DNA from: Candidatus Aenigmatarchaeota archaeon | GTDB lineage: Archaea > Aenigmatarchaeota > Aenigmatarchaeia > GW2011-AR5 | Length of the DNA: 64,000 nucleotides | Assembly: GCA_016198685.1 (NCBI GenBank) | Contig: JACQID010000004.1 | Coordinates: 224,001 to 288,000 of the forward strand | Direction of reading: 5' to 3' | Part shown: one piece after another, positions 1-64,000 of the stretch | How positions within the stretch are numbered: the first letter of the stretch is position 1 | Layout: every line of letters begins with the position of its first letter | Position numbers and translations under genes: made by a program | The notes under the pieces: generated by a model | Databases searched by the model: none | Seen by the model: the letters and a program-made list of their open reading frames with translations, nothing else | Told to the model about the DNA's origin: nothing

Positions 1-1
1 G

Positions 2-676
2 ACGATAATTGTTGGAAAGTGCGTTGTTAATTATTACGGCCGTGCCGGTTCAGTGCTTCCTGAAGGCGAGAGGTTGATTATAATCAAGGAAGACGGCTCG
101 GTTCTTGTTCATCAGAAGGACAAGTATACGCCTGTGAATTATCAGCCGACTGGCTGTAATGTTCAGTGCATCATCAAAGGCGATTCACTCGCCATAATGT
201 CGCAGCGTAAGAGACCTAAGGAAGTTCTTCATGCATTTTTCAGCTCTATTCAATGCATAGCAAGCTTTGAGCTTCTTGATGATGAAAATATTACTCTGGT
301 GGGATCAGAGCGGGATCTTGCTCTTCAGATATTCCAACAGCCTGATATGATAGAAAAAGGACTTAAGATCACAGAGATAGAAAAAGCGGTGAGTTCAGGA
401 GAAATTGATCTTTTTGGAGAAGATTGCGAGGGTAAGCTTGTTATTATAGAACTCAAAAGAAAGAAAGTAGGCCTTGAATCAGTAAGCCAACTCAAGCGTT
501 ATACCGACGAGATACGGGGTGCCTATGGCAATAGGGCTGTCAGGGGGATGCTTTGTGCGCCAGCTCTTACAAAAAATGCGATGAGGCTTCTGCAAGCCGA
601 CGGTCTGGAATTTATAGAAATAAAACCCAGCATCATGACGTTCAAGAACGGTACGATGGGCGCCGGGAAACAATAG
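2..676 (+). CDS. nucS: Endonuclease NucS/EndoMS, 5'-partial (frame is open from the window start)
   Basis: GRAGSVLPEGERLIIIKEDGSVLVHQ N-terminus and the RecB-like IDLFGED..VIIELKR, QLKRY and RGMLCAP motifs. Confidence 0.92.
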   Translation, partial: TIIVGKCVVNYYGRAGSVLPEGERLIIIKEDGSVLVHQKDKYTPVNYQPTGCNVQCIIKGDSLAIMSQRKRPKEVLHAFFSSIQCIASFELLDDENITLVGSERDLALQIFQQPDMIEKGLKITEIEKAVSSGEIDLFGEDCEGKLVIIELKRKKVGLESVSQLKRYTDEIRGAYGNRAVRGMLCAPALTKNAMRLLQADGLEFIEIKPSIMTFKNGTMGAGKQ

Positions 677-709
677 CTTTTTTTATATTGCGGCCGTGCA
701 AATAATCGC

Positions 710-1507
710 ATGGACGTGACCAAGGCATCAGGCGAGCGCCAGCGGTTCCGGCCTGGCAAGATATACAACACGTGCAGGCGCGCAGGTGCTTCAAAAGAAA
801 TTACCGACAAAATAGTTCAGGAAGTAAAGTCGAAGCTCTACGATGGCATGCCTACAAGCGAAATATCAAAGATAGTTCTCAGGATGCTGCGACCGGAGGT
901 ATGTGCAGCTGCCAAATATCGCCTCAAGCAGGCGATAATGGAACTCGGTCCGGATGGCTTTGTCTTTGAGGAGTTCATAGCGTCGCTACTGCAGAGCTAT
1001 GGATTCAAGGCGCGGGTGGGGAGGATTTTCATGGGCAAATGCGTGGGGCATGAAGTTGACGTGCAGGCCGTGAAAGACAAGCGCTATATGGTGGAATGCA
1101 AATACCATAACTTTCGCGGTATCCATACTGACGTAAAGGTCGCAATGTATACAAATGCGCGTTTCCTTGATCTTTCGGAAGATTTTGACGCACCGTGGCT
1201 CATATGCAACACGAAGTTCACACCCGATGCCATAGCTTATGCCGAGTGTCAGGGGATAAAAATTACAGGATGGCGATATCCCGAAGGGTCTGGTCTGGAA
1301 TCCATGATAGAAGAGAAGAAGCATTATCCGGTGAGTGTATTACGTTCGGTTGACAGGAAGACAAGGAGTCTGCTGGCAGCAGCCGGCATAGTGACTGCCA
1401 GGGCCATTCTCGACAGCGGAGAGTCAGCGCTCAAAGAAGCAGGCATAGCTACTGACAAAACGCGGGCAATCATATCAGAAACCGAAAAAATCTGCGAATT
1501 ACAGTAA
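710..1507 (+). CDS. ATP-cone domain + Mrr-like PD-(D/E)xK nuclease, with a possible C-terminal HhH-like region
   Basis: N-terminal VTKASGERQRF..KIYNTCRRAG (ATP cone); FEEFIASLL..GY, HEVDVQA and VECKY motifs. Confidence 0.8.
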   Translation: MDVTKASGERQRFRPGKIYNTCRRAGASKEITDKIVQEVKSKLYDGMPTSEISKIVLRMLRPEVCAAAKYRLKQAIMELGPDGFVFEEFIASLLQSYGFKARVGRIFMGKCVGHEVDVQAVKDKRYMVECKYHNFRGIHTDVKVAMYTNARFLDLSEDFDAPWLICNTKFTPDAIAYAECQGIKITGWRYPEGSGLESMIEEKKHYPVSVLRSVDRKTRSLLAAAGIVTARAILDSGESALKEAGIATDKTRAIISETEKICELQ

Positions 1508-1581
1508 AGCAGATATAACAAAATTAAGATGAAAAAAATTCCGGGCGGTGCCTTGCGGACCGCCCTGGAAAAGAAGAATCC

Positions 1582-2613
1582 TTATGACAGGATGTCAACG
1601 CCAAGTTCGCTATTGGAGTTCTTGGATGCGCGTCTTGCGCCCTGTCCAAGTATGTATGGCGACTTCACGCCTGTCACGATGGTTATCACATGGATTTTGC
1701 CCTGATATTCGGGCAGTATCCTTGCGCCCCACATGACCATGGCATCCTTGGACATGTTCTTGGATACAGTTTCGCCTATGGTATTAATCTCCTCAAGCTT
1801 CATGTCATCTCCACCGATGATCTGGATAAGGGCACCGGAAGCGCCGGAATAGTCAACGTCAAGCAATGGATGCGCCATGGCTTTGTTGATCGCTATCTGC
1901 GCTCTGTTGTGGCCTGCATCGCTTTCAGCTTCGCCTACGCCTATTGTTGCAACGCCGCCTGATCGCATTATTGTTCTCACGTCTGCATAGTCAAGGTTGA
2001 CAAGGGAAGGCTGGGAAATTGTTTCTGTTATGCCTTTTATCATCGTGGCTATCAGGTTGTCTGCGACGCCAAATGCCTCTTTAAGAGGCCTGTTCCCTAC
2101 CATTTCCACGAGTTTCTGGTTTTCTATTACGATGACGGTGTCACAGAATTCTCTAAGCTTGGCAAGGCCTTCTTCAGCTTTTACTATCCTTGCGCCTTCT
2201 ATCTTGAATGGCAGGGTGACTGTAGCTATGACAATTGTGCCCTGTTCCTTGGCTATGCTGGCTATGACTGGAGCAGAACCTGTTCCGGTTCCGCCTCCAA
2301 GACCGCACGTGAGGAACAGAAGGTCGCATCCCTGCAAAAGCTGCTTTATTGTCTCCTTTGATTCTTTGGCTGCTTTCTCGCCGACGTCAGGGTAGCCGCC
2401 TGCTCCCAACCCTCTGGTAAGATCCTTTCCAATCAATATTCTCTTGTGGGCTCTTGTCACGTTCAGGTGCTTAGCGTCTGTATTAGCTGCTATAGTGTTA
2501 GCGCCCTCTATGTTGAGGTCTGTCAATCTTGTTATGGTGTTGCAGCCTGCGCCTCCACAACCGACCACAACTATCCTCGCTTGATCCATTTGTATGTCAA
2601 AATCGTCTGCCAT
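1582..2613 (-). CDS. ftsZ: Cell division protein FtsZ
   Basis: [18 protein letters not shown], tubulin signature [16 protein letters not shown]. Confidence 0.98.
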
Positions 2614-3021
2614 GCATATTTCGCCTCCTATGTTTATTGAAATATATGTTGCAGTATAAAAATACTATTTATACCGGAAGCATATACTTCGCTTAAGGAG
2701 CTTCAAAAATAGTAACAACCAGAAGTTCATGCATGCTTGTTCAAATCTCTTGGTCGGGCTTTGAACAAGCTTATTTTTCTCTCCTACATAATATACTTTT
2801 CTATGCTCGAAGATTCATTTTAATAAAAGCCAATCCAATATCACTTATTCGAATCTAAATTTGGCGTTATTTATAGGCGAGATGTATTATAATGATGTGA
2901 AAAACGCCGAAAGAATAGAGAAACAATCAGCAGAAATGATGTCTATGCTTGTAGAAATGGAAAATTACATACATAAAGTTGTGAAATAGGATAGAAAGCT
3001 TCTTGAAAAATTGGCAAAATA

Positions 3022-3276
3022 TTAACCTATATATCCGTTTTTTAGCTCCTCTTCTATATGAATATCCATATCTTTATCTAGGTTTTCACTTTTCTGGCGG
3101 AGCCATGCTTCTATTTCTTCGCGGGTTTTCAAGCCTGCGGCGACTTCCACTATGAAATGATAGTCTTTAGCATAGTTCGTTTTCAAATGGAATTTATTTG
3201 TATAAAGTATGATTTTGATGAGAATGTATGTAGTTCTTTTGTTACCGTCAACAAATATATGATAATTGTATGCCAT
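3022..3276 (-). pseudogene. N-terminally truncated Fic/Doc (death-on-curing) family fragment
   Basis: HIFVDGNKRT Doc motif at residue 6; the upstream frame is open to about 3434 but has no ATG and no Doc-like N-terminus. Confidence 0.65.
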
Positions 3277-3577
3277 TTTGAGAAAGAAGCCGGCAAGTCC
3301 GGGAAAGATAGTGCATAATATGGCAATAAATGCTACTTCCCATCGCCAGAAAATCAGAAGGTTGCCACCGGCAGAATCAATGAAGGCAATCTTAATTTTG
3401 CTGCTTGGGAGATGGCAGAAATTATAAAAAACTTACACGAAGGAAAAGCCATCAGAAAAATATCGCGTATTTTTTGTAGAAGCTCCTTTTGACTTGATGT
3501 CGTTATCTAAATATGATCATCGTTGTATAAAAGTCGTTGTAGGGAACCTATTTATTCAGCCGCGCAGAATTTTAAAT

Positions 3578-3955
3578 ATGAATAAGGTTTTGCCATCAAT
3601 AATATTCATAGTTCTGATATCCTTGCTTTACTTTACAGGCGGTTCTTTGAATTGTGTTTCAGTTGCAGGGTCGACAGAATGCTGGTCGTTTTCAGACAGA
3701 AATATAACCTCTGAATTTTGTGCTAATAATGCAACAACCTGTTTTGCAACGGTTAACGATCAGAGGTATAACGCCCATATATCTGTACTTCTGAAAGCCT
3801 GCGATAAAGCCAGAAATGAAAATTATGCAGTTGAGAGTACAAATGATGCTATAGAGAATACTTTGACCGGCCTATTTAATGAATCTATTGAAACAAGAAA
3901 TCTATGCGATAATGCTGCTCCCTATTTAGTTTATCGGGAATACGGCTTTTCCTGA
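3578..3955 (+). CDS. Hypothetical exported or membrane-anchored Cys-containing protein
   Basis: ATG at 3578 followed by hydrophobic VLPSIIFIVLISLLYF; six Cys; several NxS/T sequons. Confidence 0.6.
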   Translation: MNKVLPSIIFIVLISLLYFTGGSLNCVSVAGSTECWSFSDRNITSEFCANNATTCFATVNDQRYNAHISVLLKACDKARNENYAVESTNDAIENTLTGLFNESIETRNLCDNAAPYLVYREYGFS

Positions 3956-4000
3956 AACATAAACTAATTTTAATCTCAAAATAGCAACTTGCATAAAGAT

Positions 4001-4252
4001 CTAACGTCTCTTATGTCTATCTTCTGGTACCGCGTCAAATTCTTTTTGTCTGCTTTTAATCCATTTTTTCATTGTATCAGGATTATTCATACCATCTTTC
4101 ATTTTTTTCATTGCTTCTATATGATCTTTATCATGCTTTTGATACATTTCCATGCCATGATTTTTGCTCATTTCGGCGATTTCATCAAATGTTTCGGCAT
4201 GAAACTCTTTCTCACAAGTTCCTCCGAGTTGCTTACATGTCATTGTTTTCAC
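4001..4252 (-). CDS. DUF1059-family small protein
   Basis: MKTMTCKQLGGTCEKEFHAETFDEI..H pattern. Confidence 0.75.
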   Translation of the reverse strand: MKTMTCKQLGGTCEKEFHAETFDEIAEMSKNHGMEMYQKHDKDHIEAMKKMKDGMNNPDTMKKWIKSRQKEFDAVPEDRHKRR

Positions 4253-4354
4253 AGTATATCACCTTTCATTTGGCTAATGGATGTTGATTTTTAATATATA
4301 TTTACGTAGTGGTATTAAGCACAGGTTTTTATAAATTCGTCCCGAAGTCTTTAT

Positions 4355-5029
4355 ATGAAGATACTAGTTTTCTCGGCGCATCCTGATGATGCAGATTTCG
4401 GCTGCGGCGGGACGGTTGCAAAAAAAGCTGCTGAAGGCCACGAAATCCATTATGTAGTTGCGACTGGCGGCCAAAAAGGCAAACACGGTATAGACGCGTC
4501 TTCTGAACAGTTTGCCCTTATGCGGGAGGAAGAACAGCGAAACTCTGCTGCCATATTAGGCGTGAAAAGCGTGATGTTCCTGAAGTTTGTTGATGGCGAG
4601 CTCGAAAATAATGATGAGCTGAGGCGCTGGCTCGTCCATGCGATAAGAGAGAAGAAGCCTGACATTCTTATGTCCATGGATCCTTCTGCCCAAAAATTTG
4701 ATAGTGTCTACCGTTATCATAAAGATCATAGAACCATAGCTATGGCGGTATTTGATGCCGGATATCCTGCAGCCGGGAACAATAATTTTTATCCTGAGAC
4801 GGGAGAGCCTTGGACACCGAAGGAATTCTGGTTTTTTGGGGGAGAACCTAATCATCATGAAGATACGACAAGCTTCATCAATACAAAAATAATGGCATTG
4901 CTTTGCCATAAATCGCAGGTCAACCCTGAAGAAATGGAAAAATGGGTCCGGCAATGGGCAGAAGATACGGGAAAGAACGCCGGAATGCCATATGCAGAGG
5001 CGTTTAGAATATTAAGTTTCAATAGATAA
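4355..5029 (+). CDS. PIG-L/LmbE family deacetylase
   Basis: AHPDDADFGCGGT, REEEQR, YHKDH and CHKSQ motifs. Confidence 0.92.
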   Translation: MKILVFSAHPDDADFGCGGTVAKKAAEGHEIHYVVATGGQKGKHGIDASSEQFALMREEEQRNSAAILGVKSVMFLKFVDGELENNDELRRWLVHAIREKKPDILMSMDPSAQKFDSVYRYHKDHRTIAMAVFDAGYPAAGNNNFYPETGEPWTPKEFWFFGGEPNHHEDTTSFINTKIMALLCHKSQVNPEEMEKWVRQWAEDTGKNAGMPYAEAFRILSFNR

Positions 5030-5061
5030 AGCTTAATTAGAGAGCAAAAGAGAGGATATAG

Positions 5062-5490
5062 ATGGAAAAGCTGAAGAGCAAGATAGTAGTGCTCAATTCG
5101 CTTCGATCCCATTTCTTTCTTGTTTTCAACGTGCCATTGCTCTTGATAATGCTTTATCTTGTAGCTTATGCGCCGAACGGCCATATACCCGGACTTCTTT
5201 TGATAGCAGGATTGTGGATTGTCATGATGCTTGTAATAAACAAGGTCGAAATACTTCAGAATTATGTGATTATAGAACCATGGGCGAGCGCGCTTTCTAA
5301 GGCCGGACTGAAATCCATAATAGAAAAGAAGCAGATAAAATCGGTTGAATATCTTCCTGGTGGCAGGTTCACAGGCGAGATGATAATTAAATATGTCGAT
5401 GATAGCAAGGAGAAGAAACTTTACGTGGGCATAACTGAGAATGGCGCAGGCGACATAAAGGTCATCCGGCACTTCTTCAGGAATAAATAA
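5062..5490 (+). CDS. Hypothetical membrane protein (2 TM + soluble domain)
   Basis: Two hydrophobic segments; fits between co-directional genes. Confidence 0.6.
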   Translation: MEKLKSKIVVLNSLRSHFFLVFNVPLLLIMLYLVAYAPNGHIPGLLLIAGLWIVMMLVINKVEILQNYVIIEPWASALSKAGLKSIIEKKQIKSVEYLPGGRFTGEMIIKYVDDSKEKKLYVGITENGAGDIKVIRHFFRNK

Positions 5491-5517
5491 TAATTCATAC
5501 GACGGTGAAAATAAGCC

Positions 5518-6597
5518 ATGAAAGAAAGAATAAAGAAGATTTTTTCCTCGTCAAACGCCGATGCGTTCATAATAGTCAATGGTTCGCATCCGTCCCTTGA
5601 TCCTAATTTCTTCTATGCGAGTGGCATACTTTCAGGGGTATTCGAGCACTCGATGATAATTGCGCAAAAAGCCGGCAAGGCAACGCTGCTTACTTCCCGG
5701 CTGGAAGAGGATATAGCGAGAAAGGAGACATCTCTTGATGTTCAGGTCTTTGAGTCAAAAGAAACGAAGGAAGCTGCTATAAGGAGCCTGCTTTCCGGCA
5801 CAAAGGCAGTAGGACTGAGCGGCAGTTTCATCTCTTATAGGGATTTCAATCGGCTGTCTAAAATAATCAACGTGAAAATGAAAGATATGACAGCGGCCTT
5901 TGCCCATGCCCGTTCGATTAAAGACCCGAGGGAAATAAAATCAATAACTGCAGCCTGCAGGATATCTGCAAAGGCGGCAGAAGAGTTTCCCGGTTATCTC
6001 AAAGAAGGCGTCACGGAAAGGGAAATGGCAGCAAAGCTTGCCGAACTTCAGTACGCGTTTGGCGCGACAAGCATAGCATTCCCTCCTATAGTGGCTTTTG
6101 GCGAGAACGCTTCAAGGCCGCATCATACGGCTTCATTGCGGAAATTGAAGAAAAACGAATTTGTGCTGATAGATTTCGGGGCTGAATACATGCGATATGC
6201 CTCCGATCTTTCACGGACTTTTGTGTTTGGAAGGGCGTCTGAGACAATGAAATCGATGTATATGGCCGTGAAGGAAGCCCAGGATGCTGCGATGGATATC
6301 ATCCGAGAAGGCAAAAATGGAAGGGATGCTGACAGAGAGGCCCGCAGGATAATTGACAGAAATTTCAAAGGCAAATTCATCCATTCCTTAGGGCATGAGG
6401 TCGGCCTTGAAATTCATGACGGCGGTGTTCTGGGACCGAACGGCAGTTTCCCCCTTAAGAAAAACATGGTAGTCACGAATGAACCCGGAGTATATATCCC
6501 GCAGATTGGCGGCGTACGAATAGAGGATACGGTTCTTGTCGGCAAAGGCCGTCCGAAAATACTTACGGCTTCAAGCACGGATTTGCAGGAAATCTAA
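5518..6597 (+). CDS. pepQ: Xaa-Pro aminopeptidase (M24)
   Basis: PHH, IDFGA..Y.SDLSRT, HSLGHEVGLEIHD, TNEPGVY and GVRIED metal ligands. Confidence 0.93.
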   Translation: MKERIKKIFSSSNADAFIIVNGSHPSLDPNFFYASGILSGVFEHSMIIAQKAGKATLLTSRLEEDIARKETSLDVQVFESKETKEAAIRSLLSGTKAVGLSGSFISYRDFNRLSKIINVKMKDMTAAFAHARSIKDPREIKSITAACRISAKAAEEFPGYLKEGVTEREMAAKLAELQYAFGATSIAFPPIVAFGENASRPHHTASLRKLKKNEFVLIDFGAEYMRYASDLSRTFVFGRASETMKSMYMAVKEAQDAAMDIIREGKNGRDADREARRIIDRNFKGKFIHSLGHEVGLEIHDGGVLGPNGSFPLKKNMVVTNEPGVYIPQIGGVRIEDTVLVGKGRPKILTASSTDLQEI

Positions 6598-7791
6598 TTA
6601 TCTGCTGGTCACTATTTCGACAACATCGCCGGATTTCAATGCATGTTCCTTTCCTACTACCATTCTTGTCTTGACGTCTATGGCGCGGATGAAGGCCTTG
6701 CCTATATCCGTGTGTATTTTGTATGCAAAATCAAGCGCTGTAGATTTTGGCGGAAGAAGGAAGCAGTCGGGAAGAACATTGCCCTCCCTGTCCTGAAGCT
6801 TGTTGAGTCCGCCGGGGAATATATACATATATTGCAGCATCCCGAACACGGCTTCATTAAGCACGTCCTGAACTCCTGTCGTTCCGTATTTCTCAAGAAC
6901 GTTCTTTCTTATGAATTCAAGTGCCGCTTTCTGCTTTTCATTCATAGATTCGGGCTTCCTTAGGACAAAGTCATTTTCACCTGGTATGTAATTTATCATC
7001 TCAAGCCTGTGCGCTTCTCTCAAGGCCAGCTCAGACTCCGCCGAGCATGGTATTATTTTTAGGTGCGGGAACTGTTCCTTCAGCCTTAGAAGATTTTTTT
7101 CAGCGTCTCCCTTGTCCATCTTGTTCGCGGCAATTATCATGGGCTTTGTCTTCTTTCTAAGATAGCTGGAAAGCGCAAGCATCTGTTCGTCAGTCCATAA
7201 CGACACGTTTTCGGTGTCAAGCCTCAGTGCGGTGACGGCTTCGTTCATAAGCTCTTCCTTGACGCTGAATGCCGACATTTGCTCTGCAAGCTCTTTTGCA
7301 ATCTCCTTTTCGCCGTGCTGTAATGTGCGGGAAAACTTGGCCCAACCCTTCTTGAGTATGCCAAGATACCAGTAGTCGAGTTCTTCTTCAAGAAATTTCA
7401 CGTCTTCCGCAGGATCATAGCGTTGCGTGCGCTCGCCTTTCTCGTTTGTTGTGCCGGAAGCATCTATGACATGTATGAGAACATCAGCCTGGTTCAAGTC
7501 ATTAAGGAACTGGTTGCCCATGCCTTTGCCTTCGTGCGCGCCTGGAACAAGGCCGGCAACGTCTATCATGTCTATAGGCACAAACCGCGTGCCGCTTATG
7601 CAGTATCCGTAGCGCGGATTGCACTTGACGTTGAAATGTTTTTCAGCGCATGTGACTTTGACAAAGCCAACGCTGTGATTGGGTTCGATCGTTGCGAAAG
7701 GATAATCCGCTATTTTAACTTCGGCAAGAGTAGATGCCTTGAAGAAAGTGCTCTTCCCTACGTTTGGCTTTCCTACAACCCCGACTAACAT
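6598..7791 (-). CDS. ychF: Archaeal YchF/Obg-family translation-associated NTPase with TGS domain
   Basis: [31 protein letters not shown] and a C-terminal HTDIG TGS domain. Confidence 0.93.
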
Positions 7792-7840
7792 GACTACAGA
7801 CTCTTTGGATATTTTAAATAGGTTGTATGCGCAGGATTTT

Positions 7841-8341
7841 TCAGATATTATCCAGTTCCGCCATATTTTTTATGATATCACTGAAAGCAGAAGGCGGTTC
7901 CTTGATAGAAGGAAGGATATTAAAATAATACGCAAGTTCTGTGACGGCATTGGGATTCTTGGAGGGGGATAGTATTCCGAAATGGCCTTCTTCATCCAAT
8001 ATCGCCAGCCTTTCATCCTTGTTATTATATACAATCCTAAGGGTCATGTTCCCGTTTTCCGTGTAAATGCCGACTTCGGTTATTTCATAATTCGGCGGAA
8101 GCTGGCGCCATGCTTTGCCTATATCAGTGCCATTGTGGCGCTTATCTAAAAACAGCATATACCACGGATCCCTGTGAAGTTCATCGATATTGCCATCTGC
8201 GGGAACATAGAGCCCGCAGGCATGCGGCACGTAATTGTGGCTTTTTGCTATACGATAAGCCGTGGGACTCATGCCGGCCTTTGCCATTTCTGTTAAAACT
8301 CGGCTTTTATTATTGTCCAAATCCTCGACCAATTTTAGCAT
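7841..8341 (-). CDS. Hypothetical protein
   Basis: 166-aa ORF co-directional with its neighbours; no recognised motif. Confidence 0.55.
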   Translation of the reverse strand: MLKLVEDLDNNKSRVLTEMAKAGMSPTAYRIAKSHNYVPHACGLYVPADGNIDELHRDPWYMLFLDKRHNGTDIGKAWRQLPPNYEITEVGIYTENGNMTLRIVYNNKDERLAILDEEGHFGILSPSKNPNAVTELAYYFNILPSIKEPPSAFSDIIKNMAELDNI

Positions 8342-8374
8342 TTATCATTATGCCTGCTGAATATAATAAAGCTT

Positions 8375-11005
8375 TTATCTTATTTTTTCTAAGCCTAAAA
8401 AGTAATCCACGATCGCCTTCTTGTTTGCATGGAGCCATTTGGCAGAGCGTTTGAGACGTTCAAATGCCCTGTCCGTTACTGCCTTGTATTTTACGGGATG
8501 CGATGCAAAGAAATCCCGGAGATGCTGTTCTTGTGTCACATGGGCATTGATGAAATATTCTATTATGTTAAGAAACACGGGGCCGGATTTGCTGTATTTT
8601 TCTATAGAAGCCCAATTTTTCTCCATCCATGCAATAAGTATTGTTCTTGAAGACGGATTCGCGGCAAGGGATGCAAATACCGCAGGCAAGTCCTGAATTC
8701 GTGCCTTTCCAGAAACTGAAAAATCCAACAATTTATTCAAGAGTTTCGGATCTGTAAACTGGCCCATCGCAAGCAGTGCGTTTGATCTTTCTTCCGGATT
8801 CCGGGTTTCTTGGCATATATGCATCATGGCATTATGCCTCTGTTCGCCGCCGGCTAGAGCCGCTGCATACATGGCAGGATAGCGAAGGTCCGGGGGAATT
8901 GACGAAATACTGGCCGCATTCCTGTCGAACATTTCAACTGCTTTCTTCATTGTGCCTTCATCTTTGACAAAAATCAGGTATCGTATTGCAAGTTCGCGCA
9001 TTAAAGCATCTTCTTGCGGCTCGTTTCTTCGTGCGTTCCATGTAAGTTTCTCCAAATTTCTTCTGTAAGGCTCCATATAGTGCTTGGAGAATCCGTGCCA
9101 TGCCTTTTTCCATTCAGGTTCTTCTGAAAAGACCGAATGTATGCTGCGCATGTTGGCAGATATGCTTCCGAGTATCAGGTATGTATCTTCATTTCCGTAT
9201 GATCCCAAGATTTCAAGGTATTCCTTCAACGGCATCATGCCGTTAAGCGAGAGCCTGAAAATATCATCTTGTAAACCCCAGCGGTCTAGCGGATCTAATT
9301 GCTTGTTTTGGACAAGCATCATCATCTTGGCAGAGTTTTCCTTGTCATAGCTGACCCTGTAAAATCCTGTTTGGCCGTAGTTGGCTTTGAACCATCCTGC
9401 GCTGTCGAGATTCATTTCTACGGTTTTGTTGCTTATCATATGCCTTACTGGAGCTTTCAGCCCCTCTGCCATGACTATAAGCGGTATCTTCCATGTCGTT
9501 GCGCCGTCCTTGCCGCCGAATACAAAACGTTTCTGCATGACGTGGAGCTTGCCTCTTTTCATCGATGCCTCAACCATCGGGTAGCCTGCCTGCTTTATCC
9601 AGCTTATTACGATATCCTTGGCCGGTTTCTCCGAGACTGCCGCAAGCGAGTCCCAGAGATCCTCTGAAGATGCATTGCCGTATTTATGGGCCTCAAGATA
9701 TCTGCTGACCCCTATTCTGAATGCATCATGCCCCAAATAATCCTCTATCATCCTCAGTATGTTGCCGCCTTTGGCATAACTTATTGCATCAAAAAGCTGT
9801 TCGATTTCGTGAACATTCTTTACATTCGCTTCTATAGGATGAGTTGTCTTGAGAGAATCATCGTCCAGTGCCCTCACAGTTTCAAGCCTGAGAAAATCTT
9901 CCCACATGTTCCATTCGGGGAACATATGATCGACTGCCTTGTATGCCATGAAAGTGGCAAAGCTCTCGTTAAGCCACAGATCATTCCACCATTTCATGGT
10001 CACAAGATCTCCTGACCACTGATGCCAGAGCTCGTGCGCAACTATCATGGCTATGAATTTCTTGGTTGATGTCGAAGTTTTCTTTTCATCGTACAGAAGG
10101 TATATTTCCCTGAATGTGACAGCGCCCCAATTCTCCATTGCACCGCTGGAGAAATCCGGCAATGCTATCATGTCGAGTTTCGGAAGAGGATACGGAATGC
10201 TGGAATATTTCTCAAAGTATAAAAGAGCTTTTTTGGCAACATCAAGCGCAAACTTAGCTCCACCTTTCTTGTTGCCTACTGTCGCAACACGTATTAGGGT
10301 GTTATCAGCCCTGGTTTCTTCGAAGTCAAACTCCCCGATACCAAGATAAAGAAGGTATGTGGACATTACCGGCGTTTTTTGGAACAAAATTATCTTCTTT
10401 TCGTTTTCAAGCGTCTCCTTTTTTGCAGGCATATTGGATATACCCGTGAACTTTTTTCCCATCTTCAGCGTCACATCAAAACTTGCCTTATAATTTGGCT
10501 CGTCAAAGCAGGGGAACGCGCGTCTCGCATAAGGCGCCTCAAAATGCGTTGTCGCAGCGTATCTTAATGATCCATCCGGCATCACTACCTTGGTTCTGTA
10601 GAATCCGACCAGGCTATCGTTTAATTTTCCCCTGAATTCCAGCAGGATTTCGGCTTTGCCTCTTATTTTTTCAGGCAATTTAAGAATCAATATCTGGTTT
10701 TCCGGCTGCATTTCAACGCGTGCAGGAAGTATTTTGTTGTTCACTAATATGGCGGCTGTTGTTATTTTCAGATCCAGCGCATTAAGAATTATGGCTTTTG
10801 CGGGAGCAGATATGTCTATTGCTATTCTCTCCTTTCCGGAAAAGGAGAAATTTTCCATATCAACGTCAAAGATCATATCGTAATTGGACGGTTGAACAGT
10901 ATCCGGAAGCCTGTGCATTATTTTAGGCATTCTATGATATTGTTCTTTTGAGCATAAGAATGCAGGAATTACGAGACTCCTGTGCCAGTCTTCGCAATCA
11001 TGCAA
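8375..11005 (-). CDS. pepN: M1 aminopeptidase with ERAP1-like C-terminal domain (real start probably 10930)
   Basis: GAMENWG, HELWH..(18)..E, YAKGG. Confidence 0.94.
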   Translation of the reverse strand: MHDCEDWHRSLVIPAFLCSKEQYHRMPKIMHRLPDTVQPSNYDMIFDVDMENFSFSGKERIAIDISAPAKAIILNALDLKITTAAILVNNKILPARVEMQPENQILILKLPEKIRGKAEILLEFRGKLNDSLVGFYRTKVVMPDGSLRYAATTHFEAPYARRAFPCFDEPNYKASFDVTLKMGKKFTGISNMPAKKETLENEKKIILFQKTPVMSTYLLYLGIGEFDFEETRADNTLIRVATVGNKKGGAKFALDVAKKALLYFEKYSSIPYPLPKLDMIALPDFSSGAMENWGAVTFREIYLLYDEKKTSTSTKKFIAMIVAHELWHQWSGDLVTMKWWNDLWLNESFATFMAYKAVDHMFPEWNMWEDFLRLETVRALDDDSLKTTHPIEANVKNVHEIEQLFDAISYAKGGNILRMIEDYLGHDAFRIGVSRYLEAHKYGNASSEDLWDSLAAVSEKPAKDIVISWIKQAGYPMVEASMKRGKLHVMQKRFVFGGKDGATTWKIPLIVMAEGLKAPVRHMISNKTVEMNLDSAGWFKANYGQTGFYRVSYDKENSAKMMMLVQNKQLDPLDRWGLQDDIFRLSLNGMMPLKEYLEILGSYGNEDTYLILGSISANMRSIHSVFSEEPEWKKAWHGFSKHYMEPYRRNLEKLTWNARRNEPQEDALMRELAIRYLIFVKDEGTMKKAVEMFDRNAASISSIPPDLRYPAMYAAALAGGEQRHNAMMHICQETRNPEERSNALLAMGQFTDPKLLNKLLDFSVSGKARIQDLPAVFASLAANPSSRTILIAWMEKNWASIEKYSKSGPVFLNIIEYFINAHVTQEQHLRDFFASHPVKYKAVTDRAFERLKRSAKWLHANKKAIVDYFLGLEKIR

Positions 11006-11035
11006 TATTAGAGGTTTAACGCCATTATAATTACC

Positions 11036-11671
11036 ATGAAGATAGGAATTCTAGGTTCCGGCGTTGTTGGCCAAACACTGGGAATCGGGCTTATGGGCCA
11101 AGGGCATGAAGTTACTATAGGAACTAGAGACTCTGGAAAACTGAACGAATGGCTTTTGAAAGCCGGCAGTAAAGCTTCTGTAGGTTCATTTTACGATGCG
11201 GCAAAGTTCGGGGAAGTTATATTCATAGCTACAGTATGGACAGGCACCGAAAATGCCATTAATCTTGCAGGGAAAGAAAACTTTGCAGGTAAGATAGTCG
11301 TAGACGTCACTAATCCTCTGGATTTTTCAAAAGGCACTCCTGCCCCTGCAGTCTCTTATCCTCTTTCGGCATCCGAACAAATACAGAACTGGCTTCCGGC
11401 CGCAAAGGTTGTTAAAGCATTCAACATAGTGCCTGCGCATGTTCAGGTAACCCCGAAATCCCTGGGCGATGCCGATCTTTTCATTGCAGGAAACCACAAA
11501 GACGCCAAGGAATTTGTGCGTGAAACCGCAAAACGCTGGGGCTGGTCAGATGTCATAGACATGGGCGACATCAAAGCTGCATATTGGGTAGAGATGCTCG
11601 GCTTGGCAGTAATAAATTACGGCTTCAAGCACAACGATTGGAATTTCGCACTGAAGCTCTTGAGGAAATGA
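11036..11671 (+). CDS. F420-dependent NADP oxidoreductase family protein
   Basis: KIGILGSGVVG, IGTRD, VVDVTNP, VVKAFN and GD motifs. Confidence 0.85.
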   Translation: MKIGILGSGVVGQTLGIGLMGQGHEVTIGTRDSGKLNEWLLKAGSKASVGSFYDAAKFGEVIFIATVWTGTENAINLAGKENFAGKIVVDVTNPLDFSKGTPAPAVSYPLSASEQIQNWLPAAKVVKAFNIVPAHVQVTPKSLGDADLFIAGNHKDAKEFVRETAKRWGWSDVIDMGDIKAAYWVEMLGLAVINYGFKHNDWNFALKLLRK

Positions 11672-11681
11672 TATGATTCTA

Positions 11682-14249
11682 TTATCTTTCCGGAATTAAA
11701 TGAAGAAGATTCAGGCGCCTAAATTCTTGATATAACTCATTATCACTTTTTCTCAACTCGCGTCTGGTTGCATTAGTGTGGTTCATAAGAAGCCGCAAAA
11801 GTAAATCTTCCACTACAGCCTTGGGCTCATAAAGTGTCATATTCCTTGGCATTGTTATGGTGATATATTCATTTCCATCGATAGTTGTTGCAGGTAGGCT
11901 CTCTAGAATCGTTTTCATATTTGTTCTTAAGTTAGTAAAAAGATAACGGGACACAGTATCCTGCAGGTCATCTAATCCGCTTTCGTGCTGGAAAGCGAAT
12001 TGCGTGCAGATCTCATGATTTGTTTGGCCATCTATGGATGCATCGGGCTTTCTTTTGCCCCTTTTTGATTCCATCACATTTCTATCTACGTTAAATTCGA
12101 AGTATTCTTTAGGTATTTCAAGGACCGGGTCGGTATATTTTCTAGAGGTGATTACGTAGACAGAGAATTTGCTGTCCTTAGGCTCTGTAGCCATTACCTT
12201 TCCTGACAGTTCCGGTATCACTTCAAATCCCGCAAGTTTCATTCCGGCGTATAACTTGTCTAAATCGAGGTCAAGGTAAGCCGGAAGCGCTTGTATATTG
12301 AATGCACGTTTTCTTGATACGCGATTCTGCTCCTTTATCGACATCTCCCTTTCCCTTATTATGCGTCCGGTCATGTCCGTTCTTTCCAGTTCCGTATGGT
12401 TCAAACCCAGAGAGCACAAAACAAGATCGAACTCGTCATTTGTAAAGGGAAGTGCATGCAAATAGCCCTTGTGATATTCATTATCAGGATGGGCGCCCAT
12501 GATTTTTGCCTTTTCAAAATTGGCAATATTTATGTCAAGACTTACCGTAGGTATTCCCATCGCCATTGAGAGGATGGCGGGTCCGGAGGGGGCATCAAGT
12601 ATTCTTGATATCTTCTCGCCGCTTCCTTGCAAGCCTTCAATTATTCTCTTGTATACTTGTGCAGTTTTTCCAGAGTAAGACATAGGCCAATTATGCATAT
12701 AATAATCTGCAAAATCCGAGGCTGTCCTGCCGTCATTAGCATAGATCAACCTTTCGTTGGATTCAGCGCTTCTACCGGCCATCACAGTCAATATCCTTCT
12801 TACGTGCTGGGCGGGCGTATAAATCACGTCAAGTATAGGTCGTTTTGTATGAACGGGCGAATCTGACACCAGTTTGCCGTCCTCAAGCTTTACCCTTCCG
12901 CCCCTCATGGCAATATCTATAATTCTCTTCTTATCTGACACAAGATGATTTATGCCTGCATCGATGGAGCCTCTGGGATGCATAGGGTAATTGACAACGA
13001 GTTGCGTGATGCGTACCGGCTTTTCCTGACCTCTTCTGTCTATCCTTTTTGTCATTTGATATAGCGGGCCATAACTATATGGAAGATCGAGAAGGAATTC
13101 CTGCGATGCTGCAACCAGTGGAAGCGACTCGCCCATGGTATGCGGATTCGATATCAAGACACAATGCTCCGGGGAATTTTCAAAAAGATGCCTCACAATC
13201 TCGCGTTCGCTTTCTTTGCCCATCCGACCAGTCGGTACGCTGCCGTCTATCCTTAGCGCCTTGTGCTTCTTGTAACGTTCTTCGAGTTTCCGTGTGACAC
13301 CGTTCACAAATCTTGAAGAAAATACAACGCATTTTTCCCCATTTGCTATCGCGTTGCCTACAAGGCGGTCAAGCTCAAGGTATTTCGATGATTCTATATC
13401 GTTTAATTTTTCGCGTAGTACCGGATCTGTTATCATGTCTGGCTCTACAAGAGACGGGTCCAGCGAAGCCTTCCTAAGTTGGTCAAGCTTTTCGGTAGGT
13501 GATATGTCTTCATAGGCAAGAACTGCAGCATAGACTGCTGCATGATCTGGATTCATTTCCACAAAGCAGGTGCTTATCTCAGGTAATTCGACATCACCTC
13601 TCCTCAGCATTTTCCTGTTCAGGACGCTTCCGAGAACAAGAGGATTTTTTTGATATGCTCTTGCCACATGCCATGGCGTTGGGTAATTTTCAGGCTCAAG
13701 CATGCTTATGAGGTTGAACATATCGGACATGCCGTCCGGCACAGGAGTTGCGGTAAGCAGTGCAAGATATTTCGCCCTGTCCGTTAACCTTCTCATATTA
13801 TACCGGTGCGTCTTGGGGTCTCCTGTATGATGCTCCTCATCAACAATAACATAGTCGGGCTTGAAGTTTTCAAGCGCCTGAGTTACTTTATCCCGCGTAG
13901 TCTTGACGCCAAAAACGTCATGATTGACTATGATGGCATCCGAGTCCAAAACGACCCTATCAAGAGATCGTGTGCCATAGTCATTCAGAAGCGTGGTCCT
14001 TAGCCGAGGATAATTGGTGCCCAGTTGTGACTTCCAGTATTCAAGGCCAGAATTTGGCACTACAGCTAGAGTCTTAGGCATACGGCCCGTGCCTATCTCA
14101 ATGAGCCTGATAGCGCCTATGGCTTGCTGTGTCTTCCCAAAGCCGCCGCCGTCTGCTATGAGTATTCTGCCTTCATCATATATCTTGAAAGAGCCGTACT
14201 CCTGCTGTATATTGGGCCTTATGACCGAGACTTCCCTGTAAGTTGTCAT
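11682..14249 (-). CDS. SNF2-type helicase/ATPase fused to a class I SAM-methyltransferase-like domain
   Basis: ILIADGGGFGKT, VVPNS..W, VIVDEEHH, LLTATP, KCVVFS, QMTKRIDRRGQ; then RILDAPSGP, SLDIN, HALPF.NDEFDLVLCSLGL. Confidence 0.85.
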   Translation of the reverse strand: MTTYREVSVIRPNIQQEYGSFKIYDEGRILIADGGGFGKTQQAIGAIRLIEIGTGRMPKTLAVVPNSGLEYWKSQLGTNYPRLRTTLLNDYGTRSLDRVVLDSDAIIVNHDVFGVKTTRDKVTQALENFKPDYVIVDEEHHTGDPKTHRYNMRRLTDRAKYLALLTATPVPDGMSDMFNLISMLEPENYPTPWHVARAYQKNPLVLGSVLNRKMLRRGDVELPEISTCFVEMNPDHAAVYAAVLAYEDISPTEKLDQLRKASLDPSLVEPDMITDPVLREKLNDIESSKYLELDRLVGNAIANGEKCVVFSSRFVNGVTRKLEERYKKHKALRIDGSVPTGRMGKESEREIVRHLFENSPEHCVLISNPHTMGESLPLVAASQEFLLDLPYSYGPLYQMTKRIDRRGQEKPVRITQLVVNYPMHPRGSIDAGINHLVSDKKRIIDIAMRGGRVKLEDGKLVSDSPVHTKRPILDVIYTPAQHVRRILTVMAGRSAESNERLIYANDGRTASDFADYYMHNWPMSYSGKTAQVYKRIIEGLQGSGEKISRILDAPSGPAILSMAMGIPTVSLDINIANFEKAKIMGAHPDNEYHKGYLHALPFTNDEFDLVLCSLGLNHTELERTDMTGRIIREREMSIKEQNRVSRKRAFNIQALPAYLDLDLDKLYAGMKLAGFEVIPELSGKVMATEPKDSKFSVYVITSRKYTDPVLEIPKEYFEFNVDRNVMESKRGKRKPDASIDGQTNHEICTQFAFQHESGLDDLQDTVSRYLFTNLRTNMKTILESLPATTIDGNEYITITMPRNMTLYEPKAVVEDLLLRLLMNHTNATRRELRKSDNELYQEFRRLNLLHLIPER

Positions 14250-15943
14250 GCCATAGCCTCCTTTTCAGGCATTAATTTCCTGGCTTTCCTTGTGAGCGTT
14301 AAGAATCTCTGGAATTCGTCATAAAGGGTTCCGTGAAGCCATTTCAAGGGTTCGTTACCTTCTGCGATAGCTTTTTCCTTTATCAAGCCGAGCAGGGTTT
14401 CTTCATCCTCATGCGAGGGATATTCATCATTTCGGAGCAGAGACATGTAATAATCCCTTCCTATCTTGAGGAAGCCTTCGCGGAGCATCTTATCGTTGTT
14501 TATTATTGGCATAGGTATGCTCCCTATAACGTCGCCGCCAAAGCCGGACAGGTCCGGTCTTTTGAATCTGCCTATGTAAGGACCCAATGAGGGCAGATAT
14601 TCATATGCCACCTCTTCGTCGACTATGCCAGGATAATAAAGGGCCAGAATCCTCGCGGCAAGCATGTCTATCATGCCACCTGCTGTGCTTCCATGGTAGA
14701 ATAATGACACAACCCTTTGCGCATCTTCATGCGTCTCGACAAACTCCCTGAAGGATGGGGCGTCGTTAATTTTAACGACGGAATTTATACCTCTGCCATT
14801 ATCAAAATTAAAGTTATGCGCTTCTGCTGGTGTCATCGGTGTTATTCCAGCTCTTAATAACCAACGTCTTGCACGAGTATTCTTAATTCCTAAGTATTTT
14901 CCAAGATAATTCGCACTTCTGTAACCAGGATTTTGCTCAACAAGCTTCGCCAAATCCCCATCTGCAATCATTTTGACACCGGTTCTTATTTCATGAGACA
15001 ATAACAAAGCTTCTTGTTGTGTCATCGGTGTTATTCCAGCTCTTAATAACATGCCTTTGGCGCCTGTAGGACTAATTCCCAAATATTTTGCAAGCATACT
15101 TTCACTCGCATATTCAGGGTTTTCTTTAACAATATCTACAAGTTCCTGATCAGTGAGCATTTTTACATCGGGCGAGAAGATAATATGTCTAGATTCAACT
15201 CTAGACATTGGTTCTATCCCAGCTTTTCTCAAATATCTTGCCGCTGCTCCATTACCAATATTTAAGTATGTACTTAGTATGAGAGCACTTCTATACTTAG
15301 GTTCCCGCTCTACAAGTGCTACTAACTCCTGACTTGTTAAAATTTTTACATTAGAGCCATTATATTTGACTAATTTACCTTCAGACAGATTCATAGGTTG
15401 TATGTTTGCAGCGTTCAAATAGTTTCTTGCAGTGCTAGGGCTTACACCTAAATAGCCAGCTAGAATAGTGGGGCTTCTCATGGCAGGATCGTCCTCAATG
15501 AGTTCTTTTAACGCCTCCTCGCTTGGCTTATTCTTATAATGTCCTCCAAGATGCTGTACCAACTTGGCCTCGCTGATAGTCATTGTTTTTATGCCAGCAA
15601 GCAATAGATATCTTGTTGCGGCAGCAGGACTTACACCCAAATGTTTAGATAAAATACTAGGACTTCTCATGGCAGGATCGTCCTCAATGAGTTCTTTTAA
15701 CGCCTCCTCGCTTGGCTTATTCTTATAAGGTTGTTTAAAATGTTGAACCAATTTTCCTTCAGTAATATTCATTGGCTCTATGCCTGCAGATAACAAATAT
15801 TCTCTAGCAGCACTTCTACTCATATTCAAATATGTTGCAAGTGAAGTGCTGCTTCTATACTCAGGATGGTTTTGTACCAGCATTCGCAACGCTTCATTAC
15901 TAATTCTGGTTTTATAAGATGGCATACTTTCATCCTTAACCAA
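14246..15943 (-). CDS. Protein with six tandem HTH-like repeats + unknown ~175-aa C-terminal domain (start may be ATG 15925)
   Basis: Repeats at aa 14-76, 77-139, 140-201, 202-262, 263-325, 326-388; ATGA overlap with the next gene, with AGGAGG upstream of that ATG. Confidence 0.85.
   Translation of the reverse strand: MVKDESMPSYKTRISNEALRMLVQNHPEYRSSTSLATYLNMSRSAAREYLLSAGIEPMNITEGKLVQHFKQPYKNKPSEEALKELIEDDPAMRSPSILSKHLGVSPAAATRYLLLAGIKTMTISEAKLVQHLGGHYKNKPSEEALKELIEDDPAMRSPTILAGYLGVSPSTARNYLNAANIQPMNLSEGKLVKYNGSNVKILTSQELVALVEREPKYRSALILSTYLNIGNGAAARYLRKAGIEPMSRVESRHIIFSPDVKMLTDQELVDIVKENPEYASESMLAKYLGISPTGAKGMLLRAGITPMTQQEALLLSHEIRTGVKMIADGDLAKLVEQNPGYRSANYLGKYLGIKNTRARRWLLRAGITPMTPAEAHNFNFDNGRGINSVVKINDAPSFREFVETHEDAQRVVSLFYHGSTAGGMIDMLAARILALYYPGIVDEEVAYEYLPSLGPYIGRFKRPDLSGFGGDVIGSIPMPIINNDKMLREGFLKIGRDYYMSLLRNDEYPSHEDEETLLGLIKEKAIAEGNEPLKWLHGTLYDEFQRFLTLTRKARKLMPEKEAMA
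14780..15904 (-). repeat. Intragenic tandem repeat with a 183-189-bp period
   Basis: Identical 66-bp blocks at 15474-15539 and 15663-15728; identical 31-bp blocks starting at 14831 and 15020; both pairs are 189 bp apart. Confidence 0.92.
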
Positions 15944-16121
15944 TTAGGAAGGAAAGTATAAATACTTTACTATTTATAAGTAATAAATATTTAAGTTTCT
16001 AAATATACTAACGAATGGATGTATGAGTTCGTGACTTTCTATATATTGGGAGATACAAATATAGAAAGTATATGTTCTATTTACTATATTAATCACAATA
16101 AAAATGATATCAAAATTTTAA

Positions 16122-16194
16122 AGCCGCCTGAGGGGATCGAACCCCCGACCTGCAGTTTACAAAACTGCCGCTCTACCAGCTGAGCTAAGGCGGC
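16122..16194 (-). tRNA. tRNA-Thr (UGU), no encoded CCA
   Basis: GCCGCCT acceptor, GCAGT-TT TGT AA-ACTGC anticodon arm, GGTTCGATCC T arm. Confidence 0.97.
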
Positions 16195-16226
16195 GCTTTT
16201 AGAAATAAGGAAAGAACTCTTTTAAT

Positions 16227-16646
16227 TCATATGTCCAGAAGCTTCAGGCCGGTTTCTGCGTCATATTTTCTCTCGACCTCGAATGGCAATACTTTCAGAA
16301 ATACTTCGAGCGTGCCTGCGGCAACCATTTCCATGACATGGCCGCCAAAGGCATGAAATTTCTCATCTGCTATCGTGGCATGGGCGTGAATTATCGGCCT
16401 GCCTTCGTGCATCGAAGAATTGCCTATGAGACCGGTAACTTCGAATTCGCCTTTGAACGTCTTGCGATGGTACTGCTTGTCTTTAAGGGAATAGAACGCA
16501 AGCTCCGCTTCCGTCACCGCACCTATTGCATCGAACTTGGAAAATTTTATCTTATTCTCGCCCAAAAAGTTAAGCAGAGTTTCCGCCAGCCTGTCGCCTT
16601 TCTCAAGTTTTATGAGATAAGAGTCCGATTTCTTTATGCACTTCAT
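16227..16646 (-). CDS. PPC/DUF296 domain protein
   Basis: LEKGD.L, AIGAV, FEVTGLIGN, HAHATIAD..GGH; ATGA overlap with mscS. Confidence 0.9.
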   Translation of the reverse strand: MKCIKKSDSYLIKLEKGDRLAETLLNFLGENKIKFSKFDAIGAVTEAELAFYSLKDKQYHRKTFKGEFEVTGLIGNSSMHEGRPIIHAHATIADEKFHAFGGHVMEMVAAGTLEVFLKVLPFEVERKYDAETGLKLLDI

Positions 16647-17731
16647 TTTTTCACACGTTCTTTTGTAAGATGAACAACCTGCGTCGGATACGCAAATTCT
16701 ATGCATTCCTCCTTGAATTTTTGCATGATGCCTATGTTTATTTCCTGTTGTATGTCCATGTAGATGTTGTAGTTTGCAGATTTTATATAATAAACAACTT
16801 CAAATACAAGGCTAAAATCTCCAAATTTCTGGAAATGAGCCCTGTCAATTTCAGCATCATTGATTTTGCGTATTATGTCAAATATCATGACCGGTATCTG
16901 CTGTATTTTTTCCACCGGCGTCTCGTATTTGATGCCAAAATTGAAAACAACCCTCCTCTTCTCCATTCTCTTGTAATTATTGACCCGTGCTTCAGTAAGT
17001 TCCTTGTTTGATATTATCAGTTCCTGACCCTGAAGCGTCTGCATCCTTGTTGATTTTATGCCTATATTCTTCACTACACCCATGTCATTTCCCACTATTA
17101 TAAAATCCCCCTTCTTGAAGGGTCTGTCAAAAAATATCGAAAACGAAGCAAAGACGTCATCAAGGACATTCTGGAGAGCGAATGCCACAGCCACTCCGCC
17201 TATGCCAAGCCCTGCTATGAGCGGTGTTATGTTGAAGCCTAGGTTAATTAGAACAAAGAAAAATCCAAGTATCCAGAGGGATATATTGAAAATCTTTGAC
17301 AATATTTCTATCATTTCTGTATCAGAATCGCCTTCCTGCATGCGTTTAGCTGATATTTTTTGTGCTCCATATTCTATTATTCCGTTGAGTATCACGATAG
17401 TATAATAAGTCCCTATTATTGTAATCCCAGAAAACATCAGCATACGGATTATGTCGGGTATCTTTACAAAGTGTGTGGCAAGATAGAGGGATATGAACAG
17501 ATAAAGCGGGAGACCGATCTTGTCTGCCATGCTAACAATAAGATCATCAAACTGCGTTTTTGTGGACTTAACAATGACTTTGAGTTTCAACAATACCAGA
17601 GCCTTGAACACCTTTAGTAATATGAAGGAAATAAAGAATACTGCAGTTGCTGCAATGTAATCTTGCGCAATATTGCCGGCAAATTGTTGATTGAGGAAAA
17701 ATTCTAATTCCATGTTATAATAAGAGATCAA
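16643..17731 (-). CDS. mscS: Small-conductance mechanosensitive channel
   Basis: AGLGIGGVAVAFALQ, DRPFKKGDFI, IGIKSTR and YVFEVVYY-like C-terminal motifs. Confidence 0.92.
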   Translation of the reverse strand: MISYYNMELEFFLNQQFAGNIAQDYIAATAVFFISFILLKVFKALVLLKLKVIVKSTKTQFDDLIVSMADKIGLPLYLFISLYLATHFVKIPDIIRMLMFSGITIIGTYYTIVILNGIIEYGAQKISAKRMQEGDSDTEMIEILSKIFNISLWILGFFFVLINLGFNITPLIAGLGIGGVAVAFALQNVLDDVFASFSIFFDRPFKKGDFIIVGNDMGVVKNIGIKSTRMQTLQGQELIISNKELTEARVNNYKRMEKRRVVFNFGIKYETPVEKIQQIPVMIFDIIRKINDAEIDRAHFQKFGDFSLVFEVVYYIKSANYNIYMDIQQEINIGIMQKFKEECIEFAYPTQVVHLTKERVKK

Positions 17732-17793
17732 ATGATATTTAAGTTATTATAAAAACGCATTTATAGCTCAATGGCTAAATAACGTAGGATTTT

Positions 17794-19185
17794 ATGAACA
17801 CTGCCCATATAGAGATTTCTGACCGCGAAGAAGCAGGATGTGTTTTTCTTATCTCCAAAGAGGAAGCATCAAAGCTTGGTATTCCTGAGTTCGCAGGCGA
17901 GGAAGGAGAAAGTTATGTTTCTCTGAAAACACCTATTCCAAAGATATATGCCGGGATGGGAGAAGAAAAATCGCTGTCCCTTGAAGGTGTCAGAAGGGGG
18001 GTTTCTTCTGGAATCGACCGGGCGCTTTCCATGAAACTTAAAACTCTGTCAATAGGTTTTCAGAATGCATGTCTTGGTGAGGTTGCAATGGTTGGCGCAA
18101 TCGCTGATGCGTCTGTGCTTGCAACTTATGTATTCTCGAAATACAAACCCCCGAAAAATGTAATTGAAAGAATTTCGATAAAGGCGCGAGATAAGCATCA
18201 GCCAGTCCTCAAAAGAGCTATTCTAACTTCTGAAAATGCTAATTTTCTCAAAGAATGGATAAGCGAAAGCCCGACTATCATGAACACCGCAGAAATGGAG
18301 AAGCTATGCAGGGAAGTATGTGAAAAGGCAGGCCTGAAAGTCACGGTATTTGGGGAAGAAAAGCTCAGGGAGATGGGCATGGAGATGATACTTGCAGTTG
18401 GCCGTGGCGCGTCTTCAGGCCCGCGCATGATACTTGCAGAGTATAACGGCGGTGCTTCCGGCAAAAAGAAAATAGCTCTTGTCGGCAAAGGCATCACTTT
18501 TGATTCCGGGGGAATGAACCTGAAGCCTACAGGTCACATAGAGACCATGAAAATCGATAAAGCTGGCGCCCTTACAGTGCTTGCGGCCATGAAAACTGCA
18601 GCAGAGTTGAAACTTAACGTCAATATAATAGGCATAATGCCTTTCTGCGAGAATATGATAGGCCCCAATTCCTATAAGCCCGGTGATATACTTCGTTCAT
18701 ATTCAGGGAAGACCGTTGAAATTACGAATACAGATGCCGAGGGAAGGCTGATTCTTGGAGATGCGCTTGCTTATGCTGTTGAACAGAAGCCTGATTGCAT
18801 AATTGACCTTGCCACCCTCACAGGCGCCTGCGTTGCAGCCTTAGGCGAATTCACTGCAGGCTTGTTCTCGAGCGACAAGGAACTTGTCAAAAAGCTTTAT
18901 GAATCCGGCGAAATCACAGGCGAAAGAGTATGGCACCTGCCCCTGCACAAGGACTACAGCAAGGAGATGGAAGGAAATATATCAGACCTTAAGAATGCCC
19001 TGACAGGCAGGGTGCCCGGGGCAGTCATGGGAGCGGCGTTCCTCCAGAATTTTGTTGGCAAAACCCCTTGGGCGCACCTCGATATTGCCGGCACTGCATG
19101 GTGGGACAAAAAAAGATATTATGTTCCTCAAGGACCTACTGGCTGGGGAGTCAGGCTCCTTGCTGATTTTCTTGAGAAAATGTAA
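17794..19185 (+). CDS. pepA: Leucyl aminopeptidase (M17)
   Basis: GKGITFDSGG, MKIDKAG, NTDAEGRL and DLATLTGA motifs. Confidence 0.95.
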   Translation: MNTAHIEISDREEAGCVFLISKEEASKLGIPEFAGEEGESYVSLKTPIPKIYAGMGEEKSLSLEGVRRGVSSGIDRALSMKLKTLSIGFQNACLGEVAMVGAIADASVLATYVFSKYKPPKNVIERISIKARDKHQPVLKRAILTSENANFLKEWISESPTIMNTAEMEKLCREVCEKAGLKVTVFGEEKLREMGMEMILAVGRGASSGPRMILAEYNGGASGKKKIALVGKGITFDSGGMNLKPTGHIETMKIDKAGALTVLAAMKTAAELKLNVNIIGIMPFCENMIGPNSYKPGDILRSYSGKTVEITNTDAEGRLILGDALAYAVEQKPDCIIDLATLTGACVAALGEFTAGLFSSDKELVKKLYESGEITGERVWHLPLHKDYSKEMEGNISDLKNALTGRVPGAVMGAAFLQNFVGKTPWAHLDIAGTAWWDKKRYYVPQGPTGWGVRLLADFLEKM

Positions 19186-19274
19186 CTTCTTTTACGTCAT
19201 CAAAATCCGGATGACTTCGGCTTTAAATATTCCCGGCCTTATGGCAAAATATAAAAGCCTCCGGGCTTAACACA

Positions 19275-21098
19275 TTGCAAGGTAATGTGATGGCTGACAA
19301 GACGCTTAACGATTTTTCATGGAAGGTGGCAGGCGAGGCTGGTCACGGTATACTCAACGCCGGTCTCTCGATGTTTGCGAAGACCTGCCTGCGTTCCGGC
19401 CTTTACGTTTATGCGACTGCCGAATATCCTTCTCTTATACGAGGAGGGCACAACAATCTTGATGTCCGTGTGTCGGACAAACCTATAGAATCACAGAACA
19501 AGCATATAGATATGCTGGTTGCCCTTGACAAGGCATCTGTAGAGAAGCACGCAGGCAAGCTTTCTCAGGGCGGTGCAGTCATCTATGATGGAGAGAAAAT
19601 AACCCTAGACAGGAGCGGGATACGGGACGACGTAAAGCTCTATTCTGTTCCTCTTTCCTTGATTGCAGAGTCTTCCGGCGGTCAGATCATGCGCAATACC
19701 GTTGCCATAGGAGCTGCGATGGCACTGCTCAATTTCGATCTTTCGGTTCTTGAAGGCGTCTTGACGGAGTCTTTCAGGAAAAAAGGTGACGACATCATAC
19801 AAGGCAACATAAAAGCTGCCCGTGACGGCCATGCTTATGTCAAAAAGAACTTTGCCGATGATTTTGGCCACATGCTCAAGGGCCATGGCAAGCACAACAA
19901 GATGTTCCTTTCCGGTCATGATGCTCTTGCAGCAGGGGCAATAAAGGCCGGATGCAAGTTCTATGCAGCTTACCCAATGACTCCGGCATCGTCGCTCCTT
20001 GGCAGCATGGCAGCAAGTGAAGGCAGGTATAACCTTGTAGTCAAGCAAACTGAAGATGAAATAGCCGCAATAAACATGGCCATAGGCGCAGGATATGCAG
20101 GCGTGCGCAGCATGGTAGGCACATCCGGAGGCGGTTTCTCATTGATGGTTGAAGGATTCGGTCTTGCTGCAATGACAGAAACGCCGCTTGTAATTGTGGA
20201 ATCCCAAAGACCCGGCCCTGCAACAGGCATGGCAACGCATACAGGTCAGGCAGACTTAAGATTCATGCTTCATGCATCTACCGACGAATTTGAAAGAGTG
20301 ATCATAGCTCCGGGAGATGTGCAACAATGTTTCTATGAGACGATAAAGGCTTTCAATCTTGCCGACAAATACCAGATGCCAATCGTGATAATGACTGACA
20401 AGTATCTTGGCGAGAGTTATTTCACTGCCGATGAATTTGAGACCAAAGACGTGAAGATAGATCGTGGTAAGATGCTTACTGATTCTGAACTTGCTGGCAT
20501 GACGGAATACAGAAGATACAAAGTCACTGAAGATGCCGTTGCGCCCCGTTCCATACCAGGACAGAAGAACGGCTGCTTTGTTGCGACGAGCTACGAGCAC
20601 GATGAAGCAGGGTTTGAACGCGAAGAAGAGGAAATCAGAGTTACCATGCATAACAAGCGCTTCAGAAAATTTGCCTTGGCATCCAAGGAACTTGTCAACC
20701 CTGGACATTTGGGAGATGCAAATGCTGATATCATGATAATCGGCTGGGGCTCGACAAAGGGTCCTATACTGGAGGCCATGAAACTGCTGAAGGCAAAAGG
20801 CATCAAAGTTGCCTATCAGCAGGTCCTTTATCTTAGCCCATTTCCTGCATCTCTTATAAAAGAAACCATAGCCAAAGCAAAGCGCGTAGTCATAATTGAA
20901 AACAACAAGATGTCCCAACTTAATAGTGTGATAAGAGAGCACTGCCTTGTGAGCGTTGATAACAAGATTTTGCGTTACGATGGCAGACCTTTCTCGCCGC
21001 AGGACATAGAGGATGGTGTGCTGAAGATAGTGAGGAGCACTGCGCCACGCGTGTTGGAATATGCAACTTTCGGCATTGTTAATGAGGTGAAAGCATGA
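19275..21098 (+). CDS. korA: 2-oxoacid:ferredoxin oxidoreductase alpha subunit
   Basis: GEAGHG, YPSLIRGGHN, YPMTPAS, EDEIAA, TSGGGFSL, QRPGPATG. Confidence 0.95.
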   Translation: MQGNVMADKTLNDFSWKVAGEAGHGILNAGLSMFAKTCLRSGLYVYATAEYPSLIRGGHNNLDVRVSDKPIESQNKHIDMLVALDKASVEKHAGKLSQGGAVIYDGEKITLDRSGIRDDVKLYSVPLSLIAESSGGQIMRNTVAIGAAMALLNFDLSVLEGVLTESFRKKGDDIIQGNIKAARDGHAYVKKNFADDFGHMLKGHGKHNKMFLSGHDALAAGAIKAGCKFYAAYPMTPASSLLGSMAASEGRYNLVVKQTEDEIAAINMAIGAGYAGVRSMVGTSGGGFSLMVEGFGLAAMTETPLVIVESQRPGPATGMATHTGQADLRFMLHASTDEFERVIIAPGDVQQCFYETIKAFNLADKYQMPIVIMTDKYLGESYFTADEFETKDVKIDRGKMLTDSELAGMTEYRRYKVTEDAVAPRSIPGQKNGCFVATSYEHDEAGFEREEEEIRVTMHNKRFRKFALASKELVNPGHLGDANADIMIIGWGSTKGPILEAMKLLKAKGIKVAYQQVLYLSPFPASLIKETIAKAKRVVIIENNKMSQLNSVIREHCLVSVDNKILRYDGRPFSPQDIEDGVLKIVRSTAPRVLEYATFGIVNEVKA

Positions 21099-23050
21099 AG
21101 ACTACATTGAAGGAACTAACAACAAAGGAAATGCCTTCATGGTGTCCGGCATGCGTGATGCCTGGAACGCTTATTCATACCAATCCTTCGGCAAAAAAGA
21201 TAGAAGAAATAAAGGAAGGGGACAGGGTGCTCGGCAAGGACGGAAAATACCACGATGTCACCGAAATAATGATTCACATGCACAAAGGCGATGTATTCAG
21301 GATAACCGCCAAGTGCTTCGGGGAGACAGTAATAACAGGGGAGCATCCGGTTCTCATTTCAAAAAGAAAAGCCAAGCCGTACAATAATTCCGTTTTTGAT
21401 CTTGAATGGGCGGAAGCAAAGAACGTACGGGAAGGAGACTATCTCCCGTATCCGATACTCAAAGAGGTCAAGGACACTGGGGAAATAGAGCTTCCGGCAA
21501 AAAGAAAAGAGATGGATAGGAAACATATTGAGATTCCAAAAACCGTAAATATAGGAGCGGACTTTCTGAGACTGGCGGGTTATTATATCGCCGAAGGTTA
21601 CTGCCATAGCAGAGAGGCGTGCCTCACTTTTGGCAGCGCCGAGATGAAATATGCAGAAGATGTAAAGGATATAGTTCAACGATTGTTCGCATTGAAGGCG
21701 GCGATAAAGGCAAAAGGAAGCAAAATAAACGTTGAAATACGTTCTTCGCTCTTGGCAGAGTCCTTCGCGGAATGGTTCGGTCGGGGTGCGCAGAACAAGA
21801 AGATACCGCATTTTATGATGCTTCTACCAGCAGAGAAACAAAAAGAACTCATCAAAGGTATGTGGAGGGGTGACGGGTGGCTGGACAGAAAAGTCAATCG
21901 GGCAAGCTACAAGACCATATCGCCGATTCTAAAGGAACAGATTAAGCAACTCTTGTTAAGGCAGGGAATAGTGCCTACAGTGAGCATAAACAAAGCATAT
22001 GATATTCACAAGGAGTCATATTCAATAGAGGTAGTAAGCTTTGATGACATGGCCAAGTTATGCAACGCATTGGAAATGGTCTTTGAAGCGCGCCGTTCCG
22101 AGTCTCACAAGCCTCCAATACAGAGGGATGAGAATTACGCTTATTTGCCTATAAGACGGATAACAAAGGAGTTTTACGATGGGCCTGTCCATAACATGGA
22201 AGTGGCTGAAGTAAATTCCTACGTAAGCGGCAGTGCAATACTTCACAACTGCGGAGATTTTAACATACTTTTTGCTATAAAGAACGCCCTAACAGAGCTT
22301 GATACCGAGCCTGAGAATATAGTAATTGTGTCAGGGATCGGGTGTGGTTCCAAAACCCCTCACTTCATCAAGACTTACGGATTTGAAGGTCTTCACGGCA
22401 GGGCCGCGCCCGTGGCCACGGGAATCAAATTAGCTAACAAAGGTTTGAAAGTCATAGTTGTCGGCGGAGACGGCGACGGTTATGGAATAGGTGCCGGCCA
22501 TTTACTCCATACGATGAGAAGGAATCTTGACATAACTTATCTTGTTCAGAATAATGCCGTTTACGGCCTTACGAAAGGCCAGTACTCGCCTACGAGCAAG
22601 AAGGGATTCAGGTCGCCTTCAACGCCATCGGGCAGCCTGGAAAATGAAGTTAATCCCATGTTATTTGGTCTTGCAATGGGCGCAACTTACGTTGCAAGAG
22701 GCTATGCTTATGAAGTCAAGCATTTGCAAAAACTGATAGTCGATGGCGTTCGTCATAAAGGTTTCTCCATCATAGACATATTCCAGCCCTGCTCAACATA
22801 TAACAAGATCCAGACTATAGCATGGTACAAGCAGAACCTTGTCAAGATGGAAGACATAGGCCATGATGCAAATGATTTCAATGAAGCCCTGAAAAAAGCG
22901 GCAATGACTGAAAAGCTGCCGATTGGATTGTTCTACAAGACCGAAAAACCCACGTATGAGGATGGCATACCGCAAGTAAGTTCACTGCCTTTAGTGAAGC
23001 ATGATATAAACAATATTGATATAAAACCTTTGCTGGGCAAATTCAAGTGA
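21095..23050 (+). CDS. korB: 2-oxoacid:ferredoxin oxidoreductase beta subunit precursor containing an intein
   Basis: Exteins rejoin as WCPA-CGDF; SGIGC, HGR and GGDGDG..IG..H TPP motifs, NN.VYGLTKGQ.SPT. Confidence 0.95.
   Translation: MKTTLKELTTKEMPSWCPACVMPGTLIHTNPSAKKIEEIKEGDRVLGKDGKYHDVTEIMIHMHKGDVFRITAKCFGETVITGEHPVLISKRKAKPYNNSVFDLEWAEAKNVREGDYLPYPILKEVKDTGEIELPAKRKEMDRKHIEIPKTVNIGADFLRLAGYYIAEGYCHSREACLTFGSAEMKYAEDVKDIVQRLFALKAAIKAKGSKINVEIRSSLLAESFAEWFGRGAQNKKIPHFMMLLPAEKQKELIKGMWRGDGWLDRKVNRASYKTISPILKEQIKQLLLRQGIVPTVSINKAYDIHKESYSIEVVSFDDMAKLCNALEMVFEARRSESHKPPIQRDENYAYLPIRRITKEFYDGPVHNMEVAEVNSYVSGSAILHNCGDFNILFAIKNALTELDTEPENIVIVSGIGCGSKTPHFIKTYGFEGLHGRAAPVATGIKLANKGLKVIVVGGDGDGYGIGAGHLLHTMRRNLDITYLVQNNAVYGLTKGQYSPTSKKGFRSPSTPSGSLENEVNPMLFGLAMGATYVARGYAYEVKHLQKLIVDGVRHKGFSIIDIFQPCSTYNKIQTIAWYKQNLVKMEDIGHDANDFNEALKKAAMTEKLPIGLFYKTEKPTYEDGIPQVSSLPLVKHDINNIDIKPLLGKFK
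21152..22249 (+). mobile_element. 366-aa intein with LAGLIDADG homing endonuclease
   Basis: Starts CVMPGT, block B ITGEHPV, ends SAILHN followed by Cys+1; LAGYYIAEG and IKGMWRGDG motifs. Confidence 0.95.
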
Positions 23051-23054
23051 GTCT

Positions 23055-24257
23055 ATGGCAAAAAATTATGATGTAGTTGTAGTCGGTGGCGGTCCGGGCG
23101 GAAGCACCTGCGCAGCTCTTTTAGGCAAGGCAGGCAAGGCAGTAGTTTTGCTTGAAAAAGCCCGCTTCCCAAGAGACAAGACCTGCGGAGACGCAATATC
23201 AGGTTCCTTGAGAGTGCAGAAAAGCCTCAACATCATAGAAAAGATGAAAGAACAGCCGCATGCTCAAATAACAGGAGTTGAATTTTCTTCTCCTGAAGGC
23301 GTCATACTTGATATACCTTTCGGAAGCCCTGGCTTCTGCTGCAAGAGGTTTGTTTATGACAATATTGTCTTTCAGGAAGCTCTGAACAATGCCGATGTGA
23401 TTCAGGAATTTGAAGTGAGCGATCTCATAAAACAAGACGGCAAGGTTGTAGGCGTTAAAGGCAAGCACAATGATGGCAGAGAAGAAGAAATATATGCCAA
23501 GCTCGTTATTGGCGCTGACGGCGCTTATTCTGTTGTTGCGCAGCAAACAGGATGCCTTGATCTCGATGAAAGGCATACGATAACTGCTGTGAGAGCCTAT
23601 TACAAGGGCATCAAGAATTTACGCAACATGATAGAATTGCATTTTGTCAATGAAATACTTCCAGGATACTTCTGGATATTCCCTGTCGGCGATGGCGTTG
23701 CCAATGTCGGCGTTGGAATGGTGGACAGCTTCATGAAAAAGAAGAAACAAAACATGCCTAATGCGATGATGAAAATAATAAAGGAGAATGCTATTTTCAA
23801 GCAGCGTTTTGAGGGCGCAGAGCTTCAGCCAGGTTCCTTGAAAGGATGGCGTTTGCCTGTGGGCTCAAAACGCAGAACCATACACGGCGATGGCTTCATT
23901 CTTGTCGGTGATGCTGCGGCCCTTATAGATCCGTTCACAGGCGAAGGCATAGCCAATTCCATGGTATCAGGCGAGATAGCTGCCGAGTGGGCGGTCAAGG
24001 CTTTGGAGGCAGCCAACTTCTCAGGTGAATTCCTGCGAGGATACGAGGATGCGGTGTGGCAGGAGCTTGGAGGCAAAATGAAAGCATCCTACAGGCTCCA
24101 GAAAATAGGCAACATCAAGTTCCTGACAAACATGATAATAAAGAAGGCTGCAAGAAACGAACAGATAAGGAACAGCCTCAAGAGCATGGTAGAAGATATA
24201 GAACACAGGAATAACATAATCAATCCTGCCTTTTATCTGAAGCTGCTGCTGGCTTAG
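23055..24257 (+). CDS. Geranylgeranyl reductase family FAD oxidoreductase
   Basis: DVVVVGGGPGGS, FPRDKTCGD, GYFWIFP, LVGDAA.LIDPFTGEGI. Confidence 0.92.
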   Translation: MAKNYDVVVVGGGPGGSTCAALLGKAGKAVVLLEKARFPRDKTCGDAISGSLRVQKSLNIIEKMKEQPHAQITGVEFSSPEGVILDIPFGSPGFCCKRFVYDNIVFQEALNNADVIQEFEVSDLIKQDGKVVGVKGKHNDGREEEIYAKLVIGADGAYSVVAQQTGCLDLDERHTITAVRAYYKGIKNLRNMIELHFVNEILPGYFWIFPVGDGVANVGVGMVDSFMKKKKQNMPNAMMKIIKENAIFKQRFEGAELQPGSLKGWRLPVGSKRRTIHGDGFILVGDAAALIDPFTGEGIANSMVSGEIAAEWAVKALEAANFSGEFLRGYEDAVWQELGGKMKASYRLQKIGNIKFLTNMIIKKAARNEQIRNSLKSMVEDIEHRNNIINPAFYLKLLLA

Positions 24258-24263
24258 AAACTC

Positions 24264-24626
24264 CTAAACCCGCGTTTTATGCCCTATTTCCCTGACTAGA
24301 AGCATTTTCTCATCCATCCATTCGCTTATGCCAACAGCTTCACCCATGCTTAGGATGCGTTTTTGGCCGGTAGGAAGAAGATCCCAACAGTGTTTGGCTT
24401 CTATATTTACTGAAAACGGAGAGTCTATGGCTTCAACTTCCAGGACATCGGGCATTCCGGCATATCCTCTTATTGCCCTCATATTTGCTATCGGTTTTCT
24501 GCCTTCAGGAGAATTGTAGAATATTGTATAGCTGTTATTTCCAGGATAGCCGCGGACTGGCGAATGCCCTATAGCGAACTTGTGAGGGCCTTCGGGCGCC
24601 CTATATTGTAAACAAGGAATATACAT
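24264..24626 (-). CDS. Hypothetical protein
   Basis: 120-aa ORF filling the gap; no motif. Confidence 0.5.
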   Translation of the reverse strand: MYIPCLQYRAPEGPHKFAIGHSPVRGYPGNNSYTIFYNSPEGRKPIANMRAIRGYAGMPDVLEVEAIDSPFSVNIEAKHCWDLLPTGQKRILSMGEAVGISEWMDEKMLLVREIGHKTRV

Positions 24627-24691
24627 TTCAGCCTCTTCTACTAAGTGAATAAAACATAAAAATATCTTTTCTGAAAAAAATCAGAACAAAA

Positions 24692-24973
24692 TTATTGTGC
24701 ATCATGCCAGAATCGTTTGTGTATAGAAGGAAATTCCGATTTTATTTCAAGACTTAATCCGCACGATAAATCCACAGGCGCATAAATTATCCTTTTGCCT
24801 ATATCAAACGCAAATTGATTTCCGGCATAACTTAAGACTCCTGTTTGTATGCATATGTTGTGTTCTTTCTCGTTGAGTCTGCCATTATTATACAATGCTT
24901 TAGCCACTATTTCCTTTACTTGACGTAGATCATCAATTTCCGAAGTTCCATTGGATTGGTAATCGGCCGTCAT
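24692..24973 (-). CDS. Hypothetical protein
   Basis: 93-aa ORF; no motif. Confidence 0.5.
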   Translation of the reverse strand: MTADYQSNGTSEIDDLRQVKEIVAKALYNNGRLNEKEHNICIQTGVLSYAGNQFAFDIGKRIIYAPVDLSCGLSLEIKSEFPSIHKRFWHDAQ

Positions 24974-25022
24974 TTTATGCTTATACTTAAGGGGGAAAAA
25001 ATAAATATGGCTGGCTACCGGG

Positions 25023-25646
25023 TCACTTTTTCCTGTTGCGTAGCAATCCTATCACTGCCGGCAGCACGGAAAGCGCAACTATAGCAAGAACCATGACTTC
25101 AAGATTCTCGCGGACAAATGCGATGTTCCCAAGGAAATATCCAAGGGTTAGGAAAGACCCTACCCAGAGTATCGCGCCAATGACGTTATACGCAACGAAA
25201 GTTCTGTATTTCATTCCGGCGACGCCTGCAACGAACGGGGCGAAGGTGCGAATGACAGGTAGGAATCTTGCTATTACTATAGTCTTGCCGCCGTGTTTTT
25301 CGTAGAACTCGCGGGTCTTCTGCATGTGTTCTTCTCTGACGAAGGGTATTTTGCCGTGTAATGCCTTGCCTCCAATGCGGCTTCCTATATAATAATTAAC
25401 AGAATCACCAATGATCGCGGCGGAAGCCATTATTCCGAATAGAGTTACCATGTCCAATGAACCCATCGCGGCAAATGTTCCCGCCAGAAATATAAGGCTA
25501 TCGCCAGGGAGGAAAGGAGTTACAATGAGACCGGTTTCAAGAAATATTATGAGGAATAAGATGAGATATACCCATATTCCATATTCGCTTATGATTGATG
25601 CAAGAAATTCATCAAGATGAAAAAACAAGCTTACTAAATCCATCAT
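25023..25646 (-). CDS. dedA: DedA/VTT family membrane protein
   Basis: FLETGL..TPFLPGDSL, GDSVNY, ARFLPVIRTFAPFVAG. Confidence 0.93.
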   Translation of the reverse strand: MMDLVSLFFHLDEFLASIISEYGIWVYLILFLIIFLETGLIVTPFLPGDSLIFLAGTFAAMGSLDMVTLFGIMASAAIIGDSVNYYIGSRIGGKALHGKIPFVREEHMQKTREFYEKHGGKTIVIARFLPVIRTFAPFVAGVAGMKYRTFVAYNVIGAILWVGSFLTLGYFLGNIAFVRENLEVMVLAIVALSVLPAVIGLLRNRKK

Positions 25647-25687
25647 ACAATATCGATGGGTTTAGTATTTATTTCTATCCAAAGAGC

Positions 25688-26059
25688 TTATCGCCTGTAT
25701 CGGTCTTCCATAGCGCTCAGCCTTCTTTCAATTCTCTGAAGCGTTCTTTGTATGTCTTCTGTAGTATCTTTTGAGTTGGCGCTCCCTCTATGTATCAGAA
25801 CCGCGCTCAGCACAACAAATGTGAATAACTGGAGGAATTCTGACTGCCAATTCTCAAATGTTGCCGCCCAGAAGGCGGGAATAAACTTGTCCGTATTGGG
25901 AATCTCGCCATGGTCAATGGAGTCATTGATGAATTCGTGCCACTGAAAAAACATCTGCCCTCCCCAGCTAATAATGAATAATATCGCAAGGGCAATGCTA
26001 AGGCCGTGATTATCCCATATGTTCCGTAGATCGTTTTCAGCGGTTCCTGCATACGTCAT
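25688..26059 (-). CDS. DUF6766-like membrane protein
   Basis: HGLSIAL, FWAATFENWQSEFLQL, RGSANSK pattern. Confidence 0.7.
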   Translation of the reverse strand: MTYAGTAENDLRNIWDNHGLSIALAILFIISWGGQMFFQWHEFINDSIDHGEIPNTDKFIPAFWAATFENWQSEFLQLFTFVVLSAVLIHRGSANSKDTTEDIQRTLQRIERRLSAMEDRYRR

Positions 26060-26063
26060 ATCA

Positions 26064-26144
26064 TCACTTCCGCCTGGTATTATAGCGTCTTTCCATGGGT
26101 TTGAACCTTTCCCGTTCTTCCATTTGGTTCGTGTTTGTTATCAT
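26064..26144 (-). CDS. Possible 26-aa peptide [26 protein letters not shown]
   Basis: ATG overlaps the upstream TGA (ATGA at 26141-26144); its stop lies 4 nt before the next ATG. Confidence 0.4.
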
Positions 26145-26302
26145 AGGGATCTTCTAAGTATGCTTATTGCAAATAGTATCAGGAATATGACAAACATGAC
26201 CCTGGCAATCCATTCAGCAGTTCCTGCTATGCCGCTAAAGCCGAATATCCCTGCGATAATCGCTATTATGAGGAATAATACCGACCAGCTCAAAAATCCC
26301 AT
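26141..26302 (-). CDS. DUF1328/UPF0391 small membrane protein, 53 aa (not in ORF track)
   Basis: [41 protein letters not shown]..; GAGGTGA SD. Confidence 0.85.
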
Positions 26303-26316
26303 GCGATCACCTCATC

Positions 26317-26490
26317 TTATAGTAGCGATATTCCGAACAATATCAGCAATATGCTGAAGATGAATAGCAAAAGGAATGCCACGAATAATATTTTTGCTAT
26401 TGTCGCTGCTGTGCCGGCAAGACCCCTAAATCCCAAGGCGCCGGCTATCAATGCGATTATGAAGAAGGCGACTGCCCATTCCAAAACCAT
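26317..26490 (-). CDS. DUF1328/UPF0391 small membrane protein, 57 aa (not in ORF track)
   Basis: [36 protein letters not shown]..; GGTGA SD. Confidence 0.85.
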
Positions 26491-26727
26491 TTGATCACCA
26501 TGAAACTAATGCATAAAATCGAAAATAAATGGTAAGGAACAAAAATTGTATTAATTACATATAATGCGTCCAAATTATAAATAACTATCAGCCTTTCTGC
26601 ATAAAAAAATATTTTTACGACGAATGGATAAATCCAAGCTTTATATTTTACAAAGGACTATAAGTATTATACTTCTGCAACTTTGTCGTTCATAATATTG
26701 AAAGATGCAAGCTAAAGGGGGGATTCA

Positions 26728-26886
26728 ATGGCTAAGATGAAAACTACGCGAGGAAGAAAAGCCGATCCTATAAAAAAATCAATGAATAGGATTGGGGCAA
26801 AAATTGCAGCTGCAAAGAGAACTGCAACTTCAATCGTGAAGCGAAGAAAAAACGGAAAGAAAAAAAGCAAAGGTAAGCGCAAGTAA
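26728..26886 (+). CDS. 52-aa highly basic protein (not in ORF track)
   Basis: MAKMKTTRGRKADPIKKSMNRIGAKIAAAKRTATSIVKRRKNGKKKSKGKRK; GGGGGA upstream. Confidence 0.7.
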   Translation: MAKMKTTRGRKADPIKKSMNRIGAKIAAAKRTATSIVKRRKNGKKKSKGKRK

Positions 26887-26929
26887 ATTGCTGCTTATCT
26901 TTAGTGCTGGTGCAAGGAGGTGATGCTCT

Positions 26930-27100
26930 ACGGTAAAGTGCGTTTTTTGCGACGAAGAAACTATCATAGGCAATGACGATGGCCTCTTTGCAACGCCTAT
27001 AGGCAAAAAAGCTATATGTGACGGCTGCCTAGCCGAGCTGAAAGAAATTCTAGAACGTGAACTTGCAACTTCCTTCGAGCCTTCAACTGAAGAATTATGA
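26930..27100 (+). CDS. 56-aa CxxC...CxxC zinc-binding protein with an ACG at the start position
   Basis: GGAGGTGA + 6 nt + ACG GTA AAG TGC; reads (M)VKCVFCDEE..AICDGCLAELKEIL; an in-frame TGA lies just upstream, so there is no ATG. Confidence 0.6.
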   Translation, partial: TVKCVFCDEETIIGNDDGLFATPIGKKAICDGCLAELKEILERELATSFEPSTEEL

Positions 27101-27232
27101 TATTGCCAAAGCTCTTGCTTTATCCTAAACAGGTAAAGCTGATATAACTGACTATAAAGCTATGAGATAGTTCTTTTTCTACGCGTAAGCTTGCAACATT
27201 AAAATAAATGCGACAATCGCCAGAAGATTAAT

Positions 27233-27281
27233 TTTAAATATGTTGGTTAATAGACATAGTAACATGTCAGTTGACCGACAT
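27233..27281 (+). promoter_or_regulatory. Candidate suf promoter (TATA) and PadR-type operator
   Basis: TTTAAATA at 27233-27240, 24 nt before ATG 27264; ATGT-N10-ACAT at 27264-27281; extra GACAT half-site at 27253-27257. Confidence 0.5.
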
Positions 27282-27680
27282 ATTGAGGATATTACATTCA
27301 CGGCGCCCACGGCAGAAGAGATATTTGGACGAAGCAAGATAAGCGAAATCGAGCTTGGGCTTCTACAGATGCAGATACTCTGGATACTTAATAGGCAAAG
27401 TACCCATGGATATGAGATAATGAAGATGCTTTCGGAGCTCAAGAACACGAAAATAACGCAAGGGACGCTGTATCCTACCATGCAGAGGCTTGAAAGCCTT
27501 GGATATGTCAAGAGACGCGAAGAGGAGAGGAAAATAATGTATGATATCACCGCTGAGGGCAAGACTACACTGGACAACGCCTGCGCTTCCTTTACGCGGA
27601 CTTTCTTTGGGATATTCCACGATTACGTCTGCGGGAAATGTGTGACGCGCGATCTTGTAAATATAGGTGGTAAAAAATGA
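27264..27680 (+). CDS. PadR-family regulator with a C-terminal Cys cluster
   Basis: ILWIL...HGYEIMK, GTLYPTMQRLE..GYV, RKIMYDITAEG; C-terminal AC..YVCGKC; ATGA overlap with sufC. Confidence 0.9.
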   Translation: MSVDRHIEDITFTAPTAEEIFGRSKISEIELGLLQMQILWILNRQSTHGYEIMKMLSELKNTKITQGTLYPTMQRLESLGYVKRREEERKIMYDITAEGKTTLDNACASFTRTFFGIFHDYVCGKCVTRDLVNIGGKK

Positions 27681-28411
27681 GTGAATTGATGATAGACGAT
27701 CTTCATGCTGAAATTGACGGCAAACAGATACTCAAAGGCGTGTCGCTGTGTATAAAGAGCGGCGAGACACATGCGATCATGGGGCCAAACGGAGCCGGAA
27801 AAAGCACGCTATCGCATGTGATAATGGGCCATCCTCGTTACACTATCACGAAAGGCGACATTAAGCTCGATGGGGAAAGCATATTGGAGCTTTCCCCTGA
27901 CAAGAGGGCGAAAAAAGGCCTATTCATGTCTTTTCAGTATCCGGCAGAAGTGCCTGGCGTAAGCATAGGCAGCTTCCTAAGAAGCGCTTATAATGCGGTT
28001 TCGGGCAAGGAAATGCCTGTTCTTGAATTTCAGAGACTTGTGAAGGATAGAACTGAGATGCTGGGCATAAAGCAGGATTTCATAAAACGCGGCCTGAATG
28101 AAGGATTTTCGGGCGGAGAGAAGAAGAAGTGCGAGATACTGCAACTGGCCGTGCTGAATCCAAAGATGGCGATACTTGATGAGACGGATTCCGGATTGGA
28201 TGTTGATGCGCTTAGAATAGTTTCGGATGGCATCAACAAGATAAAATTGGCGACAGGAATGGGCATCATGCTGATAACTCATTACAGCAGAATACTAAAG
28301 CAGGTCAAGCCGGATTTCGTTCACATAATGTCTGACGGCAAAATAGTGCAGTCTGGAGAAGGGACACTCGCGGTCCAGATAGAGGAGAGCGGATATTCTT
28401 CTTTAAAGTGA
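27677..28411 (+). CDS. sufC: Fe-S assembly ATPase SufC
   Basis: [38 protein letters not shown]. Confidence 0.97.
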
Positions 28412-28415
28412 AAAT

Positions 28416-29831
28416 ATGGCAGAAGTTTCAAAAGAAATCCTTGAGATAAAGGAAGGCTATGAACAGAAGTACGGGTTCAGCGCCCCGGAAAACTATACGT
28501 TCAGGGCCCAAAAAGGATTGAATGAAGAAATAGTCAGGAAGATATCGGAAATCAAGGGCGAGCCCCAATGGATGATCGATTTTCGCCTGAAGGCGTTGAA
28601 GATATTCTTCTCAATGCCTATGCCAGTATGGGGAGCTGATCTTTCTCCAATAGACTTCAATAATATATTTTATTATATTAAGCCCACAGAAAAGCAGGGA
28701 AGAACATGGGATGAGATACCCGCGGAGATAAAAAATACATTTGATAGATTGGGCATACCTGAAGCCGAGCAAAAATTCCTTGGGGGCGTTGGCGCCCAGT
28801 ATGAAAGCGAATCTGTCTATCATCATATTAGAAAAGACCTTGAGGAACAGGGAGTAGTATTCCTTGACATGGATTCCGGTCTTCGTGAATATCCGGAGAT
28901 AGTAAAGAAGTATTTCGGCAAGATAATCCCGCCAGCGGACAATAAGTTTGCAGCTCTCAACAGCGCCGTATGGTCAGGAGGCTCCTTCGTTTACGTTCCC
29001 GAAGGCGTGAAAGTGGCTACGCCTCTGCAGGCATACTTCCGCATAAACGCCAAGAACATGGGGCAGTTTGAAAGAACTCTTATAATCACGGAACCCAATT
29101 CTTCTGCACATTATACCGAGGGATGCACCGCGCCGTCATATTCTACGGATTCGTTGCACGCGGCAGTAGTGGAAATACTTGCAAAGGAAAATTCAAAGCT
29201 GCGCTACACGACGATACAGAACTGGTCAAACAATGTTTATAATCTTGTAACCAAGAGGGCGCATGCACATAGAAACGCGGTAGTGGAATGGATTGACGGG
29301 AATTTGGGCTCAAAGATCACGATGAAGTATCCGTCCGTTTATTTGCTCGGCGAAGGCTCGCAGGCGAATATAGTTTCCGTGGCTTACGCTGGCAGAGGCC
29401 AGCATCAGGATGCCGGAGGCAAGGCAATACATATGGCAAAGAACACTTCGTCAACAATACTTTCCAAGTCCATAAGCAAGGACGGGGGCAAGACGACTTA
29501 CCGTGGTCTTCTTAAGGTGGCAAAAGGCGCAACAGGCGTAAAATCAAACGTCAGATGCGATGCCCTGATATTGGATAACAAGTCCGCTTCAGATACTGTG
29601 CCTTATATGGATGTCGCTGAAAAGAACGTCAGCATAACTCATGAAGCAACTGTCGGCAAGATAAGCGAAGAGCAACTGTTCTATCTGATGTCGCGCGGCC
29701 TTAGCGAGACTGAAGCTATGGGACTTGTAGTAAGAGGCTTCATAGAGCCGTTCACAAGGGAACTTCCTATGGAATATGCAGTTGAACTCAACCGCTTGGT
29801 GCAAATGGATATGGCGGGAGCAGTCGGGTGA
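28416..29831 (+). CDS. sufB: Fe-S assembly scaffold SufB
   Basis: [41 protein letters not shown]. Confidence 0.97.
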
Positions 29832-29835
29832 TCTA

Positions 29836-30969
29836 ATGTTTACGTTAGAAGAGTCAACAAGGATCGCTGCAAGCGAACCTCAATGGGCAGCTGCAAAAAG
29901 AAAAGAAGCCGCGATAGCTTTTCTTTCCCAGCCTTCGCCTTCTGAAAGAGAAGAGGCATGGAGATATACCCTTATAGATAATTTTGATATAAACAAATCC
30001 ATATCATCCAAATCTTCTATAATATCGCACAGTCCTTTTGTCATTAAAATGGAAGACGCCCTCAAACAGAATAAAGAAGTGCTTGACACTATCTTCAGAG
30101 AAAAAAAACTGAATTGCGACAAGTTCGACTTCCTTAATGCCGCTTTCTGGACTTCAGGATATCTTGTATATATTCCGGAGAACACAAATGCGGGTTTCAT
30201 AGAAATAATCTTGCAATCCGGCATATCCCGTAATTTTATAATCATGGGAGCAAACTCCTCTGCAGAAATCTTGGAGCATATTGCGGGCGGAAACGGTCTG
30301 AATTCCAATTTTACTGAAGTCCATGCTCCGAAAGACGCCAAGCTTACTGTTCATTCACTTCATGATGTAGCTGATGATGTGAATGAATTCTCGTACAAGC
30401 GTGCATACATAGGAAGAAATTCAACAGTCAACTGGAACATTGGGCAGTTCGGAGGTTCGCTTAACCGGATAAAGGTTGAGAATTTTTTTGTCGGGCAAGG
30501 TGCGCATTCCCAAACCGTCGGAGTATTTTCCGGCGCAGGAAAGCAGCACATGGACCTTTCGACGAATGCATTCCACTCCGTACCCAATACATCCAACAAT
30601 ATTATAATTAAAGGGGCGCTGAAAGACAGCGCTTCAGAAGTCTACCGGGGCATGATAAAGATAGAAAAAGGCGCCCCGTCAACGTCATCTTATCTCTCTG
30701 ATCACGCTATAATGCTGGGCGAAAATGCTGTTTGCAACAGTATACCAAGCCTTATGATAGACAATAGCGACGTGCAATGTTCTCATTCGGCTTCAGCCGG
30801 CCAGGTTGATGAAGAAAAAATGCTTTATATGATGAGCAGGGGATTGTCGCGCGAGCAGGCAGAAACGATGATAGTTGAAGGCTTTTACGTTCCCATCATA
30901 AACGCAATACCTTCGCATGCCGTCAGGGAAAAAATGATGGACATGATAAGAAAGAGGATACTGTCATGA
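29836..30969 (+). CDS. sufD: Fe-S assembly protein SufD
   Basis: REEAWRYT, SIPSLMI..DV.CSHSASAG, YMMSRG; position in operon. Confidence 0.9.
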   Translation: MFTLEESTRIAASEPQWAAAKRKEAAIAFLSQPSPSEREEAWRYTLIDNFDINKSISSKSSIISHSPFVIKMEDALKQNKEVLDTIFREKKLNCDKFDFLNAAFWTSGYLVYIPENTNAGFIEIILQSGISRNFIIMGANSSAEILEHIAGGNGLNSNFTEVHAPKDAKLTVHSLHDVADDVNEFSYKRAYIGRNSTVNWNIGQFGGSLNRIKVENFFVGQGAHSQTVGVFSGAGKQHMDLSTNAFHSVPNTSNNIIIKGALKDSASEVYRGMIKIEKGAPSTSSYLSDHAIMLGENAVCNSIPSLMIDNSDVQCSHSASAGQVDEEKMLYMMSRGLSREQAETMIVEGFYVPIINAIPSHAVREKMMDMIRKRILS

Positions 30970-32171
30970 ATATTGAGAAAATAAAATCGGATTTCCCTTT
31001 ACTTTCCCGCAAAGTGAATGGAAAACAACTTGTTTATCTTGACAGTGCCGCGACTTCGCAGAAGCCAAAGCAAGTCATAAGCGCCATAACTAATTATTAT
31101 GAGAATCATAATGCCAATGTGCATCGCGGAGTGCACAAGCTCAGCGAAGAGGCAACCGAAGCTTACGAAGGGTCGCGCAAGAAAATCGCAGACTTTGTCA
31201 ACGCAAAAGCGAATGAAATGATATTTACCAGGAACGCGACAGAGGGCATAAACCTTGTCGCCCAATCCCTTGGCTTTCGCAAAGGGGACGAAATAGTCTC
31301 CTCTGTAATGGAGCACCATTCAAATATAGTCCCTTGGCAAATGCTGAAGAGCAGGGGGGTAACCACTAGATTTGCCGACATAGATGAGGATGGAATCCTG
31401 AAGATGGATGATTATGAAAATCTTATAACAAAGAAGACGAAGCTCATTGCAGTTACTCACGTTTCGAATGTCTTAGGTACGATAAATAACGTGAAGAAGA
31501 TAGCTAAAATTGCACATGATGCAGGCGCGCTGCTGCTGGTAGATGCGGCTCAAAGTGTGCCGCACATGCCTGTAGATGTCAGGAATATAGAAGCGGATTT
31601 TCTCGTATTTTCCGGCCACAAAATGCTGGGCCCGACAGGGATAGGATGCCTTTACGGACGATCAGAGCTTCTTGATGCAATGCCGCCTTTCATGGGAGGA
31701 GGCGATATGATAAAGGACGTCAAGCTTGAGGGCACAATATACAACGATGTGCCTTACAAGTTCGAAGCTGGGACTCCTCATATAGCAGGAGCTGTAGGGC
31801 TTGGCGCTGCGGTGGATTATCTTGTTAAAATAGGAATGAAAAACGTGCATGAACATGAGAAGAAGCTGGTGAATTTTGCAACAACGGAACTGCAGATTAC
31901 GGAAACTTACGGTAATGCTCCGGAAAACGGCGGGATTGTGGCATTCAATGTCCATGGTCTTCATTCGCATGATGTTGCAAGCATGCTCGACGAAAACGGC
32001 ATAGCCGTGAGATCTGGTCACCATTGCGCCCAGCCGTTGATGAAGCGTCTTGGCATAGTTTCTGCGGCACGCGCAAGCTTCTACGTCTATAACGATGAAG
32101 AAGATATTACAAAGCTCTCGGCTTCGCTGAAAGATATAATAAACCTATTGAAACGAAAGAAGGTGGTGTGA
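30966..32171 (+). CDS. sufS: Cysteine desulfurase SufS
   Basis: YLDSAATSQKP, NVHRG, SGHKMLGPTG, RSGHHCAQP. Confidence 0.97.
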   Translation: MNIEKIKSDFPLLSRKVNGKQLVYLDSAATSQKPKQVISAITNYYENHNANVHRGVHKLSEEATEAYEGSRKKIADFVNAKANEMIFTRNATEGINLVAQSLGFRKGDEIVSSVMEHHSNIVPWQMLKSRGVTTRFADIDEDGILKMDDYENLITKKTKLIAVTHVSNVLGTINNVKKIAKIAHDAGALLLVDAAQSVPHMPVDVRNIEADFLVFSGHKMLGPTGIGCLYGRSELLDAMPPFMGGGDMIKDVKLEGTIYNDVPYKFEAGTPHIAGAVGLGAAVDYLVKIGMKNVHEHEKKLVNFATTELQITETYGNAPENGGIVAFNVHGLHSHDVASMLDENGIAVRSGHHCAQPLMKRLGIVSAARASFYVYNDEEDITKLSASLKDIINLLKRKKVV

Positions 32172-32297
32172 ATGGGTCTTGAACCTCCAGTGGCGATACC
32201 AATGTATATAATCCTTGCTGTAATGAACGGCGTGGATATAGAGCTATTGTGGCTCGGAATTGCGGGCTTAGTAGACGTTCTGCATATGGCTATATGA
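32172..32297 (+). CDS. 41-aa hydrophobic microprotein A (not in ORF track)
   Basis: MGLEPPVAIPMYIILAVMNGVDIELLWLGIAGLVDVLHMAI; ATG directly follows the sufS stop; GGTGGTG upstream. Confidence 0.72.
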   Translation: MGLEPPVAIPMYIILAVMNGVDIELLWLGIAGLVDVLHMAI

Positions 32298-32306
32298 GGT
32301 GAGAAA

Positions 32307-32432
32307 ATGAGCAAACTTATACCTCTTATGACGCCCTTCTATCTGGCTCTCGTAGTTTTCACGCCAATAGAGTTCAGCGTTGCCGGCCTTGTAATAGCCA
32401 TATTCGCAGAGATATTGCATTTCATCTGGTGA
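32307..32432 (+). CDS. 41-aa hydrophobic microprotein B, paralogous to A (not in ORF track)
   Basis: MSKLIPLMTPFYLALVVFTPIEFSVAGLVIAIFAEILHFIW; GAGGTGA SD; 11/41 ungapped identities to A. Confidence 0.75.
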   Translation: MSKLIPLMTPFYLALVVFTPIEFSVAGLVIAIFAEILHFIW

Positions 32433-32436
32433 AAAC

Positions 32437-32838
32437 GTGTACGACATGTATCAGGAGAACATACTGGATCACTACAGGAATCCGAGGAATTTCGGCTCGC
32501 TGGCGAAGCCGGACATGGAAGCAGTAGACTACAACCCGCTCTGCGGCGATAAGATAACCATGGGAATAAAGATAAAGGACGGTAAGGTTATAGAAATAAT
32601 GTTCTCTGGCGAAGGATGCGCGATCTCCCAGGCTTCGGCATCCATGCTTACGGAAGCCGTTAAAGGCAAATCAACCGAAGAAGCTTCTGAATTTTCAAAG
32701 GATGATATGCTCGAACTTCTAGGCATACCGGTATCTGCTTCCAGAATAAAATGCGCGCTTTTGGGCTTGAAGGTCTTCAAATTAGTTTTATATGGTTTTC
32801 TCGGGAAAAGTCTTTCTGACAAAGAAGAATTAGGGTGA
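32437..32838 (+). CDS. sufU: SufU/SufE-type NifU-like protein
   Basis: YQENILDHYRNPRN, NPLCGD, GCAISQAS, RIKCA. Confidence 0.93.
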   Translation: MYDMYQENILDHYRNPRNFGSLAKPDMEAVDYNPLCGDKITMGIKIKDGKVIEIMFSGEGCAISQASASMLTEAVKGKSTEEASEFSKDDMLELLGIPVSASRIKCALLGLKVFKLVLYGFLGKSLSDKEELG

Positions 32839-32844
32839 AGAAAA

Positions 32845-33150
32845 ATGACGTTCATTAAAGTTGCAAATAAATGGGAAATAAAAGAAGGCGAGCCTAAGGC
32901 CATCGAAATCAATGACAAAGAAATCATGCTATCTAATATAGGGGGCAAGATATTCGCAGTTAGTGACATATGCAGTCATAAAAAATGCAATCTTTCGGGC
33001 GGGTTCATGGAAGGATTTGAGATAACTTGCCCCTGCCATATGGCTCGCTTTGACGTAAGAAACGGTCAAGTGACAGCTCCTCCCGCAACTGTTGATATAG
33101 AAGTCTACGATGTAAAAGTCGAAGGCGACGACGTTCTTGTTGATGTGTAA
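32845..33150 (+). CDS. Rieske [2Fe-2S] ferredoxin
   Basis: CSH...CPCH.ARFDVRNG. Confidence 0.92.
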   Translation: MTFIKVANKWEIKEGEPKAIEINDKEIMLSNIGGKIFAVSDICSHKKCNLSGGFMEGFEITCPCHMARFDVRNGQVTAPPATVDIEVYDVKVEGDDVLVDV

Positions 33151-33343
33151 ATAATATCCGGGATTAAAAAGAAATAAAATTGAAACTATTTATTACGTGT
33201 TATCTCTTTTCTAACGATACTCAAGAATTTGTTCTGCGACCCCATTTATTCTGCAGAAGCAGATCCCACAATCTCTGCAAATAAATATCCGAATACCGGT
33301 ATGCTTTATCATGCATCCAATTATTTCTAACTATTGTTGTGCC

Positions 33344-33551
33344 CTAACGAAGGTCCATTATACTTGGGATATTCGGATGCAATTTTTCCCAGTCTTTTCT
33401 CCAGTCTTCTAAACTGGCCCAGTTGTTAGACCCCCCCCCCACCTAATTCATCCTCATACTTGGATTCTGAAACGTCATTTTCAGGATACATGATGATGGA
33501 ACCTGTCCGGCAGGGATATATGGGTGTTGCTCTTCTGGTATCCTCATCCAT
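33344..33551 (-). pseudogene. Small ORF interrupted at a C10 homopolymer
   Basis: MDEDTRRATPIY..EDELG, then a stop right after the C tract at 33431-33440; a 1-nt shorter tract continues as SNNWASLEDWRKDWEKLHPNIPSIMDLR. Confidence 0.4.
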
Positions 33552-34441
33552 GAAATCCGAGAACAATGAGTTGCTGCCTCTCCTCCTTTTTGGGAAGTTA
33601 GATTTTGTTATCCTACGATTTGATACTGAAACATAGTCAAGTGAGGGGCTTCGCCCAAAGTGGTACGGATCCTCATTCCTTCTTTCAGTCCTGGAAGGAC
33701 GATTTCGATGGTTTCATTCAGATTAGGATCCTCAGTGGAATAAATAAAAAAACCGTCGACTACCTGTATCGGATCTGCCATTGGCAATCTATGCGAAACG
33801 AGGAATTCCGGGGAAGAGGCGACGGCAGAGCCAATTGGTATAAATCGCCTTTTGGCTGGCCTAGCACTGAAATAGAATCTCACGTCAACCTTATCCCCTT
33901 CTTGGATTTTCGGAAAACTCCGGTTTTGGGGATTATAAATGGACACAACACGATCGATCCCGAGCGTCCCGTTGTCCTGAGGATAAGAATAACCAGGGCA
34001 TCGTTGCTCACAATCTTTTGCTGGATCCTCACGAACATACAAAACCGTTGCTTCAACTTCGATCATCGGTCCAATCGCCACAAGATGTCTGACCTCCTGA
34101 ACGTTACCGATGCATCCAATGACGAGTATGGAGCAAGAAATAATAATGAGTGACTCCTTGTTCATATACTTAGTTCAATGCTATCTATGGCTTAAATAAT
34201 TATTGTGAACAAATATCAGAAGATCACGCTTCTAAGTAATATTATTATAGTCATGATAATTACATGTCAATTACGGTGCAGTTCTTGTAATTTACTGCGC
34301 CAATGGCTCTCACTAATTCGAACTTTCCTGCCGATTTCCTATCTTTGTCAGTGATGCTTCGAATCATACTATCAGTATGCCATGTTGCTGAACATTTTAT
34401 TCTGGTCGCTCTTCTGGTATCCTCATCCATGAAATCCGAGA
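33529..34441. repeat. Exact 34-bp direct repeat, copies 879 bp apart
   Basis: GCTCTTCTGGTATCCTCATCCATGAAATCCGAGA at 33529-33562 and 34408-34441. Confidence 0.92.
33608..34165 (-). CDS. Hypothetical exported or lipoprotein-like protein
   Basis: N-terminal LIIISCSILVIGC; CEQRC pair. Confidence 0.65.
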   Translation of the reverse strand: MNKESLIIISCSILVIGCIGNVQEVRHLVAIGPMIEVEATVLYVREDPAKDCEQRCPGYSYPQDNGTLGIDRVVSIYNPQNRSFPKIQEGDKVDVRFYFSARPAKRRFIPIGSAVASSPEFLVSHRLPMADPIQVVDGFFIYSTEDPNLNETIEIVLPGLKEGMRIRTTLGEAPHLTMFQYQIVG

Positions 34442-34616
34442 GCCTATAGAGCATATGGCCATCTTTTAATGGCAGAGCGGGACTCATCACATCGTAAAAT
34501 GGCAGTAAACCGTACCTAAAAAATTCTTTGGCTGTAATCTCAGCATTCTGTTTCATCTGTGCAAGACTCAGAAGCCTGTTTTCATATGGTTTATATATAA
34601 AAATCACCCTATGCAA
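34260..34616 (-). CDS. Hypothetical protein
   Basis: 118-aa ORF overlapping the EamA stop; carries one copy of the 34-bp repeat. Confidence 0.5.
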   Translation of the reverse strand: MHRVIFIYKPYENRLLSLAQMKQNAEITAKEFFRYGLLPFYDVMSPALPLKDGHMLYRLSDFMDEDTRRATRIKCSATWHTDSMIRSITDKDRKSAGKFELVRAIGAVNYKNCTVIDM

Positions 34617-35493
34617 CTACAGAGTTCTTGTTATTGCCGAGCATGAATATCATCAGGCCTGCAAACACAATAAAGCTGCCTATGAGTTCTGTTGTTGTCA
34701 TTATCTCTCCTAACAGGAAAAATGAGTAGGTTCCTATCACAAGCGGATCCATGGCCCTTATCAAGGCGATCTTTGAGAGGTCGATCAATTCCATTGCCTT
34801 GTACCTGAGGTATGCGCTAAGGAATGCGCCTGTCAGGCCGGCTGTGAAAAGAAGGGCCATAGTGGGCATTGAAGGAACATAGAAATTATCCGTAAATCCT
34901 ATTATGAGCAGAACAGACAGGAAAAGAAAAAGTGTCCTTAATGCGTTGAGCGACGCCGGCTGTATCTGCTCTATGTATTTCTTCGAAAGTGTCTGGACTA
35001 TCGCCAGCATAATCGCAGAAAGCAATGCAAAAGCCATGCCCTCGGCTATAGTATGCCCGCTAGTGTAGCTTATTGACATGCTTCCTATCAATATTATAAT
35101 CGCGCCTATGATCTCTATCTTCCCAAGCCTTTCTCCAAGAAAGAGAACACTTAAAATCACTATGAATATTGTTGAGAATCTGGAAAAGAAGCCTGTAAGC
35201 GAGGGACCTAAAATATCCAAAGCAAAAAATAGAGATATCGAGCCTATGGCATTCAGGATGCCTATGCTCACTACAGTTTTTCTGTATTTTTTCATTGAGT
35301 GAAACATATGGTCAATTTCTTTGCGCTGAAGCACCAAAATAAGTGATGCGATAAATGCGGCAAGAAAAACATAAAAAGGACCTATTATAGGCGACGATAT
35401 TTCTTTTACAGCCATTGCATTAGCTACAAATGATATGCCTATCATACCGGATGAAGCAAATGTCAAGGCATAGCCTTTTGCTTTATTGTCCAT
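34609..35493 (-). CDS. EamA/DMT family transporter
   Basis: About 10 TM in two repeats; FLGERLG..IIGA and LLGE motifs. Confidence 0.88.
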   Translation of the reverse strand: MDNKAKGYALTFASSGMIGISFVANAMAVKEISSPIIGPFYVFLAAFIASLILVLQRKEIDHMFHSMKKYRKTVVSIGILNAIGSISLFFALDILGPSLTGFFSRFSTIFIVILSVLFLGERLGKIEIIGAIIILIGSMSISYTSGHTIAEGMAFALLSAIMLAIVQTLSKKYIEQIQPASLNALRTLFLFLSVLLIIGFTDNFYVPSMPTMALLFTAGLTGAFLSAYLRYKAMELIDLSKIALIRAMDPLVIGTYSFFLLGEIMTTTELIGSFIVFAGLMIFMLGNNKNSVVA

Positions 35494-35542
35494 GTATATT
35501 GAGATACGGAACTCTTTAAGAATTTAGCTTCAAGTTAATTAT

Positions 35543-36439
35543 ATGTTGATCAAGAAAATTCAACTACAGCGTCACGGCTATACGTTCCAACCCAAAGAAA
35601 AAGAGCTTAAAAGGGCAAACAAGGAAATGGGTCGTAATTGCCGGAACTATTATTCGCCAGAAAGCGAAACGTACACTGTAGAGATTAACTTAAACCCTCC
35701 AATGGATGCAAAATTACAAATACGGTCATCGATTAATGACGTCAATAGAGCAACAGGATTAAATTTTGATGAGAACGTTGACCACATTAGAGTAACTCCG
35801 TATGGATTATCATACTTTACTTCTCCATGGACCGTTCAAAGGTCGCGAAATCCTCATGGTCAAGGAGTTGCAAGAATCAAATTTTTTGCTAATCCGCAAT
35901 ATCCTTTTGCCGAGAACATCAATGAATATGGAATAAATGTTCATGTACCTAGAAGAAGTCCCAAGGACCAAGTCCGTGTAAGAAATCAAGAAGATTATTT
36001 TGGAATGATGCACAAGCCGTATCTCACTATTGAAATCCCGGCATCATGGAAGCCTGCAAGAGAATTATATGAGCGTTATAACGATCATGGATTAGGAGAG
36101 ATTGAATGCACATATGATTATCCGGAAATTGTAATTGACAAATTTCTTCCTGATATTACCCGTGAAACTGAGTCTGAAGTCGCAGATCTTTATGATAACG
36201 TCTGTAGGTTGTTGCGTAAATCCGGAGCAGCCGGAGATGCTGTATCTCTTCTCAATGAAAAGACACTATCAGAGAATCTAAAAGCGGAAGGCGTGGACCT
36301 AAGATCAGTCTTAGCTTCATCTACAATAAGACACAGAAGCCCGTATGTAAAATTAGCTCTCGGGTTAAATATACACGGTATATATTTGATAACAAACGAT
36401 GATTTCTGGCCTTATGGGCCTCCCAATATATTCACATGA
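35543..36439 (+). CDS. Hypothetical soluble protein
   Basis: 298-aa ORF; no recognised motif. Confidence 0.65.
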   Translation: MLIKKIQLQRHGYTFQPKEKELKRANKEMGRNCRNYYSPESETYTVEINLNPPMDAKLQIRSSINDVNRATGLNFDENVDHIRVTPYGLSYFTSPWTVQRSRNPHGQGVARIKFFANPQYPFAENINEYGINVHVPRRSPKDQVRVRNQEDYFGMMHKPYLTIEIPASWKPARELYERYNDHGLGEIECTYDYPEIVIDKFLPDITRETESEVADLYDNVCRLLRKSGAAGDAVSLLNEKTLSENLKAEGVDLRSVLASSTIRHRSPYVKLALGLNIHGIYLITNDDFWPYGPPNIFT

Positions 36440-36473
36440 TTTGGCACTTGCATCAAATTTGAAGAAGTAATAT

Positions 36474-37187
36474 CTATACAATAATCTTCTTGACTTCAGA
36501 TTGATCGAGTTTATTGAATTTTCCTGCCTCGGCAATGCCTATTTCCGTGTTTCTTTCTGTTATGTTAGGCTCAGCGTGCTTTAATGCTGCAATGGCAAGT
36601 TCAACTGCACCTTCTCTTGTCATATTATCCTTGAACTTTGTTATCAAATATTCCTTTGCGGCTTTTGTGCCTCTTCCAATTGCATGAGCCTTCCATTCGC
36701 GAACTGTGCCGGATGGGTCTGTCTCGAATAATCGGCCACGATCTTCTGAGCCTGCAAAGAGCATTCCGCATCCGTAAGGCCGTATTCCTCCTATCTGCGT
36801 GAACCTTTGGATCCTATCTCCAACGTCCTTTACAAGCGATGCAACTTCTATCTTTTCATCATAGGTTATCTTATTGACTTGGCAGCGAACGCGGGCATAA
36901 TCTACAAGGACTCTGCAATCCGCAAGAATACCGCAGGAAGCAACTCCTATGTGATCATCAATCCTGGAAACTTTCTCAACCTTGTCCGAAACCAGTAATT
37001 TTTGCAGTATTTTAGTCCCTGCGATGACAACCCCGCCGTTGAACGCTACACCTATAACTGTAGTAGCCTTGTCTACGGCTTTTCTTGCGTATTCGACCTG
37101 ATACATCCTACCTTCAGGCGAGAAGACTACGATAGCTCGGTCATATCCCATCTGCTGCGCTGGTGCTTGGAATTCCATAGAAACCAC
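36474..37187 (-). CDS. psmA: Proteasome alpha subunit
   Basis: GYDRAIVVFSPEGRMYQVEYA, RPYG, ETDPSG. Confidence 0.96.
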   Translation of the reverse strand: MVSMEFQAPAQQMGYDRAIVVFSPEGRMYQVEYARKAVDKATTVIGVAFNGGVVIAGTKILQKLLVSDKVEKVSRIDDHIGVASCGILADCRVLVDYARVRCQVNKITYDEKIEVASLVKDVGDRIQRFTQIGGIRPYGCGMLFAGSEDRGRLFETDPSGTVREWKAHAIGRGTKAAKEYLITKFKDNMTREGAVELAIAALKHAEPNITERNTEIGIAEAGKFNKLDQSEVKKIIV

Positions 37188-37230
37188 CTATATTTTCCAT
37201 TATATTTATGCTCGAAGCTTAAATATGTTT

Positions 37231-38526
37231 TTAGATTCCAAACTTCCTCAGCATGCCTCCCATGCCGCCACGTTTCATTTTGCTCGGAGAGATCGTTTTC
37301 ATCATTTTCTTGGCTTTTGAGTAGTTGCCAAGCAGTTCACGCACATCACTTTCAGGAGTTCCGGATCCTGCGGCTATCCTCTTGATTCTTGAACTATCAA
37401 GCACATCCGGATTCTTTTTTTCATGGGGAGTCATGGAATCTATTACAAATCTCCATTTGCGTATCTTTTCCTCTTGGCCTTCAATATTGACCTTGCCTTT
37501 CATTTTTCCAAGGCCCATCATGTCCAGAATTTGCGAGAACGATCCCATCTTTTTTATCGACTCAAACTGGGAATAGAATTCTTCAATGTCAAAATTCCCG
37601 CTCATGACTTTTTCGGCCTTTTTCTCATCCATGGCAGTTGATGCCTTTTCAAGCAAGGTTTCCATGTCTGCAAAGCCGATTATTCGGCCGACGAATTTTC
37701 TGGGATCATATTGCTCAAGGCTCTCGATGCCTTCCCCTGTAGTTATGAATTTGACCTTAGCTCCGGTTTCATAGCAGGCGGTTATGGCTCCTCCTCCCTT
37801 GGCGGTGGCGTCAGTCTTCGTGACTATGATATCCGTTATGCCCAACGCATCATGAAAGGCTCTGGCCTGTATTTTTGCCGCTTGTCCTATGTCAGCCGGT
37901 ATCACCAGTATTTTTTCTTCAGGCGTCATTGTATCATTCAGACCCTTTATCTCCCGGATAAGCGTGTCGTCAAGGGCATTCCTTCCTGAGGAATCGACGA
38001 TGATAACGTCAGCATCCATCCTGACAAGGGCTTCGCGGAGTATGGCGCTAGCGTCCTTGTTTCCGTTTTCGCCGTAGAAAGGTGCATCTATCTTTTCTGC
38101 AAGCTGCTTAAGCTGCTCATAGGCCGCTGGCCTATCGACATCGCAGCATACCAAGGCAGTTTTCAACCCTTTCTTTTGGTAAAATCTTGCAAGCTTGGCG
38201 GCAGTAGAAGTCTTGCCTGTCCCGTAAAGGCCGGCAAGCAGTATTCTTTTTGGTTTCAGGGAAGTTTCCGATTTTTCATTGCCTAATATGGAGGTAAGTT
38301 CGTCATAAACTACTTTTATTACATGCTCCTTTCTGGAAAGACCTTCAGGGAGCTTTTCCATGCACCGATTCTTTATTCTGTCGCTGAGCTGCATGACGAG
38401 TGCTACGTCAACGTCAGATGACAGAAGCGTACGCTGCATGTCCCTGACCAATTCTTCCACGTGCTCGGCATCCACTATGCCAAGACGGGAAAGTTTTTGT
38501 ATGCTGTCCCTAAGTTTTTCAAACAT
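37231..38526 (-). CDS. srp54: Signal recognition particle protein SRP54
   Basis: G.GKT, DVDRPAA, DSSGR, TKTDATAKGGGA; M domain DSMT..E..NP..RI.RIAAGSG. Confidence 0.96.
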   Translation of the reverse strand: MFEKLRDSIQKLSRLGIVDAEHVEELVRDMQRTLLSSDVDVALVMQLSDRIKNRCMEKLPEGLSRKEHVIKVVYDELTSILGNEKSETSLKPKRILLAGLYGTGKTSTAAKLARFYQKKGLKTALVCCDVDRPAAYEQLKQLAEKIDAPFYGENGNKDASAILREALVRMDADVIIVDSSGRNALDDTLIREIKGLNDTMTPEEKILVIPADIGQAAKIQARAFHDALGITDIIVTKTDATAKGGGAITACYETGAKVKFITTGEGIESLEQYDPRKFVGRIIGFADMETLLEKASTAMDEKKAEKVMSGNFDIEEFYSQFESIKKMGSFSQILDMMGLGKMKGKVNIEGQEEKIRKWRFVIDSMTPHEKKNPDVLDSSRIKRIAAGSGTPESDVRELLGNYSKAKKMMKTISPSKMKRGGMGGMLRKFGI

Positions 38527-38568
38527 ATGCTTATTTCGCAGAAAACGCTTAAATGAATGCAGAGTTGG

Positions 38569-39180
38569 CTAAACGGCCTGTTTTTCCCCTTTTGCCGGGG
38601 CAATTATTTCTGCGGGCATGACATATTCCTGAGGCATCTGAGCATTGCTTTCTTTTCTGTCATCCAACTTCTTGTAAAAGAATTTGTAGAGAAGCATCAG
38701 CGCCATCATAGCAGCAAAAGCCGCAAGTATAAGATTGTATTCGCCAGCAGAAACGATGATTCCCCCGCGTCCCCTTTCGATTGCCGTTCTTTCCTTATCC
38801 AATATCAGTTTCCATGCATCCATATGCGCCTTGCGAATTTTCATGCCGTCTAATTCAAGCACAAGGGAATCAAATATAGCATGCAATGCCGATATTCTTT
38901 CGTTTGATTCGCGTATCTTTTTTTCGGTATCGTTAAGCGAAGCAAGCGATTCCGCGTATGCTGCAGTCAGATTATCAACCAAGCCAAACTTTTCTATGAC
39001 ATAAATGCTCGGCAGACCGCTCCCGCCGGCAGGCGTTACAGTGAATAGGATTTTATAGATATTTTCCCCGGCCTGTATCATGTTCCCTGATATGGCGCTT
39101 TGATTAACGCCTTCAACTACAGAAGCTGATGAAACGGGCATTACAAGCCATATCAACGCCGCAGCGATCAACAATTTCAT
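38569..39180 (-). CDS. Hypothetical protein: signal peptide, coiled coil, C-terminal TM
   Basis: Hydrophobic N-terminus; heptad-like ESLASLNDTEKKIRESNERI; LILAAFAAMMALMLLY; ATGA overlap. Confidence 0.7.
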   Translation of the reverse strand: MKLLIAAALIWLVMPVSSASVVEGVNQSAISGNMIQAGENIYKILFTVTPAGGSGLPSIYVIEKFGLVDNLTAAYAESLASLNDTEKKIRESNERISALHAIFDSLVLELDGMKIRKAHMDAWKLILDKERTAIERGRGGIIVSAGEYNLILAAFAAMMALMLLYKFFYKKLDDRKESNAQMPQEYVMPAEIIAPAKGEKQAV

Positions 39181-40205
39181 TTGCTCGCCCTCCTGATGAA
39201 AGTTACATATATGGTCGTTCCTGCAAGAACTGCCATGAACGCCAGCATTTCCGGCCTGAACTCCTTGCCTGTAGCGGCCTTTATCTTGGCTTCAGAAAGC
39301 TTGAGCGAAGCTTCTGCAATTGCATTTTCGCCCACAGTAAGATTACCTCTGGCAGCAAGAATAGAAACATTGATTTCAGTTATGTTATTTTCCAGCGAAA
39401 TTTCATTCTCAAGCATTGCAGCCAGCGTAGCATTGGCTTTTCCAAACATCACGCCGGCATTCAGGTTCCTGTATCGCAGCGTTTCTGCATTTTCAGTATC
39501 TTCGATGAACATCGGCCCTTGGAAAGCCTTGCCAAAATATATTTCCGTATTTTTGCCTATGCTATCATCGTTCACAGACGATATAATTATCGTGTTTGAT
39601 TCTCTCTCAAGATCCCATTTTATGTCAGAAGATGATCTTACAAGAAGAGGCGTCATGTTTTTCGGGATTACGACTGCAATGTTTTTTGCTCGGGCAGACG
39701 ACAGCCTTATCGAAAGTTTTTCTGAAGATGGGAAATATGACGTTTCCTTTTCGTTTATGACAGATTGACCTTGAGGTATTATGGCAAAGCCACTCACAGC
39801 AGCATACTGCGCATATTCGCCCGGCGCAAGAGATATGCTCACGTTTGACGTAATGTTGCCTATGGAAATGAAATTTACATTCCTAGTCATATTGCCGTTA
39901 TTGCTAAGCGTGCCTTTTTCCAGCGTCATGCCGTTTTTGGTAACAAGGCGTATCGTATCAGTCATCGTTATGTTGGCTATAGTCTCGGAAATTTCTTCCA
40001 CATGTAATTCGACAGGCGCTGCATATTTTACTATCTCTGTGCCCGAAGAGAACATAAAATAGAGAACGAACGCAAAGAACATGAGGATGAAGGGTTTCTT
40101 CATAAGAATAAACTGCCTGAAATCTAATAAAGCCGATGGCATATGTAATGTTTCTGTAATTGACGTGCAATCATGGCGCGATGATGTGCTTAAATCTTTT
40201 TTCAA
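39177..40205 (-). CDS. Hypothetical type I membrane or surface protein (start probably later, at MKKPF)
   Basis: N-terminal TM, many NxS/T sequons, C-terminal MLAFMAVLAGTTIYVTFI. Confidence 0.7.
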   Translation of the reverse strand: MKKDLSTSSRHDCTSITETLHMPSALLDFRQFILMKKPFILMFFAFVLYFMFSSGTEIVKYAAPVELHVEEISETIANITMTDTIRLVTKNGMTLEKGTLSNNGNMTRNVNFISIGNITSNVSISLAPGEYAQYAAVSGFAIIPQGQSVINEKETSYFPSSEKLSIRLSSARAKNIAVVIPKNMTPLLVRSSSDIKWDLERESNTIIISSVNDDSIGKNTEIYFGKAFQGPMFIEDTENAETLRYRNLNAGVMFGKANATLAAMLENEISLENNITEINVSILAARGNLTVGENAIAEASLKLSEAKIKAATGKEFRPEMLAFMAVLAGTTIYVTFIRRASK

Positions 40206-40237
40206 AATTTTATAGTAACTCGGTGATTCTATTGGTA

Positions 40238-40366
40238 ATGGCGACTGTGCAGATAAGACTGACGGAAAAACAGATCAAACAGATAGACGAACTTGTGGAA
40301 CAGGGAGTTTATCCGAACCGTTCAGAAACGGTTCGTGATGCCGTAAGAAAATTAGTCAGGGTCTAA
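40238..40366 (+). CDS. Ribbon-helix-helix (CopG/Arc) regulator, 42 aa
   Basis: TVQIRLTEKQIKQIDELVEQGVYPNRSETVRDAVR. Confidence 0.85.
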   Translation: MATVQIRLTEKQIKQIDELVEQGVYPNRSETVRDAVRKLVRV

Positions 40367-41478
40367 TCAAGCATCTTTGCTATTATTGCGTCCGGATCGA
40401 AATCATCCAAGTCGCCATATTTCTGGCCGCTTCCAAGATAGAGTATGGGCTTTCCTGTAACATACGATGCCGAAAGGCAAGCGCCTCCTTTATCGTAAAC
40501 ATCCGTTTTTGTTAATATTATGGCATCGACCCCTATTGCATGGTCATATATTTTTGCCTGTTCATATATGTCGTTTCCTGTAAGCGAATCGAGGATGAGT
40601 ATTTTAAGGTCGGGTTTGTTGACACGTGCGACTTTTTTCAATTCGTCCATCAGGTTTGCGTTTGAATGAGAGCGCCCGGCAGTGTCGCCTATTATTAGCT
40701 TGGATTTCCTAGCTTCTGCATGCTTTCTTGCATCAAAAATTACGGCAGCCGGATCGGCGCCGTAAGAATGCTTTACAAGGTCAAACCCGGCTTTTTTGGA
40801 ATGTTCTTGGAGTTGCTCTATTGATGCTGCCCTGAATGTATCTGCTGCGGCAACAACCGGTCTGAATTTTCTGAACTTATGGGCAAGCTTCGCTATTGTC
40901 GTGGTTTTGCCAGCACCGTTTGTGCCAAAAACAAGCATAAGGTATGCCCCTTCTTTCGCATCTATGAGTTTTTCTAAATCAATCTTCTCGCGGGTCATGA
41001 TGTTTTTCAGTGAATGTGCAAGGGCATTCTTCAGGACATCTTGAGTTTTGCTCCTGCCTACGCTCGTGCCGACGATGGCATTTTTCACTTCATCGCATAT
41101 CTTTTCCGCAACTTCATACGCTACATCGTTCTCAAGAAGGACGGTTTTAAGATTGCCAAATATCTCCTCAGCTTCTTTTTCACCAAGTTTCTTCTCTGTT
41201 ATCCTGCTTACTGCCTTGGAAAATAGGCTTTTCTTCGTTTTTTCTTCGATTGCCGGCTCTTCGGATATTTCAATTTTTTCTTCAGTCTTCCCATCCGATT
41301 CAGGAGCTTCGGTCAGTTCTTTTATTTCTTCCGTCTTTTCTGGAATTATCTCAGGTACCTTGAGAGGCTGCGGCATTGGCTCAGGTTCTTTCCTTTCTTC
41401 CGGATGCGTTTCTTGCGCCGATTCCTCTTTGGAAAAAGAGAATATGCTTTTCAATTTCTTCTTTAGCGACTCAAACAT
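40363..41478 (-). CDS. ftsY: SRP receptor FtsY
   Basis: Acidic N-domain, GTNGAGKTTTIAK, DTFRAAS, DTAGR, TKTD. Confidence 0.96.
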   Translation of the reverse strand: MFESLKKKLKSIFSFSKEESAQETHPEERKEPEPMPQPLKVPEIIPEKTEEIKELTEAPESDGKTEEKIEISEEPAIEEKTKKSLFSKAVSRITEKKLGEKEAEEIFGNLKTVLLENDVAYEVAEKICDEVKNAIVGTSVGRSKTQDVLKNALAHSLKNIMTREKIDLEKLIDAKEGAYLMLVFGTNGAGKTTTIAKLAHKFRKFRPVVAAADTFRAASIEQLQEHSKKAGFDLVKHSYGADPAAVIFDARKHAEARKSKLIIGDTAGRSHSNANLMDELKKVARVNKPDLKILILDSLTGNDIYEQAKIYDHAIGVDAIILTKTDVYDKGGACLSASYVTGKPILYLGSGQKYGDLDDFDPDAIIAKMLD

Positions 41479-41482
41479 TTCA

Positions 41483-41899
41483 TCACTGTGTCATGTTCTG
41501 CAGTTCGGTTTCCAAAATCTCTGCTTGCCTTCCCAGTTTTTCAGCCTCGGTTTGAAGCTGTTCCATGTAATTCATTACTTCCATACGACGGGTTTCAAGG
41601 ATTGCTACGGCGTTTTCTTTTGATTCTTCAACAAACACGCCCGCGCCTATGCCTACTATGAAATTTTCAGTGTTTTCCAGCGAGGCTTTAGCGAATACGC
41701 CCGAGCCTATGGGCGACCATATTGACTTTCCCCGGTCTTCCTTATCAACCCTTTTCATGGCTTCGGATGACATGATTAATTCAGAAGACTTTTCCTCAAG
41801 CATCATCCTCTCCTGGAGCAGTACCGACATTTGTTGTTTCATCGCCTGGTAGTGCGAGTATTTTCTTTGAATGTCTTCCTTCTTGTCGTTTTCGTCCAT
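41483..41899 (-). CDS. pfdA: Prefoldin alpha subunit
   Basis: SPIGSGVF..VGIGAGVFVE hairpins between coiled coils; conserved position. Confidence 0.9.
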   Translation of the reverse strand: MDENDKKEDIQRKYSHYQAMKQQMSVLLQERMMLEEKSSELIMSSEAMKRVDKEDRGKSIWSPIGSGVFAKASLENTENFIVGIGAGVFVEESKENAVAILETRRMEVMNYMEQLQTEAEKLGRQAEILETELQNMTQ

Positions 41900-41912
41900 A
41901 TTTATCGCCTGG

Positions 41913-42557
41913 TCATTCTAGGAATCCCAGAGCCTCAACTATATTTCCCATTTCAGGTCCCGTTGATTGCTCCGAAACCGCAAAACTAAAAGAGTTGGCT
42001 ATTATGCCTGATTTCACATAGGGCGAACCATAATTGACAGTTCCAATCATCACAGGAACTTCCAAAACTTTCTCGATAACCGCTTTTTCACTTTCCTTGA
42101 TTTTCGGGTGCGCAAGGCAGCCCTTGTTCGTAGCTATAGCTGCGCTGCCGCATATTTTGAGGCCGGCGACTGTTCCTATTTCAGTTTTCACGCCTAAAAA
42201 CTCTTCTATCGTGTCTTTCGATTTCCTAAGCAAAGGCGATATTATTGCGCCGATATCGTTTGCAATTATCAAATTCCCTAAGGCAGTTTGATTCGTCTCA
42301 AGCTCAAGAACGTGGCTGTGTTTTATTTTGGTAAATCCATAGGCCGCAGAGAAATTTGATATTATAATGCCACGCGAATTGCCGGCTGCAAACATGCCTG
42401 CAAAATAGGTATTCATGACCATGGCGGAAACTACCGGAACTTTCAGGGTCTCAAATGTTTTTGGAGCGCCTCTTTGGAACCCGGCAAGATAATATTTGTC
42501 TGTAGCAAAGCCGTAAAGCCCTATGTTAGGGTCTCCTGCAAACGATACTTTGAACAT
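41913..42557 (-). CDS. eif6: Translation initiation factor 6
   Basis: NIGLY, GNSRG, ALGNLI.AND, GTVNYGS..V.SG. Confidence 0.93.
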   Translation of the reverse strand: MFKVSFAGDPNIGLYGFATDKYYLAGFQRGAPKTFETLKVPVVSAMVMNTYFAGMFAAGNSRGIIISNFSAAYGFTKIKHSHVLELETNQTALGNLIIANDIGAIISPLLRKSKDTIEEFLGVKTEIGTVAGLKICGSAAIATNKGCLAHPKIKESEKAVIEKVLEVPVMIGTVNYGSPYVKSGIIANSFSFAVSEQSTGPEMGNIVEALGFLE

Positions 42558-42560
42558 GAT

Positions 42561-43019
42561 TTAAGCACCCGCGCGCGTCTTTCTTTCCATAAATTCCTGT
42601 ATTATGCCAAACCCTGGCACTTTTGTCTTCCTTCTTTTTTTCTCAGGCAGTTCTATCTCCACTTCATCCCCATCCTTCAAGTTTGCAACTTCTTTGAGAT
42701 TTTTTGTAGAAAGAAGCTCAAGCACATCATTATTATACGTTTTGTCTGCATCACGCATGCCCCAGCATTCTTCAGTCTTATCCTTGAATACAAGCTTTAC
42801 CGGCATAAAATATGCATCTATGTGCCTTTTGCCATGGCTCAATATATAATCCATCTCTATTGTCGCATAAGGAGCAATGTTTATCGGCTCTTGAAGCCTT
42901 ACATTCAGAGTTCCCGGATATGGGCTGATCTTCAGAAGATGAGTGATTCTGGGTCCCCATTTCTTTATTAGATCCCCGCCACGGCCAAAGCCGGAAAAGA
43001 TTTTACCCTTAATTTTCAT
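42561..43019 (-). CDS. ribK: CTP-dependent riboflavin kinase family (no N-terminal HTH)
   Basis: G.IFSGFGRG, PYPGTLNV, VLELLS..NL....LKDGDEV. Confidence 0.8.
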   Translation of the reverse strand: MKIKGKIFSGFGRGGDLIKKWGPRITHLLKISPYPGTLNVRLQEPINIAPYATIEMDYILSHGKRHIDAYFMPVKLVFKDKTEECWGMRDADKTYNNDVLELLSTKNLKEVANLKDGDEVEIELPEKKRRKTKVPGFGIIQEFMERKTRAGA

Positions 43020-43062
43020 GATAATCTATTGAAGAAACAGTATATAAATGAAGCAAGAATGT

Positions 43063-43320
43063 CTATCCATATTTCCTTTTGAGCATCAACAGCATAGAAG
43101 TTGCAATAACTATCATGGAGTTAGTGGCGTATATGAACATATCGGCTTTCAACAGGCCGTATACTGTCCATATGGCACCGTTGATAATTCCTATTAATAT
43201 CACGGCCCAAGACAAGTCTTTAGTCCTTTTTGTGCGATAAGAGGCCCATACCTGTGGGAAAAACAATATAGATGCCGTTATAGAACCAGATAATCCTAAT
43301 AAAAACATTAAATCCGGCAT
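43063..43320 (-). CDS. SemiSWEET/PQ-loop family protein
   Basis: FFPQVWASYRTKRTKDLSW, W.VYG. Confidence 0.85.
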   Translation of the reverse strand: MPDLMFLLGLSGSITASILFFPQVWASYRTKRTKDLSWAVILIGIINGAIWTVYGLLKADMFIYATNSMIVIATSMLLMLKRKYG

Positions 43321-43339
43321 ATCATCTCTTCCGCGCAAA

Positions 43340-43759
43340 TTATGCCTTAGGCGTTTCAGGTTTTTCGGCTACAGCTTCCTTGCCTTCTATCTTCTTTTCA
43401 AGAGTTTCGTTCTTGACGGCCTTAGGTGTAAGCCTTTCTTCAAGCTTTTCTTTCATGCCTTTTATCTCCTTTCTTGGCTGTGCCTTGAAATCCTGATAAT
43501 CATGACCCATGAGCTCTGCCTTGAAAGTTTCCCCGTCTTTAATGATCTTTACACGCACACGCCTCTGCGCTTTGTCTTTTCCATGAACCCATAAGACTTC
43601 ATTAAGGAACTTGCCTATCTTGACGTTTCCGGATTTGACGCGCATAGCTATCTGCTTTTTCATCAAAGAGACAGAATATTTTGCTCTCTTTTTCTGCGCC
43701 TTCTTGCCGCTCTCGCCAAGAGGTATTGTCAAAACTATGTCTTCTGCCATAATCATCAA
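43340..43759 (-). CDS. rpl31e: 50S ribosomal protein L31e with C-terminal extension
   Basis: KRAKYSV, LNEVLW.HG, RVRVK; position in operon. Confidence 0.85.
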   Translation of the reverse strand: MMIMAEDIVLTIPLGESGKKAQKKRAKYSVSLMKKQIAMRVKSGNVKIGKFLNEVLWVHGKDKAQRRVRVKIIKDGETFKAELMGHDYQDFKAQPRKEIKGMKEKLEERLTPKAVKNETLEKKIEGKEAVAEKPETPKA

Positions 43760-43920
43760 ATCTTGTTCTTGCTTCTTCTCCAGTTCTTCTTCCAGGATGC
43801 TATTTTTCTGGTGCGTGCCCTCTTAAGGGCGAATTTCTTTATGTCAGCCCATCTTGGAGCGTTCTTTCCTCTGATAGCTATGAGCTTCAGCTTCTTTCCC
43901 AGATCTTTTCTTGCTCCCAT
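43756..43920 (-). CDS. rpl39e: 50S ribosomal protein L39e, 54 aa (not in ORF track)
   Basis: MGARKDLGKKLKL..KNAPRWADIKK..KNWRRSK; directly upstream of rpl31e. Confidence 0.88.
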   Translation of the reverse strand: MGARKDLGKKLKLIAIRGKNAPRWADIKKFALKRARTRKIASWKKNWRRSKNKI

Positions 43921-43925
43921 GTCGA

Positions 43926-44216
43926 TCATTTCCTTTTTATGTTGAATTCTCGTTTTTCGTTTATCTTTCTTAATATCTGCACAAGCTGCTCCTCAGTTAT
44001 CTTGCCCCTCAGCTGCCCACTATGATATAGCTGGGAAAGATAGATATCGAGTTGCTGTGCGACTTCAGGTTTGACTACGCGAATATTATTTAATCTCTCT
44101 TTCGCTTTTGGCTCCAACACGAGTGAAAGCGTGCTTTTGATAGCATCTTCCGTTTTCTTGTTCTCTTCTGCGATACGTTGTTGGAGTATGCGGTTTTTTA
44201 TCTCCTCTTCCTCCAT
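43926..44216 (-). CDS. PDCD5-like DNA-binding protein
   Basis: LEPKAKERLNNIRVVKP, ITEEQLVQIL, RE..IKRK. Confidence 0.92.
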   Translation of the reverse strand: MEEEEIKNRILQQRIAEENKKTEDAIKSTLSLVLEPKAKERLNNIRVVKPEVAQQLDIYLSQLYHSGQLRGKITEEQLVQILRKINEKREFNIKRK

Positions 44217-44220
44217 GCTT

Positions 44221-44631
44221 TCACTTCAGCGATTTTGCGATTTTATTCAAAAGCTTCATGCCCTCTGGCGTGAGTGCTCTTCCTTTGGGCTTCTCTGTTT
44301 TTTTGGCAAGGCTTGCCTTTTCAAGATCCTGAAGTATTGTTCTTATGATTTTGCCCCCGCCTTTAGCAAAACGTGCCGGCTTGTGGCCTCTTCTGTGCTT
44401 GCTGCCATAATAGCTTCTAAGCTTTGAAACGCCTACTGGGCCGTCCTTATACAGCCTACCCATGACACTTGCTGCGCGGTAAAACCACCAATCAGCATCA
44501 TCGGGAAGTCTCTCCTTGCCCATTCCTGTCTTAACATAAGAAGCCCATTCAGGCTTCTCGAGTTTTTCCTTGAGAACTTCAGCAAGTCCTTTAGTAAGCT
44601 TTTCCTGGTTCGCGTCCATTGGAGATGTCAT
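44221..44631 (-). CDS. rps19e: 30S ribosomal protein S19e
   Basis: PEWASYVKTG..KE..P, WWFYRAAS, GPVGV..LR..YG. Confidence 0.96.
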   Translation of the reverse strand: MTSPMDANQEKLTKGLAEVLKEKLEKPEWASYVKTGMGKERLPDDADWWFYRAASVMGRLYKDGPVGVSKLRSYYGSKHRRGHKPARFAKGGGKIIRTILQDLEKASLAKKTEKPKGRALTPEGMKLLNKIAKSLK

Positions 44632-44668
44632 AAATTATCAGCTATTAATACGATAGGAAACATTTATA

Positions 44669-44992
44669 TTAGTATGCTTTCCTTCGTCGGACTGAAGAAG
44701 CCATAATAAAGCTCTTCTTGCATTCATTGCACGTGACAACGGCAACACCTTTTTTTACCCGTACAAAACTATTTTTGCCTATATTTAAATACGAGGAGCA
44801 ATACTTGCAGAAACGATTCTTTACCAAAGGAGGTATTCTTACATTATAACGCATTCCTATCCGTTTCAGCAGCCTTATATAGCGCTTTGCAAGCGCAGGA
44901 TCGCTTGCAGCCCTTTTGGCGGCTTCATCTATGAGTATTTCCATGCGTTCCTTGGCTATTTTGATCTGAAATTCAGGCTTACCGCTTCTCAT
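44669..44992 (-). CDS. rnp4: RNase P protein 4 (Rpp21)
   Basis: IAKERMEIL, RYI, FCKYC...C.EC zinc ribbon. Confidence 0.92.
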   Translation of the reverse strand: MRSGKPEFQIKIAKERMEILIDEAAKRAASDPALAKRYIRLLKRIGMRYNVRIPPLVKNRFCKYCSSYLNIGKNSFVRVKKGVAVVTCNECKKSFIMASSVRRRKAY

Positions 44993-46367
44993 GTTTCTTC
45001 CATCTCGTGCCCTCGGGGGCGTCTTCTAGATATATGCCGCGCTCGGCAAGCTTTTTTCTGATTTCATCAGAAGCCATGTAATCCCCACTTTTTCTCATTT
45101 TTTCCCGTTCTTTTATCATATTCGCTTCTTCATCGCTTATGGTTTCCTCACTCTCAAGGAAGCAGAATACCTTGTCCGCGTCTTCCAAGAACTCGATTAT
45201 CTTGCGGGCGCTTTTTTCCGAATTTATGTTCTTATTTGCGAATCTTGCCATGCCGAATAATGCACCAAGCGCATTAGGCGTATTCGCATCGTCTTCAAGC
45301 GCAGCCCAGAATTTTTTTTCATATGCTGAGATCTTCCTGTTTTCATTGCCGCTGCCCTTTATCTCCTTCATTCTTCTGTAAAAATCATTTATTGTATGAA
45401 GTGCATTCTCAGAATCACGAAGCCCGTCAAGCGTGAAGTTCATCTCGCTTCTGTAGTGCGAAGAAGCACAAAGATAGCGGAACGCTGCAGCACTGAATCC
45501 CTTTTCTTCAAGCTGGGAAAGAGTATAGTAGTTTCCTAATGATTTGGAAATTTTCTTTCCCTCGAGCAATATGAATGCTACATGCATCCAGACTTTGGAA
45601 AATTTCTTTCCGGTCGCCGCCTCGCTTTGAGCTATCTCATTCGTATGGTGTACAGGAATATGATCTATTCCGCCTGCATGAATATCCAGGGTCTTGCCAA
45701 GATATTTCATTGCCATGGCAGAGCATTCTATATGCCAGCCGGGAAACCCGATACCCCAAGGCGAATGCCATTCCATCTGCCGCTTTTCCTTCGAGAATTT
45801 CCAGAGAGCAAAATCGGTTGCGTTTCTCTTTCCTCCCATATCTACGCGCTTCCCAGCCTCCAGACCTTCCTTGTCAAGCCTCGCTAATCTGCCATAATCC
45901 TTGAATTTTGATGTGTCAAAATAAACGCCATCTTCGGTGAGATATGTGTAGCCTTTTTTTTCAAGGCTGGCAACAAGATATATCATTTCTTTTATGTGAT
46001 CAGTAGCCTTGCATAGAATGGAAGGTTTCTTGATATTCAGCTTTTCCATATCCGCAAGAAACTGCTCGGTATAGAAATTTGCGATTTCCCACGCAGTCTT
46101 CTTCTCGCGCTTCGCGCCCAACTCCATCTTGTCCTCTCCACTATCCGAATCCGAGACAAGATGTCCCACGTCCGTTATGTTCATTACGTGTTTTACTCTG
46201 TGCTTCCGTTCAATTATCCGTTTTATCACGTCTTCTGCAACGTAAGTCCTCAGGTTGCCGATATGTGCATAATCATAAACAGTAGGCCCGCATGTATAGA
46301 TTTTTACTTCGTCACTTGCAAGTCCGATAATTTTCTTTTTTCGGGCAAAAGTATCAAAGAGCTTCAT
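44979..46367 (-). CDS. cysS: Cysteinyl-tRNA synthetase
   Basis: YTCGPTVY, HIGN, PGWHIECS, HAGGIDH, KISKS. Confidence 0.97.
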   Translation of the reverse strand: MKLFDTFARKKKIIGLASDEVKIYTCGPTVYDYAHIGNLRTYVAEDVIKRIIERKHRVKHVMNITDVGHLVSDSDSGEDKMELGAKREKKTAWEIANFYTEQFLADMEKLNIKKPSILCKATDHIKEMIYLVASLEKKGYTYLTEDGVYFDTSKFKDYGRLARLDKEGLEAGKRVDMGGKRNATDFALWKFSKEKRQMEWHSPWGIGFPGWHIECSAMAMKYLGKTLDIHAGGIDHIPVHHTNEIAQSEAATGKKFSKVWMHVAFILLEGKKISKSLGNYYTLSQLEEKGFSAAAFRYLCASSHYRSEMNFTLDGLRDSENALHTINDFYRRMKEIKGSGNENRKISAYEKKFWAALEDDANTPNALGALFGMARFANKNINSEKSARKIIEFLEDADKVFCFLESEETISDEEANMIKEREKMRKSGDYMASDEIRKKLAERGIYLEDAPEGTRWKKHEKR

Positions 46368-46418
46368 AAATTACCTTGGAAAATAAAGCATTTATACTCC
46401 CGTAGAAGCTGGCTGTTT

Positions 46419-47954
46419 TTATTTTTTATTTTTTCTGCCGGACGGCGTGAAACTGTAGCCGGATTTTCTATTCCGAATGTCTATGGCATATTCATTCTTT
46501 CTCCCCTGGCCAAGCTGTTGTTTGACCTCTTTGAGATGATCATGGCCATGATAATACATCCATCCAAGTATCAATGCTATGACAAATACTGAGAGCGCTA
46601 TGTACCAGCCATAGTCATTGACTATATCTTTTACGGCATTCACTATATTCTCATTATCTTGAATCACGTCATCTACTATCACAGCTTTTTTGACAGCCGA
46701 TACTGCAAATAATGAAAACCCTGGAGTTGTTGCAATATAATATACATGTTCAGCTGTGCCGCCGGATTCAGATGTCGCAAGCTCAGACCAGCCGGATATG
46801 TATCTCATGAGACCTATATCAGATGTCGCAAATCCGTTGTCTGCTATCCATTTTTTTGCAACTTGGAAGCTTATTTCGGCTGCGGTTATGTCCGAATCTG
46901 AGAAATTGGAAAGTACAATCTCCATGTATTGATGTATTTTTCCTTCTGGCGCTTCCTTATCGGTGCTTTCCAGATTCTTGATTTCTATACTGATATTTGC
47001 TAAAGCTTTCGATGCCGTGAATGCAATTCTTCTCACTCCGGTTTCTGCCGGATTGTCTATATCCACGCCTGCGCTTTCGCCTGCAGCAACAGAAGGAATC
47101 TTTATCACTGAAATACCTTCTGTTGTGCTTATGGTCGTGCCTTCAGGCGCTGGTGCCTTGGATAGAGCGCTTCCTCCGCCCCCTCCACCGCCGCCACTGC
47201 CGCTTCCGCTGCCTGAATCACTGCTTCCTCCGCTTGCAGAGGGTATAGTTGTGCTTCCGGATTCTGTATCAGTGCCTCCCGGGCTCCCGGATACGCTAAG
47301 GACAAAATTGCAAGTTCCTGATGAGCTCCCTGCAGTCACGCTCCAGCTTTCCGATGTGGTTGCCGAATCTCCAATAGTACCTATAGTCTTCGTGGCGCTG
47401 GATATCGTGCACTTTCCTGAAGTTTCTTCAAGTGTTGCCGTAACAGAACTGCTACTGCCTGCAGTCTCAGTGCCGCCATTTTGTATCGTAGCTGAAACTG
47501 TGAATGTCTGGCTTGCCGTGGCGGAAGATGGCGTGCTTAGAGAAACTACGCTCAAATCTGCAGCAGAACTTACAGTAACTTGCGTGCAGTCAGCAGTGCA
47601 GGTTCCCCCCATATCCACGCATACGTCCTCCGAACCGGCCGTATTAGGAGTTATTGTGAAATCCAGGCTTTTTGATTCGCCGGAGCTGATGCTTGAAATC
47701 ACTTGCGAAATTGTATCCCCTGTAAACCAGCTTCCAAGAAGCGAGGCCGTGATGCTGGACTGGGATTGCGATTGCTGGTTTGTTACGCTGACTGTGAGCG
47801 TGCCTGCCGAACCCTTGGTCATTGAAGTCGTCGTAAGGGAACATGTATATTGCGATGATGAACATGCATTACTGCAGGCCGCATAAGATGCCTGGAGCGC
47901 AAATGCCATCATTATTACTGCAATTACCAATGTCTTAGTTTTCATTGTGATCAC
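46419..47954 (-). CDS. Surface protein: CARDB-like domains, Gly/Ser linker, PGF-pre-PGF domain, C-terminal TM
   Basis: Signal peptide; GSGSGGGGGGGGS linker; F.V.K.W...TTPGFSLFAV; YIALSVFVIALILGW. Confidence 0.85.
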   Translation of the reverse strand: MITMKTKTLVIAVIMMAFALQASYAACSNACSSSQYTCSLTTTSMTKGSAGTLTVSVTNQQSQSQSSITASLLGSWFTGDTISQVISSISSGESKSLDFTITPNTAGSEDVCVDMGGTCTADCTQVTVSSAADLSVVSLSTPSSATASQTFTVSATIQNGGTETAGSSSSVTATLEETSGKCTISSATKTIGTIGDSATTSESWSVTAGSSSGTCNFVLSVSGSPGGTDTESGSTTIPSASGGSSDSGSGSGSGGGGGGGGSALSKAPAPEGTTISTTEGISVIKIPSVAAGESAGVDIDNPAETGVRRIAFTASKALANISIEIKNLESTDKEAPEGKIHQYMEIVLSNFSDSDITAAEISFQVAKKWIADNGFATSDIGLMRYISGWSELATSESGGTAEHVYYIATTPGFSLFAVSAVKKAVIVDDVIQDNENIVNAVKDIVNDYGWYIALSVFVIALILGWMYYHGHDHLKEVKQQLGQGRKNEYAIDIRNRKSGYSFTPSGRKNKK

Positions 47955-50900
47955 TTCGACTCAAAGTTATATGTGGTGGTCATGACGCTCATTGTTGATG
48001 TTTTTGGCGTTATGGTTATCGTTCCTGTCCAGTTGCCCGCCTGGGTGACGTTGAATGTCCAATTGAATTGGCGCGTGACGCCTATATTCATTATCATATT
48101 GCCATGCGTAAGGTTAGTCAGATTATTTGATATTGCAGAAGAATTGGTGCTGTGTACAGGCTTGCTTATTGCAATATCGGCATTGACCTGGCTCGATGAA
48201 GGATTATTTATGGAAACCGATATGTTGAAGTTCTCCCTGAAGGTTGCGTTTCCCGGGAGCAACGCAGATACTGTGTTGTCGGTCACATAGCTTTGGTTAG
48301 ATTTCGTTGCATTATAAACGGATTTTCCTTCTATCCTCAGGTTCTTCTGCGCAACTATGACTTCCCTGCTTCCCACGGTTGTAGAATTGCCGTAAGTAGC
48401 CTGATATTCCACAGATAGCCTGCCGATAGGCCATGTGAAGCTTCCTGCAGGCGTTATTGAAACATTGGCGGCCCCGCCTGCATCGGTGATGTTTGATGCG
48501 CCTGTCCAGTTTGAATCTGATGTATTCACGTTGGCACCTGTTGCAGTATTCCATATCTTTCGCACCGAAACATTGGCATTGGCAAGCACCATGCTCCTGT
48601 TGTAGTTAAGGCTTACGTTTATTGTTGAGGTTATCGCCGATGTCGGCGTTATGTCGGTGATTCCTGTTATCGCTCCCCATACTCCTGGAAATTCAGCACT
48701 TATGCTTGTCATGAATGTCGTGGCTACGCCATCTTTCAAGGCGGAAATTTCAACATCATAATACGCCCATCCCCATGGTGGGGTAGGCCATGTGTTGTTC
48801 AATCCCGGAGGCGTTATGTTTATTGTCTCAGCGTTGCTTTGGGTAGTCCTGTTTATCGCCACAACAAAGCTATGCTGGACACATGCGTTGTCACAACTCC
48901 AATATCTGAACGTGGCGTTGGATACCGTGACTCCAGAGGACCCACTTATGTTCAATTTCATGCTTTCATTTATGTAATAACTGTACCTGAATTTCTCTCC
49001 TGCGAATTCAAAGGGATAGAGTATTTTTCCGCTTAGTGCGAATGATGAAAGCCTAAATGTGGCATATCCTATATGAGCTGTTGATGTTACATTTTGGCTG
49101 TCGTTTGCCGTGATCTCGGGATAATAATAGCCTTCTGAGAGCGCAGTGGTATTCAGGCTAAGCCTCTTCTGGCTGGACGTGTAAGTATATATCAAGCCCG
49201 ATGTATCCACGCTTGTGCAAGTGCCGCTCTGGCAATGCTTCATCGTGGATATCTTGACATCGTTAAGCGTTACAGGCGTTCCTGAGGAACTGTCAGCTAC
49301 AATATCGAATGTCACATTTTCCCCTTTCTGGTATTCAAATCTTGAAGCGAATGCATACAATCGGAACGCTATGACCTCGAACCATGCTTCGGAAAATACT
49401 ACGTTGCCATTGGCATCCGATATTTTCAATTTTGCCCTATATGTACCAGACGGCAAACCGGATCCGAGGGGCGTTATATTTATATTAAGATCTCCTACGG
49501 TTGCAGGATTGCCGCTTACTGCCTTCACGGTATAGTCAGTTCCATTAACAAGAGTGGCTCCTGTCAAGGTATTCTGAAGACTCAGAATATCTATGTAAAC
49601 CTGCCCGTTGTAATATGACGATGTACCTGGACTGCCAACATGAACTTTCAGGCTCATGTTGTTTTTCGGATGATTGCTCCATGCGTCAGTCCATGACCAT
49701 ACATCAAACAGCCTGACATCGAACCATGTGCTTACTTCTACCTTTCCTCCTGTAGCCGAACCATTCTGCAATGTTCGCGTAAGATTAACAACAGCCTGAT
49801 AACTGCCCTCATCCCATCCGCCTGACCTTGAGAGATTCATTATAAGACGTGTCGGCATTGTGATATTGGATGTCTTGAGTGCAATGCCGGATACCTCGCT
49901 TCGCGACCATGTTGCCCTGTCGTATTTATACACGGTAATCTCGGGTGAGCCGGAAGTATAAGAAGTGTTAAGCGTTACCTGCTGCCCGGAAAGTGTTCCT
50001 TGGGCATATATTGTAATGTTGTCCGAAGACCCATAAGTCCATTTTTCTGTCCAAGCACTGGGAGTAAAGTCCCTTACATCAAACCATACATAAGTTCGCT
50101 TGACGTCGCTGCTCTCGTTTATCCTTATGGCGATCTGGTAAAACCCGTTCGGCAAACTCTGGCTCAGGCTCACGTTTGCCGCTGCGCTATACTTGTTGTT
50201 TGAAGTCGTGGCATCTGACCACAACGAACTTGAAACCGGTGCTCCTGTCATTGAATTTATCACCGATTCAATATTGGTTTCGGTACTGCCTGTATATGCG
50301 CGTCCGCTTGAAGGATCTGTTATCGTGCAACTTATGTTAACTGAAACTCCTGACTGTATGTCTCCCCATGAAACCCTGTTGCAGCTCGCAAAGAAGGTTT
50401 CTATCTTGAATCCCCATTCGGCTTTTTCCGTGCCAAGGGAATTATTGAATTCTGCGGAGACAAAATAATCTCCCGAATCCCATGTCCCGCCTGCCGCCCC
50501 ATCGTCGAGTGGTTTCAAGACGAAAGTGCCAACGCCGGGTATTAGAATATTGCCCGTGCCCTTTATTGTCCCGTCTTTGCTTGTGACATTGTAATCTACT
50601 TTTTCCTGAAGCACGGTCTCCCCTGATGAAAAGTCAAACTTGGCTACTTTTACGGATTTTAGCGTCACGTTGTAATATGATGTCTGCGAATTATCTCCTA
50701 CTGAAACGCCAGACGAGCCTCCTAATCCTGAAGTTTCTCCAAGATCCTGTATGTATCCAATAGACCAATTCGAAACATTTCCTTCGGAGTTTCCAGGCCC
50801 TCTCATTCCTAACTTGTAGTATTTGCCTGTCGTGCTATTGACGCAGAAATATCTTGTGTGCGTTGCATTGTAAGAGCCTGCTAATGTCATGTTCGTCGTG

Positions 50901-53900
50901 TTTCTGTATCCCTGATTGCTATACACAGGCGCAAAACCCGGACCGGTGCACTTGAAGCCCTGGAAAGGCCCGCCACTATCATAGTCGCTAAGTATCTTTT
51001 CTCCTGAAACGCATTTGCTGAAAACGGAATTCATGCATCCCATGAAAGCTATGGTCGAATTCTTTGTGACGCCCCCGCTCGTAAGGTTAACCGCAGAGAG
51101 GTTCGCCATATCTATATCTGACACGTTGCTCGTTGTCATGTTGATGTCCGGGAAAGTATCCCCGTCAAGATCAAATCCTCGGCCGGCTACAACCACTCCT
51201 TCCTCCAATATGGCTTCAGGAGTTCCGATAGGGCCGCCTCCGCCACCGCAAGTCGTATCTTCAGGAGGACAACCACCACCGAATTGGTTTCTCATCCATG
51301 AAGGGTCGGAAGAGATAGTCGCTGTGAAATTTATGTTGTCGCTTCTACCATATCTCCAGTTGCTGCTGCTTATTTCGGCAAAGAAGTTTCTTACCATGAA
51401 GAAACCTTCAACCTGGTCCGTAACCGTCCCGTTTGTAACATCAAAAACGATGAGATACTGGCCGTTGCTCCATCCTCCAGTAGGCGGCTCAAGGGTCATA
51501 AGCACTCTTCCGGAAGCGTCTGTAGTTCCTTGGGTGACCGTCTTATCATATGTTAATTCGGATGGAGGGAAGCTCGCAAAGCTTAATATTTTTTTCAGCG
51601 AAACCGTAAGGTTGGCTGCCGGCCTGTAATTCACTACATTGAACACGTCGATCTTCATGCTCACGTTCTCATTTTTGCCTATTGTGAAGTCGGGCACGTT
51701 AGTTTCTGGGTTTACCGGCATTCCAAATCCTTCGAATATTTTTGACATGAAGAATCCTTCGCCGCTGTCTATTCCGCCCGAAAAGTTCACAATGACTTTA
51801 ACTATGTAGAAGCCGGATTTCCAGCCTGTTGCAGGCGCGGATATGACCGTGCTGTTCGAACCTCCGTCTATTCGTATTGTCGTGTTAGTAGAATCTATCT
51901 TCTTGGGCGGGAATATGAATTCACCTGCATTCCCTCCATAAAAAACGCCGCTTATCGTAAGCGTGCCTGTCCTATTTGCCGTCTGCCATGTTCCAGGTTC
52001 TCTTACAGTCACTGAGACATTTACAGCCGTGTTCGGGCCTACGTTCCAGTTTTGGAAGCTATTGAAACCCAACGAAGAAGCATCGGTCGTTGTGTTTGCA
52101 CGAACCGTGACATCCATGAAGTATTTCCTTACGTCGAAGAAGCCCTGGGCACGATCGGTTTTGTTGTCCGACGTTGAAAGATTGAAAAATGCGATATAAA
52201 ATCCGCCAGTCCAGTTCTGGCCGTTGACGCTCGATTTCATGCTGATTGCGCAACTGCCTGAAGAATCTGTAACGCAATTCGTCAGTGTTACGGATGAAGT
52301 CCAGTCTTCTTCGGTATTAAGATTGATTATTTTAGTAACTGTTACTTGTGCTCCCTGTACTGATGAACCGCCGCCTATGCCAAACAACCCGCCTTCAACG
52401 CCTCTTGGGCCGCCTCCAAATGATCCCTTGGACATGAAGCCTTCATTGCCCTGCTTCTCGCTTGCCGTTGTAACGCTTACATTGAGCTGAACAGTGTCAT
52501 TGGGTCTGAAGAACCAGAAAAATCCCGGTCCCGGACCGCCTGCGCCCGGTGTAGGAGTAGTGCTTCCAGGGCTTCCCGCGCTTACAGGGCGTATAGTTAC
52601 ATCCAGCGACCTGACTTTGAAATTGCCGTCAACAGAAACCGAGCCTACAGGCGTATCTGTCTGGGCTTTTACAAAATAATCCCCGCCTTTTACAGGAGCC
52701 GTCAAATTAATGTATGTATAATTTCCAGACGTGTATGTTGCATTCGTCCCGAATAATGAAGTCTTGTCATTTCCTTCACTATCTGCAATCGAATAACTTG
52801 AAATGCCCGTGACGGGTACTGTGCCAGAAACATTCTGCGCAGAGAACCTAAGGACTATTTTCTTGCCTGCAACGAAGTCTCGTTGTGAGACGCCGTTCGG
52901 GAACGTATCCATCGACACAACAAAGCCTTTTGCCCTCTGGATCGTGAAGTACCCTATTCCAGAGCCTGATCCAAAGGTATCGTTTATGCTTATCAGGACT
53001 TTATAAGTGCCGGAAGCCGAGGTCCCCGGAATCAAAAATGACATCTTGTATTTGCCGTCAGTACTGACTTGATCCGTGACAGTAGGCGAGATCGCCGTAT
53101 CTACTCCTGAAGGATCATATATTTTTGCGCCTGAAGTTATCGTAGTCGCCTTGCCTGCGATGTTATCGCTTGTAGATGCGTTTTTCAATTTCAACCCAAG
53201 GGTCACGGTCGAACCCGGATAAAAAACAAGCTGACCGTCCCATGCACTAATTTCCATTACGTATGCCCTGACTTCAAAGCTGCCGAGCAGTTCCTTTGTT
53301 ATATTTGAACCCTGTGCAGTCACGGTAGCTGTAACAGAATATATGCCTTCGCCTGTTGAAGAAAATTTGTCCTCATAAACGCCTGTGAGGCTTGTAGCAG
53401 AGCTGTCCGTAGCCTGAGTCATTGCAGTTACGGTTGTCTTGGTTCCGTTCGGTGCAGTTATCACGAGTTGCCTTGTTGAAGCCGTGGCTCCATTGCCATT
53501 TGCATTCTTCACCGTGATCCTGATAGTTACATTGTCCCCGCGGCCGACTACTGTAGGCGATATTTTCATTGAAGCGCTGAAACCGCCTACAAGAAGCGGA
53601 ACTGCCTGCTCGAATTTGTTTATTTCGACTATGTATTCACCTTCCGTGCTTGGAACTGTGAAGGAAGTCGAGCATTTACCTACGCTGTCGGTTGTGCAGG
53701 AAGTTATTTCACTTATCAAGGTCCCATTCTTGTATCGTAAATTCGGCATTATCAAAACAGAAGGAACGCCGTTGCCGTTCGAATTCACGACAGTGGCAAC
53801 AAGACTTGCAACCGTATCGGTGCTATATGAAGGCTTGTTAAGCGATATCAAAATTTTTGAATAGGGGAGAACCTTGATAAAGTGGCTAACTACCGTGCCG

Positions 53901-54205
53901 GAAGCGTTTGCAAGTATGGTATAGTTACCGGATGAAGAAAGTGAGAAAGTATAATTTGCGCCTCCTGTAGAATTGGTCGTCAATGAAGAAGATGAAACCG
54001 CCGCGCCTGATGAGTCTTTAACTGTCAGCAAAACAGATTCGTTCGAGATAGCGGTTGTATTGTCAGACACTACAACAGACGAGTAGATGCTCTCGTTTAC
54101 ATTGAACGAATACTTGTTTGTTTTCACTGAAACATCAAGCGAAAAAGAAGGCATAGCAATGAGAAGAATCGCAGCGACCAAAACAAATTTTGATGCTCTT
54201 CCCAC
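47951..54205 (-). CDS. 2084-aa secreted multi-beta-sandwich (macroglobulin-like/Ig-like) surface protein
   Basis: GTG start with GGTGA SD, signal peptide, about 15 modules each opening with a K/W-x-Y/F-xx-G/N-D/E-x-V-like motif and ending (G/W)-F-x-V-R; 4-nt overlap with the next gene. Confidence 0.85.
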   Translation of the reverse strand: MGRASKFVLVAAILLIAMPSFSLDVSVKTNKYSFNVNESIYSSVVVSDNTTAISNESVLLTVKDSSGAAVSSSSLTTNSTGGANYTFSLSSSGNYTILANASGTVVSHFIKVLPYSKILISLNKPSYSTDTVASLVATVVNSNGNGVPSVLIMPNLRYKNGTLISEITSCTTDSVGKCSTSFTVPSTEGEYIVEINKFEQAVPLLVGGFSASMKISPTVVGRGDNVTIRITVKNANGNGATASTRQLVITAPNGTKTTVTAMTQATDSSATSLTGVYEDKFSSTGEGIYSVTATVTAQGSNITKELLGSFEVRAYVMEISAWDGQLVFYPGSTVTLGLKLKNASTSDNIAGKATTITSGAKIYDPSGVDTAISPTVTDQVSTDGKYKMSFLIPGTSASGTYKVLISINDTFGSGSGIGYFTIQRAKGFVVSMDTFPNGVSQRDFVAGKKIVLRFSAQNVSGTVPVTGISSYSIADSEGNDKTSLFGTNATYTSGNYTYINLTAPVKGGDYFVKAQTDTPVGSVSVDGNFKVRSLDVTIRPVSAGSPGSTTPTPGAGGPGPGFFWFFRPNDTVQLNVSVTTASEKQGNEGFMSKGSFGGGPRGVEGGLFGIGGGSSVQGAQVTVTKIINLNTEEDWTSSVTLTNCVTDSSGSCAISMKSSVNGQNWTGGFYIAFFNLSTSDNKTDRAQGFFDVRKYFMDVTVRANTTTDASSLGFNSFQNWNVGPNTAVNVSVTVREPGTWQTANRTGTLTISGVFYGGNAGEFIFPPKKIDSTNTTIRIDGGSNSTVISAPATGWKSGFYIVKVIVNFSGGIDSGEGFFMSKIFEGFGMPVNPETNVPDFTIGKNENVSMKIDVFNVVNYRPAANLTVSLKKILSFASFPPSELTYDKTVTQGTTDASGRVLMTLEPPTGGWSNGQYLIVFDVTNGTVTDQVEGFFMVRNFFAEISSSNWRYGRSDNINFTATISSDPSWMRNQFGGGCPPEDTTCGGGGGPIGTPEAILEEGVVVAGRGFDLDGDTFPDINMTTSNVSDIDMANLSAVNLTSGGVTKNSTIAFMGCMNSVFSKCVSGEKILSDYDSGGPFQGFKCTGPGFAPVYSNQGYRNTTNMTLAGSYNATHTRYFCVNSTTGKYYKLGMRGPGNSEGNVSNWSIGYIQDLGETSGLGGSSGVSVGDNSQTSYYNVTLKSVKVAKFDFSSGETVLQEKVDYNVTSKDGTIKGTGNILIPGVGTFVLKPLDDGAAGGTWDSGDYFVSAEFNNSLGTEKAEWGFKIETFFASCNRVSWGDIQSGVSVNISCTITDPSSGRAYTGSTETNIESVINSMTGAPVSSSLWSDATTSNNKYSAAANVSLSQSLPNGFYQIAIRINESSDVKRTYVWFDVRDFTPSAWTEKWTYGSSDNITIYAQGTLSGQQVTLNTSYTSGSPEITVYKYDRATWSRSEVSGIALKTSNITMPTRLIMNLSRSGGWDEGSYQAVVNLTRTLQNGSATGGKVEVSTWFDVRLFDVWSWTDAWSNHPKNNMSLKVHVGSPGTSSYYNGQVYIDILSLQNTLTGATLVNGTDYTVKAVSGNPATVGDLNINITPLGSGLPSGTYRAKLKISDANGNVVFSEAWFEVIAFRLYAFASRFEYQKGENVTFDIVADSSSGTPVTLNDVKISTMKHCQSGTCTSVDTSGLIYTYTSSQKRLSLNTTALSEGYYYPEITANDSQNVTSTAHIGYATFRLSSFALSGKILYPFEFAGEKFRYSYYINESMKLNISGSSGVTVSNATFRYWSCDNACVQHSFVVAINRTTQSNAETINITPPGLNNTWPTPPWGWAYYDVEISALKDGVATTFMTSISAEFPGVWGAITGITDITPTSAITSTINVSLNYNRSMVLANANVSVRKIWNTATGANVNTSDSNWTGASNITDAGGAANVSITPAGSFTWPIGRLSVEYQATYGNSTTVGSREVIVAQKNLRIEGKSVYNATKSNQSYVTDNTVSALLPGNATFRENFNISVSINNPSSSQVNADIAISKPVHSTNSSAISNNLTNLTHGNMIMNIGVTRQFNWTFNVTQAGNWTGTITITPKTSTMSVMTTTYNFESK

Positions 54206-54356
54206 TGAATCACCGGAATAATAAAACGTTTATGTGAAGAAGTTGTATATAAAGCTAACGCAATTTTTATCGGAATTCCGCTTTTTTTGCGCGATAAAGG
54301 AAAATTTTCATATTTTTGGAACGAATAAATATCTTCTGAAAGTAATTAATCAAGCC

Positions 54357-54427
54357 GCCGGGTTGACAGAGCGGCCATGTGCTCGCCTGCAAAGCGAGAT
54401 AGAGGCGTTCAACTCGCCTACCCGGCT
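54357..54427 (+). tRNA. tRNA-Cys (GCA), no encoded CCA
   Basis: GCCGGGT/ACCCGGC acceptor, CTCGC-CT GCA AA-GCGAG, AGGCG-TTCAACT-CGCCT, U73. Confidence 0.93.
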
Positions 54428-54436
54428 TCGTAATGA

Positions 54437-54658
54437 TGCAACGAATGGACAACCTCCGATTCTTCAAACGCAGCCATGTCAGGATATATTCATGGCACGA
54501 CAGACTGGTCTTCTGCTGTAGATATGCAGTGCAATTCAAATTTTCGAATATACTGCTTCGAAAAAGCGTATCCTTCATCAACTACCACCACAGTCGTGGT
54601 TTCGGCGTGCGGCGACTCTGATGGAGGGGGTCGGGAGAATCTGCTGCGGTTAATGTAA
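54437..54658 (+). pseudogene. Start-less fragment of a surface-protein gene (DUF1554-like C-terminus + Thr linker + C.DSDGG)
   Basis: CNEWTTSDSSNAAMSG..WSSAVDMQCNSNFRIYCFE..STTTTVVVSACGDSDGG; in-frame TGA at 54434. Confidence 0.5.
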
Positions 54659-54874
54659 GAACAACTTCTCGTTTCAGTACTGGCAGCATCGAAAATGGCA
54701 ATCCTGCCAAAGTAGACATAGAATACTACGAGCCGTAGGGAATGATATTTACTTAATCGATTAATGAATCTATTAACTGTAGAAAGCTTTATTAATTTTT
54801 AGTTGTAATTATATATATTCATATTTTCTTGTTAGTTTTCTTGTTAGTTTATAATCAAAACTTGAGGTAAAAAT

Positions 54875-55075
54875 ATGACAGAATATGAAAAAGGGCCTGA
54901 AGGACCAGAGTATAGACCTGAAGATCACTATAGGAGTACAGGTATACGCAAACTCATTCGGGACATTGTCGAACTTTATGGTACTGAGCCAATGAGTAGA
55001 GAAAATAGGCCAACGGCCCGAAGTGACTTAAAAGCTATGTTACATCGTTTTACACAACCTTGGAGAAGACCGTAG
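54875..55075 (+). CDS. Putative antitoxin (66 aa, family not recognised)
   Basis: GAGGT SD; ends 12 nt before the PIN gene. Confidence 0.55.
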   Translation: MTEYEKGPEGPEYRPEDHYRSTGIRKLIRDIVELYGTEPMSRENRPTARSDLKAMLHRFTQPWRRP

Positions 55076-55087
55076 ACAAATATCATA

Positions 55088-55594
55088 GTGCCCTTTTATT
55101 ATCTTGATACATCAGCTTGGGTAAAGCGATATATAACTGAAAATGGCAGTGACTTTGTCGATCAACTTTTTGATGGAAAAATGTCAAACGAAAAATTTCT
55201 GACTTCCATCTATACAGGACTGGAGATGCAAATATCTCTTCAACGCGCGCGACATATGAGAAAAATTGATCTTTTAGATTTCAATCGCATAATGAGGAAT
55301 TATGGCCATGACGTTGTTACCGACAATGTTGAGATAGTTTCCATTGACGATGATATAATACGATCAGCTTCCGTTTTATCTGGTAAGTATCCCAAACTAG
55401 GCGAAGGAGATACGATCCACCTCGCTACAGCGCTTGATTTAGAATATTCTGAAGGCAATGATCTGATAATGATTACAGCTGATAGAGATCTTCTTGAAGC
55501 CTCAATAGCGGAAAATCTATTTTCCCTACACCCTGTATATAACTCTTCAAGACGCGAACTGCGCAGAATAAGAACAGGAAGACGAAGAAGATAA
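55088..55594 (+). CDS. vapC: PIN-domain (VapC-like) ribonuclease toxin
   Basis: YYLDTSAWVKRY, GLE, GDTIHLATA, ITADRDL acidic quartet. Confidence 0.88.
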   Translation: MPFYYLDTSAWVKRYITENGSDFVDQLFDGKMSNEKFLTSIYTGLEMQISLQRARHMRKIDLLDFNRIMRNYGHDVVTDNVEIVSIDDDIIRSASVLSGKYPKLGEGDTIHLATALDLEYSEGNDLIMITADRDLLEASIAENLFSLHPVYNSSRRELRRIRTGRRRR

Positions 55595-55609
55595 GTAACT
55601 ACGATAATT

Positions 55610-56656
55610 TCATTTGTTTTCATTTCTCTGCATTTTATCAACGCTTATTTCCATCCATTTGCCTGCATAATCTTCAGCGCCTACAGCATCCAAGGCTCTT
55701 GATAAAAGGTTATCAGGCGCAAAAACATGCGGTGATCCGGCATCGGTTAGATCAGGTCCTTTGTAAGGAGGGGTATAATCAGGCGTATAGAAAAAAGGCA
55801 TACCCTTATCTATCCTGCTTTTCCTGACGCGCGGATTTTTTATCGCTGAGCCGAAACGTCCCGGACGCTCCGCGTCTATGAAATAAATTTCCCGACCAAA
55901 GCGCTCGTATCTTCCTTCTCTATTCATGCCTTCGGCATCTATTGCCTCTATTTCATCGGAGTGAATAGGCAAATAGAAACCCTGCAATAACGTCATATTT
56001 GTTTCAGATTCATATACTATGTCTACGAAGCCTCCCGCAACGAACAATATATCGCCATTTTCACGCCTGGCGGTTATGGTATCTGAAGGATCAATGATTT
56101 CTGCGTTAATATGCATCGTTGGCAATTGCAATCCTATCTTTTTCGCTGATTCTGAAATGTAAGGCTCCATGCCGACAGGCGCAAGAAGCCGATGATCATC
56201 TTTTGTCACTATCAGGCATTCCTCGGCCGCCTCGCGCATCGCCGTGCTATAAAGCCCGCTGGGGAGATAGACCTCATCATGTGTAGGATGACCCGCAGGG
56301 ATGCTGTGGTATAGGGCATGCGTAGGCGCTCTGATGTCCCGCCTGTGGGATATAATTTTTCCGTCTTTTGTCATGTAAAATATACCTGCACATGGCGGCC
56401 TTATCGGATGCACCTCGTCAGCTATCGCTGAAACACCCTCTTCCTTGAGACGTTTCATGACAGTTATTCCATATTCAGGATTTTGTGGTAAACGTCCACG
56501 AAACGTTTCCGGAAGATTTGGATAGAGAAGGCTTATAGAGAGCCTGCCATCCCGTAGACTTGCAATGGCACGGTCTACCTTCAAATTTCCGGTTCTGTAA
56601 ACTGCCGGATTCATAAAACAATAGATTTGTAAACCCTTTTTAAGTTGTAAATTCAA
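55610..56656 (-). CDS. Hypothetical protein with a Nudix-like box
   Basis: IISHRRD..AP....SIPAGH...TAMREAAEEC. Confidence 0.55.
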   Translation of the reverse strand: MNLQLKKGLQIYCFMNPAVYRTGNLKVDRAIASLRDGRLSISLLYPNLPETFRGRLPQNPEYGITVMKRLKEEGVSAIADEVHPIRPPCAGIFYMTKDGKIISHRRDIRAPTHALYHSIPAGHPTHDEVYLPSGLYSTAMREAAEECLIVTKDDHRLLAPVGMEPYISESAKKIGLQLPTMHINAEIIDPSDTITARRENGDILFVAGGFVDIVYESETNMTLLQGFYLPIHSDEIEAIDAEGMNREGRYERFGREIYFIDAERPGRFGSAIKNPRVRKSRIDKGMPFFYTPDYTPPYKGPDLTDAGSPHVFAPDNLLSRALDAVGAEDYAGKWMEISVDKMQRNENK

Positions 56657-56674
56657 TGAATTCTCGGTGATGGA

Positions 56675-57256
56675 ATGGAAGAGCCGGGAAACGTAAAGGA
56701 TCTTATTCAGGATGTGAAGAACCTATCTGGGCTTATGTTGAATCTTGCTTATTCGTCCGTGTTTTTCGAAAGCAAGGAGATAGCCAAGGAAGTGATCATA
56801 TTGTACAACGATATAGAGAGTCTTGAAGAAAACTTGTATCTGCATTTGTTCGCAGCATCACGCGGCGGCCACCAAGCCAAGAGGCTCATTGGCGTCATAG
56901 ATGTTGCCGAAAGCTCTAAATTTGTTGCAAATGCCGCAAGGAATATGGCCGAGATGGTACTTGAAGGCAGGGAACTGCATCCCGTCATTAAAGACGCCCT
57001 CCGTGAAAGCGACGAAAGCATAGCACGCGAGACCGTGCTGAAAAAATCTATACTTGTAAGCAAGACACTCGGCGACATGAAGCTTAGGACAGAAACAGGC
57101 GCCAACGTCATTGCCATAAAAAGGAATGGGAAATGGATGTTCAATCCCGAAGAAACTACAACCGTTCGCGAGGAAGATGTGCTTATCTTCATCGGCTCCA
57201 AAGAAAGCTGCAAACGCCTCCATAAGCTGGCTAGAGGGGAATTGAAAAAGCTCTAA
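56675..57256 (+). CDS. PhoU-like + TrkA-C (RCK_C) domain protein
   Basis: LMLNLAYSSV; KTLGDMKL...GANVIAIKR..W.FNP. Confidence 0.88.
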   Translation: MEEPGNVKDLIQDVKNLSGLMLNLAYSSVFFESKEIAKEVIILYNDIESLEENLYLHLFAASRGGHQAKRLIGVIDVAESSKFVANAARNMAEMVLEGRELHPVIKDALRESDESIARETVLKKSILVSKTLGDMKLRTETGANVIAIKRNGKWMFNPEETTTVREEDVLIFIGSKESCKRLHKLARGELKKL

Positions 57257-57283
57257 GTATAATATCCTTCGCGGAGGAATATT

Positions 57284-58519
57284 ATGAATTCACTGCGTAG
57301 CTTTCTGAGTGCGGAGGCACTGGCCTACGTCAAGCTACGCTACAGCATTTTTTCGCTTGTTATTAGCGGCATAACATCGATTTTTGCGGGAGTCTTGCTT
57401 AGCAAATCAGAAGCTCTGATACTTGCAGTCCCTGGGCTTCTTGTATTGTTGCCTGCAGCACTGGATATCCGCGGCTGTATTTTCGGAACCTTGGCATCAA
57501 GGCTCGGCTCTGCGTTTCACATAGGCACGCTCAAAAATTTTGACCTGAAAAACAAGGTATTGCGCATAAATGTTTTTGCATCATTGTCTCTTAGCGTGAT
57601 TCTTTCCGTATATCTTGGTATCATATCAAAAATTCTAACGTATCTTTTTGGATTGCCCGCCATACCTTTGCAGGAGCTTGTTTCCATATCGCTGATCGCA
57701 GGATTGCTATCCGGCGTCCTTCTCACGATTGCTTCAATATGGATATCCTTTCTTGCCTACAAAAGAAGCTGGGATCCTGATAATGTAACATCCCCTCTTG
57801 TCACGGCAATAGGCGATTTCTTTACTATACCTAGCCTTATTGCAGCAGCTATGATAGTGCAATATATAGGGCATTATTCTGAAATGATATTCTACGCATC
57901 CGTTATGTTGTCTCTTCTTAGCATGTTTCACGTCCTTATTTCCTCTGGTGTAGTTCCAAATTCCATCAATTTCAAGCGCATAATGACGGAGTCTATGCCT
58001 GTACTCGCATTGTCAGGATTGCTCAGCGCGGCTTCCGGCGTTGTACTGGAAGCATACGTGCACAGCATAATAGCGATACCTATTATATTGATGTTCATCC
58101 CTTCGTTCCTTGAAACCGCAGGCAATATAACAACCATACTCTCGTCACGCGTTGGAAGCAAGCTGCATCTTGGTTTGATCAAGCCTGACTTCAAAATGAA
58201 AGGCGAAAAGCTCCAGGAAATACTCAATTCAATGCGCCTTGCCTATTTCATTTTCCCGCTTTTAGGAATAATGGCTTATTACATAGGCGCATTTGCAGGG
58301 GTCAACGGCTTGACACTCTGGGATATAGTAATCCTATCGGTTTCATCCGGAATTATCCTGCATCTCTTTCTCATCCTGATGTCCATGGCCATATCGATAA
58401 TATCCTTCAACCACAACGTCGATCCGGATAACGTGACAATACCTATAATGACAAGCGTTGCCGACATAGTATCGGTTCTGGTTATAGTAGGAATGGTACA
58501 CGTTCTTGGCTTTGTCTAG
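57284..58519 (+). CDS. mgtE: Archaeal MgtE/SLC41-type divalent cation transporter (duplicated membrane domain)
   Basis: RG.IFG.LASRL, WDPDNVTSPLVT.IGD, second DPDNVTIPIMTSVAD. Confidence 0.88.
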   Translation: MNSLRSFLSAEALAYVKLRYSIFSLVISGITSIFAGVLLSKSEALILAVPGLLVLLPAALDIRGCIFGTLASRLGSAFHIGTLKNFDLKNKVLRINVFASLSLSVILSVYLGIISKILTYLFGLPAIPLQELVSISLIAGLLSGVLLTIASIWISFLAYKRSWDPDNVTSPLVTAIGDFFTIPSLIAAAMIVQYIGHYSEMIFYASVMLSLLSMFHVLISSGVVPNSINFKRIMTESMPVLALSGLLSAASGVVLEAYVHSIIAIPIILMFIPSFLETAGNITTILSSRVGSKLHLGLIKPDFKMKGEKLQEILNSMRLAYFIFPLLGIMAYYIGAFAGVNGLTLWDIVILSVSSGIILHLFLILMSMAISIISFNHNVDPDNVTIPIMTSVADIVSVLVIVGMVHVLGFV

Positions 58520-58611
58520 TCCAGATACGGCACGACTAAATGCAGATACAGATAAAGTGAAAATATCAGAAACAATGCCAATATGACGAAATATCGCCTA
58601 TCACGGTCCAT
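58516..58611 (-). CDS. Possible 31-aa single-TM microprotein MDRDRRYFVILALFLIFSLYLYLHLVVPYLD
   Basis: Charged N-terminus + one hydrophobic helix; its stop overlaps the mgtE stop (CTAG). Confidence 0.4.
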   Translation of the reverse strand: MDRDRRYFVILALFLIFSLYLYLHLVVPYLD

Positions 58612-58647
58612 GACGATTAAATATGCAAATAAGAATTAATAGAGAAA

Positions 58648-58848
58648 GCAGGTAATGTCTGCCCGTTTGCGTAGAGAAGCTTATTCTCTATTGCAGAAAA
58701 TCCTGACCTGCGCCCGCCGGGATTCGCACGGAGGACATTCTTCCTCCGGCGCAGTGAAGACTTCGTCTTCCCTGTGAACCTTCGGTTCTGTTGAAGTGGC
58801 GCCTTCAACATCCAGAGAAGCGAAGCTTGTCCTCGGAAAATCCCAGTA
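58648..58848. other. Multi-hairpin element containing a duplicate of the tRNA-Gly 3' end
   Basis: Seven stem-loops; TGCGCCCGCCGGGATT at 58709-58724 and 58849-58864. Confidence 0.7.
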
Positions 58849-58958
58849 TGCGCCCGCCGGGATTTGAACCCGGATCAACAGCTTTCTTCGTTTTCCGCCG
58901 GCGCTTTTTCTAAAAGGGCCGTTGGAAGGCTGTGGTCCTGCCGTTAGACTACAGGCGC
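58849..58958 (-). tRNA. tRNA-Gly (UCC) with a 39-nt intron at 37/38 (intron 58884-58922)
   Basis: GCGCCTG/CGGGCGC acceptor, ACAGC/GCTGT stem, CT-TCC-A, CCGGG-TTCAAAT-CCCGG; CUUC/GAAG central helix with 3-nt bulges. Confidence 0.92.
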
Positions 58959-59045
58959 TTCTTTCTCATATCCATTATAGACAAAGAAATAAAAATGGTT
59001 GGTTTGGCTCAGAATTGCAAAATGTGCGACATAAGTTCTTGGAGT

Positions 59046-60566
59046 CTATTCGAAGAACTTCCTTACAGCCGGGTTCATGTCTTCTACATAACGCTGAGAT
59101 ATCTGCTCGTAGAAGTTATAGATTATCATGACCGTGAGCAGTATGCCTGTTCCGGTTCCGAGAGCACCTGTGAAATCACCAAGCGCGGCAAGCGTGCCTA
59201 TCGCAAGACCGGAGATTATTGTGAGGGAAGGTATGTACCTGTTCAATACTTGCTCAACTATACGCGGGTCGCGCCTGAAGCCTGGCACCTGCATGCCCAT
59301 GGATTCTATCTGGTTGGCAACGCTGCGCGCATCCATGCCTGCAGTCGTAACCCATAGAATCGAAAAGAGCACTGAGCCCGCAACAAGTATTATCAGGTAT
59401 ACAAATACCCTGAATATGCTTTCCGCGCTTGGCGCGCCGGTGACGCTGAGCGTTACCATTGATGCAAGGATAAGCGAAATAATTGAAGATGCGCCCAGGA
59501 ATTTGCCGAGATTTGGATGCTTCATGTAGTATGCAAGAACCACCGAACCCAGCATCGCCAAAAGGAAGCTTGTGAAGAATAATTCTATTGATGTCTCACG
59601 CGGAACCTGAAGGTAATGGGCAAGGCCCGATACTGCCTGATTATTACCATCAAAGCATCCCAGTAGCCCGCATCTTAAGCCTCCGCCAACGTCCCTTGCA
59701 AGAGCATGGCCTATGAGCTGGATGTTTGCAAGCAAGGCCGCTATAAGGATGACGGGTATGTTGCTGGTATAGATAAGCTTGAGAGGCCAGCTTCTCGCAA
59801 AGCCCCGTACAGAAGCGAAAGCAAGAGGTATCTGCACTTTCATGGCCTGTATATACACGACCATCAAGAAAACTATTACAGTTGAAATTATCGGCAGGAA
59901 TGCGGTAAACGCCTCATAGAACTGCTGTGAGCCTATGTATTGTATCGCCTGCGGAATAAGACCAAATGAGAACTCACTGCCTTCTCCTGCAAGCGGATTT
60001 AATGCCCGGACAAATATCGTCTTTGAAACTCCGGCTGCAATGAAAAGCGATATTCCTGACCCTATACCCCACTTGGACACAACTTCGTCCATGAAAAGTA
60101 ATATTAACGCGCCGAACATGAGCTGGACTACAAGAAACGCTATGGTAACGAAATCCCGGCTTACAGGAGAAACCGCGCCCAAGCCTACGAATATTATAGC
60201 CTCAAATATGCAGAATAATATTGCAAGCAATTTTTGCGTGCTTTGGAATTTGGCTTTGCCCGCCTCAGTGGATGTATCTATATTGATTATCTTGGATCCT
60301 GCAAGAAGCTGTAAGATTATAGATGCAGTGACTATAGGGCCGATACCTAAGGTAATTATGGAACCAAGAGAAGAACCAAGTATCATTTCAAATGTCTGAA
60401 ATTGCTGAAGAGAAGTTTCAGAGACGCCCCAAAGCGTTATCTGACCCATTATGAGAAAGATAAATAATATAAGACCTGTCCATTTGATGCGGGATGAGAA
60501 ATTAAGATAAGTGGAAGGTCCCTTGACACTGGGCAATACCCCTATGATTTTCTCGTACGCAGACAT
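59046..60566 (-). CDS. secY: Preprotein translocase SecY
   Basis: LGIGPIVTASIILQLL, WGIGSGISLFI, YTSNIP, IPGFRRD-like, GTGILL. Confidence 0.97.
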   Translation of the reverse strand: MSAYEKIIGVLPSVKGPSTYLNFSSRIKWTGLILFIFLIMGQITLWGVSETSLQQFQTFEMILGSSLGSIITLGIGPIVTASIILQLLAGSKIINIDTSTEAGKAKFQSTQKLLAILFCIFEAIIFVGLGAVSPVSRDFVTIAFLVVQLMFGALILLFMDEVVSKWGIGSGISLFIAAGVSKTIFVRALNPLAGEGSEFSFGLIPQAIQYIGSQQFYEAFTAFLPIISTVIVFLMVVYIQAMKVQIPLAFASVRGFARSWPLKLIYTSNIPVILIAALLANIQLIGHALARDVGGGLRCGLLGCFDGNNQAVSGLAHYLQVPRETSIELFFTSFLLAMLGSVVLAYYMKHPNLGKFLGASSIISLILASMVTLSVTGAPSAESIFRVFVYLIILVAGSVLFSILWVTTAGMDARSVANQIESMGMQVPGFRRDPRIVEQVLNRYIPSLTIISGLAIGTLAALGDFTGALGTGTGILLTVMIIYNFYEQISQRYVEDMNPAVRKFFE

Positions 60567-60570
60567 TATA

Positions 60571-60948
60571 TCACTCGGTGATTATCTGGCCTCCGGCCTT
60601 CTCCACTTTTTCCTTAGCTGACGGAGAGCACAAAAGCACTTTCACCTTTAGGGGTTTGGAAATCTCTCCTTGCCCAAGAAGCTTGCCATATCCCATCTCT
60701 GTGAGGTTGACTTCTCCTTCAAATTTGGCAAGTTCAAAAACATTTATGACTTTAGCTCTCTCTTTCAAAGACGTGAAGCCTTTCTTGCCGAAATGACCGG
60801 GGTCCTTGGCATATACAAAGCTTCTATTGTGCTTGGAGCTGCCTCCGAGTCCCTTGCCTCCCTTGCTTCCCTTGCCTCGGTGCTTTTTCTTGGCGCCGAA
60901 GCCGTGCGTATGGCTTCCTCTTTTCTTGTTGGCTTTGTCGCTTGTCAT
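60571..60948 (-). CDS. rpl15: 50S ribosomal protein uL15
   Basis: RGSHTHGFG..KKHRG.G.KGG.G, KLLGQG. Confidence 0.93.
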   Translation of the reverse strand: MTSDKANKKRGSHTHGFGAKKKHRGKGSKGGKGLGGSSKHNRSFVYAKDPGHFGKKGFTSLKERAKVINVFELAKFEGEVNLTEMGYGKLLGQGEISKPLKVKVLLCSPSAKEKVEKAGGQIITE

Positions 60949-61268
60949 TATAACATTCTCTTTATGAGTTCATTTATCTTTGCGCCGTTGTAGCCCAAAT
61001 CACCCTGCGGTGCCTTAAGGCTGATGGATTTTATTCCCTTCCTTGGGGGCTTCAGATGTGCAACGCCTTTTATGGCCTTCTGCGTCTCCGCATCGGCTTC
61101 GCCCCATGCAACGAAGTCGGTAACTTTCATTATCATTCCCCTGTATGTCTTGTTGTCTTCCAAGATTATAGCAGAGTTTATTTTCTTCAGGCCCATGACT
61201 CTCAGGGTTTCTTTTATATCCGCCCTGACATTCACGCTACCTCGGATTCTTACAACAACAAGCATCAT
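60948..61268 (-). CDS. rpl30p: 50S ribosomal protein uL30 (short form)
   Basis: VVRIRG, TL..MGL.K.N, VAWGE, L.PPRKG, G.LGY. Confidence 0.92.
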   Translation of the reverse strand: MMLVVVRIRGSVNVRADIKETLRVMGLKKINSAIILEDNKTYRGMIMKVTDFVAWGEADAETQKAIKGVAHLKPPRKGIKSISLKAPQGDLGYNGAKINELIKRML

Positions 61269-61924
61269 TTCACCTTATGAAGATTCATCTTTTTCAACGC
61301 ATCAAAAACGGCATAAGAGTAGTTTACGTGGCTGGATGTGTGGCCGTAGCTCTTGGCCCATATGTCCTTTATGCCGGCCAATCTCATCATCTTCTTGGCT
61401 TCATTGTTGATACACAATCCTATGCCTTTTGGCGCAGGTATAAGAACGACCTTGACTGAGCCTGCCTTGCCTTCCGCCATCATAGGTATTGAATGAGGCT
61501 CATTGCATGAGCATTCCCAAGAACCGCATCCTCTCTTGACAGGTATCATGTTGAGCTTGGCATTTTCAATTGCCTTGCCAATGGCTATTCTATTTTCCTT
61601 TGCACTGGCCTTGCCTATTCCAATGTATCCATTCTTGTTGCCTATGCAAGCAACGGATGAGATAGTATATCTTCTGCCGCTCATGTGCATTCTTGTGGTT
61701 CTCTTCGTCGAGGTCATCCTCTTTCCCCCGCCTTTTCCGGAAGAACCGCCTACATAAATAAGATCATTCTCAAGCATTGGGACGAGCTTGTCAACTATCT
61801 GCGGCTCCTTGATTATCTTGCCCGAGCTAAATATGTCATCAAGCGATGCCACGGAGCCGTTCAATACGTTCCTGCCCAGCTCCGTTCTTGGTACCCAATT
61901 TTGCATGTTATCGTTTGCCATCAT
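61265..61924 (-). CDS. rps5: 30S ribosomal protein uS5
   Basis: WVPRTELG, RGCGSWEC, PAPKGIGL, LAGIKDIW. Confidence 0.96.
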   Translation of the reverse strand: MMANDNMQNWVPRTELGRNVLNGSVASLDDIFSSGKIIKEPQIVDKLVPMLENDLIYVGGSSGKGGGKRMTSTKRTTRMHMSGRRYTISSVACIGNKNGYIGIGKASAKENRIAIGKAIENAKLNMIPVKRGCGSWECSCNEPHSIPMMAEGKAGSVKVVLIPAPKGIGLCINNEAKKMMRLAGIKDIWAKSYGHTSSHVNYSYAVFDALKKMNLHKVK

Positions 61925-62487
61925 TCATTCCCCTTAGCGTTTTTGATTGCCAATTTGACTTCATCGAAGTTCTTGGCTATATCTTCCGGATTGAAGCCAG
62001 ATTTGAGATACGATGAAAATTGCTTTTCATAGGCTGCTTTGTTCTTGGACTTTAAGAGTTTTGCGTATTGGGCAATATGCTCGCCGCGTATTCTTGCATC
62101 ATCAGGGAACGCCTCGCCGGCTGATATGTTCAGGCCAGCATCCTTTGCGCCTTTGATGGCTGCATATATCGCAACGCCCTTTCTTGAATATTGAAGGCCT
62201 ATATCGGCTATAGCTTCCTTTACGCCATGCTTGATCGCTTTTGTTGCGGCAAGCATACCTGCAAGATATGCCGCAGGCACGCTTCCGCTGTGCCCTTTCC
62301 ACCCAAGCGAAGCAAGATCAAGAGAGCTTGCTTCTGTTAGTGTCTTGTCGCCGGACCTTATGAACTCGACAATTTGAATAAGTATTTTGTTGTTGGTTTT
62401 TCTGATTACAAGCCTCGGAAGGCCTGATTTCAGTAATGCCAGTCTCTGCCTGTAATCCGTTTTCTCATTAAGCCTTCTTTTTAGCAT
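61921..62487 (-). CDS. rpl18: 50S ribosomal protein uL18
   Basis: KTDYRQRL.LLKSG.PRLVIRK, PAAYL.G, A.DAGL, RIRGEHI. Confidence 0.95.
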   Translation of the reverse strand: MLKRRLNEKTDYRQRLALLKSGLPRLVIRKTNNKILIQIVEFIRSGDKTLTEASSLDLASLGWKGHSGSVPAAYLAGMLAATKAIKHGVKEAIADIGLQYSRKGVAIYAAIKGAKDAGLNISAGEAFPDDARIRGEHIAQYAKLLKSKNKAAYEKQFSSYLKSGFNPEDIAKNFDEVKLAIKNAKGNE

Positions 62488-62935
62488 TTGAATCCCTCAG
62501 CATCTTGTTTCTTTCTAAGTATGTCATCATGTGAGCCCTGCTTCTGAAGAAGCCGCTGCCCGCTTTCCTGTAAACCTGTCTGTATATCTTCTGATCCATG
62601 GAACCACGAACCAAGTTCAATTGGTCCCGCAACGCGCGGATAGTCTTCATCCAGCTTTCTTTTCTTGAAAGGCCCACAGTGGCTTTTCCTTTTCTGGAAC
62701 CTATCCCTTTTCTTCTGCCCTTTCTCTTCTGGGCAAGCACGGCACGCGCCCTGCCTCTGCTGTTGCCCTTAGCAGGCAGCTCCTTTATGGCACCCTGCAT
62801 GGAGAGTCTTCTTATGTCCGCGGCCGTTATAGCCTCAGCTATATCAGCGCCTCTTGCCGGATCGAACCATACTCGGCTCTCTCCGCATTTCAGCACGCGG
62901 GCCGCTATTTTCTTCTGAGATGTCAGTTGTGCCAT
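62468..62935 (-). CDS. rpl19e: 50S ribosomal protein L19e (start at ATG 62935)
   Basis: L.SQKKIAA.VLKCG.SRVW.DP, GRRKG.GSRKG, W...IRALR. Confidence 0.95.
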   Translation of the reverse strand: MAQLTSQKKIAARVLKCGESRVWFDPARGADIAEAITAADIRRLSMQGAIKELPAKGNSRGRARAVLAQKRKGRRKGIGSRKGKATVGLSRKESWMKTIRALRDQLNLVRGSMDQKIYRQVYRKAGSGFFRSRAHMMTYLERNKMLRDSNAKKKA

Positions 62936-62939
62936 AATA

Positions 62940-63104
62940 TCAGTTCCACATTGCTTCTCCTTCGTTCGGGTATCCAAAGAATCCGAACTTATCGTATGCC
63001 ATTTCGCACTTTCCGCACTGGAACAGGCCCTTGCTTATCTTATTAAGCCTGTCGCCTGCGTTGCCGCATACCGGGCAATTCTTGTCTGCAAATTTTATGA
63101 ACAT
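62940..63104 (-). CDS. 54-aa CPxCG zinc-ribbon protein (not in ORF track)
   Basis: MFIKFADKNCPVCGNAG..LFQCGKCEMAYDKFGFFGYPNEGEAMWN; starts 2 nt after the rpl32e stop and ends 4 nt before rpl19e. Confidence 0.8.
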   Translation of the reverse strand: MFIKFADKNCPVCGNAGDRLNKISKGLFQCGKCEMAYDKFGFFGYPNEGEAMWN

Positions 63105-63106
63105 TT

Positions 63107-63538
63107 CTATTCAGCCTTCTTTTCCTTTTTTGAAGCTTCTTTCTTGGCTTCCTCTTTCTTGACATTGGTTTTTTTCGCTTCTGCCGCTTTTGCGAGCTTC
63201 TCTGCACTTCTGATCCTTTGCCTGTTAAATATTTCAATGCCAAGTTCTTTGGCTTTAGCTGCGATCTCAAGAACGCTCTTCCGCCCCAGAGTTGAAGAAA
63301 GCATGGCAGTATCGCCCTTGTTGAGCTTCTGCAGATCTGTCAAGCCACAAACATATATTACATTCGTGCCTTTGATAGTTCCTCTTGTGGATCTCTGGGT
63401 TCGGTAGCCGATCTTCGGAACCTTTCCAGCGCCTCCCCTGCGCTCACGCATCTTGCTTTGGCCGCCCTTAGGCGCTCTCCATTTTGTTCCAAGCTTGCTG
63501 TGGAACTGATTGTCCTGTCGTCTGAATCTTTTGCTCAT
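63107..63538 (-). CDS. rpl32e: 50S ribosomal protein L32e
   Basis: FRRQ, WRAPKG.QSKMR, P.IGY, Lys-rich tail. Confidence 0.93.
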   Translation of the reverse strand: MSKRFRRQDNQFHSKLGTKWRAPKGGQSKMRERRGGAGKVPKIGYRTQRSTRGTIKGTNVIYVCGLTDLQKLNKGDTAMLSSTLGRKSVLEIAAKAKELGIEIFNRQRIRSAEKLAKAAEAKKTNVKKEEAKKEASKKEKKAE

Positions 63539-63999
63539 AGCTTCTCCCCTGTCTGAAGTTTCTTGTCAACCACATAAATGCCATCATTGAAGACTCTGCC
63601 GTCCCTTTCGACTATCTTGCAGATTTCCTCGATGTTCCTGCAAGTCTGGCCTACATCTTCCAAATCTGTTCCCTTTACAATTACGGTGTCCTTTGTTGCC
63701 TTGACGTCCACCTTGCCCTTTATCTTTGTCATTCGCGGGGCCTTTTCGCCAAGGAAGTTCTTGACAAGTATATCCTTGTCCTTCACTTCAACATTTATTG
63801 GAAAGTGCGAATAGTGAATCTTCATCGTGTATTCGTAACCTTTTGTCACGCCTGCTATCATGTTCTTGGCATGAGCCGCTATTGCCCCTACCATGGCCTT
63901 GATCTGTCGTCTCTCACTCTCCGAGGATACGACAAAATTATCATTTTTCTCCATCTTCACTATGCCGTTAAACAATGGATTCTCAAAATTCTTTGATAG
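63535..63999 (-). CDS. rpl6: 50S ribosomal protein uL6, 5'-partial
   Basis: YSHFP, NFLGEK.PR, D.RVFNDGIY; frame is open to the window end. Confidence 0.93.
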   Translation of the reverse strand, partial: LSKNFENPLFNGIVKMEKNDNFVVSSESERRQIKAMVGAIAAHAKNMIAGVTKGYEYTMKIHYSHFPINVEVKDKDILVKNFLGEKAPRMTKIKGKVDVKATKDTVIVKGTDLEDVGQTCRNIEEICKIVERDGRVFNDGIYVVDKKLQTGEKL

Positions 64000-64000
64000 T

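Follow-up and report, generated by a model that had tools for sequence, protein, structure and literature searches.

Organization of the locus

The DNA comes from a DPANN archaeon (Aenigmarchaeota), a tiny symbiont, and the window, that is the whole stretch that was analysed, has a length of 64,000 nucleotides. It contains two co-directional genes, which we name gene A and gene B, flanked by a tRNA-Thr(UGU) gene detected by ARAGORN and Rfam (16122-16194, minus strand, like all the features below unless stated) and by a convergent gene encoding an F420-type oxidoreductase (11036-11671, plus strand; F420_oxidored, PF03807, 2.5e-17), which is separated from the end of gene B by 10 nt. Gene A (14246..15925) encodes an array-adaptor protein and gene B (11682..14249) a fusion of an SNF2 ATPase with a class-I methyltransferase (P0002, 855 aa). 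The longest open reading frame of gene A (14246-15943; P0001, 565 aa) starts with TTG; translation more probably begins at residue 7 of this frame, with the ATG at 15925, to which Met1 is aligned in the homologue P0016, and the protein would then have 559 residues.

When the sequence was read at the junction (14246..14262), we observed that the start codon of gene B (ATG, 14249-14247) and the stop codon of gene A (TGA, 14248-14246) overlap, forming an ATGA (14246-14249) with an AGGAGG 7 nt upstream (14257-14262), both being signals of translational coupling. Overlapped junctions are also found at the homologous loci L012, L038 and L007 (4 nt) and L009 (1 nt). The AT-rich spacer that separates the tRNA gene from the longest frame of gene A measures 178 nt; extended to the ATG (15926..16121), it is presumably the promoter region, and it carries a perfect inverted repeat of 11 bp (16034-16044 / 16059-16069). 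No integrase or nuclease domain was detected in the products of gene A, gene B or the flanking genes, and the search for a repeat copy of the tRNA-Thr 3' end revealed neither such a copy nor an att site at the locus. This layout, including the overlap with its AGGAGG, the position between the tRNA gene with its spacer and the oxidoreductase gene, and the lack of nuclease, integrase and att duplication, had been described in a sequence-only reading of the window and is confirmed here. An arrival of the cassette by integration at the tRNA, a kind of site that this reading had pointed to as an integration hotspot, is not borne out: there is no att repeat, and in L038, the closest relative, the 5 kb upstream of the cassette contain no tRNA.

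Gene A joins a variable helix-turn-helix array to a conserved adaptor

According to the register and alignment of its repeats, the N-terminal part of gene A (14801..15925, P0001 residues 7-381) consists of six helix-turn-helix modules of 63 aa each, arrayed in tandem. The six repeats are in register, with the anchor A[GN]IxPM at residues 53, 116, 179, 241, 302 and 365, and share the scaffold L..LV...PEYRS...L..YLG.S..TA.RYL..AGI.PM, while a repeat of 189 nt (75% identical) is still visible at the DNA level. They match the Pfam families HTH_11 (4.4e-11), HTH_10 and HTH_17, and the variable positions fall within the putative recognition helix. These weak matches suggest that the arrays bind DNA, and they agree with the sequence-only reading of gene A as a repeat-built putative DNA reader.

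Family alignments and an AF2 model (pLDDT 84, pTM 0.77) delimit a C-terminal adaptor domain (14249..14776, residues 390-565), a conserved, all-alpha unit of 175 residues with the motifs DAPSFxEF, LPSLGPY, GRDYY and KWL..L.DEF. An exhaustive search of 1.84 billion representatives with the adaptor profile returned just 14 proteins at E <=1e-3, and no match stood out in a fold search against the PDB and the Atlas. The adaptor is a candidate novel docking domain, with no apparent relative in sequence or in fold. Compared with L038, the array is only 43% identical whereas the adaptor is 89% identical; across the partner proteins we counted at least six module types, in 3-10 copies per array, while the adaptor is constant. 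Gene A is thus a fast-changing array of small, putatively DNA-binding modules joined to a conserved alpha-helical adaptor. The sequence-only reading had overlooked this adaptor, as well as the variability in module type and the glycosylase that recurs as a partner (described below).

Gene B fuses an SNF2 ATPase to a class-I methyltransferase

The first 470 residues of gene B (12840..14249) form an SNF2 ATPase domain (Pfam SNF2-rel_dom, 55.7 bits for a cut-off of 24.9, 5.5e-15). Its Walker A motif GGGFGKT, motif II DEEHH and motif VI Q398..R402..R405.GQ408 contain residues that are invariant in the alignment of the gene B family, and its closest sequence match in the PDB is the Sulfolobus SNF2 core 1z63 (2e-12). 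Pfam and Foldseek placed a class-I (Rossmann-fold) SAM-methyltransferase domain at residues ~505-715 (12105..12737), with the motifs W..SYS, LDAPSGPA (motif I, atypical in its DAPSGPA), LDIN (motif II) and LPF..D.FDLVLCSLGL, which are kept across 11 diverse members of the family. The match to Methyltransf_11 is borderline in gene B (21.1 bits for a cut-off of 21.2), with Methyltransf_25 also matched, while the domains of relatives clear the cut-off, as in L041 (38.4 bits). The top Foldseek matches are solved class-I methyltransferases (3l8d, Bud23 and nucleomethylin, E 1e-9 to 1e-8); Bud23 and nucleomethylin are rRNA (purine-N) methyltransferases, but their matches are not set apart from those of many small-molecule methyltransferases. 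At the level of sequence profiles, the domain has no matches other than generic class-I enzymes with no assigned function, and no match to a DNA-methyltransferase family was obtained among the Pfam, PADLOC, NCBIfam and phrog profiles. Gene B, in which an SNF2 motor and a SAM-binding fold had been correctly recognized earlier, thus combines in one protein an SNF2 ATPase, whose motifs are intact, and a class-I SAM methyltransferase outside the DNA-methyltransferase families.

In the C-terminal region (11685..12104, residues 716-855), the last ~35 residues (~11694-11807) resemble one copy of a module type that is arrayed in the partner proteins of relatives. Indeed, seven repeats of an L050 open reading frame (5723-7219) match positions 813-848 of the gene B family profile (A1; E 1.1e-9) as well as positions 349-387 of profile A3 (8.7e-15). 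This module-like tail is confined to the P0002-P0007 subfamily.

Genes A and B form one conserved module

We observed that an adaptor-bearing gene lies directly upstream of the gene B homologue in all five recovered close homologues with a known 5' flank (for P0003, it was read from the open reading frames of L038). The adaptor gene adjoins the SNF2-methyltransferase gene in the window, at L012/L038, L007/L008, L009/L010 and L011 and on the P0006 contig. About 4-5 distant loci also have an adjacent adaptor gene; at L041, L050, L051 and L052 the two genes are neighbours in a different order, and at L069 and L072 the adaptor matches are weaker. The same parts are also found in other combinations: P0028 is a single protein with repeats, adaptor and SNF2 domain, L054 encodes SNF2, array and methyltransferase in three separate genes, and in L055 an HNH_repeat array is fused straight to a class-I methyltransferase, with no SNF2 domain.

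In a complex model, the adaptor was placed on the N-terminus of the SNF2 domain with an ipSAE of 0.74, while the best of three controls gave 0.00; among solved complexes 58 of 80 reach this mark, and among mismatched pairs 2 of 110. At least 88% of contacts are shared between the runs, the partners have a pLDDT of at least 77, and the predicted contact on the SNF2 domain involves residues 9-25, 45-53, 78-81 and 202-212. Both this model and the P0028 fusion support docking of the adaptor onto the SNF2 domain at its N-terminal face. The sequence-only reading had proposed a two-component module of a reader and a remodeller/modifier, to be checked by co-occurrence and complex modelling; the recurrent adjacency, the fusion and the model with its controls all support it, and genes A and B together make up a single accessory module that is conserved in DPANN archaea.

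A divergent glycosylase accompanies the module in most relatives

In most relatives the pair comes with a third gene, in shuffled order, encoding a divergent AAG/Mpg-type purine-DNA glycosylase (PF02245). This gene adjoins the module in L007, L009, the P0006 contig, L040, L041, L050, L051, L054 and L055, and lies near it in L073. By contrast, no PF02245 gene was found in the genome studied here (completeness 93.7%), which has the two-gene form of the module, without glycosylase. When the phylum was scanned, the five weakest near-full-profile PF02245 matches (47-64 bits) were exactly the module-linked ones, compared with ~130-244 bits for the canonical AAGs that phylum genomes commonly encode separately. 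In a tree, the module-linked glycosylases are split from 12 canonical ones by a 100/100 branch, and the divergent forms are always linked to array and methyltransferase genes. The L041 enzyme scores 60.8 bits for a Pfam cut-off of 27. The ETxAY motif, which we take by comparison with human AAG to hold the catalytic Glu and the intercalating Tyr, is kept in seven of the eight module-linked glycosylases; in that of L055 an Ala replaces the catalytic Glu.

Distribution, divergence and neighbourhood

Within the phylum, the module has a rare and patchy occurrence: the adaptor is present in 5 of 371 genomes and the methyltransferase domain of the family in about 14, across several families, and the module was not found in four congeners. 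Relative to L038, which has the same downstream neighbours, the dS of the cassette is 0.51-0.73 compared with 1.6-1.9 for the flanking genes, about threefold lower, a difference that could also reflect codon constraint. Omega is 0.3 for the array but 0.11-0.13 for the adaptor part (0.11) and gene B (0.126), indicating purifying selection. The neighbours are housekeeping genes and not defence islands in the window, L039, L041, L050 and L051; restriction-like, NERD or toxin-antitoxin neighbours were seen only in L038, L007 and L009, and a weak endonuclease-IV-like open reading frame adjoins the module of L050. Searches of IMG/VR and of 50,697 phage records yielded no close homologue, and no viral or plasmid-like context was seen for the gene B family. 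None of the PADLOC systems corresponds to the module, and literature searches returned no description of it, so that it apparently is so far undescribed.

Proposed function and alternatives

We tentatively favour a quite possible reading in which the module carries out array-targeted, motor-assisted purine methylation of DNA, with glycosylase read-out or excision, in a conflict or marking role. The array would tether the complex to DNA, its set of modules conferring specificity or avidity, and ATP-driven translocation or DNA distortion by the SNF2 domain would offer bases to the fused methyltransferase. A coupling of an SNF2 ATPase to DNA methylation is described for fungal Dnmt5 (10.1101/2020.01.05.895227). 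The methyltransferase would N-methylate a purine, and the dedicated glycosylase, where present, would act on this product or bind it, leading to abasic sites or blocked replication on the targeted DNA and serving nuclease-free defence or another genetic-conflict function. Since most relatives have a dedicated glycosylase, the module may write and then excise an unusual DNA mark; in this genome the glycosylase step cannot run as proposed, since no PF02245 gene is present.

The housekeeping neighbours and the purifying selection on the cassette would also suit a cellular role outside conflict, which we consider unlikely: the array would send the SNF2-methyltransferase protein to chromosomal sites, where its DNA mark would control transcription or chromatin and, as part of the same unlikely scheme, the glycosylase, where present, would erase or read it. 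The L055 glycosylase lacking the catalytic Glu could be such a reader, and eukaryotic analogies exist in the CDCA7 reader with HELLS/DDM1 SNF2 and DNMT and in Dnmt5 (PMC10538959; 10.1101/2020.01.05.895227). However, the module is rare and patchy, its arrays are swapped wholesale between close relatives, which is unusual for a fixed-target regulator, and the dS of the cassette is below that of its flanks. It is improbable that RNA or RNA polymerase is the target, with a RapA-like SNF2 domain acting on transcription complexes, an rRNA-type base methyltransferase and arrays as tethers. The best NCBIfam match of the SNF2 part is indeed RapA (5.8e-11, far under the cut-off), RapA structures are among its PDB matches, and the Bud23 and nucleomethylin neighbours and weak Methyltransf_8 matches point the same way; yet the RapA match spans residues 27-189 only and the N-terminal domains of RapA are absent, the recurrent third component is a DNA glycosylase with its own clade, and the partner arrays use DNA-binding module types of transposases and homing endonucleases.

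Slightly less probable again is a helper of alkylation-damage repair, in which motor and arrays would give the glycosylase access to DNA and the methyltransferase domain would have no catalytic role but serve, for instance, to sense SAM. The AAG-family partner, the endonuclease-IV-like frame beside the L050 module and the atypical motif I are consistent with it, but the methyltransferase motifs are kept in diverse members under purifying selection, L055 retains array and methyltransferase while dropping SNF2, and variable sequence-reader arrays are unexpected for general repair. Moreover, a separate canonical AAG is common in the phylum, and the pair occurs here without any AAG. The sequence-only reading could name no matching architecture, and it is very improbable that the module belongs to, or is a remnant of, a described system (DISARM, BREX, Zorya, Dpd or a phage/plasmid polyvalent methylase-helicase). 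The SNF2 part does match phrog_62 'DNA helicase' (6.2e-37) and, weakly, ZorD (1.4e-13), DrmD, BrxH and DpdE in PADLOC/NCBIfam, but these matches are limited to the generic SNF2 core and far under the family cut-offs (30 bits for 500 with DpdE, 24 for 610 with DrmD), the flanks have no other component of these four systems, the methyltransferase is neither an N6-adenine nor a C5 DNA methyltransferase, and the phage and IMG/VR searches were negative.

Comparison with known systems

DISARM (DrmD and DrmMI), BREX (BrxHI/II and PglX), Zorya (ZorD) and Dpd (DpdE) resemble the module in pairing DNA modification, putative in the module, with an SNF2-type ATPase whose core is weakly matched, and in being accessory genes of patchy distribution. 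Their methyltransferases are N6-adenine or C5 enzymes encoded by separate genes, whereas here the motor carries a class-I domain of the Methyltransf_11 type in the same protein; they all lack an AAG-type glycosylase and a module-array protein bearing this adaptor, and the module has no nuclease and none of their other components. The module-linked glycosylases themselves, a component absent from the window, score above the PF02245 cut-off but differ from the AAG/Mpg family in being ~30 residues shorter, without the DPASH loop, in no longer having Asn in the LN(I/V) motif in four of eight cases, and in having their own C-terminal motif NC.G.Y+L.

In the eukaryotic Dnmt5 and CDCA7-HELLS/DDM1-DNMT systems, an SNF2 ATPase is likewise coupled to a DNA methyltransferase, by fusion or recruitment, and the motor is recruited or activated by a DNA reader encoded apart from it. 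Their methyltransferases are C5-cytosine enzymes and their readers zinc-finger or chromodomain proteins; the SNF2 domain does match HELLS and DDM1 by sequence in the PDB, at the generic SNF2 level (E 1e-11 to 1e-8), with no homology seen outside the SNF2 core. The phrog_62 methylase-helicase dyad gives the best family-level SNF2 match (profile positions 700-1149 of 1881), but it belongs to giant polyvalent proteins, unlike gene B. Such proteins of phages and conjugative elements carry N6-adenine DNA methylases. Finally, the arrays of homing endonucleases and transposases (NUMOD1, PF18780 HNH_repeat, HTH_Tnp_1/HTH_23/HTH_28, CENP-B_N) and, in concept, the type I restriction specificity subunits also string small DNA-binding modules that are swapped between relatives while the enzyme-contacting part is constant; the arrays described here carry no endonuclease or transposase domain, and their 3-10 units end in a novel adaptor predicted to address an SNF2 motor.

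Organization of the locus

In the window, a tRNA-Thr(UGU) gene (16122-16194, minus strand; tRNA gene calls) is followed on the same strand by an AT-rich spacer of 178 nt and by two co-directional ORFs: gene A (14246-15943), which encodes the array-adaptor protein P0001, and gene B (11682-14249), which encodes the SNF2 ATPase-methyltransferase (MT) fusion P0002. They share a 4-nt ATGA (14246-14249), the start of gene B lying on the TGA stop of gene A, and an AGGAGG is located 7 nt upstream of the gene B ATG. A convergent oxidoreductase gene, which matches F420_oxidored, lies 10 nt from the end of gene B. The sequence-only reading had described such a pair, coupled by an overlap and enclosed between the tRNA and an oxidoreductase, and since the gene layout, tRNA, spacer, overlap and convergent gene were all recovered, this description is correct. 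For gene A, the ATG at 15925 is the more likely start, as it aligns with Met1 of the homologue P0016. The wider flanks encode housekeeping proteins (peptidases M1, M24 and M17, a YchF-type GTPase, a PCC-domain protein and MscS). The genome, G000, comprises 935 kb in 8 contigs and is 93.7% complete; the window lies on its contig C6.

The spacer between tRNA-Thr and gene A contains a perfect 11-bp inverted repeat, ACTTTCTATAT / ATATAGAAAGT (16034-16044 / 16059-16069), with a gap of 14 nt and further, imperfect palindromes close by; it could be an operator or a terminator of the tRNA. Two other features of the window were observed. A 2-oxoacid:ferredoxin oxidoreductase beta-subunit gene (21095-23050, plus strand; TPP_enzyme_C, PFO_beta_C) is interrupted by a LAGLIDADG homing-endonuclease intein, and a 110-nt tRNA recognized by Rfam (58849-58958, minus strand; 53.9 bits) and not called by ARAGORN is probably an intron-containing tRNA gene.

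Gene A encodes a variable array and a conserved adaptor

P0001 contains six modules of 63 aa in strict register, with HTH-type Pfam matches. Modules 2 and 3 are 75% identical in DNA, which points to a recent duplication. The array is followed by a non-repetitive C-terminal domain of 175 aa, the adaptor; residues 390-565 fit the adaptor profiles A2 and A4, with a G000 match of 1.8e-67. Among 1.84 billion representatives, an exhaustive profile search turned up only 14 proteins that contain the adaptor. In all of these except one, it forms the C-terminus of a protein of 290-750 aa, and P0001, with its adaptor C-terminal to a repeat array and encoded next to an SNF2-MT gene, belongs to the same family. 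The exception, P0028 (894 aa), is a naturally occurring fusion of the A- and B-type proteins, in which the adaptor runs straight into an SNF2 ATPase.

When the PDB was searched with the adaptor sequence, only an engineered repeat protein was found (E = 0.0018), and no aligned stretch passed alone; judged by sequence, this is a novel domain with no detectable relatives. Its modelled fold gave nothing outstanding in Foldseek against the PDB (best E about 1) or in an Atlas feature search, the best Z in a wide VIA-align search was 6.4 (generic helical rows), and an Atlas shape search gave TM of at most 0.42. These model-based searches prove the fold neither new nor known.

The N-terminal parts of the adaptor proteins are arrays of differing small modules, and some proteins mix types. 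The 63-aa PEYRS/AGIxPM HTH module of the window is also present in P0016, P0017 and part of P0026. A module of about 75 aa (F.TKV..V..YLFS), with HTH_Tnp_1 and HTH_28 matches, builds P0018, P0025, P0029 and P0034, the last with ten copies. The HNH_repeat module (PF18780) occurs in P0020, P0024 and L069, a sigma-r4-like module in P0023, eight copies of an HTH_23-like module in P0035, a module of about 50 aa akin to the tail of gene B in P0032, L050 and L054, and a CENP-B_N-like module in L070. The closest relative, at locus L038, gives the same picture at short distance: its gene B homologue P0003 is 84% identical to P0002 and the adaptor of its partner is 89% identical to that of P0001, yet the arrays share only 43% identity and number five modules in L038 versus six in the window. 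By these alignments the reader part is hypervariable, its arrays evolving by module swapping.

Genes A and B form a two-component module

A word-indexed search of 5.8 billion proteins returned only five close homologues of gene B (84-42% identity) and two of gene A. In every case in which the 5' side of a gene B homologue is known (L012/L038, L007/L008, L009/L010, the P0006 contig and L011), its immediate upstream neighbour encodes a protein with a C-terminal adaptor of the P0001 type and usually overlaps the gene B homologue by 1-4 nt. At more distant loci the order is permuted: the SNF2-MT gene is followed by two array-adaptor genes in L041 and L050 and by a single one in L052, and L051 has the order array-adaptor, SNF2-MT. 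The earlier proposal of a two-component module is thus borne out by co-occurrence of A- and B-type genes across close and distant loci.

Two distant SNF2-MT genes, in L071 (G012:C2, 1432-8810) and L072 (G243:C1, 4135-10136), are followed by 3-5 co-directional, overlapping ORFs with no Pfam matches, one of which has a weak adaptor match (3e-8); these may be multi-adaptor loci. Self-comparison by blastp flagged no internal repeats in the neighbouring ORFs of distant loci, a method too insensitive to prove their absence.

A complex of SNF2 residues 1-480 with the adaptor was modelled, giving an ipSAE of 0.74 compared with 0.00 for the best of three controls; 58 of 80 solved complexes attain this mark, as do 2 of 110 mismatched pairs. 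At least 88% of the contacts agree between runs, with a pLDDT of at least 77 for the partner. In the model, the adaptor packs its last long helix against SNF2 residues 9-25 and 45-53. The model supports binding, with the adaptor predicted to dock on the SNF2 N-terminus, a geometry consistent with the P0028 fusion.

Gene B combines an intact SNF2 motor with a class-I methyltransferase

P0002 matches the SNF2 family (PF00176) over residues 30-251 with 55.7 bits, compared with a cut-off of 24.9, and its best PDB sequence match is the Sulfolobus SNF2 core 1z63 (2e-12). The ATPase motifs (Walker A GxGKT, motif II DExH and the arginines of motif VI) are intact, and six family members show no variation at G36/G38/K39/T40, D137/E138/H140 and Q398/R402/R405/Q408.

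For the MT region, P0002 has a borderline score of 21.1 bits with Methyltransf_11 (PF08241; cut-off 21.2), and relatives match clearly, the L041 family member with 38.4 bits. An AF2 model of this region (pLDDT 67.7 overall, 75-90 in the core) matches solved class-I methyltransferases in Foldseek (E = 1e-9, probability 1.00), and an Atlas structure search gave TM of 0.65-0.69. Motif I and motif II keep their acidic residues (D552 and D/E, respectively), and the Gly loop is atypical. The domain is therefore predicted to adopt a Rossmann-like, seven-strand class-I fold with SAM-binding motifs I and II. No DNA methyltransferase family (N6_Mtase, N6_N4_Mtase, MethyltransfD12, C5 DNA_methylase) matched the MT region at E of 0.1 or less in Pfam, NCBIfam or PADLOC. 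The PHROGs match annotated as a DNA methyltransferase (phrog_11801, 6.6e-06) covers only residues 22-82, within the SNF2 domain. As to substrate class, a PDB sequence profile and the Atlas search returned only generic class-I methyltransferases. A search for stand-alone relatives yielded one protein of 225 aa on a contig of 789 bp, probably a fragment. P0002 ends with a tail of 140 aa, of which the last 35 residues or so resemble a single copy of the module type that forms seven-unit arrays in the partner protein of a relative.

A divergent glycosylase accompanies the module in most relatives

A small gene matching PF02245 (AAG/Mpg) adjoins the module in L007, L009, the P0006 contig, L040, L041, L050, L051, L054 and L055, and lies near it in L073; its placement is upstream, downstream or divergent. 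PF02245 matches were present in 93 of 371 genomes of the phylum, with canonical copies at about 130-244 bits. Among matches spanning most of the Pfam profile, the module-linked copies (G146, G215, G319, G333 and G351) are exactly the five lowest scores (47-64 bits). In a tree, eight module-linked and twelve canonical glycosylases are split by a branch with 100/100 support. Seven of the eight retain the ETxAY motif, which in human AAG holds the Glu that catalyses and the Tyr that intercalates; the module-linked enzymes have no DPASH loop, and the pocket Asn is missing in half. The L041 glycosylase (1124-1768) carries an insertion of about 50 aa resembling HNH_repeat, a module type also found in partner arrays.

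Two of these loci are rearranged. In L054 (G215:C5, 723-5239), from the taxonomic family of the present genome, SNF2 (470 aa), array (454 aa) and MT (365 aa) each have a gene of their own; the three genes overlap slightly and diverge from the adjoining glycosylase gene. The C-terminus of the array protein looks, by eye only, like a remote adaptor. In L055 (G333:C4, 1278-4073), a glycosylase with Ala for the catalytic Glu (ITATDAY) precedes a 777-aa protein in which four HNH_repeat modules are fused to a class-I methyltransferase, with no SNF2 domain and no detectable homology to the MT family of gene B. Directly downstream of the module in L050 (G319:C19, 7494-8375) we observed an ORF weakly matching AP_endonuc_2, an endonuclease-IV-like TIM barrel (33.2 bits; cut-off 31.1), which may point to base excision or be there by chance.

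G000, at 93.7% completeness, has no PF02245 match anywhere, and control genomes did match; L038 has no such gene within 5 kb. Elsewhere, G000 carries HhH-GPD and endonuclease-IV homologues.

Distribution and history of the cassette

The adaptor is present in 5 of 371 phylum genomes, and the family MT domain, in long ORFs, in about 14 of the 371, scattered over several families. A sixth apparent adaptor carrier, G092, was removed as a false positive, its match falling in a histidyl-tRNA synthetase. Neither gene A nor gene B was found in four genomes of the same genus (70-89% complete).

Compared with L038, dS values in the cassette are 0.51 (adaptor), 0.52 (SNF2) and 0.73 (MT), and those of the flanking genes 1.63 (oxidoreductase) and 1.94 (M1 peptidase); omega is 0.11-0.13. 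These values fit a functional cassette exchanged later than the host genes diverged; alternatively, codon constraint may keep the dS of the cassette low. The downstream neighbours are common to the window and L038. The upstream side differs, L038 having a ResIII/endonuclease-like gene and a PIN gene and, within 5 kb, no tRNA.

The sequence-only reading had also noted that an integrase and an att duplication are lacking, in agreement with domain scans of the pair and its flanks and with a search of 10900-16400, which found no repeat of the tRNA-Thr sequence. Arrival of the cassette by integration at tRNA-Thr is not supported: of the marks of a tRNA-integrated genomic island, neither an integrase gene nor a far-border copy of the tRNA 3' end in direct orientation was found, and the L038 cassette has no tRNA within 5 kb upstream. 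The flanking F420_oxidored (11036-11671) and PCC-domain (16227-16706) genes were not found in the four congeners, so the empty-site check (these four and one family member) is uninformative and the whole neighbourhood may be variable within the genus. A phage or plasmid origin found no support, since IMG/VR contained no close homologues for the SNF2-MT, MT or adaptor profiles and phage records only SNF2 helicases of 23-27% identity, with nothing for the array.

A possible mechanism and its rivals

The module is conserved, selected and accessory, and its parts occur fused, split and permuted. It is a real, rare, multi-component system, apparently undescribed so far. The initial reading, a DNA reader combined with a remodeller/modifier, is supported, and is extended by the adaptor, the module types and the glycosylase partner. 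In the mechanism we propose, the arrays would bind DNA and the SNF2 motor would present this DNA to the methyltransferase, whose product would be a methylpurine recognized or excised by the dedicated glycosylase; the MT substrate is the weakest link. The role would lie in defence or another genetic conflict. Taken furthest, this would amount to nuclease-free, programmable DNA targeting in ultra-small archaea: swappable arrays would aim an SNF2 motor-MT that writes a non-canonical N-methylpurine, and either an AAG-derived glycosylase would turn this base into abasic sites or, where the glycosylase is lacking as in the window, the base would block replication by itself. We put this furthest version forward tentatively, as a proposal more apt to be wrong than right.

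Several rivals compete with it. The methyltransferase and glycosylase might act as a regulatory writer and eraser, or the module might help repair. It might instead be directed at RNA or RNA polymerase; among the fold neighbours of the MT domain are Bud23 and nucleomethylin, two rRNA purine-N methyltransferases, and also many small-molecule enzymes. A known defence system is a further candidate, rejected because the PADLOC and NCBIfam matches are limited to the generic SNF2 core.

If targeting by a written methylpurine is correct, it would be a restriction by written damage whose reader is swappable and might be re-targeted, and, for prokaryotes, a new coupling of base modification to the reading of sequence and the ATP-driven handling of DNA. 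It would provide the first class-I methyltransferase of non-DNA type brought to DNA by an SNF2 motor, and the first AAG-type glycosylase devoted to a base that an enzyme has written. Independently of mechanism, there remain a novel adaptor, a model-predicted docking site on SNF2 and module-swapping reader arrays, a natural mix-and-match scaffold for DNA recognition. The locus also suggests an outlay, by DPANN genomes of about 0.9 Mb, of about 4.3 kb on an accessory, perhaps horizontally exchanged DNA-handling machine, and this bears on the dealings of these symbionts with foreign DNA or hosts.

Comparison with known systems

The sequence-only reading could name no matching architecture, and this stands: the pair is unnamed in PADLOC, NCBIfam, PHROGs and Pfam, and full-text literature searches turned up no account of a module made of SNF2-class-I-MT, AAG and array. 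P0002 has no family-level match to DrmD, BrxH, ZorD or DpdE in PADLOC or NCBIfam; it scores 30.2 bits with DpdE of Dpd (NCBIfam cut-off 500), 24.3 bits with DrmD of DISARM (cut-off 610) and 47.8 bits with ZorD of Zorya (PADLOC), the last covering the SNF2 core only. None of the core partners DrmA/B/C, PglZ/BrxC/PglX, ZorA/B or DpdA/B/C is encoded by the flanking genes. The SNF2-containing defence systems, whose methyltransferases and partners differ, come nearest in concept, as do, for the arrays, the modular DNA-binding strings of homing endonucleases. The likeness to Dnmt5 and CDCA7-HELLS is an analogy of logic only.

Follow-up and report, generated by a model that had tools for sequence, protein, structure and literature searches.

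A tandem array of predicted helix-turn-helix units as a candidate exchangeable targeting subunit of an archaeal SNF2-methyltransferase

It is rare for a protein to read a long DNA site through a string of small modules, and such proteins, zinc fingers and TALEs among them, have proved technologically useful. One gene in the window (the whole stretch of 64,000 nucleotides analysed here) raises the question of whether its product is such a protein, what enzyme it serves, and how its specificity might change. The gene (14246..15943, on the minus strand, as are all the genes, domains, units, tracts and spacers located below) encodes 565 aa from a TTG at 15943 and 559 aa from an ATG at 15925. The ATG is probably the likelier start, since homologues begin with M-P/A-x-Y-K immediately ahead of the first unit. 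After the six repeat units (residues 1-371) come a spacer of 19 aa and a C-terminal domain (CTD) of 175 aa. The stop codon shares the ATGA at 14246-14249 with the start codon of the next gene downstream. The initial annotation regarded the array as a modular, possibly reprogrammable DNA reader akin to zinc-finger or TALE arrays, with a CTD that may dock an SNF2 partner. The HTH fold, the modularity and the SNF2 linkage stood up in the present analysis, while the zinc-finger/TALE analogy did not. On balance, we think it probable that the array-CTD protein engages DNA and serves as the exchangeable targeting subunit of an archaeal machine with two or three parts.

The units are 59, 63, 63, 62, 61 and 63 aa long, in order. 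Unit 1 lies at 15767..15925 (residues 7-59; helix 3 SRSAAREYLL), unit 2 at 15578..15766 (residues 60-122; SPAAATRYLL), unit 3 at 15389..15577 (residues 123-185; SPSTARNYLN), unit 4 at 15203..15388 (residues 186-247; GNGAAARYLR), unit 5 at 15020..15202 (residues 248-308; SPTGAKGMLL), and unit 6 at 14831..15019 (residues 309-371; KNTRARRWLL). All six helix-3 strings listed earlier are present, each different from the others, and the span originally assigned to the repeats, 14780-15904, is correct and corresponds to residues 14-388. BLASTP aligns 15 of the 15 unit pairs (E 1e-28 to 4e-9, 36-69% identity), so that the six tandem units, as first described, are real; in a MAFFT alignment the pairs share 30-68% amino acid and 44-75% nucleotide identity.

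Two exact identities at 189-nt spacing, also reported at the outset, are genuine. A tract of 66 nt shared by units 2 and 3 (15663..15728 and 15474..15539) lies in the scaffold and outside helix 3, coding for the linker end, helix 1 and the PAMRSP turn. Another of 31 nt is shared by units 5 and 6 (15020..15050 and 14831..14861) and codes for LLRAGITPMT, the end of helix 3 and of the unit. Because units 2 and 3 are otherwise only about 62% identical, the perfect 66-nt run is not due to chance; the longest exact match in the remaining unit pairs is 11 nt or less. Tandem Repeats Finder detected no DNA-level repeat in the array because the units are too diverged, and a DNA repeat search recovers the 189-nt pair at 75% identity.

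The fold of the units was assessed by profile and model. Summed over the units, the whole protein matches Pfam HTH_11 (4e-11; 42.9 bits, cut-off 25), HTH_10 (1e-8; 35.4 bits, cut-off 23.1) and HTH_17 (6e-7; 30.1 bits, cut-off 27). In the AF2 model of units 2-4 (pLDDT 78), each unit forms a three-helix bundle in which helix 2, a tight turn of 3-4 residues and helix 3 follow one another, and the model of unit 3 superposes on solved HTH domains. On the strength of the Pfam matches, the model and the superposition, the units are predicted to be tri-helical HTH domains at the superfamily level, in agreement with the earlier proposal. The placement of the units relative to one another is of low confidence (pTM 0.48; linkers at pLDDT 51-73), and Foldseek finds no match of the three-unit model in the PDB at E ≤ 0.001, the top rows being bipartite HTH proteins with E values of 0.2-3.

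The best structural matches of a single unit are the paired HTH of Mos1/SETMAR and the double homeodomain of DUX4, with 18-26% identity over about 40 residues. Myb R1R2R3 and Pipsqueak are likewise built of three-helix HTH units of ~50-60 aa on linkers, with helix 3 in the major groove. Unlike the window protein with its six units, all of these have two to four, and they lack its adaptor domain and the attachment to an SNF2-methyltransferase (SNF2-MTase). The archaeal proteins Cbp1 and Cbp2 contain two or three tandem HTH units on flexible linkers and bind a CRISPR repeat of ~25-30 bp. Their structure (PDB 2lvs) takes rank 47 in the Foldseek search with the three-unit model at a non-significant E of 3.2, and they differ from the window protein in having neither adaptor domain nor enzyme partner. 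PHROG 14131 ('DNA binding protein') is the sole catalogued family that spans several units, aligning with residues 63-357 (E 4e-14). This match suggests that tandem HTH arrays of similar style also exist in viruses of prokaryotes, although the PHROG family lacks the CTD.

The CTD (14249..14773; residues 391-565, ~175 aa) is predicted to be all-alpha with about nine helices, and it is acidic (pI 5.2, versus 9.5 for the array). It carries the motifs DAPSFREF and YLPSLGPY(I/L)G, and has no Pfam family, PDB sequence match or fold match. The cassette family is defined here by a DAPSFREF...YLPSLGPY(I/L)G CTD together with an adjacent or fused SNF2-Methyltransf_11 gene, and the window gene has both the motifs and the adjacent gene. 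The window CTD is 87-89% identical to those of P0004 and P0005, and 38-49% to those of more distant members. As only about twenty loci with this CTD are known from collections of billions of proteins, the family is small and sharply defined. The loci are mostly in small archaeal genomes (two matches are named Aenigmarchaeota), and the hosts are probably DPANN-type archaea.

The 855-aa product of the partner gene (11682..14249) combines an SNF2 ATPase (residues 30-470) with a class I SAM methyltransferase (about 540-720). Its C-terminal region is also conserved, and the final ~30 aa are similar to a single 49-aa array unit found in a relative. The protein is 84-85% identical to its counterparts in L002 and P0031, and 42-51% to those in P0032-P0035. 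The array-CTD gene adjoins the SNF2-MTase gene in 17 of 17 loci with an SNF2-MTase of the window type, the stop and start overlap in most of these, and the gene order differs from locus to locus. In P0036, the array, CTD and SNF2-MTase are naturally fused in a single frame of 1381 aa. These observations bear out the suspected tie between the CTD and the SNF2 partner, and the CTD is proposed to be an adaptor to the SNF2-MTase. An AAG-type methylpurine glycosylase gene is also present in nine loci, and in one locus a gene for an Endo IV-like TIM-barrel protein is adjacent. The assembled 94% of the window's own genome contains no glycosylase gene, which counts against the targeting-subunit reading.

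The nature of the methyltransferase also counts against it. The domain matches only Methyltransf_11/25/31/8 in Pfam and none of the N6_Mtase, N6_N4_Mtase or DNA_methylase families, and among solved proteins, uncharacterised class I SAM methyltransferases come closest (E 1e-5). By these matches it is of the small-molecule, protein or RNA type, and not of a recognised DNA methyltransferase type; assignment to the restriction-modification DNA methyltransferases (N6A/N4C/C5) was rejected for want of the family matches. SNF2 ATPases fused to, or working with, a methyltransferase are found elsewhere, as in fungal Dnmt5, an SNF2-DNMT fusion (bioRxiv 10.1101/2020.01.05.895227), and in CDCA7-HELLS-DNMT, where the remodeller is guided by CDCA7, a separate protein that binds DNA (PMC10538959). 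In contrast to these C5-cytosine enzymes, the present one has a generic class I Methyltransf_11/25 domain and a prokaryotic context. DrmD of DISARM, ZorD of Zorya, DpdE of Dpd and BrxHII of BREX belong to the same ATPase superfamily as the partner, and these SNF2 defence systems share with the cassette an accessory, patchy distribution and an association with DNA-modification genes. Membership in DISARM, Zorya, Dpd or BREX was rejected on the NCBIfam scores of P0002, which are 20-41 bits against cut-offs of 500-1200 (for example, DrmD 24 against 610 and DpdE 30 against 500). None of the other genes of the four systems is present, and the PADLOC matches of the partner are generic.

The CTD is preceded by tandem helical-module arrays of at least six kinds, with 3-10 units each, and two loci have two array-CTD genes. 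The G320 pair combines unrelated arrays with CTDs of 90% identity, and P0036 and P0023 have CTDs that are 94% identical behind unlike array types. The window units have no orthologous unit in P0004 (48-67% nucleotide identity) despite a CTD that is 92% identical in this comparison. Variation in repeat number among homologues, suggested earlier as a check on modularity, was found: close alleles carry 6, 5 and 4 units, the difference of one whole unit being that between 5 and 4.

Divergence changes abruptly at the junction of array and CTD. Compared with the syntenic contig L034, the window has a pS of 0.72 in the array but of 0.37 in the CTD; the SNF2 and methyltransferase domains give 0.33-0.47, and the flanking genes 0.67-0.69. 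The dN is 0.63 in the array versus 0.05-0.16 across the CTD and the SNF2-MTase gene; for the CTD, SNF2 and methyltransferase domains taken alone it is 0.05-0.09, and for the flanking genes 0.12-0.18. L034 and L002 exhibit the opposite pattern, with a dS of 0.13 in the array and 0.41 in the CTD. Within this one allele, dN/dS of the array is about 0.28 and helix 3 is almost unchanged; by this measure the arrays are functional and under purifying selection within an allele. Near-identical CTDs with unrelated arrays, together with the synonymous jump at the junction, imply that specificity would change by array swap and by gain or loss of units. As far as these comparisons indicate, array diversity arises by replacement of the whole array, even by unrelated module types, and by gain and loss of units.

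Nei-Gojobori estimates give no sign of positive selection: dN/dS nowhere reaches 1, and for arrays and for unit pairs it is 0.22-0.44, dS being saturated between alleles. Entropy across 19 units is high at every exposed position of helices 1, 2 and 3 and of the linker. A coded array of the TALE or zinc-finger type consists of near-identical repeats with few specificity positions; here the units are only 30-68% identical and vary at all exposed positions, including the linker, and this candidate was rejected along with the analogy. The idea of reprogramming through a few specificity residues likewise gives way to one in which whole arrays are replaced and units gained or lost.

Under the targeting-subunit reading, six basic three-helix HTH units would be strung along the DNA like beads on a string, joined by linkers of ~17 aa each with a short helix, and may bind a long composite site in a sequence-specific manner. 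The acidic, conserved CTD would link the array with the SNF2 ATPase/class I methyltransferase, possibly by docking on it physically, and the AAG-family methylpurine DNA glycosylase would act from the same operon, of which its gene is a member in most relatives. Lineages would retain adaptor and enzyme and exchange the array for another allele or module type, and units would be gained and lost through recombination between repeats. The exchange may be likened to the swapping of target-recognition domains (TRDs) of HsdS in Type I restriction systems.

HsdS is the subunit that gives DNA recognition to the methyltransferase/ATP-driven translocase enzyme of Type I restriction-modification. It docks on the enzyme through conserved regions, recombination exchanges its recognition modules (two TRDs), and a single enzyme can work with several alternative specificity genes. 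The array-CTD protein resembles it as a proposed recognition subunit for a methyltransferase/translocase, in its swapped modules, and in the two array genes per enzyme of some loci. It differs from HsdS in having no sequence or fold relation to it and in using 3-10 tandem HTH-type modules in place of two TRDs. The cassette also differs from Type I systems in that its methyltransferase is not of the N6-adenine type, it has no nuclease, and it often has a methylpurine glycosylase as a third gene. In the TnsD/TniQ proteins of Tn7-like elements, a conserved core with long, diverse multi-HTH regions reads a long attachment site and recruits an ATPase (PMC10293859). The conserved core joined to a diverse multiple-HTH region and the ATPase partner are common to both; however, the partner here is an SNF2-MTase and not TnsC or a transposase, and the units are true tandem repeats. 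An identity with TniQ/TnsD was rejected, the CTD having no Pfam match, TniQ included, and no PDB sequence match.

The replacement of one module type by another may also be explained if the array is a non-specific anchor, whose weak HTH units add avidity and hold or wrap any DNA for the SNF2-MTase. Array types would then be interchangeable because bulk DNA affinity alone matters. The presence of at least six unrelated module types in the same position suggests that any DNA-binding array could do, which favours such tethering over targeting, and the basic array and the spread of variability over all exposed positions, not a few specificity positions, agree with it. An anchor, however, should evolve like the rest of the operon, and the array is far above the CTD and SNF2-MTase gene in dN. 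Two unlike arrays maintained side by side with one enzyme, six helix-3 sequences all different within one protein, and discordant junction histories, which point to selection on which array is carried, also argue against it. We therefore consider the anchor unlikely, though it deserves serious consideration.

HTH proteins that head operons are commonly regulators. The array-CTD gene stands at the head of its operon, behind an AT-rich spacer (15944..16121) that contains TATA-like runs as well as a perfect inverted repeat of 11 nt (16034-16044 / 16059-16069). The protein might accordingly be an autonomous transcription regulator that is merely co-transcribed with the SNF2-MTase, its CTD being an oligomerisation or ligand domain. 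This seems very unlikely in view of the natural fusion, the adjacency kept in every locus though the gene order changes, the two array genes per enzyme in some loci, and a CTD that matches no regulator family.

Alternatively, the cassette may belong to a selfish or mobile element, with an array that selects the site of insertion or conversion in the manner of homing-endonuclease DNA-binding modules. Some arrays have weak or faint matches to the homing-endonuclease-associated modules NUMOD1 and HNH_repeat, and toxin-antitoxin pairs lie near the cassette in two loci. The cassette, whose neighbours in the window are a peptidase, an oxidoreductase and a tRNA, lies directly downstream of tRNA-Thr(UGU) (16122..16194), the downstream flank of which carries other genes in a same-genus genome. 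Nevertheless, no nuclease, integrase or transposase is found in or beside any cassette, and no direct repeat of the tRNA-Thr end, as an integration signature, across 11000-16400. The cassette keeps the same chromosomal neighbourhood in a diverged relative (L034). It occurs once per genome, and a 19-unit HMM run against the six-frame ORFs of the genome for silent donor cassettes matches the array-CTD gene alone. In 50,697 phage records, tblastn with the array-CTD protein found nothing, and the CTD patterns no relative among IMG/VR viral contigs. The mobile-element explanation is slightly more remote than regulation. Least probable is that the HTH-like units bind RNA or protein, e.g., a chromatin protein that is then methylated: the methyltransferase fold is of the protein/RNA/small-molecule class, winged-helix/HTH folds are sometimes protein-binding, and ESCRT-II and PCI domains are among the structural matches of a unit, but the partner is of the SNF2 family of dsDNA translocases, joined in nine loci by a DNA glycosylase, while the array itself is basic and its strongest sequence matches are DNA-binding HTH families.

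As to what the methyltransferase and glycosylase may do once recruited by the targeting subunit, a scheme of protein-guided DNA modification and base excision may be entertained, although we regard it as quite doubtful. The arrays would bring the ATP-driven methyltransferase to chosen DNA, where an unusual methylpurine would be written and then excised by the glycosylase; the adjacent Endo IV-like TIM-barrel protein of one locus could process the abasic site. If true, invading DNA would be destroyed or a reversible write/erase mark would be set, and the cassette would represent a new class of programmable prokaryotic DNA-targeting machinery, retargeted by array swap.

Neither the CTD nor the six-unit architecture nor the three-gene cassette has an entry in Pfam, PADLOC or NCBIfam, or a description in the literature searched. 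The family appears to be a plug-in system, in which modules of at least six kinds can be fitted to one uncatalogued adaptor and passed on to an SNF2-methyltransferase. If the arrays are sequence-specific, they would constitute a natural set of exchangeable DNA-targeting arrays, and the cassette would be a candidate for a new defence or epigenetic system in small archaea.

The array gene occupies window positions 14246-15943 on the minus strand and encodes 565 aa counted from the listed TTG. The ATG at 15925 is the likelier translation start on sequence grounds, since it is preceded by a purine-rich stretch and homologues begin there. Six units of 59, 63, 63, 62, 61 and 63 residues (residues 1-371) are followed by a spacer of 19 residues and a C-terminal domain (CTD) of 175 residues. 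All 15 pairs of units align with one another in BLASTP (E-values 1e-28 to 4e-9), with identities of 30-68% at the amino-acid and 44-75% at the nucleotide level. Units 2 and 3 share the longest exact nucleotide match (66 nt) and units 5 and 6 share one of 31 nt, both at 189-nt spacing; in the remaining pairs the exact shared runs do not exceed 11 nt. The unit split, the pairwise identities and the exact matches therefore bear out the six units, coordinates and recognition-helix (helix 3) sequences described in the initial annotation. The 66-nt tract covers scaffold (linker end, helix 1 and PAMRSP turn), as does the 31-nt tract (LLRAGITPMT unit end), and in both of these unit pairs helix 3 has diverged at its start. 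Such a pattern would be expected of short gene-conversion tracts within an older duplication. Between tRNA-Thr and the array gene (16034-16069, minus strand) lies an 11-nt perfect inverted repeat, ACTTTCTATAT / ATATAGAAAGT, with a 14-nt loop, which could be an operator or the terminator of the tRNA transcript.

That the units fold as HTH domains, as had been proposed, agrees with structure prediction. AlphaFold2, given five natural three-unit segments as input, modelled units 2-4 with a mean pLDDT of 78 and a common plan: the linker contributes a short helix, after which come helix 1, a helix of four residues at the P-E-Y-R motif, helix 2, a turn of three residues at G-(V/I)-S, and finally helix 3. 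The helix 2-turn-helix 3 arrangement is present in every modelled unit; the relative placement of the units is not predicted (pTM 0.48). The protein scores above threshold for Pfam HTH_11, HTH_10 and HTH_17, and PHROG 14131 ('DNA binding protein') aligns over residues 63-357. With pI values of 9.5 and 5.2, respectively, the array is basic and the CTD acidic. The CTD is modelled confidently (pLDDT 82, pTM 0.76) as an all-helical domain of about nine helices. It matched no Pfam family and, by sequence, no solved protein, and fold searches gave no informative match. Nothing in its invariant positions, among them a Y-L-P-S-L-G-P-Y motif, looks like a catalytic site.

The stop codon of the array-CTD gene overlaps the start of its partner (ATGA). 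The partner (SNF2-MTase, 855 aa) joins an SNF2 ATPase to a Methyltransf_11/25-type class I SAM methyltransferase and ends in a conserved C-terminal region of ~135 aa. Likeness of the SNF2 part to DrmD, ZorD, DpdE or RapA is generic and far under the curated cut-offs. The methyltransferase part resembles only uncharacterised class I enzymes, and resemblance to DNA methyltransferase families is absent. In 6 of 7 family members the SNF2-MTase tail (11682-11780, the last ~30 codons; ..TRRELRKSDNELYQEFRRLNLLHLIP) is similar to the 49-aa unit repeated in an array of a relative's genome (G320), with E-values of 7e-9 to 2e-3 in a search of seven sequences. It is thus possible that the C terminus of the enzyme is itself a single DNA-binding module.

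Each SNF2-MTase of this type adjoins an array-CTD gene in the 17 loci, with overlapping stop and start in most pairs and with the orders array-enzyme, enzyme-array or enzyme-two arrays. The adjacency is kept even in a 30-37%-identical homologue from a different family within the same taxonomic order. In P0036 (L035:51-4196; 1381 aa), from an NCBI MAG named Candidatus Aenigmarchaeota, a single frame runs from an array of 5-6 HNH_repeat-like units through the CTD into the SNF2-MTase. Since this sequence comes from a metagenome assembly, a frame error is possible, but the junction encodes an N-terminal extension resembling those of other long homologues, which counts against it. A MazE/PemK toxin-antitoxin pair lies downstream of this gene.

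In nine loci a gene for an AAG/MPG-family methylpurine DNA glycosylase lies 1-16 nt from the cassette, irrespective of gene order. The glycosylases read retain an I-T-E-T-G-A-Y motif, the counterpart of the region around the catalytic Glu in human AAG. The G320 cassette is followed by a gene for an AP_endonuc_2/xylose-isomerase/Endo IV-like TIM barrel. No AAG/MPG-type glycosylase was found in the window's genome, which is 94% assembled. Elsewhere in the window are a 2-oxoacid:ferredoxin oxidoreductase beta subunit with an intein and LAGLIDADG domain (21095-23050; Pfam Intein_splicing, LAGLIDADG_3) and a 2084-aa ORF on the minus strand (47951-54205).

At least six kinds of module precede the CTD, each in 3-10 tandem units: the 62-aa unit of the window, a ~70-aa HTH_Tnp_1/HTH_28-like unit, a ~55-aa Sigma70_r4-like unit, a ~55-60-aa HNH_repeat-like unit, and units of 76 and 49 aa. 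Some proteins mix kinds. Two adjacent array genes of G320 have CTDs 90% identical and unrelated arrays (7x76 aa vs 7x49 aa), and P0036 and the related protein P0023 carry different array types before CTDs 94% identical. L031 (G320:C19; 496-8375) and L036 (1298-8436) share the layout glycosylase, SNF2-MTase, array-CTD, array-CTD. In keeping with the modular array first proposed, the repeat number varies among homologs: close alleles have five vs four units, one whole unit being lost with the deletion end in the repeated linker. The array gene at L008:8871-10001 (three HNH_repeat-like units and the CTD) has one in-frame TAG between units 2 and 3, reflecting either a split gene, a decaying gene or an assembly error. 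P0012 (701 aa) and P0013 (358 aa) consist solely of 11 and 6 tandem ~59-aa HTH_23-like units, respectively, without a CTD; free-standing arrays of similar style thus exist elsewhere in metagenomes.

L034, a 205-kb metagenome contig, is syntenic with the window and has the same order of array-CTD, SNF2-MTase, F420-type oxidoreductase and M1 peptidase. Between the two, the flanking genes show dS 1.6-1.9, pS 0.67-0.69 and dN 0.12-0.18. The array is more diverged (dS 2.3, pS 0.72, dN 0.63) and the CTD less so (dS 0.51, pS 0.37, dN 0.055), as is the SNF2 half, residues 1-470 (dS 0.44-0.62, pS 0.33-0.42, dN 0.05-0.07). Between L034 and a further locus, L002, the divergence is opposite: dS 0.13, pS 0.12 and dN 0.036 for the array, with helix 3 nearly invariant, vs dS 0.41, pS 0.32 and dN 0.046 for the CTD. 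In P0004, a five-unit allele with a CTD 92% identical, no unit is an orthologue of any window unit (48-67% nucleotide identity). These comparisons show that the history of the array differs from that of the CTD-enzyme block, the break lying where the two meet. The arrays behave as discrete alleles, which stay conserved for as long as they are retained (dN/dS 0.28) and are exchanged as whole blocks. No dN/dS above 1 was found in the arrays, unit pairs or alleles compared.

The most parsimonious interpretation is that the array-CTD protein serves an SNF2-MTase machine, which may or may not include the glycosylase, as its exchangeable DNA-engaging subunit. The evidence for the linkage is the adjacency in every locus despite shuffled gene order, together with the fusion. 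We infer that the CTD docks physically to the SNF2-MTase. The main rival to sequence-specific reading of a long site is that the array is a non-specific avidity anchor on DNA. Specific reading is plausible, because the six helix-3 sequences all differ, array alleles are under purifying selection, some enzymes have two arrays, and array replacement resembles that of HsdS. Nothing points to a TALE-like code: among 19 units all exposed positions vary, and fixed positions are confined to the hydrophobic core and the P-E-Y-R-S and A-G-I-x-P motifs. A speculative reading of the recurrent partnership between the methyltransferase and a methylpurine glycosylase is a write-and-excise activity acting on DNA.

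Both cassette proteins are extremely rare. A set of 5.8 billion clusters contains three close array-CTD proteins along with five SNF2-MTase homologues, and 1.84 billion representatives gave 25 matches. Within the phylum, the CTD profile matched 5 of 371 genomes, which belong to a single class; it also matched one other species genome in GTDB, and no viral contig; two members are named 'Candidatus Aenigmarchaeota archaeon' by NCBI. The cassette was not found in four same-genus genomes (70-89% complete), in one of which the stretch adjacent to tRNA-Thr holds a different gene. At L021 (G004:C95; 1026-1123) a same-genus tRNA-Thr aligns to that of the window as two pieces with 25 nt between them, which may be an intron; the 165-aa ORF situated downstream is seen again in L034, where it precedes the cassette. 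The window's cassette has neither an att-type repeat nor an integrase or nuclease. Toxin-antitoxin pairs or a NERD gene lie near the cassette in three loci.

There are precedents both for tandem HTH arrays and for adaptors that carry variable DNA-binding modules (Myb, Pipsqueak, Cbp1, HsdS). TnsD is a further precedent of this kind (PMC10293859), and Dnmt5 is a eukaryotic precedent for SNF2-methyltransferase coupling (bioRxiv 10.1101/2020.01.05.895227). The six-unit architecture, the adaptor domain, the breadth of array swapping and the three-gene cassette are absent from the catalogues and literature searched, and there is a realistic prospect that the cassette will prove to be a new system when its chemistry becomes known.

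Follow-up and report, generated by a model that had tools for sequence, protein, structure and literature searches.

What fills the interval between sufS and sufU in the SUF operon of a small archaeal genome, and does it take part in iron–sulfur cluster assembly? The window analysed here is a stretch of 64 000 nt (G000:C6:224001–288000) from the genome of a symbiotic DPANN archaeon (G000; 0.93 Mb in 8 contigs), assigned to Candidatus Aenigmarchaeota by the names given to near-identical proteins in databases. The operon runs on one strand in the order PadR, sufC, sufB, sufD, sufS, orfA, orfB, sufU, Rieske, with the following features in window coordinates:

27240–27680, + strand: PadR-type regulator gene at the head of the operon (Pfam PadR, E=2e-15)
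27677–30969, + strand: sufC, sufB and sufD (Pfam ABC_tran, then SUFBD_core twice)
30966–32171, + strand: sufS (Pfam Aminotran_5, E=1e-149)
32162–32166, + strand: Shine–Dalgarno-like GGTGG, 5 nt 5′ of the orfA ATG (sequence reading)
32172–32297, + strand: orfA, a 41-aa hydrophobic microprotein (translation; family profile match, E=1e-19 per genome)
32296–32302, + strand: Shine–Dalgarno-like GAGGTGA, overlapping the orfA stop and 4 nt 5′ of the orfB ATG
32307–32432, + strand: orfB, a 41-aa hydrophobic microprotein (translation; 37–44 % identity to the relatives P0059 and P0060, described below)
32437–32838, + strand: sufU, a NifU_N-type sulfur acceptor/scaffold with a GTG start (Pfam NifU_N, E=4e-29)
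32845–33150, + strand: gene for a small Rieske-type [2Fe–2S] protein at the end of the operon (Pfam Rieske, E=2e-21)

The TGA stop of sufS at 32169–32171 directly abuts the ATG of orfA, and the GTG start of sufU is preceded by GGTGA 4 nt upstream. All three starts (orfA, orfB and sufU) thus have a GGTG-type Shine–Dalgarno-like element 4–5 nt upstream, and orfA and orfB would be translationally coupled between sufS and sufU. The first-pass annotation had described a 265 nt gap exactly filled by two ORFs, each with its own Shine–Dalgarno-like site. Both ORFs are present and both sites read as described, GGTGG before orfA and GAGGTGA before orfB, but the gap is not filled exactly, as 9 and 4 nt are left over. 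The Rieske gene 3′ of sufU is also kept in the congeneric genomes G003 and G001. In G000 and G003 orfA and orfB lie in one frame, TGA plus 9 nt apart (32295–32309); a read-through fusion was considered as a conserved feature and rejected, the spacer in G001 being 10 nt. An Rfam scan of positions 26500–33500 found no RNA family in the sufS–sufU gap. A weak match to the C/D-box RNA sn2524 lies at 33108–33212 on the – strand, at the 3′ end of the Rieske gene; at 33 bits (E=0.02) it stays below the gathering threshold of 44. Elsewhere, in a related Aenigmarchaeota genome, sufB carries an intein with Hint and LAGLIDADG domains (L071:1–1889).

Both ORFs are almost certainly real genes. They are kept at equal lengths and with 83–85 % amino acid identity in G003 and G001, in which SufS is 85 % identical. 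In orfA, 17 of 24 and 16 of 23 changes fall at third codon positions (binomial P 2e-4 to 4e-4), and in orfB 13 of 20 and 12 of 21, so that the third-position bias has P values of 2e-4 to 2e-2 over the two ORFs. By the Nei–Gojobori method, dN/dS is 0.06–0.10 for orfA and 0.12–0.18 for orfB, against 0.04–0.09 for the adjacent sufU; purifying selection thus acts in the proposed frame of both ORFs at a level comparable to sufU. Independent gene callers have also called both ORFs on contigs from JGI and ENA metagenomes that carry this operon. The check suggested in the first-pass annotation, for conservation and a coding signal in relatives, was therefore borne out, with the ORFs kept in two congeneric genomes at dN/dS values of 0.06–0.18.

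Two alternatives bear directly on these results. The first is that orfA and orfB are chance ORFs in a non-coding spacer; both have a very small size, and frames on the opposite strand are fairly open as well. Yet most of the substitutions would fall at the first codon position of the 59-aa antisense ORF, the dN/dS values are those of a selected protein, and the Rfam scan found no RNA structure that would explain the conservation. The existence of a family recognizable at the protein level, across genera and in varied gene contexts, settles the coding strand. The chance-ORF reading is already disfavoured and is extremely improbable. The second alternative is that the products are toxin-like or holin-like hydrophobic peptides in the style of type I toxins, which they resemble in size and hydrophobicity. 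Against this stand the strong purifying selection, the sense orientation and the translational coupling within a housekeeping operon; additionally, neither an antisense RNA nor an antitoxin partner can be seen, and the region has no Rfam match. This reading is highly improbable.

The two microproteins are related to each other. BLASTP aligns orfA with orfB at E=4e-5, and the gap-free alignment gives 11 identities over the 41 positions, precisely those that the first-pass annotation had listed. An exhaustive HMMER search with a six-sequence profile of the twin against 1.84 billion representative proteins returned three distant relatives with E values of 1e-5 to 4e-4: P0059 (46 aa), P0060 (51 aa, named as a Woesearchaeota protein) and P0058 (a 98-aa metagenome protein with two units). 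A second, six-frame profile search of 371 Aenigmarchaeota genomes located units in 18 genomes of 13 genera, and one Woesearchaeota genome also has them. Single genes, the orfA/orfB twin and proteins made of two fused units are the three forms of the family; the fused ones are those of G049 (97 aa), G020 (107 aa) and P0058. orfA and orfB are thus paralogues in an undescribed microprotein family restricted to DPANN archaea.

Twenty-one units align gap-free over a 41-residue core. Tyr12 is invariant, position 35 is always acidic, and most units also share Pro6, Phe23, Trp27 and Ala31. The general layout is a basic or neutral N-terminus, Pro6, Tyr12, a helix break at about 19–22, Phe23, Trp27 and the acidic residue 35 near the C-terminus. 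Both orfA and orfB show the family residues (Y12, F/I23, W/G27, D/E35) and match the profile at E=1e-19 to 2e-20 per genome. Acidic residues had been pointed out at positions 22 and 35 of the twin; the second is acidic in all units, whereas position 22 varies between E, D, N, S, K and T across the family, with Asn at this site in the congeneric copies of the twin. Apart from the twin, one tandem alone carries His38, in its second repeat; the remaining units have N, D, G, Y, R or S there. P0059 is the best-scoring match for orfA and orfB alike; orfB has diverged less and stands closer to the single-unit relatives. This pattern fits tandem duplication of a single unit gene that was already in the suf slot.

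A third unit copy in G000, of 53 aa, lies outside the window at C6:85773–85871 (L104:1456–1614:+). This copy and a Sua5/YrdC ORF are convergent, with an overlap of about 97 nt at the 3′ end of the latter; the copy is kept in G001 and G003, with changes biased to the third codon position.

Searches for named relatives of the twin were negative. The earlier statement that canonical suf operons have no such membrane subunit agrees with comparisons against Pfam and NCBIfam models of SufA, B, C, D, E, S, T and U, in which orfA and orfB gave no match, whether at curated cut-offs or with E values of up to 10. When orfA and orfB, the long forms, the tandems and the singles were scanned against Pfam and NCBIfam (E up to 1–10), sub-threshold noise was all that came back. 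An ESM Atlas search with the 107-aa tandem had a best score of 0.87, to unnamed bacterial clusters and below the useful range. The literature searched gave nothing relevant or comparable, either for suf operons with small membrane proteins or for such proteins in Aenigmarchaeota.

The link to SufS and SufU can be followed through the distant relatives. P0059, encoded on a metagenome contig of another lineage, sits between a SufS 3′ end and a SufU N-terminal motif, and the neighbouring SufS is of type II and 52 % identical to that of the window. The connection to suf made in the first-pass annotation thus gains from a distant relative that holds the same slot elsewhere. P0060 is divergent from an operon of ArsR-like, NifS-type cysteine desulfurase and NifU_N genes in Woesearchaeota, a different phylum. 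In the sister species G002 and G004 the sufS–sufU slot is occupied by one 54-aa ORF of a different family, the KEILDIFH hairpin family. The slot is variable more widely, with unrelated ORFs in some other genera and nothing in several. The gaps of G007, G008, G012, G009 and G020 (L006, L007, L010, L014 and L017) hold an assortment of ORFs: a methyltransferase-like one of 209 aa, others of 98, 110 and 130 aa without family, and a Cys-rich one of 107 aa.

The hairpin family (alignment A4) comprises proteins of 52–89 aa with two full-length helices (AF2 pLDDT 89) and a near-invariant C-terminal KEILDI(F/V/A)H, the terminal His of which is lost in some clades (…DIVNSKG, …DIIFAR). It forms 52 clusters in a collection of 5.8 billion proteins, all unnamed or hypothetical, and the named clusters come from Aenigmarchaeota or unclassified archaeal genomes. 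Among the 371 Aenigmarchaeota genomes it is found in 22, from 13 genera, and 10 of 23 places, in 8 genera, have a cysteine desulfurase gene or sufU at most 1.5 kb away. The gene lies in the sufS–sufU interior, after sufU, or directly before a NifS-type gene. One hairpin gene follows a PadR gene whose product is 64 % identical to the window PadR. This PadR, in G016 (L043:1119–3088), heads a cluster of the hairpin ORF, a NifS-type cysteine desulfurase and a U-type scaffold, and the cluster ties the PadR regulator to Fe–S genes in another genus.

The hairpin proteins are like the twin in being small and hydrophobic, in using the same slot and in having an acidic-x-x-(D/H) motif 6 residues from the C-terminus; they are unlike it in their length of 52–89 aa, their two full-length helices and the lack of detectable homology. 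Homology between unit and hairpin was considered and rejected as unsupported: hhalign gave probabilities of 1.1 and 0.5 %, and in hmmsearch 69–784 of 2000 shuffled sequences (3–40 %) scored as well. The C-terminal E-I-L-x-hydrophobic-hydrophobic-x ending that both share is a post-hoc resemblance only. As no homology is detectable, the argument from the shared slot is one of analogy.

Against a role in the SUF pathway it may be held that orfA and orfB are real small membrane proteins with a general function, such as stabilizing the membrane or serving as a subunit of another complex, that landed in a permissive suf slot. Unit-family copies adjoin seryl-tRNA synthetase (SerRS; single-unit copies, in three genera), Sua5 (the third copy of G000), GNAT and methyltransferase genes, so that no tie to suf holds for the whole family. 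Likewise, G000 has three unit copies, the sufS–sufU junction holds assorted ORFs or nothing in other genomes, and in genomes packed as tightly as these the position of the twin could be incidental. On the other side, P0059 is in the same slot where SufS is only 52 % identical, P0060 is beside a NifS-type locus in a different phylum, an unrelated hairpin family has the same preference across 8 genera, and the tight stop–start coupling with sufS and sufU is kept in three genomes. A general, Suf-unrelated function is possible but doubtful. Gene context makes a Suf-linked role for orfA and orfB an evenly balanced proposition.

The AF2 model of orfA has helices at residues 8–19 and 21–40 with a pLDDT of 73. 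The hydrophobic run covers residues 6–34, about 28 residues, and is broken by a TP/SG/NG turn into arms of about 13–15 residues each. Of the hairpin of two hydrophobic stretches proposed earlier, the stretches are there, but a true double-spanning hairpin is doubtful, because neither arm reaches the length of a normal membrane span; as alternatives, one kinked transmembrane helix or a re-entrant hairpin may be considered. The products are presumably located in the membrane. Longer family members have a basic N-terminus and an acidic C-terminal tail, which favours a cytoplasmic N-terminus; orfA itself has no Lys or Arg and orfB only Lys3. A Foldseek search of both AF2 models against the PDB gave nothing at E<=0.001.

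orfA and orfB probably work as a pair. They are an adjacent homologous pair with single and fused relatives, and the fused two-unit forms (97–107 aa) argue for joint function in the manner of a Rosetta-stone comparison, giving independent support to the pairing suggested in the first-pass annotation. A prediction of the orfA–orfB complex scored 0.01, from alignments of three rows and run without controls, and counts neither for nor against pairing. The two products would most likely be packed together in the membrane as a heterodimer. The reading preferred here, with about an equal chance of being right or wrong, is that orfA and orfB are translated tandem duplicates forming a membrane-embedded pair that assists the SufS–SufU step, as their gene context suggests. 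As a membrane-embedded accessory of this sulfur-mobilizing step, the pair might hold SufS and SufU at the membrane. It might also couple the step to the supply of a divalent metal, Fe2+ for clusters or Zn2+ for SufU, through a helix-face motif made of (D/E)35-x-x-H38 and the C-terminal carboxylate. The tethering and metal-binding functions named in the first-pass annotation are putative and read from gene neighbourhood, and other family copies lie beside unrelated genes such as SerRS, Sua5 and GNAT.

With regard to metal, (D/E)35, His38 and the C-terminal carboxylate of the twin are spaced i, i+3, i+6, and E, D and H of KEILDIFH are spaced likewise. Judged from sequence, such spacing would suit a metal site on one helix face. 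A paralogous hairpin clade ends in His-rich tails (…HAHG, …SHGH), and a gene for such a His-tailed hairpin paralogue opens a ZIP transporter operon in G000, G001 and G002, with a divergent NikR 34 nt away. The G000 copy lies outside the window at C2:37917–38081 (L042:1504–1674:+) and encodes 57 aa with two helices and a …LDMTHAHG tail. In G175, from a different family, a His-tailed hairpin likewise adjoins NikR, and the fused unit protein of G020 abuts NikR–ZIP, in one of the 11 genomes of that genus. Among 25 ZIP loci, the long form occurs only in genus g1, that of the twin, and a tandem nearby only in G020; a systematic placement of small ORFs at NikR–ZIP loci was thus rejected, which weakens the idea of two families swapping contexts. 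A divergent NikR–ZIP pair is present at 14 of the 25 ZIP loci examined across this archaeal family (L105–L129), and such pairs suggest NikR-type control of a ZIP importer. A metal role for orfA and orfB is tentative and on the unlikely side.

A more specific version has the two chains form a heterodimer in which Asp/Glu35 and His38 of each ligate iron or haem, similar to cytochrome b559. The likeness to PsbE/PsbF lies in the adjacent genes and the two small hydrophobic chains with one His each. The (D/E)35-x-L-H38 motif is kept in both chains in all three genomes, its spacing puts residues 35 and 38 on one helix face, and the fused relatives imply pairing; the hairpin family also ends in an acid/His motif, with an HAHG tail in the ZIP-linked paralogue. 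However, family members outside the twin's genus mostly have another residue (N, D, G, Y, R or S) in place of His38, some hairpin clades have lost their terminal His, and there is no match to cytochrome b559 or any haem-protein model. Unlike in cytochrome b559, the His is at the C-terminal end of the helix; a bis-His arrangement of that kind is not borne out, with no family-wide His and no Pfam match. To our knowledge, DPANN archaea are generally without haem synthesis, which also counts against haem. The proposal that the His and acidic residues are iron or haem ligands is therefore weak: His38 and the acidic residue 22 are not family-wide, and nothing points to haem. The b559-like heterodimer is improbable.

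The iron route to the SUF machinery is a long-standing question. We know of no described SUF system that is not purely cytosolic, with all of its components soluble. One extended reading would give DPANN SUF systems a membrane module, in which interchangeable twin or fused units, or the hairpin, dock SufS/SufU and pass on Fe2+ or Zn2+ imported by ZIP; this is speculative and rather unlikely. If true, this would give a SUF system a membrane component for the first time. Two unrelated small membrane families that recur at the sufS/sufU junction of genome-reduced archaea, together with a paralogue in a ZIP operon, form a testable candidate link between metal uptake and Fe–S assembly. The two unannotated microprotein families, the units in single, twin and fused forms, also extend the catalogue of small proteins in DPANN archaea, which is still largely uncharted. 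The organisms are uncultivated, both families are narrow, and the functional link is drawn from gene order.

Among known systems, the paired SMR transporters EbrAB and the Fluc/CrcB pairs offer one comparison, being likewise adjacent, diverged, homologous tiny genes with single and fused versions elsewhere. They differ in having four transmembrane helices against about 28 hydrophobic residues in each orfA/orfB unit, which has no Pfam match, and the Lys/Arg content of orfA and orfB is too low to judge opposite topology. A second comparison is with MntS (42 aa), MgtS, KdpF and CcoS/FixS, hydrophobic proteins of 30–50 residues that bind a larger partner and whose genes lie in or beside metal-handling or cofactor-assembly operons. 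Transporter regulation of the MntS/MgtS type has neighbourhood hints only in the present case, namely the long-form paralogue before ZIP and the G020 tandem beside NikR–ZIP. Unlike the proteins of this group, orfA and orfB match no Pfam or NCBIfam model, and their host operon is SUF. They are similar to them in size, hydrophobicity and setting within a cofactor operon, and by their gene context they hint at a membrane-bound helper of iron–sulfur cluster assembly.
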